Shown here piece by piece: positions 1 to 64,000 of a stretch of DNA of 64,000 bases. The DNA lies in contig OZ076409.1 in assembly GCA_964187785.1 (NCBI GenBank), positions 10,480,001-10,544,000 of the forward strand, given 5' to 3'. The DNA is from Amphiscolops sp. MND2022 (lineage: Eukaryota). The translations under genes were made by a program, and so were the position numbers. The stretch's first letter is position 1; every line of letters starts with the position of its first letter. The notes below the pieces were generated by a model, which was not told the DNA's origin, ran no database searches, and saw only the letters and a program-made list of their open reading frames with translations.

Positions 1-1340
1 ACGAAATTTTGTCCGCTACACTCCTGCAAGGTTCACCTCCCGTAAAAGGAGTTCGGGGAACTCGGGAAATGCTTAGGGCTCCCGCAATATGCCCTCAGGG
101 GTTCCCAGGGGGAGTCCGACCTCCAGTCGTTCCAGTGAGGACTTAAGAAATTTTCGACCTTAGCACGTTTCGGGAAGGTCGAAAACACTTCCAACAGTAG
201 TATCAAGCTCAAATTTACACATGCGGTAGGTATCTACCCACAAGCTCCCAAAGTAAGCCTGGATTCACGCTAGGGGCGTGTGGAGACCAGTGCGGAACGT
301 TTACAACACTCTCACTATTTTCTCAGACTACGTAAGAAAAAACACAAGTGGCTCGTACTCGTCACTCAACAGTCGGATCTGGCTCAAATATAGCCAGGGG
401 ATCCTACACACACGTAGGTACACGATGGTGAACGCCGATTTGAGTTTCTTGACTTGTGCGTACTTTTCCCTGGGTACAGACGAGCGGTACTCCCGTGTAT
501 CAGTTGGGGGTCAAAATGCACTCTAATCACACAATTTCTGAGCACTGGTTGCAGTCAGCAGTCTGGTTTTTTTGCTAGCAGTGTGCCAACTAGTACCAAT
601 TACGTTGGTAAGTGGTAATCTGTCCTCACTCTCAAGTTAGGTTGTTCGGGGCTTTCAAAAAAAACTTTGCAAAATGGCCTTTTTGCACCCCTTTTTGAGC
701 GGTACTTTTCGTGCTATTTCTCGACGACTATCGTATCAACCGAAACAAAACTTGGCACGCGTTGCCAGTGGGCACCTACAATGCCGGTTTGATAGTCCAA
801 TTGAAGCGCCTTGGCTTATTTGGGACTTCGGCTAGGTACCGACACAATCTAAAAAAACCGGTCTTTTTTGACACTTTTTTCACAAATCGGCTAAGAGGGT
901 CGACACTACAAACGTTGCGGCAAGCTCAGTGGGTTTAAAGTGTTGCCCCACTGATCGCAGCACCGCCACCAACTACCAATTGGCCGTGCCCTTTCTGTGT
1001 AAGACACTGTTGTTCCTAAAGTTTTGGCTTTTTTCGGTTATTTCGGTGCTATCTGAGGTCGAAACGTCACAGAGTTTTTCTCGACTTTGGTGAAAGTTAT
1101 GTTCACCAAATTTTCGGTACCAGCGTTTATTTTAGTGGTGGTTACGAAAAAGTAACCACTTCTTGGCTAGGGTTCAGGGATATATGACCCGACCCTAACA
1201 AATAGACAATCCGGTTTTGTGGAAATTCAGTCAATTTCAGTGCGTTTTTCCACTTTTCTCAACACTGAGTGGGAATTTTTGCACGCAGTTTTTACCACAG
1301 TGCGTTATTTTTATTGTAAAAACAGAAAAAGAGAGCGCAT
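1..1340. repeat. Direct repeat, copy 1 (partial tandem duplication unit, period about 2.67 kb)
   Basis: Near-identical to 2669-4006; the ORF track shows the same spurious ORFs twice (278..526 and 2946..3194). Confidence 0.95.
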
Positions 1341-1554
1341 GTAAGTAAAGAGTAAATGTTGGTGCCGGCGGTAGCGATACGCTACTAAGTGGGTTGGGTG
1401 CGCACACGCGCACTTTGTTGGTCTTCTTGCCTGTCGGTGGCGGTTAAGATAATTTGGGTTCAGACTTAGGGCTCGTTTTCAACGTGATCAGCTGATTGGG
1501 AGTGCCTATAGGCACGGTCTTGCTGGTGGATGCGTTGGGTTCGGCGGCCTTGGG

Positions 1555-2583
1555 TTACTTATCGACAGGTGCCGCCGTGCGGGACGCAACGCTCAGGGTA
1601 TGCATCTGGTTGTTAAGCTCCGCCATCTGGACTTCCATGCGCAGTTCGCGTTGGAGGAGCATGTCTTTCATCTCTTCCAGACAATACCTCAAGGCGTCAA
1701 CCTTGGCTGCATGCACTATTGTCTGTTGGGTGGCAGCCCTCAGGCTATCCTTTACCGAGCTCTGCATAGCCTCCAGTTCCGCAGTGATAGCTTGGTGTTA
1801 TTCATTGCACTCAACGCGGGTGTCGGCTAAACGTGCCAAGGCCCGCTGGGCTTCGGCTTCCGCCTTGGGCATCGCGGTCCTTGCTGCTGCTGCCTCCTCA
1901 ACGGCTCTGTACGCCGCGGAACGTCGTGAAGAGGTGCTCGACGTGGTGCCATCGCGATAAGAAGAGGCACTGTCACGGGCCAATTCTTCTTGCACGCACA
2001 ATGTGGGAGGGCGTGTCTTCTGTTTGCCAGCGCTTTTGGCTCGGCTTGCCTCGAGGCGGTATTTAGCATAGTTCATGCCACCTACGTAGGTCATATTCTC
2101 TAAGACCGCCGCAGTGTCGTTACTGGCTGGAATATCATCGTCTCGGGGTGCTCTCGAGCACCCATCACGCGTAAGGGTCATCTGCGCTGCCGTTTGATTT
2201 GAGTTGGGCTAGAACCCCGCGGTTTGAGGCGACACCAATTGACCCCGATTGTCTTGGATCCACTGTCTCGTGCGGATAAGCTCATTGGATACGGGCGAAT
2301 CCCCACGATTGAGAGTCATGGCATTCTGCTCCTCTCGTCGCTGTTGATCGGCAGTTACGCAATCACTCATTGCTTCTTAAAAGGAAGAACCGGTTACCAA
2401 GGAATCCACAGAGGGCCACGCCGTTAGGCTCAGTTCGCTAGTAGTGCTAGAGTCCTCTCGTTGGATTGAGCTCCTTTCTTGCGCATCATCCATGTCCACT
2501 GCATTGCTGGTACTGGACTCGCTAGTCCTCGACACCCCGCGCGTGAGCAGCTTGGCAATGGCCGCTACACCGGTCCAGAACAT
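1555..2583 (-). pseudogene. Disrupted gag-like/unknown ORF of family X (coiled-coil-like C-terminal part)
   Basis: Track ORFs 2377..2583, 1798..2181 and 1555..1767 are in one frame, split by stops. It is homologous to the open ORF at 63254+: WPSVDS/WPTDDS, AGF*PNSNQT/AGTWPNSNRT, MTYVGGMNYAK/MSYVGGMNYAK, SAAYR/SSAYR. Confidence 0.75.
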
Positions 2584-2668
2584 GATGTGTCAATCGAACG
2601 ACCGCGCAGTGATTTGAATCGACGTACCGATGACGTCCAATCCGTCAACCGATAAGCTATGCGGTCAC

Positions 2669-4006
2669 ACGAAATTTTGTCCGCTACACTCCTGCAAGGT
2701 TCACCTCCCGTAACAGGAATTCCGGGAACTCGGGAAATGCTTAGGGCTCCCGGAATATGCCCTCAGGGGTTCCCAGGGGGAGTCCGACCTCCAGTCGTTC
2801 CGGTGAGGACTTAAGAAATTTTCGACCTTAGCACGTTTCGGGAAGGTCGAAAACACTTCCAACAGTAGTATCAAGCTCAAATTTACACATGCGGTAGGTA
2901 TTCACCCACAAGCTCCCAAAGTATGCCTGGATTCACGCTAGGGGCGTGTGGAGACCAGTGCGGAACGTTTACATCACTCTCACTCTTTTCTCAGACTACG
3001 TAAGAAAAAACACAAGGGGCTCGTACTCGTCACTCAACAGTCGGATCTGGCTCAAATATAGCCAGGGGATCTTACACACACGTAGGTACACGATGGTGAA
3101 CGCCGATTTGGGTTTCTTGACTTGTGCGCACTTTTCCCTGGGTACAGACGAGCGGTACTCCCGTGTATCAGTTGGGGGTCAAAATGCACCCTAATCACAC
3201 AATTTTTGAGCACTGGTTGCAGTCAGCAGTCTGGTTTTTTTGCTAGCAGTGTGCCAACTAGTACCAATTACGTTGGTAAGTGGTAATCTGTCCTCACTCT
3301 CAAGTTATGTTGTTTGGGGCTTTCAAAAAAAGACTTTGCAAAATGGCCTTTTTGCACCCCTTTTTGAGCGGTACTTTCGTGCTATTTCTCGACGACTATC
3401 GTATCAACCGAAACAAAACTTGGCACGCGTTGCCAGTGGGCACCTACAATGCCGGTTTGATAGTCCAATTGAAGCGCCTTGGCTTATTTGGGACTTCGGC
3501 TAGGTACCGACACAATCTAAAAAACCGGTCTTTTTTGACACTTTTTTCACAAATCGGCTAAGAGGGTCGACACTACAAATGTTACGGCAGGCTCAGTCGG
3601 TTTAAAGTGTTGCCCCACTGGTCGCAGCACCACCACCAACTACCAATTGGCCGTGCCCTTTCTGTGTAAGACACTGTTGGTCCTAAAGTTTTGGCTTTTT
3701 CGGTTATTTCGGTGCTATCTGAGGTCGAAACGTCAGAGAGTTTTTCTCGACTTTGGTGAAAGTTATGTTCACCAAATTTTCGGTAACAGCGTTTATTTTA
3801 GTGGTGGTTACGAAAAAGCAACCACTTCTTCGCTAGGGTTCAGGGATATATGACCCGACCCTAACAAATAGACAATCCGGTTTAGTGGAAATTCAGTCAA
3901 TTTCAGTGCGTTTTTCCACTTTTCTCAACACTGAGTGGGAATTTTTGCACGCGGTTTTCACCACAGTGCGTTATTTTTATTGTAAAAACAGAAAAAGAGA
4001 GGGCAT
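2669..4006. repeat. Direct repeat, copy 2
   Basis: ACGAAATTTTGTCCGCTACAC at 2669 matches position 1; identity continues to ...AACAGAAAAAGAGAG near 4001. Confidence 0.95.
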
Positions 4007-6148
4007 AGGATCCTAGCTAACAAAAAGACGGAGTGCCCGGTGGTTTAAATTGTGTACTCAGACACTCCTGAAACTAACTAAAAATCAAGGTTTTTCAACT
4101 TTTCTCAGCACTGAAAAGGGATTTTTGCACGCGGTTTGCACCACAATGCGTTATTTTTATTACACAAACAGAAAATGTGAGCGCTTGGGCTCGCAGAAAT
4201 AATTAAGGGTTAAGTTCAATAGCTTTTTAACGCTACGTTCAACTAGGCCACAAACGGCCAAAATTGCAAGATTTTCGCTTTCTTGCTGCTTCTATACCAG
4301 ACGAACAGTTACTGAAAGTTATTTCCGGTACCCTAGGGTTGTGACTCGCTCGAGAAACCACTTTACAGGGGTACCCCAGGCTTCTACACCTAGTCACTAT
4401 GGTGTTTTTAGGGTGTTTTTCACCCTTTTTCTCACTTTTCGCACTTTTTCACTAGAAATTCCAACATTTTCACCTAAAAGGGGCAACGGGAACGCTTGCC
4501 CGTTATTTTTCCCTGCTCCCTCAGGCTTCGAGGCAACTTTTGCAATCATTCTGGCAGGGCTACGTTGGACTTACGGAGCACTCGTGCTCCAACCAAGGAA
4601 AACACTCAAAAACACGAAATTTCGCTGTTTTTTTTGAAAATCTCTGTTTTCTTCGCTCAAAAGCGTTCCATAGGGTGTTGTTACATCGTCAAAAAGTGTG
4701 ACTGACCTGTACCAATGATTCCCCATGAAAAAAGACGCAATTTCAAAATTTTCAGGAACCATGACCTATCTGAACGACACATCTGGTCAAAGGGGGTGTA
4801 CCTTTGCCACGCAATTTCTCCACATCCAGACCAGTTAGAGACTTGCGGTTTAGACCGTTAGTTTTGTCAGGGGTTGTACTAGTTGTCCACCAAATTTCAT
4901 CTCTCACGGACGTCTCCACGAGAAATGGGTAGCGGCGAACCATAGCACTCAATTTCACCTCCCCGTCGCTCGGGTGGAGTATGGATTTTCCACCATCGGT
5001 ACCTGTCTTGCATAGCTCAAAAAGCTGAAAAAGGCTACAAAAACCGGTTAAACACCCGTAGTCACGTGCTACGGTAGCCATAACCTGCAAAGCATGTATT
5101 CGCTGATGGGCTAACAACATGACATCACACAACATGCATTTACGTGTTTTTCAACCTCAAAAATGCCATTTTCACACCACCTGAAAACGCATTTTTTTTC
5201 GGGTTTTTCTGGGCTTTCTTCGTTCCAGCTGCTAGGAATACGCATAAACGTTAAAATAAAGGAAAACTCTGGCTTCTCCCACAGAGTCGAAACTGTCTTG
5301 GCGCTAAACACCAGAGGGTCAGAAATTTTAATAACCATGCAGGAAAGCTTCCCAAAGACGATCCCTCTGTGGTCGCCAAAAAATGAAGTTCCATGTAACG
5401 GCAAGCGCTAAGCGTTTGGGGCGAAACATTGGAGTGGAGGAACTGACACTATGGATATGGTCCGGGACAAACCACCATAGCACCAGCTCACTTTGTCCTC
5501 CTGTGGGTAGCCGGTCCCGAGGAGGGGGAACCGTCCTAAGGGATGCTCTGTGACCTGTTCCAGTCTTTAACTGCTGAGAATAACGGACATTAGGCTTTTT
5601 CTCTTCATAACCACCGTCTAAACAACCTATAAAAATGGGGCTAGTTGCATAGAACTCAATTGAATCGTCCAGAATCGTAAATAGCATCAAAAGCTCTCGA
5701 ATAACAAATTAATCAAACAAATCATTAAAACAGCCTCATAAAAGAGTCAAATCCAGTTTTTGGCGAGCGGTTGAGTCTGGGTGGCATAGCACCGGCGGTT
5801 CTTGGGCTGATCACAACCCTGGGTCCGGGAATGGCAATTATTTCAGCATGTGGGTGGTCTGGCACGATACACTTTCATCTCGTCGGCGTGGGTTTTCTCG
5901 AAGTTTATCGCATAGGCTAGGCTCTCGAGCCGTTTGGCAGGTCCATTTTACACTTTTTCGGTTCTCTCCGCTTCGCGGGGTCTGCTCTCTCAGCTTTCTA
6001 TGCTTTCCTAGGCAGGTACTTCGAGAGAAAACCATGTTTGAGTGCCACGTCATCCTTGAACGAATTTTTCAGCAAATTTCGAAAATTTCGAAAATCGTCG
6101 TTGATCACAGGATGCCGTTACAGACTATATTATCCTAATTTTCTTTTT

Positions 6149-6330
6149 ATGGCTCCAGGCTGATCATAGACTGAACCATATATGGCCCAGAATATGGTCA
6201 GGCTGGAACCATAAACTTTGATTTTTTATGGTTCCAGGCTGATCATAAACTGGACCATATATGTCCAGAGTATGGTCATCCTGGAACCATAAACCTTTAT
6301 GGTCCAGAGTATGATCAGCCTGGAATCATA
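6149..6330. repeat. Minisatellite-like repeat (about 78-bp unit with internal inverted sub-repeats)
   Basis: Recurrent CCAGGCTGATCATA..., ATGGTCA..CTGGAACCATAAAC and the inverted ATGATCAGCCTGG. Confidence 0.7.
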
Positions 6331-6751
6331 CTGTGAGTCTGATGGCAGAGTATGTTTGACCTGTTTTTGTATGGGAGGGAAACCCGGGTTTGCTGACGTT
6401 TTTACTTCTATTGCAAAATTCACAATTGGCAAACTTCAGGGAAATAGATTGAGACTTGACTTCTTTTCGAAATTTTGTATTCATTTTGAAATTCAATTTG
6501 AACTCGAAAAGTGGATAGGCGTAGTATAGTTTATGTTTTTTTATTAGATGTTTTGTTAGATTAGAATTTTTGTACCCGCGACAGTTTCTGGAAGCTTTGG
6601 ATTTATATTCACTCAATTCAAGCTATGCAGTGACGTTTTTTAGTATGCTACCGTAACTTGCTTTTCGCTGGAACTTTGGAACAAGATGTTAGCAAGCTTC
6701 TATTATCTGAAAATCACGGGATTTTGATATTCACACTGGTCCAAGCTTAAC

Positions 6752-7181
6752 CTAGAAGGAACTCGTTCAAATCCAGAGCAAAATATTCGTGAGCTTCAGA
6801 GCTGATTAGAAACATAGGTCCATGAATCCCCTGGATTGAACTTTGACTGTCGTTGAAACCATCATTACCCAACATTGCTTCTTTGAGGAACTGAATTGTG
6901 TCATTGAATTCGGAATTATTGTCTTTCAAAATTTTTCGACCATCCAAAAAGTTATCGTTACAAATCTTGATATTAACAGGAATGTCATAATATCTTTTGT
7001 CAATATAAGTTGTTGCTGTGACCGGGTTCTGTTCGTTGTAATCTTCAAAGACCCCGGTGAATAATTAAAGAAGCAACAGGGAGCATATGAACCAAACAAT
7101 GAAACGAACAAAGTTTGTTAATCGACAAAATTCGAAGTGCTGTATATATGGAAATGTGAAGCATGCCGAGGATAAAGACAT
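6752..7181 (-). pseudogene. DEG/ENaC-family paralog, exon 1 with premature stop
   Basis: 430-nt copy of exon 58547-58118 with the same ATG context and a retained GT donor. TAT(Y) is replaced by TAA in TM1 (CTT CTT TAA TTA TTC). Upstream flank to about 7760 also resembles 58550-59520. Exons 2-3 are not in the window. Confidence 0.85.
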
Positions 7182-9786
7182 GATTGATTTTATTAGGTAT
7201 AATAATAATATTAGGTAAAAATTAGAGGAAGTTTGTATCTTCAACAGGCTGAATTAGTCGGAATTCTTTTCATTCGAAAACTTCGGCCGTTCAATTGTCA
7301 AATTCCAAAATTCTTCGCAGATTGATGTCCAGGTAGCACTGTTCCGTAGGCACGCCACTTCTCAGGTTAAATCTCCTGGGTTCGAATCTCGCCAAGAATA
7401 CATAATATTTTTGAATATTTTATCTCAGAGGTACATTATTTTCTACTGTAACGTCGAATATAACGTAAATAGTTCAGATATAGCTAATTTTCCTCCTATA
7501 GCTGACACGAATTTCCCAATTTTATACTCAAAAGACAAAAGCTTTGATGAAAAACTAAAAGACGTAAAAAGGTTCGCAGCAACTTTATTTGCTAACATGG
7601 TATCTTTTCTGTTAACCCCCCTCTGGTTTTGTACAATTTCTAGTTATTTCAGGTCTTTTCCGCGTTGACAACCAAGGGAAACCTATCGGTCATTAGTGTG
7701 AATCTCATCACAGCACTTATTCAAATGGCTAAAACTCTTACGGAAATTGTTTGTGCGAAGTTTTTCTCAATCTTACTCTGAATTGCCCACTTTTTACAAT
7801 TTTCATGATTCATGAATTTTAGCAAGCAAATTTATAAATAATTGCACAAAAATTTACAACGTTTTCTTACATCATCTAAGAAACTCAACGGGCCAAAACC
7901 TTTACAGTATTTTCGGCTCTGTGAGACTTTTTTTCGAAAATTTTCAAATGTTACCAAAAGGTTCCTATTTGCTGCTTTTTGTAATCATAAGCCACTTTTT
8001 GTGTCCAAAGGGTCCACTTTCGGGTTTTTGGGTACTGTGTGACTTTCCACAATGTTCTTGAAAAACACTCTGAAGCGTATTAAGTGTAATAAATATTGAC
8101 TGTTACGAACGAATCCGGGCGTGGCAGACCCAACTGGCCAATTGGTGGTCGCTCTATTAATCTTAGGGGGCGTAGCAGTCGTCACCCCAGGAAGCAACGT
8201 CCTTCCAAGAGATAGCGCGGCTGGTCGCTTTGAGGGTTTTTAGAGCTCGAGTGGCACCGTTTTGCGTCCCAATTTTACACGCAGGGGGTCGGCATACTGT
8301 TTGGACCAACTTATCCAAACTTTTGACGGTATATCCGAAGTAACTTCCGTTTTACCGAATAAGAAGTTGATATTCTGTGTAGTGTCTTTTGTTAATCAAT
8401 TGAAGGCGGAAAATACCCCGGTGCATTGCGGGCGTCTTGTTTTGCAGAAGGTGTATTTGCTCTGCAAAATGGAAGGAAATGTATTCCTTAGTTCTGCAAA
8501 CGGATTCATGAGATTTCACTGCTTCTAGCAATAGATCAGCTTCTCCTCGATGAATCATGCAACTATTCATGGATCCAAATAACTGTGAAAATTAGAAAGA
8601 AACTTTCAATAATACTGTCAACTTTTAAGCACAAGTGAAAAACTGTGTCGCAACTCGCTTCAGGTCACTGTTTCGCATGGTGCTCTGGCATACCGGGTAT
8701 ACCGAGCGTCACTCAGAAAAACTAGTAACTGGTGTTTCTATTTTTACGGACCAATAACGTCGCTCCTTTAGATGAGATTTTTGCGCTCGCTCCAACAACA
8801 GTAATTTTCTTATGACGTCATTAGCTAAATAAATGAAAATGGCTTCCTACCCGCTCCGCATTCGCTACGCGAACTGCTACTCGGCTATAGCGAATCCTAA
8901 TACGTACGGAGCAGTTATGGAACGGATTGTAAAATTGTAACGACGAAATGAATTTCTGAATTATGTCTAAAGTGATTTCTTCAAGAATCGAGGCATTAAA
9001 AGAATTTTAGAAATTGGATTTTATATATTGAAAGCTGTACTGTAAGGAAGGATTAAAATCGCAATCTTAGCATTTAATGACTAAATTTGTAATCAATTTC
9101 ATACTCAACTGATCATGGTCAAATTACGTTCATGTCACGTTGCAAATTCTTTTTTTTTTCGAAGTATAATATCGAAACATCGTAGTTCTAGTATAGTACA
9201 CATTTCTTATAGAGACAAAAGCAACGTACGGTCTCCGTATTCACCACTAATGATTTGGAAGATGTACTGTTTCGTCATAACAACGAGTTGTTTCTGTTGC
9301 TATCATGTCGTGTCTGAAGTTATATAAATTGGTTTCCGTTGCAATTGGGCTGTATTCTAAATTAGTACAAAGTTCATAGCACAGCAAGTGAATTGGATAG
9401 TTTGTTGATGTATGAATTTGTAATTTGTGTTTTGTAGCATTTTTATGATCTTTGATTTGCGTTATTCTAGCATCACTTATTCCCTTCCACATTTCATACA
9501 TTGAGTTTTTGATCTCAAAGTATTTGTTCCATTCCAACCGCGTCATTATTTTTGAGTGTCATACTTTTGTCTTGAAATTCAAAGTTCCCAACTTGAAGAA
9601 TGACTAAGTGATCACGCCGGCATACCTTGGTTGATGAAATTATTGAGCGAACCTTCATGTTGCCGCCATTTCAAGACTAAACAGGAAATGTGCTAGCATG
9701 AACAAAAATGATATCAACAAGTGTTACAGAAAGCTAGCGGAACTAGAAATTTAGATACTTGACTTTATGACGCGGTACTGAAATGG

Positions 9787-9986
9787 NNNNNNNNNNNNNN
9801 NNNNNNNNNNNNNNNNNNNNNNNNNNNNNNNNNNNNNNNNNNNNNNNNNNNNNNNNNNNNNNNNNNNNNNNNNNNNNNNNNNNNNNNNNNNNNNNNNNNN
9901 NNNNNNNNNNNNNNNNNNNNNNNNNNNNNNNNNNNNNNNNNNNNNNNNNNNNNNNNNNNNNNNNNNNNNNNNNNNNNNNNNNNNNN
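9787..9986. other. Assembly gap (200 N)
   Basis: Run of N. Confidence 1.
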
Positions 9987-10089
9987 CTCTGCTTTTTCAT
10001 ATCTTGAAATCTAAAAGTTCGCCCACCAGATGAGGTCGTGTATACTTTTCTCTTCCCTATTTTAGTTGACTTTGCTTTCCCGCCAAAAA

Positions 10090-10323
10090 TCAGTGACTTT
10101 TCTAGCAGGCCATGGCGAAATTTACCACCGACATGGGTGATCCACATGGCGACCCGCAGACCAGCCCACAACACGCCGATCCACATGGACTTGGGGCCTT
10201 TTTAAAGAAAACCATGCAAGAAGTCCATGTGGATCGACGTGTTGTGGGCTGGTCTGCGCATCGCTATGTGGACCACCCATGTGGGTGGCCATTTTCGCCA
10301 TGGCTTGCTAGAAAAGCCACTGA
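10090..10323. repeat. Long inverted repeat (about 100-bp arms, 28-nt loop), foldback/MITE-like
   Basis: 10090-10192 (TCAGTGACTTTTCTAGC...CCACATGGACTT) is the imperfect reverse complement of 10221-10323 (AAGTCCATGTGG...GCTAGAAAAGCCACTGA). Confidence 0.85.
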
Positions 10324-10596
10324 AAAAAGCAAGGATCGAAAGGAGCATTGCGGAGTGGCAATGTTACCTTGGAAAAGTCACACTTCTCAAGGCAACACCT
10401 CAGATGTTTGGGAACGCTTCGACCAGGGGCCACTCTGAAACTCCAGGCAGATCCTGTGGAAAGTCCTCACAGCCATGCGTGGCATAAGTCATGCTGTCGC
10501 GCCAATCCCCAAGCGCCCAATACTCACAAATTAATTTAGCGAGGCGCCGCCTCCTTAAAAGAGCCTTACAAAATGTACATGCCTCAAGGAGAATGA

Positions 10597-10765
10597 AAAG
10601 GGACAAGCCAAAAGGGGCAAATGGAGCCAAATTCACAGTTGTTTTTGCGCAGATATTTGCTGATATCGGCATTTAGAGGTGCAGATTTTCACAGACAACC
10701 ACAGGAAGCCAGAAAACCACCGAAATGCGCAGAAGAGACCTGTTTGTCCCATATTGGCTTATTTT
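10597..10765. mobile_element. MITE-like element, degenerate copy
   Basis: AAAGGGACAAGCC...TGTTTGTCCC, homologous to 11640-11852. Confidence 0.55.
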
Positions 10766-10845
10766 GCCCATTATCACTCATCCGGGAATCATCCCTAGTA
10801 TGGTGATTGTGTGTTTTCAGCTACAGCCCACCCAGCCTTGACTCA

Positions 10846-11193
10846 GCCCCCCCACCACCGCTTCCCCTTCCCAGGGAGTCGATTTTGAGTCGTTTTTTTT
10901 TTTGCGGTCGAAGTCAGATCGATTGAGAGTCGATTTTGAGTTGTTTTTTGAGTCGCAACTTGAAATCAGCTCTCCATGGAACCGAATCAGAAGTCCATTT
11001 CTTGTCCTCTGGAGAGTCGATTCTGTCCTCTGCTGTGAATTCATTGAGAATTGTGGCTGTCCATTTTCACGTTTTTGGACGACCGCTTCTCCGACTGACC
11101 GCTTCAGCGTCCTTTTGGCGCACCCCCATCATCGAAAATGACTGCCCGAGAAAAGACTCAAAATCGACTTGTCGGGAGGGGGTGGTGGGGGGA
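10846..11193. mobile_element. MITE-like element with terminal inverted repeats
   Basis: CCCCCCACCACC...GAGTCGATTTTGAGTC at the left and GACTCAAAATCGACT...GGTGGTGGGGGG at the right; internal GAGTCGATT repeats. Confidence 0.6.
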
Positions 11194-11639
11194 TGAGTTG
11201 GGGGGCTTGTAGCTGTGAAACAAATTAACAACCCTAATGCCCATGCAAGGCAAAGAGTAGCCTGAAGAGATTCTCTGAGCTTGCCCAGTGAGAGAGATCT
11301 GAAGCGCCTCAACTAAGAGCTGCTTTATTGGGGAAGGGGATGAGGACAGCAACTTTTCACTTTTCAGAGTCCGGCGTTTCACTGCATCGCCCGGACCTCT
11401 TCACTGAATTGCCTTTCCTGTCGAAATCCTTACCAAACCGCCCATTCACTGAATTGCCCCCCTTTTCACTGAAAAGCCCTTTTTTCACTGAAAAGTGTTT
11501 CGTCGCGTCCCCTTCCCAAAAATCGGCTCAAATAAACCCGAAATTCCTCAATAAATGAAAAATTTCCCCCAAAAGTGCCCACCCCCAATTCAAAATAACA
11601 AAAAATAGTTTATACTAAAAAATCCTCAAAGCTCAGGGA

Positions 11640-11852
11640 AAAGGGACAAACTAAAAGGGACAAACCGAGCCAAATTCGCAGTTTTATACAAATTTTCGCA
11701 GATTTTTGGTACTTTTTGCTTTTCCTAGAATTTGCAGCATTGGGAGGCGCAGATTTCGCAGAAAATTGCAGGAAACCGAAGATTTCGCAGAAAATTGCAG
11801 GAAACCTAAGCTTTTCGCAGAAACCCGTTTGTCCCATTTAGTTTGTCCCTCT
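11640..11852. mobile_element. MITE-like element (GGGACAAACT...AGTTTGTCCC TIR)
   Basis: Double GGGACAAAC at the left, double GTTTGTCCC at the right; internal tandem GATTTCGCAGAAAATTGCAGGAAACC x2. Confidence 0.65.
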
Positions 11853-12001
11853 TAATTCCTCCCTCAAACCCTATACATATACATTGTTCAGAGATAATCA
11901 ATCAATGGTTTTGTTCGAAAAGTCTCCGTTGTTGAAAGGTAAAAGATTTTTTCTTTGCAGAATTCATCCAAGTCCAAATATTTCCTGTTTTCTTGCATAA
12001 A

Positions 12002-13352
12002 ATGACAACAAGAAGCCAGAAGAGAAAAACAGTAGCTGAGTTAGTCTCAGGAGAGTTTGAGAAGTCAGGAGTTGAGAATAATCAGCCTAAAAGTCTTGTT
12101 GCTGGTCCTAGCAAATCACGTACAATTTCACCTGAAAACTTAGACGAGGTAAAAACACCTTTGACATGACGAAAAACCTAGCACAAAACCAAAAAGAAAA
12201 GCTAATAATCATAGCACCTATGGCCAAAAAGTCCTCTGATTACCAAGCTTTACAGACTTCTATTTTTGGCCAACAACTCCGGTGAATAGTGGCAACATGG
12301 TGACAGGAGTCCTCAATGACTCCACAAATCAACCCACCAAGAAGCCAAAACAGCAACATTCACACAGCGAAGAAAATAAACTCCGTCTTGCAACATCAAG
12401 ACGACTGTTTGCACACCATCCGGAAATATTCCAGCCATCCAACATGCTCCTAATGCCGAAAGCACTCACTGCTTCGTTTTTGACGATAAATCTGGAAAAT
12501 TTGAACTATTTCATGACTTTTTCCGAAATAACATAAAAATGCACCCACACCTCAAGAAACACAAAAAATCAATTCTTTCCACTCGCGCCTCAGAGGAAAC
12601 GCGCTCCAAGTGTATTGTAACCTAGACGACACCAAGAAGGACAACATAGAGGACGTATTAACGGCATTTAAACGCCGCTTTGGGATTTCCAGTCAGTCCT
12701 CTGCCATAATTTCTAATCCTTTGCCATGACGAAAACCAGATGTGAGTGGGACGTACTGCATTTCGACCCCACAAAACAAATACTACATGAATTTCTCGAT
12801 GTACTTCAAAAAACTGCAAAGGAAGTTTTGGGCTCGGAAGCTCAAAAAGTCATTGCCAAAAGATCTATGCAAAAATGCCTGATCGCGTCAAAAGGATCCT
12901 TAATTAAGCGTGCGTACCTCAAAGACAAACTCTTCAATGACATCGTCCTGCATCTAGAGCGAGAGTTGCAACTAAACGGCCTCGGAGCGCCCGATGAAAC
13001 TACGCTAATCCCTCTGAACTCAGTCGACACAATTGACCTGGAGGAGAAAAAAGAAAAACAACATCGCGGTTACTGTTTCCACTGTGGCAGGTACGGTCAC
13101 TATAAAGTACAGTGCCGGAAATCCAAAAAAGAACGCTACTACGAAACCAAAACGAAAAACGTCGCAACAAACCAAATGGACGCTCAAAAACCAAAATGCG
13201 GAATGTGCGGCAACTTGCAGAAAACTGAGAACTGCTGGGAAGGAGCATATGCAGCAAACAACCCAAGACGCAAGAAACGCGAATTCACCATCCCCACTAA
13301 CAAAATTAGTGAACAACTTTTCCCCACTCCTTCAACTCAGTCAAAAAACTAA
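12002..13352 (+). pseudogene. gag: gag of element A (frameshifted; starts within the LTR)
   Basis: MTTRSQKRKTVAELVSGEFE from 12002. Later segments resemble B gag (IVLHLERELQLNGL vs IVAHLERELELNAL). Zinc knuckle CFHCGRYGHYKVQC; ends SKN*. Confidence 0.8.
12298..12309 (+). promoter_or_regulatory. Primer binding site of element A
   Basis: TGGTGACAGGAG directly after the LTR-terminal CA; the same 12-mer follows B's 5' LTR. Cognate tRNA not assigned. Confidence 0.85.
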
Positions 13353-16300
13353 AATTGCCACGCCTACGTTTCAGGGAAAAAGCAAATGCGTGGGCGTACA
13401 CCATCAAGGATTCCCCAAATCGATTAGAAAAAGACTTCATGACTGAGTGTAATGGAGAACCAACGCAAGACTGGCAACCACGTTGCAATGTTGGCATAAT
13501 CCAACGCCACAACGTCCGACACCAAGACGACTCAAAACCTCTTCCTCGCTGGATAACGGAGTCACCGGACAACTACGCTACACTCAAACGACCTTTACCA
13601 GAATCGAAAACAGAAAATATCTACGTCTATGACACGGAATATAAATGCGATCCATGGGACGAACCGACATTCTATGATGCAATTACACTATCCTTTAACA
13701 TACAGGCTCCACACCCACAGAATCAATCAGAAGCAGCACCGAAATTCCCCACCTCTGTCACCCATTTCGAAAATGTTAGAACCAACAGCGACAGTACCCG
13801 TCATTGTAACGTCTACACCAATAAACGCAAAGGAGAAAATTCCACCGGAGACAAGACACTGTGGTCACAAATGCTACGGAAAAGAACAGTCGACACCTCC
13901 TCTCCCCCACCACCACAAACTGCACCTGCCACAGAAGCACCCGACAGCAACGAAGATACAACGGAATGGCCACCACCCTTACACTTAGACGTCATCAAAG
14001 AATTCCTTCAACATGACAAAGACGACAACTACATTCCGTTGATGTCAGCAATTGCCCTCAAAAAAAGACGAGAATGCTCTTCTTACCCGTCGAATTCAAT
14101 GTCAATATAGACGCGTTAGTAGACTCAGGTGCGTACATCAATGCCATCAGTGAAAGGGATGCTGAAAAAATCAAGCACAGTGCAAGCCAGTGCATCTTCA
14201 ATAATGCACTTCTTCCCCCTTTCAAAGTTCAGTACGCCAATGCAGAACTCGAACAAACCCTAGCAACGTACTTAATGCGGTTTGAATTTGGCTATTACAC
14301 CTTTGAAGAAACGTTCATTATAATGACCCAGACATCCTTTTCAATAATCGGATTGGCGTTCCTACGGAAAGACGCCGCTATAATCGCTACAGCCCAAGGA
14401 AAAATAGACTTCCCAAAGATTCAAATCACGATGGCACTCACGGACGAAATGCAAAATGTAACCCGAAAACGATTACCTCAAAAATTAAAGCAAGTCCACC
14501 ATACCCGCACAGTCCACTAGTATCATACACGCGAGAAAGTACAGCCCCTACCACAGTTTGACGAGTGTGCGAAACGCATTGTATCACCGGCAGTAACAAC
14601 AGCCAGAGACAGTTGAGTAGCCATCAAAATCGCCAATACATCGCACTTTCCATACACAATAAATCACAACACCAAGCTAGCCGAATAGGCAGCTCCTGAA
14701 ACCCGAAAAAAAACGAAATTTATCCGAACAGTGGCCATAGCTGCGCTAAACCTACTAAAAGACCATGACGACGTTGTCATGTATATCAATGCACTAAAGC
14801 AAGTCGAACGCCCTGACGATAACGAAGAAATTTTCTGATTCCAGACACCAGAAAACACTGGCAACGAAGACGAACACTCCCCGATACAAACACGAATCCT
14901 TAAGGAACTACGACAACTATCCGAACGTGAAAAACTTTACACATCAGACGATGAAGAATCCCGAGACAAGTTCCTTTCATTGTTTAAAAGACCTGATTCA
15001 CTAATCAAAGGAGAGGACAGTGAAAACCTAGAAGCTACAATAGTAGAAATCAATGAAATCTTTGCTCGACATAGAAATGACTTTGGCATGAACACGCAAT
15101 TCAAAGTCAGTCTAACACCAAAAGTCTGTCTACACGCAGAGTCTACCAGTACCAATCAACCTGAAAGAAGACCCGACGGTAGAACTGGCTCTCATGCACA
15201 GGTACGGAATCATCACGTTGCTACTCTTCTCAAAATATTCAAGCCCAATCTCCGCCCAACGGAAACCCAACGGCAAATTGAGACTACTGGTGGATCTGCG
15301 CAAAATCAACGCACTCAACGCCGATGACTACATCAACAACAACTATTTTATCAGCACCATCTCAGATGCCGCACAACACCTGGCTGGGAAAAAAACTGTT
15401 CTGCACACTCGACTGCTCCCAAGCCTAGCACTGCCTCCAAATGGCAGACCAAAGGTCAGTTGAAGTATTTGCTTTTAACTTTGCTAGTAGGACGTTCGCC
15501 TACCGTAGACTAGTCCAAGGACTCAGCAGGTCAATGTGTGCCTTCTCGAGCTTCATGCGTGAATACCTGGACACAGTAATCAAAGCCGACCAGTGCGCGC
15601 AATGCGTTGACGACAATGAGATCGCCGCAAATACCTTGGAGCAGTTAATCAAAAACATCAGGGCAGTCTTCAAGTGTATCAAAACAGCCGGTCTGAAACT
15701 TACAACCGAAAAATGCCATTTAGGAGTAAAACATTTAGAATTCCTCGACAGAACTATCATCCCAAACGGAGTAGCGCCGCAAGATCAGCAGGCCAAAACT
15801 TTTGTCCTGAAGTCCGTTTCCCAAAATCAAAGAAGCAAGTACAAAAACACATCGGCGGTGTGAACTACTACCGAAACTACATACCACGACTCTCAGAAAA
15901 ACTCATCGATATGGATGAACTTTTAAAAGCTGATGCCAAAATTACCGTCTCAGAAGAACTCGTTGACAGTTTCAAAGAAACCAACGCCAGTCTAGCGGGA
16001 GCCTGCGGACTTTCCTTAAGACAGCCCAAAGCTGGAAAACAAAACGTCCTTATGACGGATGCCAGCTTCCGTGCATTAGGTTATGGGCTCATGATAGAGA
16101 AAAACGGTGAACGGAAACTCCTGTTGAAAAAAAACAATTGCGCTAGTAGCGTTCGGATCCCGCGTGTTCTGACCATCCCAACTGAAGATGTCAAAATACT
16201 GTGAGGAATATCTGGCTATAAATCAAGCTTTCCTAGATTGTAGTCACATTTTATGGGAAAGGACCATACCTACGTTAGTGCTGACAGACAATCAATCAGT

Positions 16301-18240
16301 AACAAAATTCTTCCAAACAAAAACCACGCCGCCTGCATTATGGAAAGCCTGCGACTATGTACTACAATTCAAGTTCGGTATCATGCACGTAGCAGGCTCC
16401 CAAAACACAGCATCGGATTTCTAGTCCAGACTTGAGATTACCGCAAAAGAAATGAACCAACTGAAACTACGAGACGATATACTAACGTCGCCAATAAAAG
16501 TCAAACTTCAGTCGACAGATGTCGCTGATGAAGAACATCTTTTCTTCCTATCAGACGAAGAAGAATCAGAACGAAGAATCTTCGCCAGAAAAGCGCTTAG
16601 CAAATGACGCGCCATAGACGGCCATGATAAAGAACTGTCAACCAAAGTAACCGATGTGTTCAAAATACCACTCAACTCCGTTGTCTATACCTTCGGGGCG
16701 ATCAAAGAAAATGCACGCATCAGAAACGAACAAGATGCAGACCTTCTTCTCAAAGCGCTAAAATTATGAATACGACAAAAACCTCCTCAAAACCGCTCCA
16801 CGACGAAGATCTCTCCTACGGCATGAAGACAGAATCATCACGAACGACGGAGTTATCTTGCGGAAATATTGCGGAGAAGATGGGACAGTCAACCACCACC
16901 AATTAATAATACTGAAACACATAGTCCCGGAACTACAGTCTACTCTGCATGGAAAAACAAAAAACACCCTGGAATCACGAAGATGATACAAGAGTGCAGA
17001 ACAAAATACTACTATCCGGAGCTATCACGAAAGTCCAGGTCACGAGCTGCCCAGACTGCATAGCAAAGAAACGAATTGATACGAGACAGATCCGTTCAAA
17101 AATGCCAAGCAATACAAATTCACCATGGGACCAGATGATTGCCTAGATGTTGACATCCTACCAAACCTAACATCATCAAATGGATACCAACACATCAAAA
17201 CACTGATGGATGTCTTCTCACGTTATTTTATTGCCTACCCCACATAAAATATAACTGCCGAAACTGATGCCCGAAGTATCAACGACGTAATGACAAGATA
17301 TTGCTGTCTACCAACAGTTATATTGACCGATAAATGATCACAAATCAGATCATGAGTGGTCAACCAGATAGCACAGACACCCGACATAGGAATAAACCAC
17401 GCATCAACTAATCATGATCAGAAAACGGCATCAAAGAAAGAACGCATGGGTCCCTGTAAACTTCACTGAAAATATCAACGGGAGAACGACGCTCGATGTG
17501 GCACACATACTTACAGATAGCAGTCATGAATTACAACACAAGCTACCACGAAAGGTTAGGCTGCGAACCTACAACTGTGTTCCACGGACGCATTCCGTAT
17601 AACATCCTAGACATCAAACTTAGACTCAAAACAGAATGGAAGAAAGACGCCAATGAAGACCTAACGGAAGAAATACAGAAACAGATAGCAGAAATACATC
17701 AGTCCGCCAAGAGACAACCTGATGCAGTCCTCTACACACGAACCCTCCATAAAATTAGCCTAAATCTATTTGCGCCCAATCAGCAAAAACCTGACGTAAC
17801 AGTCAGAAGGGAAATCTATCTTTCAGATCCAGAGCTTAAAACAACCCATAATGATTGGTACGCGCATGCTTGGGAAACCGAATTCGGAGACGTTTTGTTC
17901 GGAACACCTACGAAAAACTCGTCAAAAGAAGGCAACGATCACGGAAATCACAGACAAGACAGAAGAAGACGCAGTTGCAAATGAAAATGAAGTGGTTAAA
18001 TCAACCACAGTTGAAAATTCCGGAGAGGATAAAACATCCTCCGACAATGTTACGCCATTTTTTCTGGATGTCAGTGATAATGCCTACATTTTGACTCCAC
18101 CGCTTATGGGAAGCCTTCACAAAACACCGGAATTACCGCCTATAGTTGTTGGTTATAACACTAGAAAAGATACAACTTACGCCCTAAACCAAGACCTAAC
18201 GGTAATAATGATTTTCGAATGCTTGACTCAGTTACTACTG
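13343..18240 (+). pseudogene. pol: pol of element A (PR, dUTPase-like insert, RT, RNase H, integrase; many lesions)
   Basis: ALVDSGA (PR); RKPNGKLRLLVDLRKIN and QCVDD (RT); LMTDASF (RH); KHPGITKM...CPDC and NYNTSYH (IN). The end coordinate is approximate. Confidence 0.9.
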
Positions 18241-18256
18241 AGATTGAGCGTCAAAC

Positions 18257-21200
18257 TCAATCTGCAACAACTAAGATCAAATGAGTCATCCGGATACTTA
18301 ACACAGGTTGTACCAATAAAGAGACAACACAGTTAAAATACACGTAGCAGATGCCGACGGGTCTGGAACTCAAAATCCTGAAAAAGATACTTTGTAACAT
18401 CGGCAAGATCAACTGGAGATTGCTTAGATTGCACATGATATCTGCGCTTTTCAACAACAAACCTGATATACAGCTATAGACTCGTCCAATGACACGACCC
18501 CACGGTCAACTAACATCCGACAAAACTCTGTAAACAACTCAAAAGCACCACTGTTGTCGACTTCCAGCGTCAATTCAGGGCGAAATCTATAGAGGCGCTT
18601 CGAGATAATAGACCTTGTACATGAGATCTCCAGCAACAACACGATCAAACGGAATTCAGAAAAATCGCTCGTCTTGATTCGGACAACTCCTTCCCGAATT
18701 CAAAGTTAGCAAGGAACATTCCGATGGGGGTTTCAGGAAATGCTCAAATCTTTGCAGCAGACATATACTCGTCCCAATCGGGTATGCCAGGAAGACAATC
18801 TATATCCCGAGTCTTTAACAAGAGGAAAAACACGAAGTTACAAAACTTTCCATGTCCGCGGAAAGCATAGTCCACACGTCCTTGCTGCAACTTCCAAACG
18901 TCCTTGCTGCAGCTTCCACACGTCCTTGATGCAGCTTCCACACGTCCTTGCTGCAGGTTTACAAAATTGATATTGACTGAAACACAGCAACCCATCACCA
19001 TAGAGGAAAGTACAATAAATTGCCAATCACTTGCAAACTCTACCGAACAGTCGAACACAAGACGTATTGCAACTAGATGAACAACAATCACAAATGCAAG
19101 CAGAATCAGATCATACTTACAAGTATCGAGCATCAATCTGAGCATCCCGAAACGATACGTGACCATTTTGTCTGCAACCAGAAGCCAATCAGTCCCTTGC
19201 AACTAAAACAACACAAAACATACAGTCAACAACAAATCAGGCAAGCGATGACAATATGCATCTTACTACACAAATACCAAACCAAATTGAAACTCAAAGC
19301 ACACCAGCCCTATCAGCAGAATCTTTCGCCTCTGGGCCATATGGTAATCAAGTCTGTCAGGAGCTCCCGCATATCTGTAAAATTCACGTAGCCTTGACGT
19401 ACACATCGCCGGGGAACTGGTCTACTTTCCACTCCTCTGTCCACTCCTCATACAAAGAACTTTTTAATCAATGCACAGTATACTCCATTACCATAGTCAG
19501 TTCAACAATCCTGAAAACATCTTCATATGCACGACGAATGCACTGCGAGAACACATCACCTCTAAACACTTGATAGGCCACAAACAACGCTCATCCGTAC
19601 GACCGTCTCCTAACATCCGCAGCAGAGACGGACTTCCTCAAAGAACAATTACGGGCAACTGCCTGTCCTCAAGCTAAAAATGACTCGAGCCAGTCTAGAC
19701 TCCAAAAAAGACTACGAAACAGCGCTCCACTTCGGAATCTTTCCCATACTGTACGCTGTATTCACGAAAAACCAGGATCCCTTTCACACCCGTGGAGCAA
19801 GACCTTGACACAACTGCGACTGGAACACATAACCAGAGCTGCGATGCAACTGACCAAAGGCTACATAACTCACCAAAAAAACAACAAGAACAAAAAGCCA
19901 CGAAGAACCTGAACTGACCACTGTCTCTGAACGACTCCACTGTAGTGAGTACACAGGGTTCCGCTTACCCAAAGATGCGAGAAAATAGCCCGCCCCAATA
20001 GCGTCGCACAAGCGAAAAGTTTCCTCCTCTTTGTAGCAACTCACAGAGACAGGAAACCAGGGTCATGAAGGGCACCGTTGACCCTACTTTTGAGTTCTTG
20101 GGCGGAAGATCCTCAGGAAAAGAAAACATTTCACCCAAATCGACAAACGGCCGAGAAGAAAAATCCAATCGTTTACTATTCATGAGCTCCATGGGTTCCA
20201 TCAGTTCAATATGCACAAGTAGCCCCATGTGCACCCTCTACACGACATCCCGTAGCCAGTCCCCTTTAGATCCAAAATGGCAAACAATCTTAGAAGAACC
20301 ATGGGTGCCAATAGCAACGTCGCGAAAACATAGGCGACAGTAGAAGTACTTGGATTGCCCATACTTGGCACCAGTCACAAAATCTTTGAAGATTCGATTC
20401 ACACTAAGCATCGGTTTATGCAAGAGACTACGCTTAGTGATTTTCCACACCTTGTTACGCCTCCGGAAATGGTCGTCCGTCTTCTCTGCAAGTTCATTAA
20501 ACCCTACAGCACAAACAAGAAACCTAACAAACATTTAACGTACTGCCGAAATGCCACAATCACAACGAGGACATAACGCATCAATTTGACAGTCAAAAGA
20601 ACACAAAGAAGCAATGCCCAGAACAAGAAAATACAAAACAAAAGAAATCTTACAAGTTCATGAATACTGACGAAATACTCATCCGCCTGAAACGTTGCAC
20701 AGCGCGTTCTTCAACCCCAGTTGCCAGTTGGCGGCCAAACATTGCCACCTCAGGAGAAAGCACCCCCGACTTCTACAGCCCTGCAGCTGCTACATCTTCC
20801 TGATTACTACAACCACCATGGATGAAGTCCTGCAATGTCCGCTGGATACCCTCACGTTGACGTCTCAAAGGAGTTTCCAACGACACGACAATCTTACGGA
20901 GAGGGAACTTCGGAAGCCCTAAATAAGCACAAACACGATCACAAACATACTACCAAAAAAGCAAACCCCAACACAATCGTACTCCCGCCCTAATTAAACC
21001 AATTACTGACCTGACTCCAGAACAACAGGGGGATCATTCTCACCTCTTTGAGACTCGCTATCAGCATCATCGGGAGAAACAGCCGAAGACGGAACAACAG
21101 TGGAACAAGAGGGAGCGGTAGATGAGAATAACTCAGACCCGGCGCCACTAAGAGCAGAAACCAACGCTTCGTTGATGGAGAAAGAAGATTGAGGAACCAA

Positions 21201-21620
21201 TACAGTAGAAATGGGAGGCAACACAGTAGACGAACTAACAGACAACACTGTCGTTGTGGAAACTACTCCCGTAGTAGCCACGGAAAAACTCCGGCAGAAA
21301 TGAAGGTAGTGCCAGGTTGAGTTAATGAAAGTCACGATTTGGATTCAGACGCGTCAGAAAATTAGGTAAGACTACAAAGGCTGATCACCAGAACAATAGT
21401 CCAATTGCCCATGGAAGTCAGAACGATTTCACCAACCTGAAGCGGAATGTGAAACAGCTAGTTCCAAGACAACCTCGTCATCATCAGTGTAACAATATCT
21501 GGTGTAACAATATCTGGTCCAGAGCCACTGGCAAACCCTAAGAATGAAGCAGGAGTGAGACGAGGAAATTCCCCATCCATAATGACATACTGGACAAATG
21601 GATAACAGCAATCTGAAAAT
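18257..21620 (-). pseudogene. Antisense multi-exon BED-finger/hAT-transposase-like cargo gene of element A
   Basis: FVTG...YFYCRLC...HF motif; QWSRSETV|GTCAGT intron 19918-19820; 82-nt exon 19202-19121; C-terminal LYRFRPEL...RGVV. All are homologous to the antisense gene in B. Confidence 0.75.
18871..18955. repeat. 22-bp tandem repeat (about 4 copies)
   Basis: (TTCCACACGTCCTTGCTGCAGC)n variants. Confidence 0.9.
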
Positions 21621-21918
21621 GAAAAATAAACATCAAGAAAGTCAAAATCGAGAAAGAAATGACTTTTTGAAATAATGACGTCACGTGGACGTAATTCTTT
21701 TAAGGGAAAATTGATGACGTCATAACGACGTAGCTGAAGAAGAAAAAAAAGATTAAAACCAAACCTTTTCCCTTCATATTTCTGCCAATCACAGCGCAGA
21801 CGGAAGCAAAACGCTTTCAAAAAATTAAAGCGGACCGAAACAAAAGAAGGAACTCAACGAAGGAAAAAGAAAACTCAAACGTCCATTTGTCGTCCAATTT
21901 TCTAGAAAACAGCTTGAC

Positions 21919-22686
21919 ATGTTTAAATCCTCCATAAAGCTAAATGCTCATTTGCCCTCATCACAAATGAACAATATTGCGCTCGTATTCGACATCTCCG
22001 CGGATGAAGAGAACGATCGCTACAGTACCCCCATAAAAACGCTACCAGTAAAAATGGTGGGAAGAATGGATCTGAGCGACTCTTCCGTAGAAATTTGGAG
22101 AAGTAATGATGTAGAGCTGAATTTGTCTTCGTCCTCTGCATTAACAATCGAGTCACTACATTCTCCGAGAAGAGTGAGCTTCGCTCCAATAAGAAACAAC
22201 GAAGGAGAAACGTTCATAGTGGAACAGCCGCCTAGGGACACAGATGAAAACTTCTATGAAGAACCGGACTCGCCACGTCAAGTACCTCCATTGCAACCCG
22301 CGCCGATCCTAAGAGATATCACTATACTGCCTCCAGCAAACTACGTCCCCCTTACGAAAATAAACATACTTAACGACCTCAGTGAACCCCCCAGAAGGAA
22401 GATAGAAGAAACATGGGGGCTAAACCGGAACAACGAAGAATACAACGCGACAGCTGGCCGTAGAAGCAGTTTCAAGTCAGCCAAGCTACAGAGGAATCTG
22501 AAACAGAACATAACGGTGCTTAAAGAAATATCTCACTGCTCTGGACTGCCAGCCTTTGTACGAGAGGGCACCTGTCGCGACAAATTCCTGGTCGTTGTTT
22601 CTCATGTTTCTCTGGCATACCGGGTTTCGGGAGGGGACGTGGACATGGATACATCAAGTATCTGTAAACTAATTCAATTTAACTAA
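21919..22686 (+). CDS. Extra sense ORF of element A (255 aa, acidic/Pro-rich, unknown function), overlapping the 3' LTR
   Basis: Open 255-codon frame in the same position as B's ORF 47112-47947; crosses the PPT and LTR start at 22573. Confidence 0.6.
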   Translation: MFKSSIKLNAHLPSSQMNNIALVFDISADEENDRYSTPIKTLPVKMVGRMDLSDSSVEIWRSNDVELNLSSSSALTIESLHSPRRVSFAPIRNNEGETFIVEQPPRDTDENFYEEPDSPRQVPPLQPAPILRDITILPPANYVPLTKINILNDLSEPPRRKIEETWGLNRNNEEYNATAGRRSSFKSAKLQRNLKQNITVLKEISHCSGLPAFVREGTCRDKFLVVVSHVSLAYRVSGGDVDMDTSSICKLIQFN

Positions 22687-24419
22687 TTCTACTTACAGTA
22701 AAGCTAAGTCTTTGTAGATAATCTTTCTGAATGCGAAATCCAACGTAAGCGTTACGGAACAACTTTGGAAATGATTTAGCTCTAGCTAAAATTTCCGGTT
22801 TAAGCTTTTACTGGTGATCACTTTCATTTCAGTCTATTATTTGAAATCCACATGCTGATCTAAACACCAAAACAGAGACAAATTACGTTACATAACATTA
22901 GCTCATTTTTCCATCCTGAAAGGAAAACATAAACGCTAAAGTTTAACTCAGTAATCCTAATGGAATTCAAACAATCTAAAATGGAAAACACACAAAACAG
23001 TATAGGGGTTATTTCCCAACTTCAAAATAGTTGTCAAGGTTCACTTAAATTACAGTCAAGTAAGTTAAGAGAATAATCACAACGCTACGACAGCGTCACC
23101 CAGAAGAACTAGTAACTGGTGTTTCTAATTTTACGGCCCAATAACGTCGCTCCTTTAGTTGAGATATTTGCGCTTGCTCCAAAAGGCGTAATTTTTTTTG
23201 ACGTCATTAGCTGAGAGAATGAAAATGGCTGCCTACGCGCTCCGCTTTCACTCTGCGAACTGCCACTCAGGTATAGCGACTCTTAATACGTACGGAGCAG
23301 TTACGTAGCGGATTCTAAAACTGTAACGACGAAATGAATTTTTGAATCAGGTTTGAACTGATTTCTTGAAGAAACGACGCATTAAGGGAAATTTAGAAAT
23401 AGGAGTTTATATAGTGAACGCTGTACTGTAAAGAAAGATTAAAACCGCAAACTCAGCAATTAAGGTTTATTTTTGTAATCAATTTCATACTCAATTGGTA
23501 ATGGTATAATTACGCTCATCTCACGTTGCAAACTCCATTTTTTGAAGTATAATAAATATCAAAACATCATAGTTCTAGTATAGTATACGTTTCTTATAGA
23601 AACAAAAGGTTTCCGTTATTCGCCACTAATAATTTGGAAGATGTACTGTTTCGTCATAAGAACGAGTTGTTTCTGTTGCTATCATGTCGTGTCTGAAGTT
23701 ATGTCAATTGGTTTCCGTTGCTATTGCGCTGTGATCTAGACTTGTACAAAATTCATAGCACAACAAGTAAATTGGGTAATTTGTTGATGTATGAATGTGT
23801 TTTGAAGTATTTCTTCATGTTTTCGACAATAGATAGTTTGTGTTATTCTAGCATCTTTTGTTCCATCCATATTTCATACTCTGGATGTTTGATCTCAAAA
23901 GTATTTATTCCGTTCCATCCGCGTCATCATTTTTGAGTGTCAAACTTTTGCCTTGAGATTCAAAATTCCCAATTTGGAGAATGACTAAGTGATCACGCCG
24001 GCGTATCTTCGTTGAGGAAATTATTGAGCGAACCTTATTATTGCCGCCATTTCAAGACTAAACAGGAAATCTGCTAGCATGAACAAAAATGATATCAACA
24101 AGTGTTACGGAAAACTAGTGGAACTAGAAATTTCGATACCTAACTTTATAACGTGGGACTGAAATGATTTGGGAAATTGAGTATTTTTAGTGAACAAATC
24201 TGATTCTGATGATATTTAGGATTTTTTAGATTGAGGAACAAATGATGCTAAGAAAGTATATATATGTTGATTGCTTAGAGTTAATCGTTCAATTGTTTTG
24301 TTCCAATAATAGCCGTTGTTGAAACTTAAAACGTATTTTCTTTTAAGAGTTCATCCAATTCCAAAGAAGTCTTGTTTTCTTACATTAAAAGACAGCAAGA
24401 AGCCAGAAGAGAAAAACAG

Positions 24420-25980
24420 TGTCACAGTCCGCGCCCGGACTGGATTGAATTAAAAGCAAACTAAAACTAATATAGGTCACCGCTTCGCCAATACGATTGA
24501 ATTTGCGTCGCGACTACGCTACGTCACAGCTATGGCAGCTAGCTAGAATTTCATTCCATATTGTGACGTCAGCATGTCGTCTAACTTGGCAGCAAGTCAG
24601 AAGTTCATTCCAAAATGTGACGTCAGCATCTCGTCTAACTTGGCAACTAGCTGGAAAGTATTCCAAATCAGACGACGATATGACGTCACAGCTATGGCAG
24701 CTAGCTAATTTTCATTCCAAATTTACGTCCACTATAACTGCGGACTAAGTCTAATACTAATACGTACGTCCACGTTACGTCGCAAATCCATCAAAATAGC
24801 TGTTTTAATCCATCCAAAACACCACATTGACGTCCACGCGACGTCCACTATAATGGCGGACTAAGTGTAATACCAAATTTACGTCCACTCTACGTCCCAA
24901 TTTTATAAAATTAGGCGTTTTAGTCTGTATTAAATTTAAAAGAAGCTTTATTTTACTACGGTAAAACTAATCGAAGCTAGAATATGAATCAACGTCAACA
25001 CTACGTCGCAATTTAACTAACCAAACCAAATTTTGAATCTACGTCAGTATTGCGTCGACTAAGATTCAATTCGAACGGAACATGGTATTTAAGCCAGGAT
25101 TTTTCAGATTTACTTAAAATAACAGTGTTTGAATACGATTTACATTGAAAAGTCACAGTTTATATTCAATTTGTGTTAATAAAGTGAAGTCCAAGCTGGA
25201 TTTTAAATGTACGTTTTGACTACCTAATTTCATAAGTTCATATGCTGTTTGACGATGTCACGTCGTCTTTTGTTGTTGCTCAAAGGTGTTGCTCCTAACT
25301 TTAATCAGATAAATATTTATCAATTGTTGGAATATATAATTGTTTAGCCTCATGTAAATCAGTCACTCTCTTAGCATCACCAAATTGCCTAAATCAAGAT
25401 AATTAGTCATAATTTTCTTCAAGTGGAAATTCAAAATCAGGTATTAGTTGTTCACGTCAGCGTCATCTCCGCGTCGGTTTCTTACGAACCAAAGCAGAAA
25501 AACGGGGAAGTATTTCCGCTTTGACAGACTGAAGTAATATCTACTTCCTGCTTGGGAGGAAACAAAAGGACGCCGGAATGAAATGATATGATCATGATTG
25601 ATGTCTAATACTAGATTAGAATTGCCGTGTCTTAAAAATTGACGAAATGCTGACGAAGATCAAAGTTTTACCGCAAAATTACAGGAAGTGACTAATATCT
25701 CGATGGAAATGAAAGTACGCGAGTATGAACAGATGATGCTAGGAGGGTATATATAGCTTGTACCTGTAAACTTTATAATTCAATTTCTGATTCAATATGC
25801 TGTCTTGTATCAAATTCTACTTTGTTTTGTTAAAACAATTACTCTGCAAACTCCAATTCAAAATTGATAAATCCGAAAATCTTTTCATCAAGAGAAGCTA
25901 GAAAAGAAGAATGTCCTTCAAAAAAGCAACAAAAAAAATCAGAAATATACAGAACAACGACCCTAACAGGAGTCGTAACA
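24420..25980 (+). mobile_element. Solo LTR (1561 bp) of another family, inserted in A's 3' LTR
   Basis: TGTCACAG...GTCGTAACA flanked by the 5-bp TSD AACAG (24415-24419, 25981-25985). Removing it restores the sequence seen at about 12020-12045. Confidence 0.9.
24520..24900. repeat. ACGT-rich internal repeats of the solo LTR
   Basis: ACGTCACAGCTATGGCAGCTAGCTA x2; TTCATTCCA...GTGACGTCAGCAT.TCGTCTAACTTGGCA x2; ACGTCCACTATAA...GCGGACTAAGT x2. Confidence 0.85.
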
Positions 25981-28042
25981 AACAGTAACTGAGTTAGTCT
26001 CACGAAAGTTTGAGAATTCAGGAGTTGAGAATAATCAGCCTAAAAGTCTTGTTGCTGGTCCCAGCAAATCACGTATAATTCCACCTGAAAACTTAGACGA
26101 GGTAAAAACTTCTTTGACATGACAAAAGTCCTAGCAGTAAACCAAAAGTAAATGCTAAAAATCATAGCACCTATGACTATAAAGCACTCTGACTACCATT
26201 CCTGAGAGAATTTTGATTTTGAATCTGAAAACATCTCCGTAGCTCGAACGTCTACCCCTGTAAAAACAAAAGCGACTACTTCCAAAACAACCCCGGTGAA
26301 TAGTCGTAACAAAGGTTAGACAGTTTGAACAAGGCTGATATTGACAATATAGTGTGAAGACAAAAATTTAAGCTAGAAATTCTCCCATTTTTCTAACAGA
26401 AAGGTTTTCGGAACTTTGCTCACGCAGTTTCGACTTGTCTAATTGACAAATTTTAGAATAATGATTTTTGTGTGAAATCATTTGGGACTCACGTCCTTAC
26501 AAGTTCCGGGCGTCTAAGGGTTAAAATTTGCACTTTTGCGGTATGTACGCATACTTTCTTTGTGAAACAATACTCATGTAGATGTACTTTTTTTCCTTAT
26601 TCATGTGGTTTTTGGATAGTTATGCTAGTAACCAGAGAATCAAGAATTCGAGAAATTTGGTGACCGATTTTATAAGCTACTGAAACTTTGTATTTGATAG
26701 CTTCTTGCGGGTTACTGGTAACTATTTCAGACCGCAGAGTGGAAAGTATAACGATAAAACGAAGTTAAAACGTGATTAAGGAATGTTTGCATTTCATTTC
26801 CTTCAGTAAATTAAAAGCAGCACCAAAAAAAGAAGTTGTTTTTTAATGAGAAAACTAATGATGGCGATTTTGGGGTTCAGGCGAAATACGTTAAGAGCGC
26901 CATATGATTTACATTGGAAACTCCATAATCGAAAACAAACTAAATGGAATTGGGTTGATGAAAGTTTCATGAAGACAACTGAGTCGATATGACGCTTGAA
27001 TGTTAGCTAAAAACTAAATAGGAAAGTGCACAATTCAGTGTTTTGTTTAATATCATAACTGAGCCAAATAAAAAGAGTCTTTGTAAAATTGCTTTCTTAT
27101 AGGGGTTTGTAAATATAGCATGTGCGTTACATGAAATACAGAACAGAGATTGAGAGTTTGTACTCCTTTCAGAGGATCATCGGTGAAGCAATTAGTTGAG
27201 TGAAATATACATTTATGGAGCTATATGACTTGGCTTTGTTTTAAGAGTTTGGCTTTGTTTGAACGATGTTTGACTTGTAATCAAACGCAAACGGTCTGAA
27301 GTATGTGAAAAACATGTTATGGAAAGCCTTCATGTTTTTAGTTTCCAATACATGCATAGCATGCTTCTACACTTTCAGTGTCCTCATACTTGTTGTAGTT
27401 GACAATCACATCCGTCAGGTTTAAAAAATGCAAACAAATAGCTAGATAGTCTAATAGTGAACCAGCTCATATAATAAACTGGGTTATTAATTTTTCAATC
27501 TTTCAGAAATCAAAAAATTGAACCGAGTAAAAATTCATTAGTATGCTGTTAGGAACGTAATGTATGTGAGCCGATGCGACGTTCAGATAGAGCAAAAAAA
27601 CAGTCAGATACGTTGAAGCTGAATAGAATCTCCGATCAAGCTATACAGTAAGCTATTGCGACTCCATCGTTTGAAAGGGGGACTTTCAAATCCAAATATT
27701 TTAAAAACTGTCTTGATAACAAACAATATAAAGATCAATGAATCAAATTAAAATTCATCAAAAACATCTTTCGATTCCCATAAGTAAGTAGCTCGATCAG
27801 CAGAGTAAAAAATGAACAGCATTATATTCCGAAAATTTCGAAGCGCGTCGTTTTTAGTCTGCGCTTTTATTAATAAAAGAGCCCGACTATTACAGTCACT
27901 CGTTTTTTTTTCTTTTTTTAAAGACAGACTCGAAACGACGAACGTTAACGTTCAACTTAAGGAAAGTAAATACCAGGGAAACGCATCTAAGTTATTCCAA
28001 GGGGTCTCCTTTGGTTTTTTACTTTTTAAAGGTAACCTATAA

Positions 28043-28188
28043 AACCGGACGGGACTAAAGGGTCCCCCTTTTGATTTGTTTCCGCATTGTGCGACTTTTT
28101 TTCGAAATTTTTTTTTGTCTCCAAAGGAACCCCCTTCGATTTTATGAGCCTTAGATATAGCGCCGACTTGAGACGTTCCCGTCTTGTT
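28043..28188. mobile_element. Short interspersed non-autonomous repeat (MITE-like)
   Basis: AACCGGACGGGACTAAAGGGTCCCC...GCGCCGACTTGAGACGTTCCCGTCTTGTT; related copy at about 58935-59245, related internal sequence at about 7890-8050. Confidence 0.6.
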
Positions 28189-28649
28189 TCATTCTGTTTT
28201 ATACATTTTATTCACATCTTTCTACCATACAGTTGGATTCAAGCTTTTGTTATTTCTGAGTGTTGGCCGTGGGAAATGAAAAACAAATAATTTTGCTTTT
28301 TGTTGTACAAGAGGTAAAATTTCCTTTGAACCGATTTAGCGACGTTACCTTTCCCGTCGAGAATTACCCTCAAATTTGAAACTAATTTAGCAATCACACG
28401 TTTTCTGAGCTGCACTCTATATAATGTATCTTACCAGGTAGTAAATTGTAACACTTTATCCATGATTGAATTGACGGTAAGCAATCTTATTACCTTAAAT
28501 TGCAACGTTTTGTTCCAATGCTATACTTCAAACAAATGTTGGGCACATGAAGATATTTTTAACCTCATACAATGCATTTTGTAACTGTAGAAAAGTCACA
28601 CAGTTGACAGAGTATTCAACCCTTAAAAACTTATCTTGCAAAAAGCTGA

Positions 28650-30376
28650 TGTCGCAGGCGGCCGCCTGCGATGGCAACGTCTATACAATTGACCATTCGA
28701 AGCCAATTGCCCTACCTGGGACACTCCCATTATAAAACTAAAACTTTCAAACATTCAGTATTATTTTGAATATGTAATGTTGAGTGATGAATTGTTTTAT
28801 TATTCTTTATGTAAAATACATTTGACAGCAAGCTATACTGACAGGCGGAAAGGAAACGTGTTCAAATGTTTGCCTGTCCAGTATAGCTAGCTAAGCCGTC
28901 CATGGTCAATTGGCAATTCAGAGTGCAGTTTATAACAGCCATCTTATTACTTATTACGTAACTGCGCTAGTAGCTATTTAGAATGGACCAATACGGCCAA
29001 TTAACTTTGCCGGCCTTATTATGCTTTGAAGCTATACTTGAATAATATTCAGTAATTACAAATAGGACGAAAGCGGCTATGTGACATAGCTGTCCCTAAT
29101 CACTGTACTAATTGTCTTGGTACTATACAGTAAATAAGGCCTATCACGGCCAATTGACGCAATAAGCATTCAAATGCTGTATACCTATTATATGAAATTG
29201 GTGTCTCAATTAATTACTGATTGAAAGACACAAGTAACCCCCCATGCAATGACCAAACATGTATATTGCTAACATGTAGTGTTGCTTTCCGTGTTATGAT
29301 TGGGTTTGAATTAGAAAACCCTAACGGGCAATAGCGGTATGGGGTCTTCTTGTACATGTTCAAATGTAATGTTGCTCTGCGCTGTTAAAAGGAACTATAG
29401 GTCCTTTCCAGCTACTCATCAGTTGTGTTATACATGAATTCTATCTACATGTAAAAGTGTTTGCATATAGTATGCTGTATATGAATATCATTACCTATTC
29501 GTCACATGGCCTAATAGGGCACTTTGGTCTACCCGCCTTTATATGACCTTTGTGACGTAACGATGCTATTTTTAGCAGTGACGTGTCATATTTATAACTT
29601 GTAAGGTATTTTTAGTAACATGACAGTTAAAATTATGAGTGTCATGGTAACTTGGATATAAATACGCCCAGCTTGACCCTGACACAACAATTGTCTTAAT
29701 AATACGGTTATTGTTCAGTTGCTCTTATACATATTGTACAAGATTCACTGTGAAGCCTAGTTAATTTTGTCCACAGGAACAATTCAAATATTTACTCCTG
29801 GATAATCATCTTCAATGCCCTCTACAAGGAAACAAAAGTCAAAAGCCAGGAAATTGAGAGAATTAGATATGTTGTCCGACTACTGCAACATGGACGTAAT
29901 GTTTGGTGAAGGAATTTCAAACTCAATAGAGAGAGAACTAGATAGCCTAATTAATGTCCCAGAAAGGCAGCAAGGATTTCAATCCTTTCCTAACAGAGAA
30001 AATTCATCTCAAGAGAATGAGATCAGAGACATCGATAGTAGAAATGAGCCTGTTAGAGAAAGCAGGCTAGTAGAGTCATATAACATGTTGTCTGCAGAAA
30101 TGAATGCTAGGATGTCACGTGAGATGGAAACCATGATGGACCTAATGCAATCACAGATTAGCAGGGCCATTAGTTCTGCCATAAGTGAGAAAATTATCCC
30201 AGAAATACAAAACATGGTGGAACACTTGCCTTTGAGTCAACATGGCGTTGAGCCGTGTACGTCCACAAATGAGGACGGAATTGGGAATGTATGGAAGAAC
30301 GCAAATACGAAATTTACAAAGAAGGACTCAAGGTCCGCTTGTGATCTGAGGGATCATATGGACAACACTCCTTACA
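28650..30376 (+). repeat. 5' LTR of element B (1727 bp)
   Basis: TGTCGCAGG...CTCCTTACA, highly similar to 47862-49600; TATAAATA at 29657-29664. Confidence 0.95.
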
Positions 30377-31506
30377 TGGTGACAGGAGCTAACGAACTCC
30401 AACATCCGATTCCTGAATTCCTCACAGGACGAATTCACTCTCAGCCAGACCTTCAGAGACAAGAATCCGCGCATGATACAACTCTGGATACAACTCTACC
30501 AGTGGCGGAGCCCGTTACAACTGAACAGCCACAAGACCCCATCAACCGACTGACCGATGTCCTGGTAAATCTCCAGAACAAACCACTGACAATGACAATT
30601 AGACCAGTCACTACGAACCTCATGACATTTGACGGCAAATCAGAAAAATTTGAATTGTTTGAAGGCTTATTTCATACAATGATCAAGATGCAGCCAGCCA
30701 TGACGGAACAAATGAAAATAAACCATTTTCATTCATTGCTCCGAAAAGGAGCCCTGCAAACTTTCCGAAATATAAACTCTATAAACCGTCAAACACTGGA
30801 AGACGTACTCGTCATTTTTCGTCGCAAGTACGTTAAACCCGAGTCTCAAGCCACGGCCAAACACAAGTGGCAAAGACTCATTTTTAACCCCAACACAATG
30901 AAACTACCCGACTTCCTCGAAGAACTCAACCAGGGTGCCAAAAAAGCCTTCGGGAAAAAGCATGATCGATAGCCTCTTATATGCTAAGTTACCCCCAAAC
31001 CTCAAAAAATGCATGAATATGGCCCGACTGGAAAACGGGACCTACGAGGAGATTGTGGCACATTTGGAAAGAGAGCTTGAATTAAACGCCTTAGAAGAAT
31101 CTGACGGTCTACCCATAGCCACAATGGCGTCATCGTCAGGCAAAACGAAAAACCTATAATCCACTGGCATTGATTCCAACCAAAATAACAAATGCTCATA
31201 CTGCAAGGCGGAAGACCATTTCTAGAAAAATTGCCCAAACTGAAAAAGAAGAAGGAATTGGAGAGCAAAAATGGCAAGAAGCCTCAACGCCCAACTTATC
31301 CAGAATGTCCCACCTGCAACAAAACTAACCATCCAGCAGAGAAATGCTGGCGTGGTGCAGGTGCCCACCTTCGTCCAAAACATATTAGAAAGGACTCCAA
31401 CGATACGGAGCCCCCTCGAGACGAAGACACCCGCACTGAAAACGAAAAACCAACAACATCTACACCAGACCAATCCAACTCAAAAAAGCCTGATTCAAAA
31501 AACTAA
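29815..31506 (+). pseudogene. gag: gag of element B (frameshifted after codon about 380)
   Basis: ORFs 29815..30972, 30935..31159 and 31192..31506; TFDGKSEKF capsid-like motif; knuckle CPTCNKTNHPAEKC; ends SKN*. Confidence 0.9.
30377..30388 (+). promoter_or_regulatory. Primer binding site of element B (lies inside gag)
   Basis: TGGTGACAGGAG immediately after the LTR end. Confidence 0.9.
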
Positions 31507-34148
31507 TTTCGCCACGACTCCAAATTTCTGACCAAATGTCGATACGACAATATGTCATATCGGACCCAGCTAACATCGCCTACAAGCAATCACAGAGTGA
31601 CATCAACGGAACACCATCAGTTGTCTGGCAGCAACAGATGGAGAAAGCTTACATTAAAACGTACAAAATGGTCCACAACGACCGCCAAGACAGATACTAC
31701 GACATAGACTACACTACAGCTTTTGAAACACGATTCAGACCACTTCAACAAATCGAAGATTATGACCCCCACTATATTGATCGTGAATAGGGAGTCGATC
31801 CATACTGGGACAATTCCTTCTACGACCAATGAGAACTGCAATTCAAATGTGACGATCATCCGCCAACAGACGACGAGGATGACCCCGAAGTCCTAGATAA
31901 CAAGCTAACGAGGCACTCATCGAATTGTGGCAACCTAACTCTGAAATCATCAATGAGCAGGAGATAGAGGATCCAACTATTGAAAACGGACAACAGTCCG
32001 AACCAGGCCTACTGGACGAATCAGCTTTCTTACATGTCCTAATAACAAAAGAAGGAGAACCAGCGTACATACCCTTATCCACAAACCTCGGACTCAAATA
32101 CAAAAAACGGATGCTATATTTCCCGATGGACTTTGGAGAACTACTAATAGACGGCCTCATAGACACTGGAGCCTTATCTAGTCAATTCCGGAAGCAGACC
32201 TCAAGAAAATACGCCTATTGGCGCCTCAATCCATTGTCAAAGAAGGTCCTGCTCCAACATTTCAAATTATGGTCGCAAATGGACAATTGCAAACCCCAAA
32301 AAGCACTGTTGAAGTTAAGTTCGAGGTGGGAGATATTGAATTTCATGAAATATTTTTGGAAATGGAAAAGCTGACTGGCCCCATCATAGGACTAATGTTC
32401 CTTCAAAGGAATCACACAGTCCTGGACATGCGACAAGGCATCCTTAGTTTCCCCTATTTCTCCATGCAACTCAAAACGGCTGACCACAAATACTCTAACG
32501 TCTTGGAACCTATTCTTAACCCAGACGATGTCACAATACCACCCAATGACCGTACTCTAGTTGAAATCAAATCACAAATCTACAATGAAAACACGGTCAC
32601 AGGAGTGTTACAACCCAGTGATCTCCTACATGAGGAGGGCGATATCACCTTTTGTGCCGCAATAGTCACATTGACTAATGGAACCGTTAATGTCCATATT
32701 AATAATTTCTCAGATCAACCTCACAAGCTTAAAAGAGGACTATACATTGCAAACTTCTCAGTACTAACGCCAGAACAGATGAAACACGTTAAACCAATAG
32801 ACCCGGTGTCCACTTGGCATCTTCTCAACGAAAATGAAGAAGACGCGATCTACTATGTCAGTAGTCCACTCAAGGCCAACCGAAACAACGATCAATACGA
32901 ACAGTACTGGTTTCCAACACCAGAGAACCCAGGGGACGAGGATTCCCACTCTTCTATCCAGCGACGGATTCTTCAAGAACTACGCAACCTCCAAGAGGCC
33001 GAGCAACTAAACCCTCGAAACGATGAGGAGTCACGACGTAAATTCCTTAGCAACTTTGACTGGAAAGACTCGATGCTACACCAGCACGAAATCAAAAAGA
33101 TTGAATCGCTCCTAGTCGAATATCACGACATATTCGCCAGACACAGATTTGACATATGAATGAATGAAGAATTCACAGTCAAACTAACTCCTAAGGACGA
33201 TTCGCCTGCATATAGCCAAAGTCTTCCTACTCCAGTCAATTTAAAAGAGGACATCCTCGTCGAACTGGCCCTTTTGCACAAATATGGCATCATAACTACA
33301 TTGCCATTCTCTAAATATGCTAGTCCAATATTTGCACAGAAAAAGCCGAATGGGAAACTGAGACTTTTAGTCGATTTAAGGAAAATCAATAACCTTTTTT
33401 CAGATGACTATATAAATAACATTCATCCAGTTAGCACCTCAACGGACGCCGCACAGCATATGGCGGGCAAGAAATTATTCTGTAAACTTGACTGTTCACA
33501 GGCGTACCATTGCCTTCCAATGGCGGACCAAAGGTCCATTGAGATGCTTGCGTTCAACTTTGAGATGCTTGCGTTCAACTTTGCACTTTTGCTTACAGAA
33601 GACTAGCTCAAGGCCTTAGCAGAGCATTATCAGTCTTTTCAAGTTTTATGCGAGAATACCTCGATAAAGTCATCAAAGCCGATCAATGTGCCCAATATTT
33701 GGACGACATCGGCATAGCTGCCAATGACGCCGATCATCTTATCAAAAATTTGAGAGCATCGTTTGAATGCATCAGACATGCAGGCCTCAAGCTAACAATG
33801 CACAAATGCCCATTTGGGACAGCGGAAATTGACTTTCTAGGGAGGGCAATCACCCCTGGAGGGCGTCAAACCACAAAAAGAAAGAATAACGAACTTCCTC
33901 GAACAAACCAAATTCCCAAAATCCAAGAAAGCACTACAACGATACCTTGGATTCCTGAACTATTACAGGAACTACATTCCAAGACTATCTGAAAAACTAG
34001 CCCCTTTCTTCCAACTTCTCAAAAAAAACGAAAAATTCCTAGTGACCACAGAGCTAGTACAACAATTTAATGAAATCAATCCAGACCTTGACGAGTGTAG
34101 TCAATTGGCTCTTAAACAACCTTTACCGAACAAACAACTAGTCCTCAT
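31497..34148 (+). pseudogene. pol: pol of element B, 5' part (PR, dUTPase-like insert, RT)
   Basis: LIDTGA; KKPNGKLRLLVDLRKIN; KLDCSQAYH; QYLDDI. Confidence 0.92.
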
Positions 34149-37100
34149 TGAAAACAAATGATTGGTGTTCAAATATATATTAAAACCCCACCACAGACAT
34201 ATACAAAACTGAATTCAAACACAATGAAATGTCACAGATTCCCGGTAAACAAAACTAAAAAATGTAGCGCATCGTCACCAGGCAACAGCCGAGTTAGTCA
34301 AAAGACTCTGGCGTCACTAGGATCTGACAAAGGGAAAAACTAATTTCTCAATTTATTCAAAAGTTGTTGTGCCTTTCGCTTCTGCTTTGCACGTTGTTTG
34401 GCTGAAGGCTTGTTCTTCGACTTGCTTCTAGTTTGCTGTACAAGTTGCCGTAAATTGTGCTGGTATTTCAGTACAGTAACTATCAAATTCAGATGCAATT
34501 CGACAGAAACATCTGAAGAAGAAACATCAATTGTCATACTGAAAAATAACACGTTGAAGCGATTGGCAGGGGATAAATTAACGATAAATGAACACCATTA
34601 ATGAATAAAAAATATTGGTAGATTCATATATTGCTAACTGTTCTGGTGCAGACGATTGATAAAATTAGTCATGTGAATCGCAAACACCATCAATGAGCAA
34701 CTTCCGAGTTAGTCAAAGGACTCTGGAGTCGCAAATGATGACGCCTGTCCAACACCGATAATTCGTTCCAGATTGCCATAATTAGCGCTTGTTGTTTTCG
34801 TTAAACAATCCGCAAGTTGTTTACTCGAGGCAATCCAATTAAGTTTCAATTTCTTTTGTTCGTTCACTAAGTGTTTCAGATGACTCATGTCTTGAACAGA
34901 TTTTGTAGACTTCACCGCATCAACCAGACTTTTGTTGTCGACATAAGCAATCTGTGGTAACTTTTTTTCCAGTCAATTCAGTAATCAACTTTCCCACAAG
35001 AAAAGCAGTGTCGCTACCATCAATAGCCGCCATTGTTTCCGCAGCTATAGTGCTTCTGACCACTCTTTTAATCCTTCGACTTTGCCAGGACACTGCAACA
35101 GCTTGAGACTTCTCATTTCCGATGAGGAGAACATGTCCTCCTTGGGTTCCTCCGTCAGGCAGATTAGCCCATGAGGCGTCCGAAAAACTGAACAGAGCCC
35201 AGTTCTCCATCGAACCAAGATTTCGAATGAACATGTCGAGTCGCCTTCCTGTCTTCACTTTTCGGATTAGCTTATTCAATCTCGCAATATCGCTAACAGT
35301 ACTAATATTTATAATTCCAGCTAAGAATGTAACAGAGAAGCTGATTTCGGGCATACATTGCATGGCAATCCAATTTAATTTACCAATCATCTCACGCATC
35401 TGGTCTATTTCAGCGTCGGTGGTGTTATCATCCTTTGGACAATCTTTTCGCACGGCGATTTCCTCCAATTTATTTGCGTAATCGCCCATTGAGAGTTTAA
35501 TCCCCTCATCAGTTCGAGATATGTCTAATTTCAAGTATCGATATGGAAACTTCTTTCTTGAACCTATCGTGAACACAGTGGCTAACTTTTTCACAACGAG
35601 TCGAAAAAATAGGTCAGTGCCAGCAGTCCAGAAATCGTCTACGTGCACACATATAATGCCTTCCAGATTTGTGCCCTTTTTCCAGTAAAACAACGACGAA
35701 TCGAAGGAAGACATTTGACATCCAAGAGAACTTAATTCATTCAGTTTTGACTCTGTTATACCAATGACGCGAGGCATCCAAAAGTCCATAAACACTTTTC
35801 TTCAGTTTCCACAAGCACGTATCATCCCACTCCTGAGGAGGAGCTAGATAAACAAGTCGTGATAGCGACTCCCCTTGAAGAAAAGCCGTTTTGACGTCCA
35901 AAATTTCTGTTTGCCATCGTGCTGTGCAGCTAAAATTACCAGCAGAGTGCGGAAAGTTGCTTTGAAAAATGTCGGCCAATCTTTGGTTTGTTCTGCTTCG
36001 TTTCCCAAGAAACCTCTAGCGACTAAGCGGGCTTTTCTGCTGCCGTCGTCCTTTACCGTTAAGATCCAACGTGTAGTCACTCTTGCTTGCCCTTCATCAG
36101 GAACACGTTCAAATACATCGTTTTCATTCCAACTTTGATATTCAGCCAATTTTGCTTCGTGGAAGTCATCATTCATGGTAATTAAAGCTAAATTTGTATT
36201 TTCTGCCTCGTCATAGGACCATTCAGAAACATCGTTTTCAAAATCCACTGGGCCTGTTTTACCAGCCATCGATTCCGGGTGCGTGTACTCAATGTTAGGC
36301 CAGTTCTTGTGTTTGCTTTTCGCTTTTCCAGCACGACTTAGCACAAATCCTTTGAAATCATTTCCATGATCATATTCGTAGACTGTTTTGAACGTGACAT
36401 TTGATTTTGTACCAGGAATTTTACCAATTCTTGACTCTTGTAAGCTTTCATTGTCGTTTATTTTTGAGGTTTGTTCCTCAGTGATTCTATCCTCGCCAAT
36501 TTCCTGTCCAGAACAATCTGTTGGAACCGAATATTCCCGTACTGGTTCTCCGTCCGAAGAACCGACGATTTCCGATAATTTAGTTTCACCGAGATCTTCC
36601 TGATCCGATTCGTGTTGCATGGAGTCGCCAACTGCGTCAATACCAGTGTCGCCTTGTGCTATACGAGCCGACTTCGCTGGTACTGGTGCTGCCGATGCTG
36701 TCTTTACGCCTCTCAATCTTGTCCTGTGTACCTTGAGAACGTATCCACCATGTTTCACCAGGATATTCGTGCCATCAACTCCTATCACTTTTCCTGGTCC
36801 CTTCCTTTCATTGGCATTTTCTCGTTTATAGAACACTGAATCACCAGTATCAAAATTTTCTTCTTTGCAACGAATATTTGCTCGCAATGCTCGTCTTATT
36901 CGATCTGCATTTTTGGACTGAATGTAGGCCTCTCGTGTTTTGTGTAACGTAAATAGGTAAATTCTAATCACATCCGAGGTTGTGACGTTTTCCAAGGCTG
37001 GTAGATCTTGGTCGAGTGTGCTGGGTAATCGTGGAGCATACCCGCTAACAATCTGCTGAGGAGAAAAACCGTCTTTATTGGAAAGACAATTTTTTTGCAA

Positions 37101-39082
37101 ACGAACAATACTTCATCAGGCTTGAATCTGGTATATCCCATGCTTGGTCTGCTTTGAGCTTCAAAAATATATCTGTCAATACTGCATTATGTCGCTCACA
37201 AACACCATTTGACCATGGGCTCTCGGCAGCTGTCGTTTTTATACGGATTCCGTAATTCTCCGTCATTGATCGAAAATGCTGGTTGTCGAATTCACCTCCA
37301 TTATCTGTTATGGTACTTTGTGATACACCAAAATCGCATATCCATTCAGATATGAAAGATGCTGTTATTGTTCTCGGTGATTTGTCATATATAATAGCTG
37401 CACGACTGTATCGGGAAAATAAGTTTGATAAAATGAATGTAATATACGCTCAGTTTCAATTGATGAAGATCCATTGCAACAACCTCGTTAAACTCGGATG
37501 CTAGTGGCATCGATACTGCAGGTTTCGGTTTCGGACGTCCAAACTGCAAATTTCGCAATTATCCACGATTTCTTGAAAATCGTTACGTTTTGCTACGCCT
37601 CCGGCGTTTGTTATTAGTCTACATAAACGATCAACACCACAGTGTCCAAATTGTCGATGTAACTTATTCATCTCTGTCTTGTCCAATGCCTTCTTTGTAA
37701 ATAGAACGTTTGGTCGAATATTGTCGGTCGAACTAATGTCAATCCCAACATGTCCAGTGGACAATTTTACCAGTGAAACATATGAGCCATTTTTTAATTC
37801 CAAAGTGTCCGTAGAAAAATTGAGTTGAGTACTCATTAACGATAAAGATTTGATACTGATCAGCAATGGTATATTTACCGGTACTATCTCAACCGATATA
37901 AAACAGTTGAGATCTCCAATTTTGGCAGGTATCTTGACATTTCGTCTACTGAAAACTTCCTTGCCATCACCAAAAATGATAGATGTCTTGTCTGGTCTAC
38001 ATTCGTTAATTTCAAAACTCACTGACGATTTGAAAGCTTGGTACCATGGTTCTCCGGCGACCGTCATAGTACATCCGGTGTCGATAATTCCAATTTTCAT
38101 ACACTCCTTGGTTACCGACTCGGGTATCGTAGCGAATGTTAAATAACCACGCGGTTCTCCCTCTTCTTTTTTTGTTTTCTGGATTTTCGCGACAGTCACG
38201 CTTCTAATGATACCTTGATCCGCATATGGAACATCTTGTGATATACCCATTGTTGTTTAATGGGTTCATGCCAGTTTTTTGTCTTCCTCGATAATTTCCT
38301 CTCATATTTCCTCTTTTGACAAAGGGTCGTCCACGAGTCCCTCGTCCTCTACTACCCCAATAACAGTTTTCTTCGATTTCTTCATTTTCAATTTGGTGAG
38401 ACTCAGTAGTTGTCACGAATGCCGGTTCTGATTTAATTTTCGGTGCGTCTGGAACCTCGCTGACTGCGCTACTTCCAAATATCCTTCTCAATGCCGTCTT
38501 CATCGGTTCAAATTCCAATTTTGAAGTTGCAGAAAGCGCCATTTGTCGCTCTTTAACGTCGAGATTTGCGCAATATAATATCTTGCATGCCAATACTTCT
38601 GTCGGTGATTTTATCCCCAATGAGGTTAAATCGTCATTCTGTCGTTCAAACTCTTGCAAATATTCCACCATGCTTTTAGTGCCTCTGTTAATCGATTCAA
38701 ATTTCGAGTACGCCTCAAAAATTCTCTCAGTGTCGTCTTGTCCAAATGACAATTTCAATTTGTCTAGTAATGTTTTGAGGCCCTCATCTTTATTAAGATC
38801 TTCAGCTTTGATTTCAAGTGCAATCTCGCGTTTTCTTCCTCAGTGCGACTACTGGTTCGCGTTTCTTTTTATCCAGTTCTGTTATTAACGCCCATAATTC
38901 CATTTCAGACTTCCAATTTTCGAATGACTTCCCATCTTCCCATAGTGGTGGGGTTTTCAAACTGCTGCTTGACGCCATGTACCTCCTGCTACCATGAAAA
39001 CAAAAGATTGGTGTTCAAACATATATTAAAACTCCACCACAGACATATACAAAACTGAAATGAAACACAATGAAATGTCACA
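34149..39082 (-). mobile_element. Ty1/Copia retrotransposon (GalEa-like), complete but frameshifted, nested in B
   Basis: 88-bp LTRs at 38995-39082 and 34149-34236; TSD CTCAT; PBS TGGTAGCAG (initiator-Met-like). Order: gag (CSICGSRYH), PR (IIDTGC), IN (HRQFGH...CEIC, SPWSNGVCER), RT (KARLVARG, LDVKTAFL, VHVDD), RH (FSDASW, QLADCLTK). The clade call is from motif recall only. Confidence 0.95.
34709..38977 (-). pseudogene. Copia gag-pol polyprotein (fragmented)
   Basis: Track ORFs 38204..38758, 37501..38250, 37075..37266, 35844..37100, 35737..35979, 34920..35795 and 34709..34915 tile the canonical Copia domains. Confidence 0.92.
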
Positions 39083-41680
39083 CTCATGACTGATGCTAGC
39101 TTCACAGCGGCTGGCTATGCCATACTCACAGAGGACGACCCAAACCAAAAATAAATATTCATACGTCAAAAAATCATATGCTCCGATCGCATTTGGCTCA
39201 AAGACCTTTACGCCATAGGAACTCAAAATGTCAATATATGCCAAAGAATTCTTAGCGATCTATTATGCATTCAAAGAATTTGGACATAATTTTTGGGGAG
39301 CGCCCAAACCGATCACCATCCTTACTGACAACAAATCGGTTACGAGATTCTTTCAGACAAAGATATTCCTTCCGACACTCTGGAACGCATGTGACTATGT
39401 AATACAATTCAACTTTGTCATAGCACATATTACAGGGAAAAACAACACAGCAGCCGACTACTTATCTCGCATGGAAATGGACCCCAGAGAGTAACTAGTC
39501 CTAAAAATCCGCGAAGACATAGAAACTAAACCCATTGAGGTCAATGTCCAATCGGCAGGCGTGGCAGAAGAGGAACCATGTTTTCTTCACGGAACAAGAT
39601 GAAGAGACGGAAGCCCAAATTTGGGAACGTAAAAAGCAAAGCCGTAACAACCTGATCGACCACGAAGGCATAATCCAAATTGACGCAATATCTGAAAACA
39701 TAGTAGACGAACTCACAAACTTTACCCAAAAATTGCGCAAAACGAATCAGATTTTGCTCGAACAATCCAAAGACCCTATATTGCGCCAACTCAGAGCTAA
39801 AATTCAGAACAAAGATTATTCTGAAGAAATACTCCAGCAGGATATCCGATACAAACACTATCTTAACAATTTGGACCGACTAGTCCTCAAAGACTAGATA
39901 GTCACGCGACAGTACTATGACGAAACGGGGCAAGTCAAATATCACCAAAGACCCTTACCAAAACATTTACTGAGAGAGCTCTTACACGCACTGCATAAAA
40001 TTGCGCACAAACATCCGGGCATGTCCAAAATGCTACAAGAAATACGCCAGAAATACTACTACCCAGGCATAGCTAAACATGTCAAAAAATGGGTAGAGGG
40101 ATGTGAAATTTGTGCAAAAGACAAACGAGTTCCAAACAACTCAATAACCCTAGAATTACTTAACTTGCCTGAATGGGACCTTGGTCCTGAGGACGCAATG
40201 CAAATTGACTTGTTACCAAATCTGCCAACAAGTGGTGGCTACCAAACGATAATGACGGCAATAGACGTTTTCTTAAGATCTGTTCGCCTACCCGTTAGTT
40301 GAAGCTACCGCTTCAAATACAGCGAAGGTCTTGATCGATGTTATGACCAAACACGCTTATTTGCCAACTACACTTATCACGGATAAAGGAACCGCATTCA
40401 CATCCAAAATCATTGATGAAATAACCAAAATCCTCGGAATTACACTGAAATGCGCAACTACTAAACACCCGCAAACGATTGGCAAACTTGGAAGGACTCA
40501 CGCCTCACTCAAAAAAAATTTGAAAATGGTCTCAGGGGAATACCGCCGTCAATGGCATAAATACTTACCACTGGCTGTACTCAACTATAATACTACCTAC
40601 AATTCTAGTATAGGTTGCGAGCCAAGCAAGGTCTTCCATGGACGGAATCCCTATAACGTCCTAGATCACAAACTTGGGAATAATCCCAACAAGGACTTCT
40701 TGCCCACAACAGAATACGCGGAAGAACTACAACAGCGAACACAAATTCTGATTGACAAAACAAAACAAAACATTATGCAGTCATACTTGAAAAACAAAGA
40801 GTTTTATGACCGCAAAACCAAGGCGGCCCCTCTGAAAGAACAAGATTTCTGTTTTATCTTGCAGCCTAATGCAAATAATCTAGGATCGAAAATACCGTCT
40901 AGGGATTACCGCTGGATCGGTCCTGATCGAATTGAAAAAGTATTACCTAACGACAATTATCTTGTTCGTCGATTGAATACAAACAAAACGCAGATATTAC
41001 ACAGAATTCGTCTGAAAAATTCTGATCCTATACGCCTTTAGAGGACAAATATTCCAAAGAGAAATTGCAACCTGATGATGAAATAATCATTCCGCAAGAT
41101 GATTTATATACCATCTCATGGGAAGCTGATTTTGATTATCAAGTCTTCGAGCCGAGATAGGACGACATTCCGAACGAAGAATTACAACAAGCAGACACTA
41201 ATGCTAGCGGCTCAAACGATGATTACGTCATTTACGATAAAGCTAATGACGACGCGGTAAAGCCGAGAACGGCCACCAGCCGAGAAGGCATACTCGCACG
41301 AGACGCAAATGACGTCTCCGAAGTGAATGAACGCACCACTGCTGAGAATGAAACAAGACCGCGTACGACCGCTAGCCGAGAGGCACCAATACTGCATGAC
41401 GAAATTGACGTCAACGAGCACGCAGCAAAGGATGAACAACGCCGCGTCAAAAGGCCGAGTACGGCCACTAGCCGAAATAACCAAAATTTTGATGACACGC
41501 CCAACGATTGTACTGGAATTTTTCCTAACAGGGGGGAGGATAATTCCGTGCCCGGAATATCGGACAATGTAAATAATGCAGAAAATGAAAAAAAAATGAT
41601 ACATCTAGCCCTAGAGGAGGGAAATATAATCTTCGACCCAACCCCAACCCCAACTTTACTGATGAATGCAGATATTAGTC
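39083..41680 (+). pseudogene. pol: pol of element B, 3' part (RNase H, integrase with GPY/F region, acidic tail)
   Basis: LMTDASF is restored across the Copia TSD; LTDNKS; AADYLSR; HKHPG...CEIC; TDKGTAF; WIGPDRIEK. Confidence 0.92.
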
Positions 41681-41958
41681 AGAAATGTTAAATTATGTCC
41701 CTACTCATTGTATTGCCCAAGAAGGCATGTTTTTTACTGGGACTACTCCGACTTCAATGACTTAAAAGATACTAACTATATAAATACTGAAACAAGAAAC
41801 AGAACTGAATGTTACAAATTGAAAAGTCTAGAATGGCAAATGTACATTATGTACATTTAGTCTTTAGAACTCCCTTCTCGCAATTCTTGGACAGTTTTTG
41901 AAATCTCGCTGTGAGGAATATCGCCGAAAAATGCTAATTTTTGCGCCTTTCCAGCAGC

Positions 41959-44900
41959 CTAATTGAGTTTTTTCCCAACAGAAGTTGATACCGAGGAAGC
42001 TCGTGATGAAGTGGAAACACCCACAAGAGGGACTCCCTTGAAACTTATGAAAGAATCAGTCAATGTTTTCAAAAGGGAAGCACGCCCAAAGACGTCCACG
42101 TGAGACCACGGGTCTCCAGATAACTGCCCCGAAGTGAATTGCAAGTCCAATTTTTTGTACTTGGCTAAAGCAGATTCAGAAGTACAAACAGCAATGGCAT
42201 CATGACAGTAGGCCAAGTAAGACTGTGCGGGCAGTACAACACTTGACAGACGACAATGATAGCCTGAGGTATCCACATCCTGGATATTAATTGCTGGAAG
42301 ATCTTGATGGCTCTCGGTTATACAGAGACAGCATAAACGGTATAAATGAAACAAATTAGTACAACTCCGGAGGGCTGGCATAGGAGTGAGAAGTTGGAGA
42401 ACATCGTGAATGGTAGCAGGAGCATCTTTAATACCTGAATAGAATTTCCGGAAATGATCGACGAACTCAATGTACTCGTTTCTATATTTCTGCATCGCAC
42501 TTTCTGCTACCCACCCTCGGAGTCGGAAACTGTTGAAAAGTGCATTGAAACAAAACGTAACTTGGTCCAGAGGTAAAGAAAGTACCAAGTGTGGATCGAA
42601 GCAACCCATTCCATTAAAGATATCAGCCGTAAAATGGATATCACGCAGCATGGTTTCCAATAAGGACACGACGTAAGTGCGGGCCTTCACCAAGAATCCT
42701 TCCTTCTCGGTTGCAACAAGCTCTGCCAAGTTGGGGGGTCCGGTTTTCCTATCAGAATATGATCGGCGGACCTTGGAACGGCAAACTGCTTCAAGATCAG
42801 TGTCAAATTTGAGCCGGCTACCAAAATCCCGAGTGGACAACAGCCTGAGGTCGTCTGGACAGAGGTGAAGCAGCCCGGTCCAATTAGTGTCCTCGGGAGT
42901 ACATTTAGGCAAGACGGCGCGAGACCACAATTTTCTTACGAAACGACAGTACTGCCCAAAGATGAAAAGGGTAGAATCCCGTCCGTTGGACAGACTGCGG
43001 TCGAAGCACTTTAGATCTAAACATCCCAACCAATCAGTGAGATTTGGGATGAGGATGCAATACCTTGTGACAACGTAGGCTGCCCTAGTTACAAATCTGA
43101 AGAACGTCTTTAAAAATAGGGTCAAAAGACAAGAAAAGGTAAAAGAAGACGACTCACAATCTCGGACCAGTATGGACAAGAACTCAAGTTTGGCGGTAAA
43201 CAGATCGTCCATTATGATGGCCCACTCCAGACTCTGGGGCTAAAAAGAATTGATAAATTCATGATGAGGACCGATAATGAAGTCGGGTTACCCGAAAGAG
43301 ACAGTGGGACATCATCGACTTATCAAGTAAAACCCTAGGTGGAAATCAGAGCAAATTACCTTATTCTAAACTCCCTGCATCAGCTGAGTGGGAGCTATCT
43401 TAGTCATATACTCCCTGATGGACGGCCAGTACTTGACAAGGTCTGAGCACAAAGAGGGGATTCTCTTGAAAATCAGGTTGCATCTGGTTACTGCCTACAA
43501 CAAAAGAGACTCAATTAACTTGGGACTTTGGGCCGTCGTAACGTGGGATCCTGAGAGATTTATGTACTAGATGCAATGAACCCAGGAATAGAAACCAGCA
43601 GAATTAAACCTTCTTGAGTTCTGGACACTGAAGGGCCCATGGTTGATCAGTACAACCGTTCAGGAAGGCAACCAGGAAGGTGAGTTGGGCGAAGATGTCT
43701 ACTGGCCCAAAGACGTAGCAAGACTCCAGGACGCTAGGGTGCATGAGCTTGCGTAAGGAAAAGACATCAAATCTGAATGGGTACTGGATTCCGTAGTCAA
43801 ATAAGCCAGATGACTCTAAAGCTTAGAATAACATCGACGTGCAACCAGAGATGCTGACCAAATTGGGCTTTAAAGATATAAAGGAGAGGAGAGATGAAAT
43901 CGCACCCAGATAACTAACAGGGGTGGATTCAAGCAAGTCGTGGCGGTGAAGCTCGACTCGGACGAGAGAGTCTCCTTTCCAAAATCTAATGGACATGCAG
44001 CGAGATCTACCTTGGGTGGTGAACTCGATAGAATACATGTTGGTCGTACAGACGTGTTGGGCAATGTCCTCGAGTCCACGTGTGAAGACGTGATGGAAGA
44101 TTTTCTGAAACGAAACAAAGCACTTGCATACACTTGAAACATGGAATTACTACCGCCAAGGGAGGGACATAGGGAAGAAGACCATGTTGGAGAATACCTT
44201 ACGGTAAGACTAGCTGAGCTCCAATCGAACGATGAGAAGAGGGCTTGGTGGTTCGTGAATGAGCCAACTCTGGTCCACAAACTCTGAAGTAAAGCCAAAT
44301 TTCCATCGTGTGGCACAAATGACCCAATGAGAGAGATCAAGGTCGTGAGCCTCAAGTCGTCCGGGTTAGTGATCCCACCCAAGCTGGCAAGATACTCTTC
44401 GTAAAAGGGAAAGTGATCTCCAGCATCAACTAATGGAACATCAACGAAATGCGGTTTTTCTCTCTCTAACTCCAACGGCGTAAGGACGTAGGCGTCCTTT
44501 CCTCTAACTTGGTGCGTGACTACTCCTGTGGTTGAATCAGTTTCTTGCAGGTGCACGAACCTCCACTTCTGGTCTCTCCGAAAATGACCCTCAGTTCTAT
44601 AATGTCTCAGGATCTCACGGGCTCCTTTGGAGTAAATAGACACATTTGTCTTACCGAGCATGCAGTAAAACTTGTATTTATTATGGATGGGGTCGAGCGT
44701 TCCAGTAACAAAGGTTCTTGTCCATTGGATACCTTTGAAGAAGGCATCCTTCATTACCTTCCCAGGCTAACTCATGAGCTTCCGGCGTTTACGTGGGGGA
44801 CTGGCCTTGTTGTCGACGGATCTCCTTCCGTGTCTGAGGACGGACAATGGCTGATAGTCAGTGGGGCTGTATCCACTTCTTGATGCGGGGGTATGGCTCC

Positions 44901-45930
44901 CAGATTGGTCCAAAGCTCCAGAGTGTCCAACTGCTGTTCCCACTGTGAAAAGGGGATCAGCCTCATTTGCAGTTTCAGTTTCCGATATCGAGCCAAGGGT
45001 ATAAGGATCCTCGTCTGAATTGACGGCTCCGCTGGTATACCCGTCGGTAGTATTCCCACTCGGGTTGGTCTCATCCCCTGAACTCTCAACGAAACCTCTG
45101 GCATGGGTGGAACATCGCCGTGGGAGGCCTTTGCGCTTGTCCCTTGAGACCCCTAGTGTAGCATGAAGTAGAAGAGACTTCATCATATGGTAAGAAGACA
45201 AATCTGATTCATCAGCTATCGTCTTGAGAATAGCGTGCATTTCATCGGCATTGAGAGCTATAGTTGGATGACCAACTGGTAGATTGATGGGTCGAACTTC
45301 TTGAAAATACTTCTTTATGGTAGCTTTCCCTTTCCCAGATAATTGCCTATCTTCGGCCAAAAGCTTTGCCCGGTATTGAGCTTGCTCTGCGTCACTTTGA
45401 CCAGACTCACTGTGAAAGTCACCTTCGAAATCTGGAAATGCTTTGGGTTCAATGGTCAAGCTGGCCGGGAAGGCGGGGAAAGCTTCAACTCCGGAACTGT
45501 CAAACAGCTCTTCGACGTCACTCGTGTCAGCATACAAGGATTTTGACTTGTTTTCCTCAACTGGTCCAGCTCGGGCGGACGTCTCAGGTTGGTCTTCTTG
45601 GGGATCCTGGAGGACAGCTATGGGCTCAGAGATGGATACTTTGTGGAAGGTCAAATCCGTTGTTCGCGCAACAGCAACTGATTCTAATGTAGGCTGAAAG
45701 GTCTTAATTGTCTCAGTCTCGAGAAGCGCCAAAGAAGTTGCAGTTTTTTCAATGAAGGCAGAAACGCTTTCGTCTGTAGATCTGCTACGGTGAGAATCAT
45801 CAGGCGAAGGCCGGTTACGGTCAGTTGACACAACTACAGACTCAGTCGCTTCGTTCTCTCTCTCTCTGGATTATCTCTCCTCTGGGGCTTGAGGTAAAGT
45901 GGGTTCTGGCAACTCCTTCTGACTTGACAT
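41959..45930 (-). pseudogene. Antisense spliced BED-finger/hAT-transposase-like cargo gene of element B (about 1165 codons, four nonsense codons)
   Basis: Predicted exons 45930-44203, 44104-43610, 43494-43360, 43239-43158 and 43016-41959, all with GT/AG ends and consistent phase. Basic patch PPRKRRK; BED-like W...FYCML(G)K...RHYRTEGH. Candidate 5'UTR intron at about 46128-45933. Confidence 0.8.
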
Positions 45931-47111
45931 GTCTAAACAGAAAGGAATGAATTTTTGCGGTGACCTTCCTGGCAACGAATCTTAGAATAACCGCTGTTAA
46001 AATCTTCCGGAAGTGAAATATGAACACGAAGTGTTAAAAATCTACAAAGGAAACAGGAAGTTAGTGAACGAGAAGGAGAGCCTTGATCAAGCTCGTTTCC
46101 GTTCAAAATAAAAGACCAGATAGCTTACCTACGAAAACCTGGTGATAGTAGTCAAAGAGTTGAAGGGAATCGTGATCAACTACTTTCGGCCAGTCGCACT
46201 GCTGGTGTGAATCGTGGAGACGAGAAGGACTCTTTCCAGAAGAGTCCTACTGAACAAGAGAAGGAGGATTCCAGGCAGAGCAGAAGATTGGGACCAATCC
46301 GGCGTCAGGCCAACAGCCGAAGAAGAGGGATGAATAGAGATAAAGATTCACTAATGGGTTATGAGGAGACGAAAGGGAATGTAAACAAAGTGCTATACAA
46401 GACAGACAATGGATAAATACGAATGAAAATAATGTAACAATTAATGAATTGAAAGAAGATGAAAGTGATTGCAAGAGCAAAGTTGGAGTTCGTGGCAAAC
46501 TGGATTTGATGTCAAATGTTTTTACAATTATGAGGATTATTTTGTGGATGGGATCTGCCAGAGAAATCAACAAAAAAATTTTTCAAAACTTTTGTATTAC
46601 CATGGATTTATTATTTTATACAATTATTATTTTATCTCATTTATTTCCTTGTTTGGATTATTATTATTAATTCCGCCATTTTGAAATGCAGACTCTGAAG
46701 GCGATTCCTATTGGCTATCGCGATGACTCACCGCGCGTGGCCTTAGAACCTGATTACCCTCTCTTGAAATTCTCAAGTGGATATCAAGAGCAGATAAACA
46801 CTCAATGATGTCATTGATGGCTCTTTGCCGCATCAGGCAACCGACTGAAGTGATGATGTAAGCAAGGCGGTTTATTGGAACCATCAAAGAATGTTTAGGA
46901 GAATTTATCAGTGAAACGTTTGCCGGGAGAGACAAAACCCCGGGAAGGAATCACGAGACTTGAAAATATTTCAGTCGAACTCAGTAAAGAGAAGTCATCA
47001 TTCTCTCTGCTGAAGCTTCCAAAAAACGGTCGACTTGCAAAGCTTGAAAATTCCTAAAGCTCTCTCTAATTACTTATAAAAACTGCTAAGAAAGTCATAA
47101 AAGCAAAATTC

Positions 47112-47947
47112 ATGGCCGCCCTATACCCTGAAGACTTCCAAGGCGCAGCGCCCGCTGGTGTAGACATAATCTGCCTATCTAGTGACGAAGAGGAGGAAAT
47201 GTATGACCTGAGCATGATTTCGGTGCTAGACCTTCAATTGTCATCGGAAGACGAGGAAATAGACGACGAAATCATGATGATGCCCCAATGCGTCGAGATG
47301 CAATTATCATCGCCCATCCCAGTACCTGGTCCTCCCTCAACACTGAAAATTAGAAATGAAGCCCCCCAATACAGCTTACCAAGGTACGGGACCTCCGGGA
47401 CGAGCTTTACAGCGAGGCCTACCCTTGACCAATCCTTTTCTCATTGGGGAGAGGAAATGGCCCAATACGGCGAGACGACCGAGTGCGCAACAATCATCCT
47501 ATCAAACTGTGTAGGGAAGTCATTCCCATGGTGGATACTCCTATGTCGCCCCCACCTGAAGAGCAAGGACCAACTCACGAGTTTTACTCAGTGGACGGTC
47601 AAGGCGGAACTTCCCAACAGTCCTTGGACTCGATTACAAACCATTTTCAAGGAATGGGAATTGAGACGAACAATCCAATGGCAAATTACTCAGACTGTGT
47701 GATATGTGGGAAGACGACCTTACAAATCCAGAGTGAAGCAGTCACAGATTATTTGCGCAAGACGGCCATTTTGGGAGAATCGGCAGATCACCTAGAAGCG
47801 CGCAAAAGAGTTTTAATGGAAGCAATGCAGGTGGGCACTTTCCTATTACTACCACGGGGAGTGTGGCAGGCTGCCGTCTGCGATGGCAACGTCTATACAA
47901 TTGACCATTCGAGGCCAATTGCCCTACCTGGGACACTCCCATTATAA
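47112..47947 (+). pseudogene. Extra sense ORF of element B (one apparent frameshift), overlapping the 3' LTR
   Basis: 47112..47702 and 47444..47947 overlap in different frames; DIICLSSDEEEE acidic motif; CVICG; the last about 28 codons lie in the LTR. Confidence 0.6.
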
Positions 47948-49600
47948 ATCTAAAACTTTCAAACATTTAGTATTATTTTGAATGTGTAATGTTGATTGAT
48001 GGATTGTTTTATTAATCTTTATGTAAAATACATTTGACAGCAAGCTATTCTGACAGGCAGAAAGGAAACGTGTTCAAATGTTTGCCTGTCCAGTATAGCT
48101 AGCTAAGCCGTCCATAGTCAATTGGCCAATCAGAGTGCAGTTTATAACAGCCATCTTATTACTTATTTCGTAACTGCGCTAGTAGCTATTTAGAATAGAC
48201 CAATACGGCCAATTAACTTTGCCGGCCTTATTATGCTTTGATGCTATACTTGAATAATATTCAGTAATTACAAATAGGCCGAAAGCGGCTATGTGACATA
48301 GATGTCCCTACTCACTGTACTAATTGTCTTGTTGCTATACAGTAAATAAGGCCTATCACGTTCGATTGACGCTATAAGCATTCAAATGCTGTATACACAT
48401 TATATGAAATTGGTGTCTCAATTAATTACTGATTGAAAGACACAAGTAACCCCCCCATGCAATGACCAAACATGTATATTGCTAACATGTAGTGTTGCTT
48501 TCCGTTTTATGATTGGGATTGAATTAGAAAACCCTAACGGGCAATAGCCGTATAGGGCCTTCATGTACATGTTCAAATGTAATGTTGCTCTGCGCTGTTA
48601 AAAAGAACTATAGGTCCTTTTCAGCTACTCATCAGTTGTGTTATACATGAATTCTATCTACATGTAAAAGTGTTTGCATATAGTATGTTGTATATGAATA
48701 TCATTACCTATTCGTCACATGGCCTAATAGGGCACTTTGGTCTACCCGCCTTTATATGACCTTTGTGACGTAACGATGCTATTTTTAGCAGTGACGTGTT
48801 ATATTTATAACTTGTAAGTTATTTTTAGTAACATGACAGTTAAAATTATGAGTGTCATGGTAACTTGGATATAAATACGCCCAGCTTGACCCTGACACAA
48901 CAATTGTCTTAATAATACGGTTATTGTTCAGTTGCTCTTATACATATTGTACAAGATTCACTGTGAAGCCTAGTTAATATTGTCCACAGGAACAATTCAA
49001 ATATTTACTCCTGGATAATCATCTTCAATGCCCTCTACAAGGAAACAAAAGTCAAAAGCCAGGAAATTGAGAGAATTAGATATGTTGTCCGACTACTGCA
49101 ACATGGACGTAATGTTTGGTGAAGGAATTTCAAACCCAATAGAGAGAGAACTAGATAGCCTAATTAATGTCCCAGAAAGGCAGCAAGGATTTCAATCCTT
49201 TCCTAACAGAGAAAATTCATCTAAAGAGAATGAGATCAGAGACATCGATAGTAGAAATGAGCCTGTTAGAGAAAGCAGGCTAGTAGAGTCATATAACATG
49301 TTGTCTGGAGAAATGAATGCTAGGATGTCACGTGAGATGAAAGCCATGAGATGGCGTTGATGGACCTAATGCAATCACAGATTAGCAGGGCCATTAGTTC
49401 TGCCATAAGTGAGAGAATTATCCCAGAAATACACAACATGGTGGAAAACTTGCCTTTGAGTCAACATGGCGTTGAGCCGTGTACGTCCACAAATGAGGAC
49501 GGAATTGGGAATGTATGGAAGAACGCAAATACGAAATTTACAAAGAAGGACTCAAGGTCCGCTCGTGATCTGAGGGATCATATGGACAACACTCCTTACA
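47862..49600 (+). repeat. 3' LTR of element B (1739 bp)
   Basis: Short purine run GGGGAG, then TGTGGCAGG...CTCCTTACA followed by the TSD. Confidence 0.95.
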
Positions 49601-52600
49601 GCTGACAATACCTTTTGCTAAATCTTGCGAGGCAATGCATTCACCTGCCAGGTTTCCTGCGAGATTCAGGCATAAAGTTTCATCTTGCAAGATTTTCGCG
49701 ACATTTTACCAGGCATCTAACAAGATTCTCGTGAAAATATGCAGAACCGAATTTGTTCGCACTTCGCGTAACGAGGAATTCTCGGTTACCACTCATTGTG
49801 TCTTGCCATTTAGACTCTTGAAACGAAACTATTTAAAACTCAAACTTTGGAAAAGATGTCGTTGAACAAATCAAAGCATGTTCCATTGAAACTACTATTC
49901 TGACAAATACAATAACCGCACAAAATTTTCGACTTTCAAAATTTTAGATTTCAGACGTTCTGGGTGTTGAATTGATTCAGTTGAGAACATTTAGTTGTAT
50001 GTGTTCCAATGGTGATTTGTCAATATTTTGATAACTCCACCGACTTGTCTTCATGTAAAATAATTTGCACGATTTCAACTCGGGTTCTTTCGCTTACCCA
50101 GCTGACAAAAACTTCATTTGGAGTCTCGGTAGAAAGCAGAAAAAATTTCCAACATCTTTGACACCAGGTTCTAGGCTTTTGGCTCAAGTTACTTGTTTCT
50201 CGGTAACTTGTTTCTCGGTAAGATTCTTGGTAACAAAAACTTTTTCTAAATTTACAACTCATTCGAATTTGTGGCAATTTAAAAGTGGTTTACCATCATT
50301 TGTTCTCAGCATGTTTCCGGAAATATGATAATCTTTTGAACTAGTCTTTCTCATTGTCCATCATCTTTTATCCAATTTGGATACCACTCTATCAACTGAT
50401 CATTGCATTAGTTTTTTCGTAAGTTTCAATCAGAATCACTTCAGGTTTTCAATGGCTTCAATTTGTTTAGATTAGAAGGTTCCCTTTCTGATGATGCACA
50501 GTTCAGTTCAAGTTTTGTTTCAAAACATCATAATACCGGTCGCTTCATGGTAGGTAACTGACAGAACCTTGGGTATCAGAAACATAAAGCATGAACTGTA
50601 AGTTCGCTTGATTGATTTTTAATGAGGACAAACGTTTCAATAAACACGCATGTCATTTGGTTTCATATGAGGACTAGCATTGAAGGATCAGGATGGCCTC
50701 GGAGGATTGCATGGAACCATACAACCGACTTAATTGCATGCTATTTCATGTAAGGAACCATGAAATTCATGATTTCCACGCATAAAACTATTATACTTTG
50801 TTTTCCACAATTTTTTCCATAGAGGGAACCATATATTTCTATGCATGGAATATCATTCAATCCCATGTTGCGTGCATTAGATCTAGGTATATTTGTATAT
50901 CTTCCTTCAGACTCAAATTCCCCGAAAAATTGTATGGTAATAATCAAATCATGCTATACCTTCTTAATAACGACACTTTTTCCGCATATCGTGATTCTGC
51001 ATAGACATTAAAGTTATTGTAACAAACGTTGAAGAGATCTTCATTTTTCTCTTTTTCAACACATGTGCTTTCGACGTTTGTATCACATTCAAAAACTGTT
51101 TTGATCTATGTTTTGAGCTAGCTAAGCCGTCCATGGTCAATTGGCCAATCAGAGTGCAGTTTATAACAGCCATCTTATTACTTATTACGTAACTGCGCTA
51201 GTAGCTATTTAGAATGGACCAAAACAGCCAATTAACTTTGCCGGCCTTATTATGCTTTGATGCTATACTTGAATAATATTCAGTAATTACAAATAGGCCG
51301 AAAGCGCCTATGTGACATAGCTGTCCCTACTCACTGTACTAATTGTCTTGGTGCTATACAGTAAATAAGGCCTATCACGTTCGATTGACGCAATAAGCAT
51401 TCAAATGCTGTATACATATTATATGAAATTGGTGTCTGAATTAATTACTGATTGAAAGTCACAAGTAACCCCCCCCCATGCAATGACCAAACATGTATAT
51501 TGCTAACATGTAGTGTTGCTTTCCGTTTTATGATTGGGATTGAATTAGAAAACCCTAACGGGCAATAGCCGTATTGGGCCTTCATGTACATGTTCAAATG
51601 TAATGTTGCTCTGCGCTGTTAAAAGGAACTATAGGTCCTTTTCAGCTACTCATCAGTTGTGTTATACATGAATTCTATCTACATGTAAAAGTGTTTGCAT
51701 ATAGTATGCTGTATATGAAAATCATTACCTATTCGTCACATGGCCTAATAAGGCACTTTGATCTACCCGCCTTTATATGACCTTTGTGACGTAACGATGC
51801 TATTTTATAATTATAACTTGTAAGTTTTTTTTAGTAACATGACCGTTAAAATTATGAGTGTCATGGTAACTTGGATATAAATACGCCCAGCTTGACCCTG
51901 ACACAACAATTGTCTTAATAATACGGTTACTGTTCAGTTGCTCTTATACATATTGTACAAGATTCACTGTGAAGCCTAGTTAATATTGTCCACAGGAACA
52001 ATTCAAGTATTTACTACTGGATAATCATTTTCAATGCCCTCTACAATGAAACAAAAGGCAAAAGCCAGGAAATCGAGAGAATTAGATATGTTGTCCGACT
52101 ACGGCAACATGGACGTAATGTTAGGTGAAGGAAATTCAAACTCAATAGAGAGAGAACTAGATAGCCTAATTAATGTCCCAGAAAGGCAGCAAGACTTTCA
52201 GTCCTTTCCTAACAGAGGAAATTCATCTCAAGAGAACGAGATCAGAGACATCGATAGTAGAAATGAGCCTGTTAGAGAAAGCAGGCTAGTAGAGTCAATT
52301 AACATGTTGTCTGGAGAAATGAATTCTAGGATGTCACGTGAGATGGAAGCCATGATGGACCTAATGCAATCACAGATTAGCAGGGCCATTAGTTCTGCCA
52401 TAAGTGAGAGAATTATCCCAGAAATACACAACATGGTGGAAAACTTGCCTTTGAGTCAACATGGCGTTGAGCCGTGTACGACCACAAATGAGGACGGAAT
52501 TGGGAATATATGGAAGAACGCAAATACGAAATTTACAAAGAAGGACTCAAGGTCCGCTCGTGATCTGAGGGATCATATGGACAACACTCCTTACAGCTGA

Positions 52601-54102
52601 CAATACCTTTTGCTAAATCTTGCGAGGCAATGCAGTCACCTGCCAGGTTTCCTGCGAGATTCAGGCATAAAGTTTCATCTTGCAAGATTTTCGCGACATT
52701 TTACCAGGCATCTAACAAGATTCTCGTGAAAATATGCAGAACCGAATATGTTCGCACTTCGCGTAACGAGGAATTCTCGGTTACCACTCACTGTGTCTTG
52801 CCATTTAGACTCTTGAAACGAAACTATTTAAAACTCAAACTTTGGAAAAGATGTCGTTGAACAAATCAAAGCATGTTCCATTGAAACTACTACTCTGACA
52901 AATACAATAACCGCACAAAATTTTCGACTTTCAAAATTTTAGATTTCAGACGTTCTGGGTGTTGAATTGATTCAGTTGAGAACATTTAGTTGTATGTGTT
53001 CCAATGGTGATTTGTCAATATTTTAATAACTCTACCGACTTGTCTTCATGTAGAATAATTTGCACGATTTCAACTCGGGTTCTTTCGCTTACCCAGCTGA
53101 CAAAAACTTCATTTGGAGTCTCGGTAGAAAGCAGAAAAAAATTTCCAATCTTTGACACCAGGTTCTAGGCCCTTGGTTCAAGTTACTTATTGCTCGGTAA
53201 CTTGTTTCTCGGTAAGATTCTTGGTAACAAAAACTTTCTCTAAAATTACAACTCATTCGAATTTTGTGGCAATTTAAAAGTGGTTTACCATCATTTGTTC
53301 TCAGCATGTTTCCGGAAATATGATAATCTTTTGAACTAGTCTTTCTCATTGTCCATCATCTTTTATCCAATTTGGATACCACTCTATCAACTGATCATTG
53401 CATTAGTTTTTTCGTAAGTTTCAATCAGAATCACTTCAGGTTTTCAATGGCTTCAATTTGTTTAGATCAGAAGGTTCCCTTTCTGATGATGCACAGTTCA
53501 GTTCAAGTTTTGTTTCAAAACATCATAATACCGGTCGCTTCATGGTAGGTAACTGACAGAACCTTGGGTATCAGAAACATAGAGCATGAACTGTAAGTTC
53601 GCTTGATTGATTTTTAATGAGGACAAACGTTTCAATAAACACGCATGTCATTTGGTTTCATTTGAGGACTAGCATTGAAGGATCGGGATGCCCTCGGAGG
53701 ATTGCATGGAACCATACAACCGACTTAATTGCATGCTATTTCATGTAAGGAACCATGAAATTCATGATTTCCACGCATAAAACTAATATACTTTGTTTTC
53801 CACAATTTTTTCCATAGAGGGAACCATATATTTCTATGCATGGAATATCATTCAATCCCATGTTGCGTGCATTAGATCTAGGTATATTTGTATATCTTCC
53901 TTCAGACTCAAATTCCCCGAAAAATTGTATGGTAATAATCAAATCATGCTATACCTTCTTAATAACGACACTTTTTCCGCATATCGTGATTCTGCATAGA
54001 CATTAAAGTTATTGTAACAAACGTTGAAGAGATCTTCATTTTTCTCTTTTTCAACACATGTGCTTTCGACGTTTGTATCACATTCAAAAACTGTTTTGAT
54101 CT
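48097..54102. repeat. 3-kb tandem duplication (48097-51107 and 51116-54102)
   Basis: Each unit is a 5'-truncated B LTR, GCTGA, and 1.5 kb of flank ending CTGTTTTGATCT; 8-nt filler ATGTTTTG at the junction. Confidence 0.95.
52034..52600 (+). CDS. LTR-encoded Gag N-terminal ORF (188 aa) in the third LTR copy
   Basis: Uninterrupted homolog of B gag residues 1-187; the stop is supplied by the TSD (GCTGA). Expression unknown. Confidence 0.5.
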   Translation: MPSTMKQKAKARKSRELDMLSDYGNMDVMLGEGNSNSIERELDSLINVPERQQDFQSFPNRGNSSQENEIRDIDSRNEPVRESRLVESINMLSGEMNSRMSREMEAMMDLMQSQISRAISSAISERIIPEIHNMVENLPLSQHGVEPCTTTNEDGIGNIWKNANTKFTKKDSRSARDLRDHMDNTPYS

Positions 54103-54910
54103 GTTTCATCGTTCATTTGGTCCTTTGACACTTTCACGTTTTTCTCATTCTGATCCATCTGAAGTACCTCTTGATTAGGTTTCGGCGACGCAAGCGTTCT
54201 TTGTAACAGCATCTCAAAGACCTCAAACAACGATATAGCGCTAAGCCCCAAACACATTCCAAGAATTCCTCCGACGTTGCTGATGAAAGTTGAGAAGGTA
54301 ACCAACGGAATGATTTTAACAACTTTCACTGGCTCGTCGCCCAAGCGAATGAACACGTGACTCATATGCTTCGCAATTTCTTGTCTCTTTGGGATGTCAT
54401 GAGAATCTCGGCTCGTGAAAATTTGCGAAAGTTGCTTCGCTTTCGCAGAACTAGAACCTGTTGTTTGAGATATGAGTTCGAGACTGGTCTTAACTTGGTA
54501 GTCCGTCCATTTGTGTTGTTTATGCAAAACTTGGGTTTCCAAAAGCTTTTGATCGCATCTTTGATGACAATTCGAAGAGCACTCTATAATTTGGTCCATA
54601 AGTTCGGTAAGGTTGTGTCTCTTTGTATCCATAAGACAATCCCTGTTTTGTCGTTTATGTAAGCAATCAGTCCTAGTTAGATTCCAGCCAATGAAGTTTG
54701 CGCAATCGCAAATCTGATAGTGAATTCGGGCATAGCACATATCCACACACGAGGTCACATGGTAATCATTTTGAAAAGGCTCTCCGGTGAAAATGTAGTC
54801 CTCTTTCCCGCCCTTGTGAACACATTTGGCTTTTTTGAATGATTGAGATTGTTGTCTGTGTACAACTGACGCTGTTACTACCACTAGTTCATTTGGAGCC
54901 ACATGAAAAC
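54084..54910 (-). CDS. DEG/ENaC (ASIC-like) channel, exon 3
   Basis: Acceptor TTGTTCACAG; GFHVAP; Cys-rich thumb (CVDMC...CDC...C..C...C); TM2 FISNVGGILGMCLGLSAISLFE; TGA. Confidence 0.92.
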
Positions 54911-55617
54911 CTGTGAACAACAAAAAAGTTTCGTTTGGCCCTTTATAATCATTTCGATTTTTTGAAGTTAAAAGTTGTTATGAAATTGAGTGGTTTTCAG
55001 TTTTCAGCCCGTTTGCGATATACACATTAGAACAAACAAAATCAACGTTTTCAGAAATATGTCACTAACGTCGTAGTCAATTTTCAACTGTTGAAATTAA
55101 TAATGAAAACAGTCAATAATGAAAATCCTGTATTGGGTATATGAATTTAATTTTCTCCCCAAATTATGTTAGGTTTTTGAAGTTACCAAAATTTTGACAT
55201 GCAATTAAAATTTTTTTTCTGAAATTGGTTCAACCTATCATGATGACCAATTTTTGGGTACACCAAGAAAGCAAAAATTTAGAATTAACGAAACCTTCCC
55301 TTTCAAAAGTTTTTTTCTCACCTGTGAGACGAAAAACATTTTTTCCATGACTTCTCTAATTGTCTCAGACTTTTTTGCTTTGAGCCACTCAGCAAAAGAA
55401 AAAAAACCCGTTGCAATTTTTCTGAAATGTTGTCAGATCGTTATATTGGAACTTTTCATTTTCCATGATAATCTTATCCTGACAGCGGTTTGTTTATAAT
55501 TCATCAATCGTCTATGAGTTTTTACATAGATTTTTGATATTGTTGAGTCAATAAAAAAAGTTCTTTCATAAAAAAGTTGATTCTTGGAAGTTTTTAGTGA
55601 AATTGTGAGACACGAAC

Positions 55618-55842
55618 CATTGAGTAGTGGAACAAATTGGCCTTGATGGGTCACTCTGACGTAAACACCAAGGTTGTCATTGTACTTCGCCATTGTAAGG
55701 CTCGGGTCGAAGTAAAAAACAAGCGAGATGCCCATAAGTTTGTCCGAGTGTGTCAAGTCTAGTGTGGCTTCGTAACAAGACATGAACACTTCTTGGTAAA
55801 AGTGGAAGTTTTTGAGGCAATCTTCTGTTTTCACAAAACATC
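55618..55842 (-). CDS. DEG/ENaC channel, exon 2
   Basis: CTATAG|GA TGT TTT...AAT G|GT; 225 nt, phase 1/1; CF...C, SCYE, GISL, GVYVRVTH...P palm motifs. Confidence 0.88.
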
Positions 55843-57225
55843 CTATAGATAGAGCTTGGATCAGTTGATCAAATTAATAAGGAATGGTCAATAACTATTG
55901 GTTGTTAGCTACATCATTAATCAATTGATCTTTCAGCACGAAATGATTGTCAACAAAAACGACGCGTACCGATAAAGTTGTTATCTTCCAAGTTCTTACA
56001 AATGCCACAGGTGGAAAACTAAAAAATTTGCACAGACCGGGAATCGAACTTTCGCGACTGCTTTTTTCGAGCTCGAGGTTTTTTGACCTCGTTGACCCAA
56101 GTTTTTTTGCAAATTTTCAAAAAATTCGATAAAAAATTTTAAATCATCAATATCTCCACAATATCTCCCCGCTTACCAGAGAAATGAGCCATAGCGCGTG
56201 AAAGATCTGGTATTGGGCTTTCATTTTGCTCAGGTGAGCCCCTGTCGCCGCGCGCGTCCCTCCTTCAGAATTTTAGTTTCTTTTTCCGGTACCGCCGCTT
56301 CGCGGCCGTTCCGCACTTCGTGCGGCCCGCTGCCCGGGGGCTTGTAGTAACAACAGAATATTATTGGGATCATTTGTGAAGGTAGTGGTTGTGCAAGTGT
56401 ATGGGGTTGGTTTCTGTTATGGGTCAAAGTTTTTTAAGAAATTTGGGTTTCGTTGAAAACGGAAATTTAGGAGAAAAAGGACCATTTTTGTGCAAAAAAA
56501 GTCATTTTCTCAGTTTTGGAGACATATTCATTTTTCTTAAGTCTTGTGCCATTCAAACCAATCTAGGTACCAAGGAATTTGTGAGAAAAAACTGTGCTAG
56601 AGAATATGGGCTACTGGCAAAACGGATTAGAAATTTAAAAAAATGGTATGTTGCCAAATGGTTACGCTGGGTTGATTAGGGTTAATGATAAACCATTTGC
56701 CAGAGTGCTTGGAATAATTCATGAAGTGAAAATTTTTCTAGATTTCCGTCAAAGACTGCAGTAGCCTTAGCAGTCCTCAAATCAACTGGAGTGTGCGTAT
56801 GGGGATTGAAAGCAGCCTAAGTAGGAAATCATGCTCTGAAAGTCATTGCTTGAAAGAGCAAATTTGAAAATCGAATATCTTGAGAATTCTTCCCAACATA
56901 AAAAATCACCTGCGACGATTTTTTCTTATTTCGATTAGTATTTCCAAAGTTTAGGAAGCTTTGATCAAGACTTGATTTCTTTTCAAAATTTCTGGAAATT
57001 TTTGTTCATTCGGGGACTTCCCATACATATTGTGTCATGTGAGCATTGTAATTTATGTTCAAGGTGAGCTTAAAATGATGCATTCTATGGTGCTGTGTTT
57101 TATTTTGTAAGATGGTGTTGTTTTAGTGAGTTGATGATTTTTTTGTATGCGTGACAGTTTTGAAGATTTTTGGATTTGAATTTAGCTAATTTAGGCCATG
57201 TAGGCTGTAGGTGGGTCTGACATCA

Positions 57226-57780
57226 TTAGCAGTCAGTTTGACGATGAATTCCATGTTGGTACCTAGCAAAACGGTGCATTGCGAAAACATCGTGCTGTAT
57301 CAAAAGTGCTTCAATGTGTTGTCGTTCAAACGGGCTCAAAAAGTGTCCTTCCAGTGGAAATTTCCTTTCAGATACTTCGTTGTCGTTTGAAGTTAGCGGC
57401 TCAAGTTGTTTCCAGATATTCGCCATAGAATTGTGGTTGTACCGGTGTATAATGTTTTTGGATTTCTTGGTTGTTCAAGTGTTGGGAAGCAGAATAGTTC
57501 CTGTTCGACTGTTGGTTGGTTGACTTTCATGAGTTGTTTTAAATAAACATCAGTGGTTTCAATGTGTTGGTGCAATGTGAAGGTAAAAGGGCAATGGATC
57601 AGCATGTTTGATGTTTTTGATTTGTTCGGGAGTGACGATTCGCAAATCCGCCATATGGGTGTCGATTGGGAGGGTGTAGGGCAGATCCGACAAATTAATT
57701 ACTTGGTAGCCCACTGCATTGTTGTTGCCGATAGTGCTCGAGGAAGAAGCAATGAATATGATTTTGTGTTCCTCCACAAG
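57226..57780 (-). pseudogene. Gypsy pol fragment (PR-RT spacer) in intron 1 of the channel gene
   Basis: NLSDLPYTL...VTPEQIK, FPTLEQP and IEALLIQHDVFAMHRF match B pol (VLTPEQMK, FPTPENP, IESLLVEYHDIFARHRF). Confidence 0.8.
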
Positions 57781-58117
57781 TGAAAATATTGTGATAATTG
57801 AGGGTATAAACTTTATGATGTTTTGATCAAAGTTATAAAATTCATAATTCGGGTCAAATAATCCAGGGTTTCAGAGAGAATAGTGGTTCAAACTAGATCA
57901 ATTGTGAAAAAATTAGCAGGAAACACAAAAACATTATTGTGATAATTTTTATACGTATTTCAACCTGAGCGTTAATTGACTAAATACATCACCTTATTTG
58001 GCTTTCTAATAACTAGAATGTTTTTTTGTATGGCGGTCAACCCGGGGTAGAACCATCAAATTTGTGTAACGTAACAAAAGACTAAAGTTTTGATGTTCAT
58101 ACTGGTCCAAGCTTCAC

Positions 58118-58547
58118 CTAGAAGAAACTCGTTCAAATCCAGAGCAAAATATTCGTGAGCTTCTGAGCTGATTAGAAACATAGGTCCATTAATCCAAGGA
58201 ATTAATCTTTGGCTATCGTTGAAACCGTCATTACCCAACATTGCTTCTTTGAGGAACTGAATTGTGTCATTGAATTCGGAATTATTGTCTTTCAAAATTT
58301 TTCGACGATCCAAAAAGTTATCGTTACAAACCTTGATATTAACAGGAATGTTATAATATCTTTTGTCAATATAAGTTGTTGCTGTGACCGGGTTCTGTTC
58401 GTTGTAATCTTCAAAGACCCCAGTGAAGAAATAAAGAAGCAACAGGGAGCATATGAACCAAACAATGAACCGAACAAAGTTTGTTAATCGACAAAATTCG
58501 AAGTGCTGTATATATGGAAATGTGAAGCATGCCGAGGATGAAGACAT
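58118..58547 (-). CDS. DEG/ENaC channel, exon 1
   Basis: ATG, TM1 (FIVWFICSLLLLYFF), PVNIKVCNDN (family FPxxTxCNxN equivalent), donor CTAG|GTGAAG. The three exons total 1482 nt = 493 aa plus stop. Confidence 0.88.
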
Positions 58548-58934
58548 GATTGTTTTTATTAGGTAAGATAATTATAGGAAGTTTGTATCTTCAACAGGCT
58601 GAATTAGTTGGAATTGTTTTCTTTCGAAAACTTCGGCTGGTCACTTTTCAACTTTCAGAAGACTTCGCAGATTGATGGCCAAGCAGTACAGTTCTATAGG
58701 CACACCTCTTCTCAAGATAATCCTCAGGTCTTCGAATCTCGCTGGTACAGAATTATTTTAGTCGGCGATTCATGAAGTGAAACACGACTATAATAGTGAC
58801 TCTTTTTTCAATCCACGCGAACTGACCCAAATAGTTCTACCAAGAGTTCTACAAACTATTACGGCAACAAACTGAACCATTTAGCCCAGGTTAATGAATT
58901 ATAATAGCTGTTCTTTTTTTAGCATAACATACAA

Positions 58935-59245
58935 AACCAGACGAGACTAAAGTGTCCTCCTTTCGAATTTTTTGTCACTGCGTTTTTTTGAAACTCTCAC
59001 ATTTTTCGGCACTATGAGACTGTTCTAATTCTCATTTTAGGATGTTTTGTTTCGAAACTTTTCAAATGCATTTAAGGGGTCACCGCGTCAATTTTTTGCA
59101 ACAGAATGGCTGTTAAAAATTCACGGAGTGCCCCGAAGGTCTTCGGGCAATGTGTAAGAGAATCTTGAGAGTCTTGACACTTTAAAGTCTCTTTGCTATT
59201 TTTAAGCCAAGCGGGGCGCCAACTTATGTCGTTCCCGGCTTGTTG
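58935..59245. mobile_element. Short interspersed repeat (same family as 28043-28188)
   Basis: AACCAGACGAGACTAAAG...GGCGCCAACTTATGTCGTTCCCGGCTTGTT. Confidence 0.55.
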
Positions 59246-60128
59246 TTTTCTAATTCTCAAATACGTTATTTATTTTTTTATACAATGAATTCATTTTCCG
59301 CATATATCTATCACGAAAAAACCAAATCTTTGTCTCATTTTTTGAATATTGCTACAGTTTCAGACATAAAATATAAAGGCGCTTCTATGGAACTAAAACA
59401 CGAGAAAAGGTTTGCAGTAAAATTATTTGTTGTTGTATTTCCTGCGGTGACAACGGAAACTCTCATCACAGCTCTTGTTCAAATAGCTAAAACTCTTACT
59501 GAAAATTTCATGCGAAAAAAAGTTCTTGAAAGATTTTGACTTGCTTGCAAATGGTGCAAAACCGTGTATCGAAATTGCTTCACTCTCCGGTATCTTACTT
59601 TTCGACCATCTGCGCTTATATTTTTCTGTTTTGAATATGCTATATTTTCTCTGCAATACCGCCTCCCTTGTTGAACATGCTTGAACTTTTTACATGTACT
59701 TTAATGTTGCCAGCAACTGTTTCAATGATTTTATAAATCTCTTACGGAAACTTTAATGCATTAAAATTTCCTTGTTGTCACCAACTTTTATCAAACTGCT
59801 TTAAAGAATCATCAAAGTTTTGGCGGCATTTTCAAGCCGTGAAGTTCTGCAAGTTTCAATATGCATCAGCTCTAATTTTAAATGCAGCTGATATCTGAAC
59901 AATTTTGCCGCCATTTTAATACAAATTAACTTCATTCACAATGTGAACAACAAACTAGCGTCATCTTCAGCGTCCTATTTGAGAAGCGGTGATTAAATCA
60001 GATGAGTATTTGAGAAATCAATGTGTGAATACAACGTGATCGTGTCAGTAAAAGAAGTGAGAAATATTTTCAAATTTAATTGCAAGAGTGGAAAATGCAG
60101 TGTAATTCTACAAGATTTACCAAAGGGA

Positions 60129-63100
60129 TGTAGCGACTACCTATCGAGTGCACGATTTCGAAAATTTCGATGAAAATTTCGTTCAAGGGACTATATCTCC
60201 TCTACTAAAGAGTCATATTCCGCCAGACGGCAGCGTGTCTTTATTCAAGTACCTGTCCACGGAATTGAAGAGGATTTGAACAAGAGACTCGAAAGAGACC
60301 CCAACCGAACGAGAAGATTGCAGAAAAACACGGCCACTATCAGAAAAAGACTCAAATTTCTGCCAAAACGGACTGAACTTTGTTCTAACCAGTGCTTTCT
60401 TCAGCGAAGCGTTACAAGACGCTGTGATTACCAAAAATGAGTCAATTAGCTTGACCAAGCATCCGTGCTTGTGTCCCCGGCTAATTGCTGCCTCAAAAGT
60501 GCTAATTATGTAGTAATTTTCGTATTTTCTTGTTGTAACAGCTCGTGAGCTACTCATTTCAATCTCATGTGTAACTTCGATAAAACTTGATTTTTCCTTT
60601 CCACCACTTGCATTTTTTAAAGGCTGTCTAAGTGTTGATTTCGAAGAAAAAGCGTAATGCGCACTACTGATAGCAATTACAGACTGGATCAGGCCGGCGA
60701 GCACCTCACAAGAAGCGGAATCCTCCTCTGACGGGACAGTTTTTACCCGAAAGAGGCAAAATGAGCTCATGGTCATGGGCGCCTGTCCCGGGCAAATACC
60801 CATATCATGTGTTCCTCTAACTCTTATGGTTACGGCGACAATGGTGAGAGCTTGTCGTCACATAGAGACATCATTTTTTGGCGACCACAGAGGGATCGCT
60901 TCGAAGTGCTTCCCTTAATGGTTTTAAAATAGCCGACCCTCTGGTGATTGACGCCAAGTACGACCCGACTCTGATGGAAAGAAGAGAGAACCAGAGTTTT
61001 TCCACGTTTTTACCCTGTGTGTGTCATTGAAGATTTCAACCCCGGTGGATAAAGGTAAATCTTGTAAAAAAGCGCTGTATGTTGTGATTTTCATGCTTTT
61101 TTAGTAGTTGACAGGTAACGATTGAATTAGTCTACCCTCTTAACGGGTCACTCATAAAATTGGTCTAGCAAGCCGCTGGGAGGCTGCTAGAAGTGTTAAC
61201 AGGTGTTTTCTAGCCTTTTTCAGCTTTTTATGACCAATGAAGTGAGTGTTGAGAAGAGGATAACCCTTACTCAGAGGAATCCTACAATCTGCCGAAACGA
61301 GTTATACGACTCACCGATCCCATTTCATGTACAGGCAACCTAGAGAAATGAAATTTGGTGGAGACGTACTACAAATGCTGACGTGTCTAATGGTGCAACC
61401 CGCTTGTCTCTGGCTGTTCTGGGTGATGAGCAAAAAGAACGGGAAGACACGACTCGTCAGTCCGGGTTGTATGATATTTTTGAGTCAGGTTGAAAAATTT
61501 TTTTGGGTTGCTCAAAATTTTGTGTACGACCATTTGCCAATGTTTTTACGAGCCTTCTGTAACTAAGTGTGTGCTTTTGCACCAGTTTTGTGCGAAAAAA
61601 AGTGCGTTTCCTCATGTATTTTCGACGAAAAGTGCCAAATTTGGCCATTTTGAGGCGAAACACCTACATGAGCGCGAGCGCTCTTGGTGCTAGCCACACA
61701 CCTGCAGAAATTAAATAAAAGTAGCTCAGGACTCTAACGAGTTCGCAAAAAACGCGACGAAGTACTCAAAGTTGCCCGAAAAGGCACTTAGTATAAGTTT
61801 TGTGAGGAAGAAAACCCGTTTTTGAAAGATTGAACATTTTAGCACTTTGAACTTGTGGGGGAATTTGTATGGAAGCTTTTAAACATCCCCGTATGGTTGC
61901 AATTAGGTTGGGGTACACCTGCTGGTACCCAACAATACTCATTTTGGTAATTATAACCACTACTTCTTGAAAAAAGTTACAAAAACTGTGATTTTAAGGT
62001 TTTTCTATAGTACTCTTAGAAGAAACCCAACTTGACCATTGACGAACACTTCTACACTTAGAATAGCCCCCGGGCTATTATTTTCAGTTTATTCAGTAAA
62101 TTTAACGATCTATAGTGAAAACCGCATGCAAAAATTCCCATTCAGTGCTGAGAAAAGTGAAAAAACGCACTGAATTTGATCAATTTTCCACAAAACCGGA
62201 CTGTCTCTGAGCTAGGGTCGGGTCATCGATTCCTGAACCCTAGCCAAAAAGTGGTTGCATTTTCGTAACCACCACCAAAATTAACGTTAGTGCCGAAAAT
62301 TTGGTGAACGTAACTTTCACCAAAATCGAGAAAAGTGCTCTAACGTTTCAACTTCAGAGGACTGTAAAACTACCGAAATAATCCAAAACTGAAGGACTGT
62401 CGGTGCCTCGTACTTAACGGGCACATCTATTCGAGGGTTTATTCTAGTGTTACGAGTAGTGGGGCAACACGTAGATCCCATTTTTTCAACCCTACCACTT
62501 TTTGAGGTGACCCTCTTAGCCAATTTGTGAAGAAAGTAGCCTAAGATTGTTTATTCTTTATGAGTGTTGTCCAAGTAAGGTCGAAACCTCAAATAAGCGT
62601 CCGCGCTTTCTTTTGATGGTCTCACCGGCATTGTACACACTCATCGGCTGTAACTACAAAGTTTCGTGTCAATCCAACCGGTACTTGGTGAGAAAATAGA
62701 AAAAACGTACCACTCAAAAAGCTGGGCATAGAGGGTGATTTTTCAAATTTTTCCCGAGTGATCCGAATACCTTAATTGAAAAACGAGGTTGAATTACAGT
62801 TCATTTCTACCATTTGTACCAGATATTACGTTGTTTTGCAAATTTTGAGCCCGCCAGCTTTTCTCAGTAGAGCACAATCTCGAAATAAGCATGAAAATTG
62901 ATGTATTTTGATGACTGAAGGTACCGAACGTCCGGATCAACCTAAATCTTGAAATAAAAACCCTAGCTTGGATTTAATTTTGCTATCGTGTAGTACACCT
63001 ACCACAAGGTCAGGTGGCCAATTTTCAAGTGTTTCCGACGATTAGACGTTGCGTTCGAGGGATCTTAGTCATTTCCAGAGAAATTTAAAAAACTCAAAAA

Positions 63101-64000
63101 TTGTCTAAAAACCCAATTGTTTGCGAATCAGCTACTCCGTAAGCCCCAAACGCACGGTTTCCGGCCCCACACCACGGTATCAACACGCTGTGTAAGTTTC
63201 ACGCCGGTACGACCCCTAGATCGATTTTTGACTTTTTCGAGACGTGCGAAATCATGAAACCCATCAGTTTGCGTAACCTTTGGATTTCCATAACGAGAAC
63301 ATTAGGCCGCGCGAACACCCAGCGACGCTCTAATCATTCAAGAGGGGGGAGGAAGGACATCTCGCGATGCACTGAAACATCAAAGACACCAGATCCAACG
63401 GGGTGCGAGACAAACCTCAGTGCAATATCAGACTTGACCTCAGATCCCAAGGAGGAAGATTGGCCAACTGATGACAGTTTCATTATGGAACCCGATTTTT
63501 CAGACCCTATGTCAGACGACGCATCGGAGGAATATCAAGCCAAGCCGGTTGCCAAGACTACCGATGATATCGGAGGTTCAGCAGACGAAACAGGAAGTCA
63601 GGCGCACACGTCCAAATGGTTACAAGAACTCACCAAAGTAGCCGTCACGCCTTTCGGTACTGACGAAGCAGGAACATGGCCCAACTCCAACAGGACAAAC
63701 GCTGAGGAAGAAACTGAAATGAGTTGCTTGAATGCCACTGGACAACTCAAAGCTCCCAGCGTGGCCAGCGAGAGTACTGCGAACACGGCAGAGATATTGC
63801 AGCAAATGTCCTATGTCGGGGGTATGAACTATGCCAAGACACGTCTTCAAGAAGCTACAGCCCCCCGAGCATCTGGGAAGGGTAAGCAAGTACGGCCTCC
63901 AGCCTTACTAGCACAGACTGGCACTACAGGACCTCATGGCGACTCGCGCTCATCCTCACCTTCATCAAAAGCTGCATCTGCCCGATCTTCAGCATATCGA
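60129..64000 (+). mobile_element. Family X element, right copy; runs off the right edge
   Basis: Starts TGTAGCGA; diverged reverse-complement homolog of 6122 to 1900. Confidence 0.6.
63254..64000 (+). CDS. Open gag-like/unknown ORF of family X (at least 249 aa, no stop in the window; absent from the ORF track)
   Basis: Manual translation MKPISLRNLW...WPTDDSF...WPNSNRT...MSYVGGMNYAKTRL...SSAYR is stop-free to 64000. Confidence 0.75.
   Translation, partial: MKPISLRNLWISITRTLGRANTQRRSNHSRGGRKDISRCTETSKTPDPTGCETNLSAISDLTSDPKEEDWPTDDSFIMEPDFSDPMSDDASEEYQAKPVAKTTDDIGGSADETGSQAHTSKWLQELTKVAVTPFGTDEAGTWPNSNRTNAEEETEMSCLNATGQLKAPSVASESTANTAEILQQMSYVGGMNYAKTRLQEATAPRASGKGKQVRPPALLAQTGTTGPHGDSRSSSPSSKAASARSSAYR

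Follow-up and report, generated by a model that had tools for sequence, protein, structure and literature searches.

The 64,000-nt stretch of DNA analysed here (the window) contains two LTR retrotransposons, elements A and B, each with an additional gene on the strand opposite to gag-pol. The question raised by this locus is whether that gene, referred to below as the cargo gene, entered by chance or is an old and selected part of the elements that carry it, and if the latter, what it may do for them.

Both elements are Ty3/Gypsy retrotransposons, because they match RVT_1, Integrase_H2C2 and gag-asp_proteas; the order of the pol domains fits this assignment, with gag-asp_proteas upstream of RVT_1 and the integrase downstream, and LTR pairs flank the elements. 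In element A the 5′ LTR (8705-12268, plus strand) pairs with the 3′ LTR (23092-26221, plus strand) at 80-90% identity through the direct-repeat families D10, D11, D12, D15, D18 and D20, the bounds of both being approximate and the two copies differing by indels. Its decayed gag-pol (12461-18336, plus strand; protease at ~14017-14520, reverse transcriptase (RT) at ~15116-16204 and integrase at ~16852-17984) matches zf-CCHC, gag-asp_proteas and RVT_1 (E 1.8e-10 for RVT_1). The 5′ LTR of element B (28650-29800, plus strand) is 95-99% identical to sequence from 47862 onward (families D1-D4 and D8), and this direct-repeat pairing defines a 3′ LTR at 47862-49010 (plus strand); here too the bounds are approximate, and the repeat continues into gag owing to tandem units downstream of B. 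The gag-pol region of B (29806-41691, plus strand) is recognized from its ORFs and from Pfam matches to RVT_1 (E 2.1e-12), Integrase_H2C2 (E 9.1e-16), DUF1759 (weak) and rve (weak, E 6e-4, below the cut-off), and a second retroelement-like sequence, inserted on the minus strand (~34920-38839), splits it. Translated comparison (tblastn) of the pol ORFs of A and B gives 65-74% identity for RT, 32% for the protease and 32-61% for the integrase.

The cargo copy of element A (18257-21580, minus strand) was delimited by homology to the intact copies L061-L063 of the same (A-) type, and its ATG lies at 21580. The first coding exon (21580-21437, minus strand) is followed further downstream by a zinc-finger exon (19919-20503) with the pattern C-x2-C-x16-H-x5-H, exon 2 with the RNase H-like part (19309-19819, decayed), an 82-nt exon (19121-19202) and a decayed last exon for a helical C-terminal domain (18257-18976), the last of these placed by profile matches and sequence reading. 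The intervening introns, likewise on the minus strand, measure 99 nt (19820-19918, phase 0, gtcagt...ttccag), 106 nt (19203-19308, ending in ttttag, with a GC donor in this copy, as compared with L061) and 144 nt (18977-19120, phase 1, gtaagt...tttcag). Three of the four mapped exons have stops in every frame, the 82-nt exon being the sole mapped one with an open frame, and exon 2, itself interrupted by stops in all frames, is down to 511 nt where intact A-type copies have 621 nt, so that this copy is a pseudogene. The last His of its zinc finger has become Asp, with the loss of one zinc ligand, the zinc-finger exon reaches 51-52% identity with its best counterparts elsewhere in the genome, and a 22-nt unit is repeated four times in tandem at ~18872-18958, inside the last exon.

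The cargo copy of element B (41857-45930, minus strand) consists of five exons (45930-44203, 44104-43610, 43494-43360, 43239-43158 and 43016-41857) separated by introns of 98, 115, 120 and 141 nt, all GT-AG. Its 1200 codons are in frame throughout, with no frameshift; five in-frame stops mark it too as a pseudogene, and its zinc finger has likewise lost one zinc ligand.

The initial annotation had proposed that these two antisense genes are one and the same gene, and each of the observations on which it relied was recovered. The phase-0 intron follows QWSRSETV in A (99 nt) and DWSSASLT in B, where the exon ends at 44203 and is succeeded by gtaagg...tttcag (98 nt, 44202-44105, minus strand); an exon of exactly 82 nt is present in A (19202-19121, LQGTDWLL...MLDT, between ttttag and gtaagt) and in B (43239-43158, minus strand, PQSLEWAI...VRD, between ttttag and gtgagt). 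The BED-like segments align, as had been claimed: ORF2 of element B matches element A at 20387-20013 (tblastn E 4e-7, 30% identity over 156 aa). So do the C-terminal segments, in that an 18-sequence profile searched against the six-frame window matches A at 18279-18470 on the minus strand (E 1.6e-7), with a weaker match in the same exon at profile positions 15-54. At the DNA level the cargos of A and B are dissimilar, also as noted, with a best blastn E of 0.5 versus 6.6e-43 for the RT of the same elements. The protein alignment between the two cargos is thus significant.

Intact relatives elsewhere in the genome extend this correspondence. Spliced at the predicted junctions, L061 and the B-type copy e028 yield open frames of 846 and 811 aa, counted from the zinc-finger exon onward, and the intact spliced A-type and B-type proteins align with a blastp E of 5.8e-35 at 20% identity over 674 aa. 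All three A-type introns in this alignment fall at B-type intron positions (alignment columns 225/226, 436/436 and 463/463); these three introns are common to both clades, the B-type has one extra, and the A-type has further 5′ introns, for a total of 4-6 introns per gene. Intron 1 is bounded by GT and AG in 30/30 B-type copies, with lengths of 86, 89, 92 and 98 nt. Among 33 A-type loci the exon end is present in 14, GT follows directly in all 14, and the AG acceptor is found in 10 of them, the other four loci stopping short of the acceptor. The spacing from AG to GT around the small exon is exactly 82 nt, with an open frame, in 28/29 B-type and 3/3 A-type loci, and in the remaining B-type locus the donor is mutated. 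From this pattern we infer that the gene is spliced at the predicted junctions.

The cargo gene is widespread and constant in its placement. In ten of ten elements examined (A, B and eight further copies) it is antisense to gag-pol and sits between the integrase and the 3′ LTR; for the eight further copies a protease-RT region was sought at the expected offset on the opposite strand and was found in 8/8. ORF2 of element B has 7681 first-look candidates in the genome, and all 132 that were scored reach E <= 2.1e-93, while the zinc-finger exon of element A has 2570 first-look candidates. A public protein library holds 1326 cluster representatives (50% identity) that match the cargo at E <= 0.001. 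The host is an animal, as an ORF for a DEG/ENaC channel in the window suggests, and in its genome a Ty3/Gypsy lineage that bears a fourth gene, antisense and placed between integrase and 3′ LTR, is abundant. Among the matches listed in two database searches, every cargo relative is an unnamed single-exon fragment (ENA records); a search of databases for longer, spliced and annotated relatives gave two proteins, both unnamed ENA records, and in a cluster look-up of ten database relatives none bears a protein name. Because the listed relatives are unnamed single-exon fragments, gene finders and repeat maskers probably overlook or split this gene.

The initial annotation had further concluded that the gene is an ancient, selected component of its Gypsy lineage rather than a chance insertion. 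That conclusion is supported, but both copies in the window are dead and the case has to be made from their intact relatives. As to age, the gene is carried by two deep clades separated by an RT distance (K2P) of 0.43-0.55, always antisense and at one and the same site, and all A-type introns coincide with B-type ones. As to selection, dN/dS ranges from 0.02 to 0.30 in the ten pairs with estimable dS, exon 2a is open in 27/29 copies, and fourfold sites differ by 0.63-0.74, against 0.73 expected at saturation, while amino acid identity is still 71-80%. These comparisons of coding sequence indicate that the cargo gene is under purifying selection. An apparent excess of synonymous divergence over random expectation (Nei-Gojobori pS 0.8-0.9) was considered and rejected, the fourfold-site count showing plain saturation.

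The history of the cargo gene differs from that of the element around it. Elements e028 and e027 are ~98% identical over ~7 kb of flanking sequence (40 of 1871 nt and 97 of 5110 nt differ), yet their cargo units differ at 1659 of 4957 nt (33.5% of sites), and the divergent block has sharp edges; the unit extends from ~1 kb upstream of the ATG to ~120 nt beyond the stop. Five elements with pol distances (K2P) of 0.017-0.068 have cargos that differ by 0.26-0.49, B and e005 show the opposite pattern (cargo 0.098, pol 0.165), and the A-type clade repeats the first (RT 0.080 versus cargo 0.541). In AU tests, for which the clades were chosen after the distances had been seen, pol data reject the grouping (e028,e013) at p 1.9e-70, and the groupings (e028,e027) and (e005,e010) are rejected by the cargo data (p 2.3e-6 and 8.6e-7, respectively); a (B,e005) clade is not rejected by pol data (p 0.17). 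This evidence comes from six B-type and three A-type elements and from a single pair contiguous over 12 kb. Discordance between the RT and cargo trees had been put forward as a sign of independent captures, and strong discordance is indeed what was found within each clade; the cargos, however, are homologous, have common introns and occupy one site, so that the conflict points to cassette exchange between related elements and not to independent captures. Because ~98% identical flanks enclose a cargo diverged by 33.5%, with sharp edges and conflicting trees, the cargo gene is best described, on this comparative evidence, as a hypervariable cassette moved by recombination between backbones. Cassette types that have diverged to synonymous saturation, each under purifying selection, thus reside in backbones (LTR side, ORF3 and pol) that are up to ~98% identical.

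The reading favoured here, with a probability of roughly 0.6, is that the cargo is a selected, exchangeable antisense cassette gene with its own promoter, spliced, whose product is a nuclear DNA-binding regulator of the element that carries it. Under this model the gene would be transcribed from its own internal promoter, the host would splice the transcript, and its translation product would be a nuclear protein that binds DNA. The introns would outlast retrotransposition because, lying antisense in the genomic RNA, they would never be recognized there as introns. Recombination would place old cassette types on a currently successful backbone, a likely route being template switching between co-packaged RNAs within the homologous flanks. 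By analogy, the protein most likely controls the expression or replication of its own element, a role modelled on proposals for the antisense genes of the plant elements Retand and Grande and for HBZ of HTLV. Promoter-like motifs lie upstream of the gene: two CRE-like palindromes, TGACGTCA, lie 95-140 nt upstream of the cargo ATG in element A (21676-21722), and an ETS-like palindrome, CACTTCCGGAAG, lies 74-85 nt upstream of it in element B (46004-46015, minus strand). The TGACGTCA motif has eight matches in the window versus 1.1 expected, seven of the eight within element A, LTRs included, and CCAAT, AAGATGGCG and CACTTCCGGAAG are retained between otherwise diverged cassettes.

The specificity of the cargo protein may depend on cis-sites that travel in the same cassette. 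A bolder and doubtful extension is that each cassette is self-contained in its specificity, a DNA-binding regulator and its own cis-targets being held in one block, with many ancient types re-seated on the newest successful backbone and each type helping or restraining only its own type. If true, this would be the retrotransposon counterpart of immunity or incompatibility groups, and would explain why saturated, selected alleles coexist in backbones with 98% identity.

The alternative that survives best, although it is improbable, is that the cargo serves counter-defence in an arms race, blocking host silencing without any self-regulation, and that deep types are kept to escape or to target host variants. 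The coexistence of many cassette types on near-identical backbones would suit such a role, as would the rank of the cargo among the fastest-diverging parts of the element (20-22% identity between intact A-type and B-type proteins, against 65-74% for RT between A and B). Within types, however, the low dN/dS range given above, a coarse measure, does not point to positive selection; introns, upstream region and synonymous sites have all diverged, which speaks for old lineages rather than fast adaptive change, and no known suppressor domain was found in the cargo.

In intact form the cargo protein has ~1100-1200 aa. Its N-terminus is acidic and disordered, a basic stretch (PPRKRRKL) resembles a nuclear-import signal, the CCHH zinc finger (C-x2-C-x16-H-x5-H after W-x3-F) has BED-like spacing in both clades, and the tail of ~350 aa is predicted to be helical. 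For exon 2, an AlphaFold2 model built from 64 sequences (pLDDT 66) has the order b1-b2-b3-a1-b4-a2-b5, and its structural neighbours are all RNase H-like proteins: integrases (Z 5.0-5.8), the Hermes transposase (5.1-5.2), Pelota (5.8) and MMLV RNase H (5.0), all below 8, a range in which, according to the tool, a score may reflect only a common arrangement. Exon 2 is thus probably an alpha/beta domain of RNase H-like topology, and an inactive one. In the alignment of A-type and B-type sequences (A3), with positions mapped by eye from the predicted fold, the catalytic acids are not conserved, strand 1 having E in the B-type and Q in the A-type, and S/R-G standing instead of D after strand 4. 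The C-terminal exon is predicted to be all-helical in a low-confidence model (pLDDT 51).

Known families were sought for each part of the protein. Pfam searches of every cargo exon at E <= 10 returned no family and chance-level rows only; for the zinc-finger exon the best row was zf-C2H2_ZN292 (E 0.028), and zf-BED was absent at E <= 10 in five sequences. TRP28 (PF04195) was absent both from the cargo exons at E <= 10 and from 146 homologues at E <= 0.05. A PDB sequence search with the C-terminal profile gave one chance-level row (E 0.43), Foldseek with the low-confidence C-terminal model gave nothing meaningful (best E 0.96), and the Protein Atlas gave no usable match for exon 2 and leads only for the C-terminal exon (best score 0.83). 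Derivation from the integrase of the element itself was considered and is not supported: hhalign against the integrase core of B gave a probability of 0.09%, and the finger is CCHH rather than the HHCC of integrases, with a C-terminal exon that is all-helical (in the low-confidence model) rather than beta-rich. The protein matches no known family and appears to be new.

Somewhat less probable still than counter-defence is that the gene descends from a disabled hAT-like DDE transposase, captured with its introns by an ancestral Gypsy element and now used for DNA targeting or the choice of integration site. The order of a CCHH finger, an RNase H-like fold and a long helical region is that expected of such an origin, and the pattern W-x3-F...C-x2-C...H-x5-H resembles, by eye, the fingers that bona fide hAT transposases have in this genome. 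Hermes has the highest Foldseek TMq (0.33), in alignments among the longest (209-223 columns), and Atlas leads with scores of 0.81, below the trust level, go to clusters resembling Dimer_Tnp_hAT and FAM200-GTF2IRD2. When the RNase H-like core and the C-terminal region were compared by hhalign with four genuine hAT transposases of the genome, however, the probabilities were 0.05% and 0.44%, respectively. Neither zf-BED nor Dimer_Tnp_hAT (PF05699) was found in 146 C-terminal homologues and 17 alignment members or in five zinc-finger exon sequences, and PF05699 gives at least 150 scored matches elsewhere in the same genome and none in the cargo. Hermes aligns with the exon 2 model over 93-97 residues at an rmsd of 3.5-4.5, but its Z of 5.1-5.2 in the VIA alignment is matched by those of retroviral integrases, Pelota and sugar kinases, and the lack of conserved catalytic acids counts against this origin.

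It is far less likely that no exchange took place and that cargo and pol share one history in which the cargo unit mutates much faster, for example through editing of sense/antisense double-stranded RNA. The diverged block does coincide with the presumed transcription unit and its upstream region, but the AU tests and distances show that topologies conflict and not rates alone. Transitions and transversions at low divergence are alike in cargo (76:29) and pol (60:17 and 202:83), and the 1659 cassette differences include 770 transversions, which A-to-I editing does not fit. Least likely of all is a functionless passenger, either a transduced host gene fragment or a nested DNA transposon copied passively, a notion to which the two dead window copies and the transduction of host sequence documented for LTR elements in the text of PMC11963269 lend some colour, but against which stand purifying selection, open frames in most copies, retention in two clades at an RT K2P of 0.43-0.55, and cassette edges that lack inverted and direct repeats above 9 nt in length.

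Antisense ORFs between pol and the 3′ LTR have been described in the plant Ty3/Gypsy elements Retand, Grande and RIRE2, where, as far as the text of the two sources goes, they mostly encode TRP28-domain proteins, occur in all copies of a lineage or in most of them, and have been proposed to have a DNA-binding regulatory role, with a nuclear protein expressed from its own promoter proposed for Grande (PMC11963269, PMC7264820). The cargo gene resembles these ORFs in its place, its orientation and its presence in most copies of the lineage, but its host is an animal and its product has neither TRP28 nor any other Pfam domain. It has 4-6 introns, whereas the word "intron" is absent from the main text of both papers, and cassette exchange between near-identical backbones is not described for the plant elements in the text of these sources (PMC11963269, PMC7264820). 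In a search of the open-access literature, neither an animal example nor an antisense cargo resembling a transposase was found.

Among fungi, Boty-like Ty3/Gypsy elements of Botrytis cinerea reportedly carry an antisense gene, brtn, said to have been described by Zhao and colleagues in Virology in 2011. The cargo gene is likewise an antisense extra gene in a Gypsy element, but in an animal rather than a fungal host, and it encodes a protein of ~1200 aa with a zinc finger and a probable RNase H-like domain. Antisense genes of this kind are known from plant and fungal elements; their occurrence in an animal, the protein described here and its behaviour as a cassette appear to be new.

Retroviruses also possess antisense genes, such as HBZ of HTLV-1 and APH-2 of HTLV-2; HBZ also has a spliced isoform, and CRE-like repeats occur in the HTLV LTR. 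Like the cargo gene, HBZ is antisense near the 3′ end of the provirus, and it is a nuclear regulator. However, HBZ is small, belongs to the bZIP proteins and is transcribed from the 3′ LTR, whereas the cargo protein is large and not a bZIP, and its promoter-like motifs are well inside the element, ~1.9 kb from the LTR in B; the similarity is one of layout and not of homology. Exchange of env or accessory regions between retroviral lineages through co-packaged RNAs offers a second parallel, in that a region has a history different from that of pol and sharp breakpoints in homologous flanks. Unlike those modules, the block exchanged here is antisense, intron-bearing and equipped with its own upstream region, and its types are synonymously saturated in backbones ~2% apart. 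The comparison of LTR-element antisense genes with HBZ is likewise drawn in the text of PMC11963269.

To the antisense extra genes known in LTR retrotransposons of plants and a few fungi the present case adds an animal lineage in which copies number thousands and many alleles are intact, together with a large protein of an undescribed family that combines a zinc finger with a probably dead RNase H-like domain. Comparison of the two clades also gives clear evidence that antisense spliceosomal introns can ride through retrotransposition over very long times. The chief point is the evidence that the gene behaves as an exchangeable hypervariable block inside near-identical elements, which makes its function testable: if the cassette type decides whether an element is on or off, reporters and binding assays that use natural alleles could reveal it.

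A few further features of the window deserve mention. An Rfam scan of window positions 8000-53000 found no family. Element A has a sense ORF at 21829-22686 without significant similarity to ORF3 of element B, a sense ORF (47070-47947, plus strand) between the cargo and the 3′ LTR that has no Pfam match. ORF3 is split by a frameshift in element B and is present as an intact ORF of 298 aa in two other elements.

The two retroelements that carry the antisense cargo gene, A and B, both encode gag, protease, reverse transcriptase (RT) and integrase on the plus strand, and the Pfam families found in them (RVT_1, Integrase_H2C2 and gag-asp_proteas) assign both to Ty3/Gypsy. The long terminal repeats (LTRs) of A are direct repeats at approximately 8705–12268 and 23092–26221 that are only 80–90% alike, so that A is an old element; those of B, direct repeats starting at 28650 and 47862, are 95–99% alike. 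A and B are distant relatives, with RT proteins 65–74% identical and a DNA K2P distance of 0.54. The cargo is situated between integrase and the 3′ LTR, and in all eight further copies protease-RT was found on the opposite strand beyond the cargo 3′ end at the predicted distance, so that the antisense layout, A and B included, is seen in 10 of 10 elements.

The initial annotation described one intron-bearing gene shared by A and B, and all of the features it named were recovered in place. The 99-nt intron of A (gtcagt...ttccag) comes directly after the motif QWSRSETV, which ends at 19919, and the 98-nt intron of B (gtaagg...tttcag) directly after the motif DWSSASLT, which ends at 44203. The 82-nt exons (A, 19202–19121; B, 43239–43158) have ttttag on one side in both elements and gtaagt (A) or gtgagt (B) on the other. 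The two cargo genes have no detectable DNA similarity (best blastn E 0.5; the RT of the same elements gives 6.6e-43), while their proteins can be aligned, the zinc-finger exon by tblastn (E 4e-7, 30% identity over 156 aa) and the C-terminal exon by a profile of 18 sequences that matches A at 18279–18470 on the minus strand (E 1.6e-7, six-frame window). Both copies are dead. The five-exon model of the B cargo spans 1200 codons with four GT-AG introns, no frameshift and five in-frame stops, and the A cargo has stops in every frame of three of its four mapped exons, an exon 2 about 110 nt short and one GC donor; one zinc ligand has been lost in each. The last exon of A also holds a 22-nt unit repeated four times in tandem (~18872–18958, minus strand), an in-frame gain of 66 nt over intact A-type copies.

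Relatives of the cargo are numerous in this 1.07-Gb genome. ORF2 of B yielded 7681 first-look candidates, of which 132 were scored, all at E <= 2.1e-93, and the zinc-finger exon of A yielded 2570, the best other copy being 52% identical. No close DNA copy of the A cargo was encountered among the 40 places scored: only the window covers the whole 3364 nt, and the matches of the remaining 39 are confined to query positions 1–357. Three A-type copies (L061–L063) were sampled, with open exons in all three. In L061 the zinc-finger exon is followed by a 108-nt phase-0 intron after WSRSETM, a 621-nt exon 2, a 112-nt intron, the 82-nt exon, a 146-nt phase-1 intron and the last exon; the B-type copy L028 follows the same plan, except that exon 2 is divided, following a conserved lysine, by an additional intron of 124 nt. 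Splicing leaves no interruption between the zinc-finger exon and the stop in either model (846 aa in L061, 811 aa in L028), and the two proteins match at a blastp E of 5.8e-35.

When the introns are mapped onto the alignment of these spliced intact models, the conservation of intron positions is borne out, with A-type/B-type columns of 225/226, 436/436 and 463/463 and a further intron, specific to B-type copies, at column 391; at the first site the two columns differ by one owing to a single gap that the aligner introduced. A tryptophan stands seven residues ahead of the first-intron junction in both clades. Intron 1 begins with GT and ends with AG in 30 of 30 B-type copies, among which there are four length classes, and GT directly follows the exon end in all 14 A-type loci that hold it (33 examined), with intron lengths of 78–174 nt. 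Downstream of exon 2a, 28 of 29 copies have a GT donor, and an exon of exactly 82 nt is seen in 28 of 29 copies of the B-type and in 3 of 3 of the A-type. Judged from the shared columns and splice-site conservation, the predicted introns are genuine and go back to the common ancestor of both clades. Given how splicing and reverse transcription work, they would persist through retrotransposition by lying antisense in the genomic RNA.

Purifying selection acts on the cargo gene. In 27 of 29 copies exon 2a is an open frame, and dN/dS is 0.02–0.30 over 353 codons in the 10 pairs with estimable dS. Fourfold sites differ between cassette types (the cassette being the whole cargo unit) at 0.63–0.74, where 0.73 is expected for unrelated sequence, and despite this divergence amino-acid identity remains at 71–80%. 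The observation of a common gene is thereby confirmed, and the proposal that it is an old, selected component of the lineage is supported by open frames, dN/dS and the disparity between fourfold sites and protein. We infer that the cargo is expressed and functional.

Comparison of RT and cargo trees, suggested in the initial annotation, revealed congruence at the deepest split and conflict within each clade. RT separates A and three further A-type elements (e061, e062 and e063) from B and five further B-type elements (K2P 0.43–0.55), and the cargos split likewise. Among five B-type elements, protease-RT distances are 0.017–0.068 and cargo distances 0.26–0.49, whereas B and e005 have the reverse pattern (cargo 0.098, pol 0.165). 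Within the A-type clade, the RT distance is 0.080 and the cargo distance 0.541 between e061 and e062, and the corresponding distances between e062 and e063 are 0.063 and 0.075. The maximum-likelihood cargo and pol trees conflict with full support, and AU tests bear this out. In these tests, for which the groups were chosen after the distances had been seen, the pol data reject the clade (e028,e013) (p 1.9e-70) and do not reject (B,e005) (p 0.17), and the cargo data reject (e028,e027) (p 2.3e-6) and (e005,e010) (p 8.6e-7). In 12.2 kb of contiguous sequence from each of e028 and e027, the flanks have 40 differences in 1871 sites toward the LTR and 97 in 5110 toward pol, and the cargo unit has 1659 in 4957 aligned sites. 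The diverged block runs from ~1 kb upstream of the ATG to ~120 nt past the stop and contains short conserved islands, namely CCAAT, AAGATGGCG, a 150-nt stretch and CACTTCCGGAAG, the last ~75 nt before the cargo ATG. A search of the cassette edges for terminal inverted or direct repeats found none, and the substitution spectra have no editing-like bias. The simplest reading is that old cassette types have moved between backbones by recombination in homologous flanks, probably, by analogy with retrovirology, through template switching between co-packaged RNAs.

The cargo protein belongs to a large family without a name: 1326 cluster representatives match at E <= 0.001, those listed being single-exon ORFs, and every relative with a shown source is an unnamed ENA record. 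No cargo exon matched a Pfam family, and a PDB sequence search returned nothing. A zinc finger (C-x2-C-x16-H-x5-H) is present in both clades, preceded in B-type copies by a basic PPRKRRKL-like stretch. The AlphaFold model of exon 2 (64 sequences, pLDDT 66) orders its strands and helices as an RNase H-like fold does, and its structural neighbours are all of that fold class with none standing out (Z scores: integrases 5.0–5.8, Pelota 5.8, Hermes 5.1–5.2, sugar kinases up to 6.8). The catalytic-acid positions of RNase H-like enzymes are not conserved between the cargo clades, so catalytic activity of the domain is unlikely. The model of the C-terminal exon, of low confidence (pLDDT 51), is helical. 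Profile comparison with four genuine hAT transposases of the same genome (probabilities 0.05% and 0.44%) gave no support for capture of a hAT transposase, and comparison with the element's own integrase core (0.09%) none for an origin there.

An antisense gene between pol and the 3′ LTR is a layout of a known kind. In the parts of two sources available (PMC11963269, PMC7264820), antisense extra ORFs are described at this place in plant Retand, Grande and RIRE2, mostly with a TRP28 domain, HTLV HBZ serves as the analogy for a proposed regulatory role, and the second source cites the fungal gene brtn. The available parts of two animal papers (PMC8220671, PMC5408684) describe no antisense cargo, and a limited search of open-access full text found no animal example and none with the cargo protein or cassette exchange. 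The present case appears new in having an animal host, this protein, introns conserved over a long time and a hypervariable cassette that can be exchanged.

Between the cargo 5′ end and the 3′ LTR, B has a sense ORF (ORF3, 47070–47947, plus strand) that is split by a frameshift and is intact, at 298 aa, in two other elements (for example L074:913-1806, minus strand). It has no Pfam match and is part of the conserved backbone outside the variable cassette; ORF3 and cargo are arranged as a divergent pair, with ~1.2 kb of promoter-like DNA between them. At the equivalent place A has a 285-aa sense ORF (21829–22686, plus strand) with no significant similarity to ORF3; each of the two ORFs has a run of acidic residues (ADEEND in A, SSDEEEE in B). 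The CRE-like TGACGTCA occurs eight times in the window (1.1 expected), at 41406 in B and seven times in A: at the start of both LTRs (8813, 23199), three times in the 3′ LTR (24564, 24618, 24681) and twice just upstream of the cargo ATG (21676, 21715). At the first intron of the A cargo, a 140–190-nt stretch (~21301–21491, minus strand) recurs at many genomic sites with 79–89% identity (40 scored of 1283 first-look candidates), with a zinc-finger exon within 1.5 kb at 10 of 29 loci; the adjoining zinc-finger exon has just ~50% protein identity. Rfam returned nothing for this stretch.

The pol of B is interrupted by a second retroelement-like insertion (ORFs at 34920–38839, minus strand), Copia-like as judged by eye from integrase before RT; four of its ORFs tested against Pfam matched no family. 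Downstream of B (47862–53900), tandem units of LTR plus gag start lie ~3.0 kb apart, for example 48801/51807 at 96–99% and 50268/53263 at 100% identity, an arrangement suggestive of unequal recombination among elements. A direct repeat with a spacing of ~2.67 kb (1–1346 and 2669–4012, within 1–4192; 92–97% identity) has no relation to A or B, and another dispersed repeat pair is found at 6722–7392 and 58088–58742 (83–94% identity). An exon-like ORF at 54084–54977 (minus strand) has a match to the amiloride-sensitive sodium channels (DEG/ENaC; PF00858, E 6.4e-21), a channel family of animals, and the host is accordingly treated as an animal. This piece of a channel gene is the one clear part of a host gene noted in the window.

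Follow-up and report, generated by a model that had tools for sequence, protein, structure and literature searches.

An LTR retrotransposon of Amphiscolops sp. MND2022, element B, begins its gag gene deep inside its own 5′ LTR, reads through the primer-binding site (PBS) and continues into the capsid. The best explanation, which we consider probable, is that the LTR-resident codons form a conserved N-terminal domain of Gag whose translation from the 5′ LTR is very likely, and that the copies of this domain in 3′ and solo LTRs are likely to be a by-product of reverse transcription. The window, a stretch of 64,000 nucleotides of contig OZ076409.1, holds element B together with a second element, A. 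The features of both are listed in Table 1.

Table 1. Features of elements A and B, with positions counted from the first letter of the window
Feature	Position	Strand	Basis or remark
Element A, 5′ LTR, holding a gap of N and an insertion	8646-12297	+	
Element A, PBS, 12 nt identical to that of element B, read as (M)VTG after N	12298-12309	+	
Element A, 3′ LTR, carrying insertions; its copy of the gag start is decayed	22573-26311	+	
Element B, left target-site duplication GCTGA	28645-28649	+	Abuts the 5′ LTR
Element B, 5′ LTR, 1727 bp, TG...CA	28650-30376	+	Self-comparison of the window
TATA-like box, 158 nt upstream of the gag ATG	29657-29664	+	Sequence only
Splice-acceptor-like motif, 38 nt upstream of the gag ATG	29765-29776	+	Sequence only
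LTR-resident gag part, 187 codons and the first base of Met188	29815-30376	+	
Basic conserved N-terminal block, codons 1-31	29815-29907	+	Mean pairwise identity 0.69, 9 families
Long amphipathic helix spanning residues 80-136, predicted to form a parallel coiled coil	30052-30222	+	pLDDT 85-98 by block
Element B, PBS TGGTGACAGGAG, translated as (M)VTG	30377-30388	+	Directly 3′ of the 5′ LTR
Internal gag part: linker, two-lobe capsid, two zinc knuckles	30377-31506	+	Capsid fold from relative P0020
Purine-rich tract ahead of the 3′ LTR of element B	47850-47861	+	
Element B, 3′ LTR, TG...CA	47862-49600	+	Self-comparison of the window
Element B, right target-site duplication GCTGA	49601-49605	+	Abuts the 3′ LTR
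Tandem duplicate: 3′ LTR lacking its first 235 nt, with 1.5 kb of flank	51116-54102	+	

The gag start within the LTR

By the features of its gag and pol sequences, element B is classed as an LTR retrotransposon of the Ty3/gypsy type. Its direct LTRs, which have TG...CA ends and are 96% identical in the self-comparison of the window, are accompanied by a target-site duplication, a PBS and a purine tract. The order of pol is protease, reverse transcriptase (RT), RNase H and integrase, with a protease-like DTG near 32160, RVT_1 at 33160, an integrase zinc finger at 39898 and rve at 40277; in its broken frames only Integrase_H2C2 and zf-H2C2 exceed the Pfam cut-offs, and RNase H was placed by means of the translation and a weak match in element A. 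Comparison of the RT with solved structures gives only weak HIV RT rows, which are of no use for the clade. Since Gag matches DUF1759 in Pfam, a family that we take to belong to BEL/Pao, the clade placement is left wide. Both elements may resemble acoel repeats.

The 5′ gag frame of element B is itself broken near codon 385. The capsid fold was taken from P0020, an unbroken relative of 567 residues, whose model, of low overall confidence (mean pLDDT 55), has a long helix at residues 80-136, with a helical stretch following at about 280-430. The top structural rows of P0020 are all retroelement capsids, at Z 8-9, and include copia CA (Z 9.2, rmsd 2.7, 87 residues aligned), PEG10 (Z 9.2, rmsd 2.6, 85 aligned) and Arc (Z 9.0, rmsd 11.2, 148 aligned). 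Foldseek places PNMA2, HERV-K and Arc first, the best E-value being 0.018 (PNMA2) and no row reaching E ≤ 0.001. The Atlas rows give Ty3_capsid/Retrotrans_gag at 0.93, and there are matches to the CCHC knuckles.

The gag ATG of element B lies 562 nt before the end of the 5′ LTR, and Met188 is made up of the last A of the LTR and the TG of the PBS. One phase of the junction reads Y-MVTG, while a second reads W-stop. These positions, and the frame that runs across the junction, bear out the preliminary description, in which 187 gag codons were placed inside the 5′ LTR and the PBS was read as protein. The 561 nt of gag within the LTR have no stop in the gag frame, whereas the other two forward frames contain 14 and 18, and none of 20000 base shuffles of this part left a forward frame open. 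Chance opening of the frame is ruled out by these counts. Over the LTR's upstream 1 kb, no stop-free run is longer than 65 codons.

The stretch between the TATA-like box and the gag ATG is free of any other ATG. The LTR of element B contains neither AATAAA nor ATTAAA, Rfam has no match across 28600-31700, no tRNA gene was found in the 64-kb window, and the RNA structure across the LTR/PBS junction is not unusual (z -1.17). An A-rich, slippery-looking run just ahead of the gag stop (about 31498-31506), with a similar one in element A near 13345-13353, is a possible site of gag-pol frameshifting.

In element A the gag ATG, at 12002, is 296 nt before the LTR end. The preliminary description ascribed the same layout to this element; the ATG within the LTR and the N-MVTG junction stand, but the frame is not open to the junction, as it stops after 55 codons. 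Both LTRs of element A have a TATA-like box about 130 nt before the gag ATG. A splice-acceptor-like motif is found at about 11945-11958, and the motifs of the two families lie 38-44 nt before the gag ATG. Cis- or trans-splicing at such motifs could bring upstream transcripts into the gag frame.

Other open frames and insertions are found around these genes. A weak dUTPase match (32182-33159, E 0.0025, below cut-off) lies between protease and RT, and a copia-type element with 88-bp repeats (34149-39082, minus strand) is nested in the pol of element B. Antisense frames of 426, 298 and 367 residues (41959-45870, minus strand), with no Pfam match, occupy the region between the integrase and the 3′ LTR and could be accessory genes or a nested element. 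Sense frames at 47429-47947 and 21829-22686, for which Pfam likewise gives no match, pass over the purine tract and extend about 85 and 115 nt into the 3′ LTR; in both elements, both LTR ends may be coding. A match to an amiloride-sensitive sodium channel at 54084-54977 (minus strand, E 6e-21) is consistent with an animal host.

Conservation of the LTR-encoded part among relatives

One search for relatives gave 89 of them, of 211-674 residues. At the junction, 50 of them run into Gag, 34 run into unrelated tails, one reads the PBS in a shifted frame, and four are unresolved or have an earlier break, with P0051 (Gag) and P0075 (shifted) assigned by hand. The LTR ends of the relatives are those implied by the protein junctions, and no DNA loci for them were found in metagenome or viral contigs. 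In all 34 tailed relatives the first tail residue is Ile, Thr, Asn, Lys, Ser or Arg, that is, a residue with an A-initial codon (background 44% in the rest of the tails), which is expected from LTRs that end in ACA and are read in a fixed phase. This feature marks the 34 as apparent copies in 3′ or solo LTRs, and suggests that such copies are common. Four family A sequences that run into flank (P0094, P0096, P0104 and P0105) have Asn-Asn beyond the LTR end, perhaps a sign of a preference for certain target sites.

Long relatives number 184. Among the 120 listed, 109 fit the strict pattern of junction plus capsid, and 104 of these 109 have the junction Met; of the other 11, nine have the same junction with substitutions (judged by eye) and two are fusions. 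The relatives form nine families that are less than 60% identical in the LTR part, plus family A. The LTR encodes 171-217 codons of gag in the B-like families; for family A the figure is 126, and the frames of P0106 and P0108 stay open across N-MVTG at codon 126. The range for the clade is 125-217 codons. A profile search gave 1542 cluster representatives at E ≤ 0.001, the best of which were inspected. Judged from these protein sequences, a gag start deep in the LTR is a clade-wide trait.

Each block of Gag has its own degree of conservation. Across the nine families, identity is 0.69 in the tip, 0.22 in linker 1, 0.40 in the helix, 0.20 in linker 2, 1.0 in MVTG and 0.89 in the capsid. At the 14 positions predicted to form the core of the helix, 93% of residues are hydrophobic, compared with 23% at the other helix positions. 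In a neutral codon model of eight distant relatives, 7-8 stops are expected and the probability of finding no stop is 0.0002-0.0009 for each, although this test is inflated because protein matches are retrieved only when they are open. Mismatch BLOSUM scores are modestly above neutral, except in P0073, which is not above. The periodic conservation of hydrophobic residues is stronger evidence, because a constraint at the DNA level would not yield it. The preliminary description had made purifying selection upstream of the junction Met a measure of its reading, and at the protein level such selection is seen across families, in the blockwise identity as well as in the hydrophobic core. By these comparisons selection acts on the LTR part at the level of the protein in at least ten families, and this part is very likely a translated protein. 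In P0020, P0069, P0081, P0088 and P0231, the LTR part is only 34-48% identical while the capsids are 88-97% identical. Very fast evolution, or swapping of LTRs that carry the Gag N-terminus along, could produce this difference.

AlphaFold predicts a confident helix at residues 80-136, with disordered linkers on either side. In a structure model, three copies of residues 76-140 form a parallel coiled coil with a score of 0.44, compared with 0.01 for the best control; contacts agree by at least 86% between runs and the partner pLDDT is at least 75. Of 30 solved pairs, 21 attain the mark for this score, and of 23 single chains none does (7 of 16 for animals), a calibration that is only roughly valid for three copies and for animal proteins, and the copy number of three was our choice. 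The model supports self-association of residues 76-140. No Pfam family is above cut-off for the LTR part, and it has no clear fold match, the Atlas lead being only 0.75; such blanks are no proof of a new fold.

Repeated copies and their possible roles

According to the preliminary description, the gag start is repeated in the 3′ LTR and in a third copy. The ATG does recur, at 49028 and 52034, but the frame in the 3′ LTR (49028-49360) ends after 110 residues because an 11-nt insertion near 49347 shifts it. The third copy was rejected as an independent solo LTR, since it shares its flank with the 3′ LTR. It belongs to a 3-kb tandem duplication (48097-51107 and 51116-54102), in which both units have the same flank, diverged at 23 of 1506 positions. 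Only the duplicate has a full short frame among the window copies. This frame (52034-52600) is open for 188 residues and stops within the target-site sequence, only one residue being gained by read-through past the LTR end. The ratios of nonsynonymous to synonymous codon differences among the three window copies are 9:0, 18:2 and 15:2, and have no bearing on the parent lineage. The window copies are old and are decaying like neutral DNA after insertion.

In the tract 29486-30080, 23 of 27 variable sites are common to the 5′ and 3′ LTRs as against the duplicate, compared with 8 of 41 outside it, and within the tract the duplicate carries residues that are common in relatives. This pattern points to gene conversion between both LTRs after the duplication, or to an assembly mosaic.

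In retroelements the PBS fixes the LTR's 3′ end, and the stretch from the cap to the PBS is copied into both LTRs. Since the PBS lies within gag in this clade, the Gag N-terminus is duplicated automatically. Transcription of element B would start near 29690, about 30 nt after the TATA-like box, which would give an ATG-free leader of about 125 nt; minus-strand strong-stop DNA, of about 690 nt, would put the Gag N-terminus in both LTRs. The proposed layout, with a gag start 126-217 codons ahead of the LTR end and a frame that passes the PBS in a single fixed phase, could have originated either by movement of the PBS into gag or by upstream growth of gag. By analogy with the N-terminal part of LINE-1 ORF1p, the LTR domain is likely to be an oligomerisation or RNA-gathering arm of Gag. 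Selection would act through full-length Gag, and the 3′ and solo copies would then decay neutrally, some of them perhaps being expressed without consequence. Selection on the flank tails was considered and rejected, since their lengths are as in random DNA (mean 21.3 codons as against 19.7 from random DNA, for 19 tails with unextended starts). CA followed by TGG at the junction creates an ATG automatically, so a shorter Gag from Met188 may be a second product.

The preliminary description went further, in that every 3′ or solo LTR was held able to make a truncated Gag or a fusion with flank. The 34 tailed relatives agree with the presence of the frame in such LTRs, but the word "every" is too strong, because the copies decay like neutral DNA after insertion. 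A functional role for these copies would be that of a copy counter: transcription of 3′ and solo LTRs would run on into flank, and a stub of about 190-240 residues would join Gag oligomers and lower particle output according to LTR number. The putative stub has the basic tip and the coiled coil, without capsid or zinc knuckles, and since the LTR ends at a point between the helix and the capsid, it would comprise the whole interaction domain. The trimer model backs its self-association, and open stub frames are common (34 of the 89 matches). Precedents are described in two reports, in which a truncated LINE-1 ORF1p made up of the N-terminus with the coiled coil suppresses L1 in trans (PMC5605252; summarised as well in PMC10951436), and Ty1 p22 and Drt2 restrict through Gag fragments (PMC10951436). 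Ty1 restriction, however, relies on the capsid C-terminal domain, which p22/p18 and Drt2 contain and the stub lacks, since the stub ends at residue 187 and the capsid begins near residue 270. The stub copies in the window decay neutrally, and the abundance of the family, with its 1542 cluster representatives and 184 long relatives, means that any brake is weak. Should a signal located downstream of the PBS suppress the 5′ poly(A) site, the transcript of a solo LTR would end before the frame, and the position of the poly(A) site decides whether a solo LTR reads into flank. Overall, a copy counter is unlikely. We also regard as doubtful its most extended form, in which a whole self-associating Gag domain has moved into the LTR, each 3′ or solo LTR is a dominant-negative stub unit, elements count their historical copies through relics, and LTR exchange swaps the promoter and the Gag N-terminus together.

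The birth of new host genes by read-through into flank, with the LTR giving a promoter, a start codon and a foldable N-terminal domain, has very little probability. Predicted in-frame fusions such as P0295 (913 residues) and tails of 108-144 residues are in its favour; in P0295, the LTR-end junction runs into another sequence with a retrotransposon gag match in Pfam. The tail lengths, however, are as in random DNA, read-through in this window adds one residue, a Pfam scan of 20 relatives that are tailed or short gave no host domain (a single weak match stayed below cut-off), and the precomputed Pfam entries among the 120 long relatives listed are all retroelement families. It is also quite improbable that Gag is made mainly from the junction Met, with the upstream frame being a chance opening or an accessory product, for example one spliced as is CERV of Cer1. 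Acceptor-like motifs do precede the gag ATG in both families, extra frames lie near the 3′ ends of both elements, and CERV has N-terminal peptides and a leucine zipper in common with Cer1 GAG (PMC10309623). The junction ATG, present in 104 of the 109 strict-pattern long relatives, could be taken in the same sense, but it is a fixed consequence of CA+TGG. Chance is excluded by the shuffles and stop counts. In all families examined, moreover, the upstream frame joins the capsid in a single phase, a fusion for which a separate product would have no need.

Comparison with known retroelements

The usual view takes LTRs to be non-coding and regards solo LTRs as relics of promoters. If the 5′ LTR is translated into an N-terminal Gag domain, one stretch of DNA would make up a third of the LTR and also a third of Gag, the integrase attachment end and the PBS would double as codons, and strong-stop DNA would likely be about 0.7 kb. 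Each solo LTR would bring a ready frame, which gene finders would call an orphan gene. The layout allows a direct test of solo LTRs as protein-coding brakes in trans on their own family.

The likeness of the LTR part to LINE-1 ORF1p, which has a basic amino terminus, a fast-evolving N-terminal part and a trimeric coiled coil (PMC5940361), is one of analogy only. It consists of the basic tip, the variable linker and the predicted coiled coil; the tip is conserved (0.69) and the trimer model is above the mark, the oligomeric state being a predicted one. LINE-1 differs in being a non-LTR element, and its truncations arise from random stop codons, not from a repeat structure. Cer1 GAG, from a Ty3/gypsy element of C. 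elegans, has an N-terminal leucine zipper, a basic motif and a splice acceptor before its ATG, and the accessible text of that report (PMC10309623) does not place the start in the LTR; in elements A and B, splicing is represented by motifs only. The CRM centromeric elements of plants also have coding sequence inside the LTR, since their CR domain reaches into the 3′ LTR (PMC5818461, citing Neumann 2011). They are, however, the mirror case, in which the C-terminal end of pol lies in U3 and the repeated copy is without a start of its own. A plant survey (PMC6317226) and the report on Diaspora (PMC1142308) describe additional frames and long leader sequences that follow the LTR, and no gag start deep in the LTR. 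Exact-phrase literature searches of limited coverage gave no report of a gag start deep in the LTR or of a domain-sized gag segment in U5.

In Ty1, GAG starts in the LTR and overlaps it by about a dozen codons, compared with 126-217 codons here. The PBS of Ty1 is inside the GAG frame (PMC4974528), and self-encoded Gag fragments control its copy number (PMC4599808; further background in PMC5408680 and PMC4551931). The elements described here have the same type of layout, with the gag start in the LTR and the PBS translated, and they represent a real, clade-wide and apparently undescribed extreme of it.
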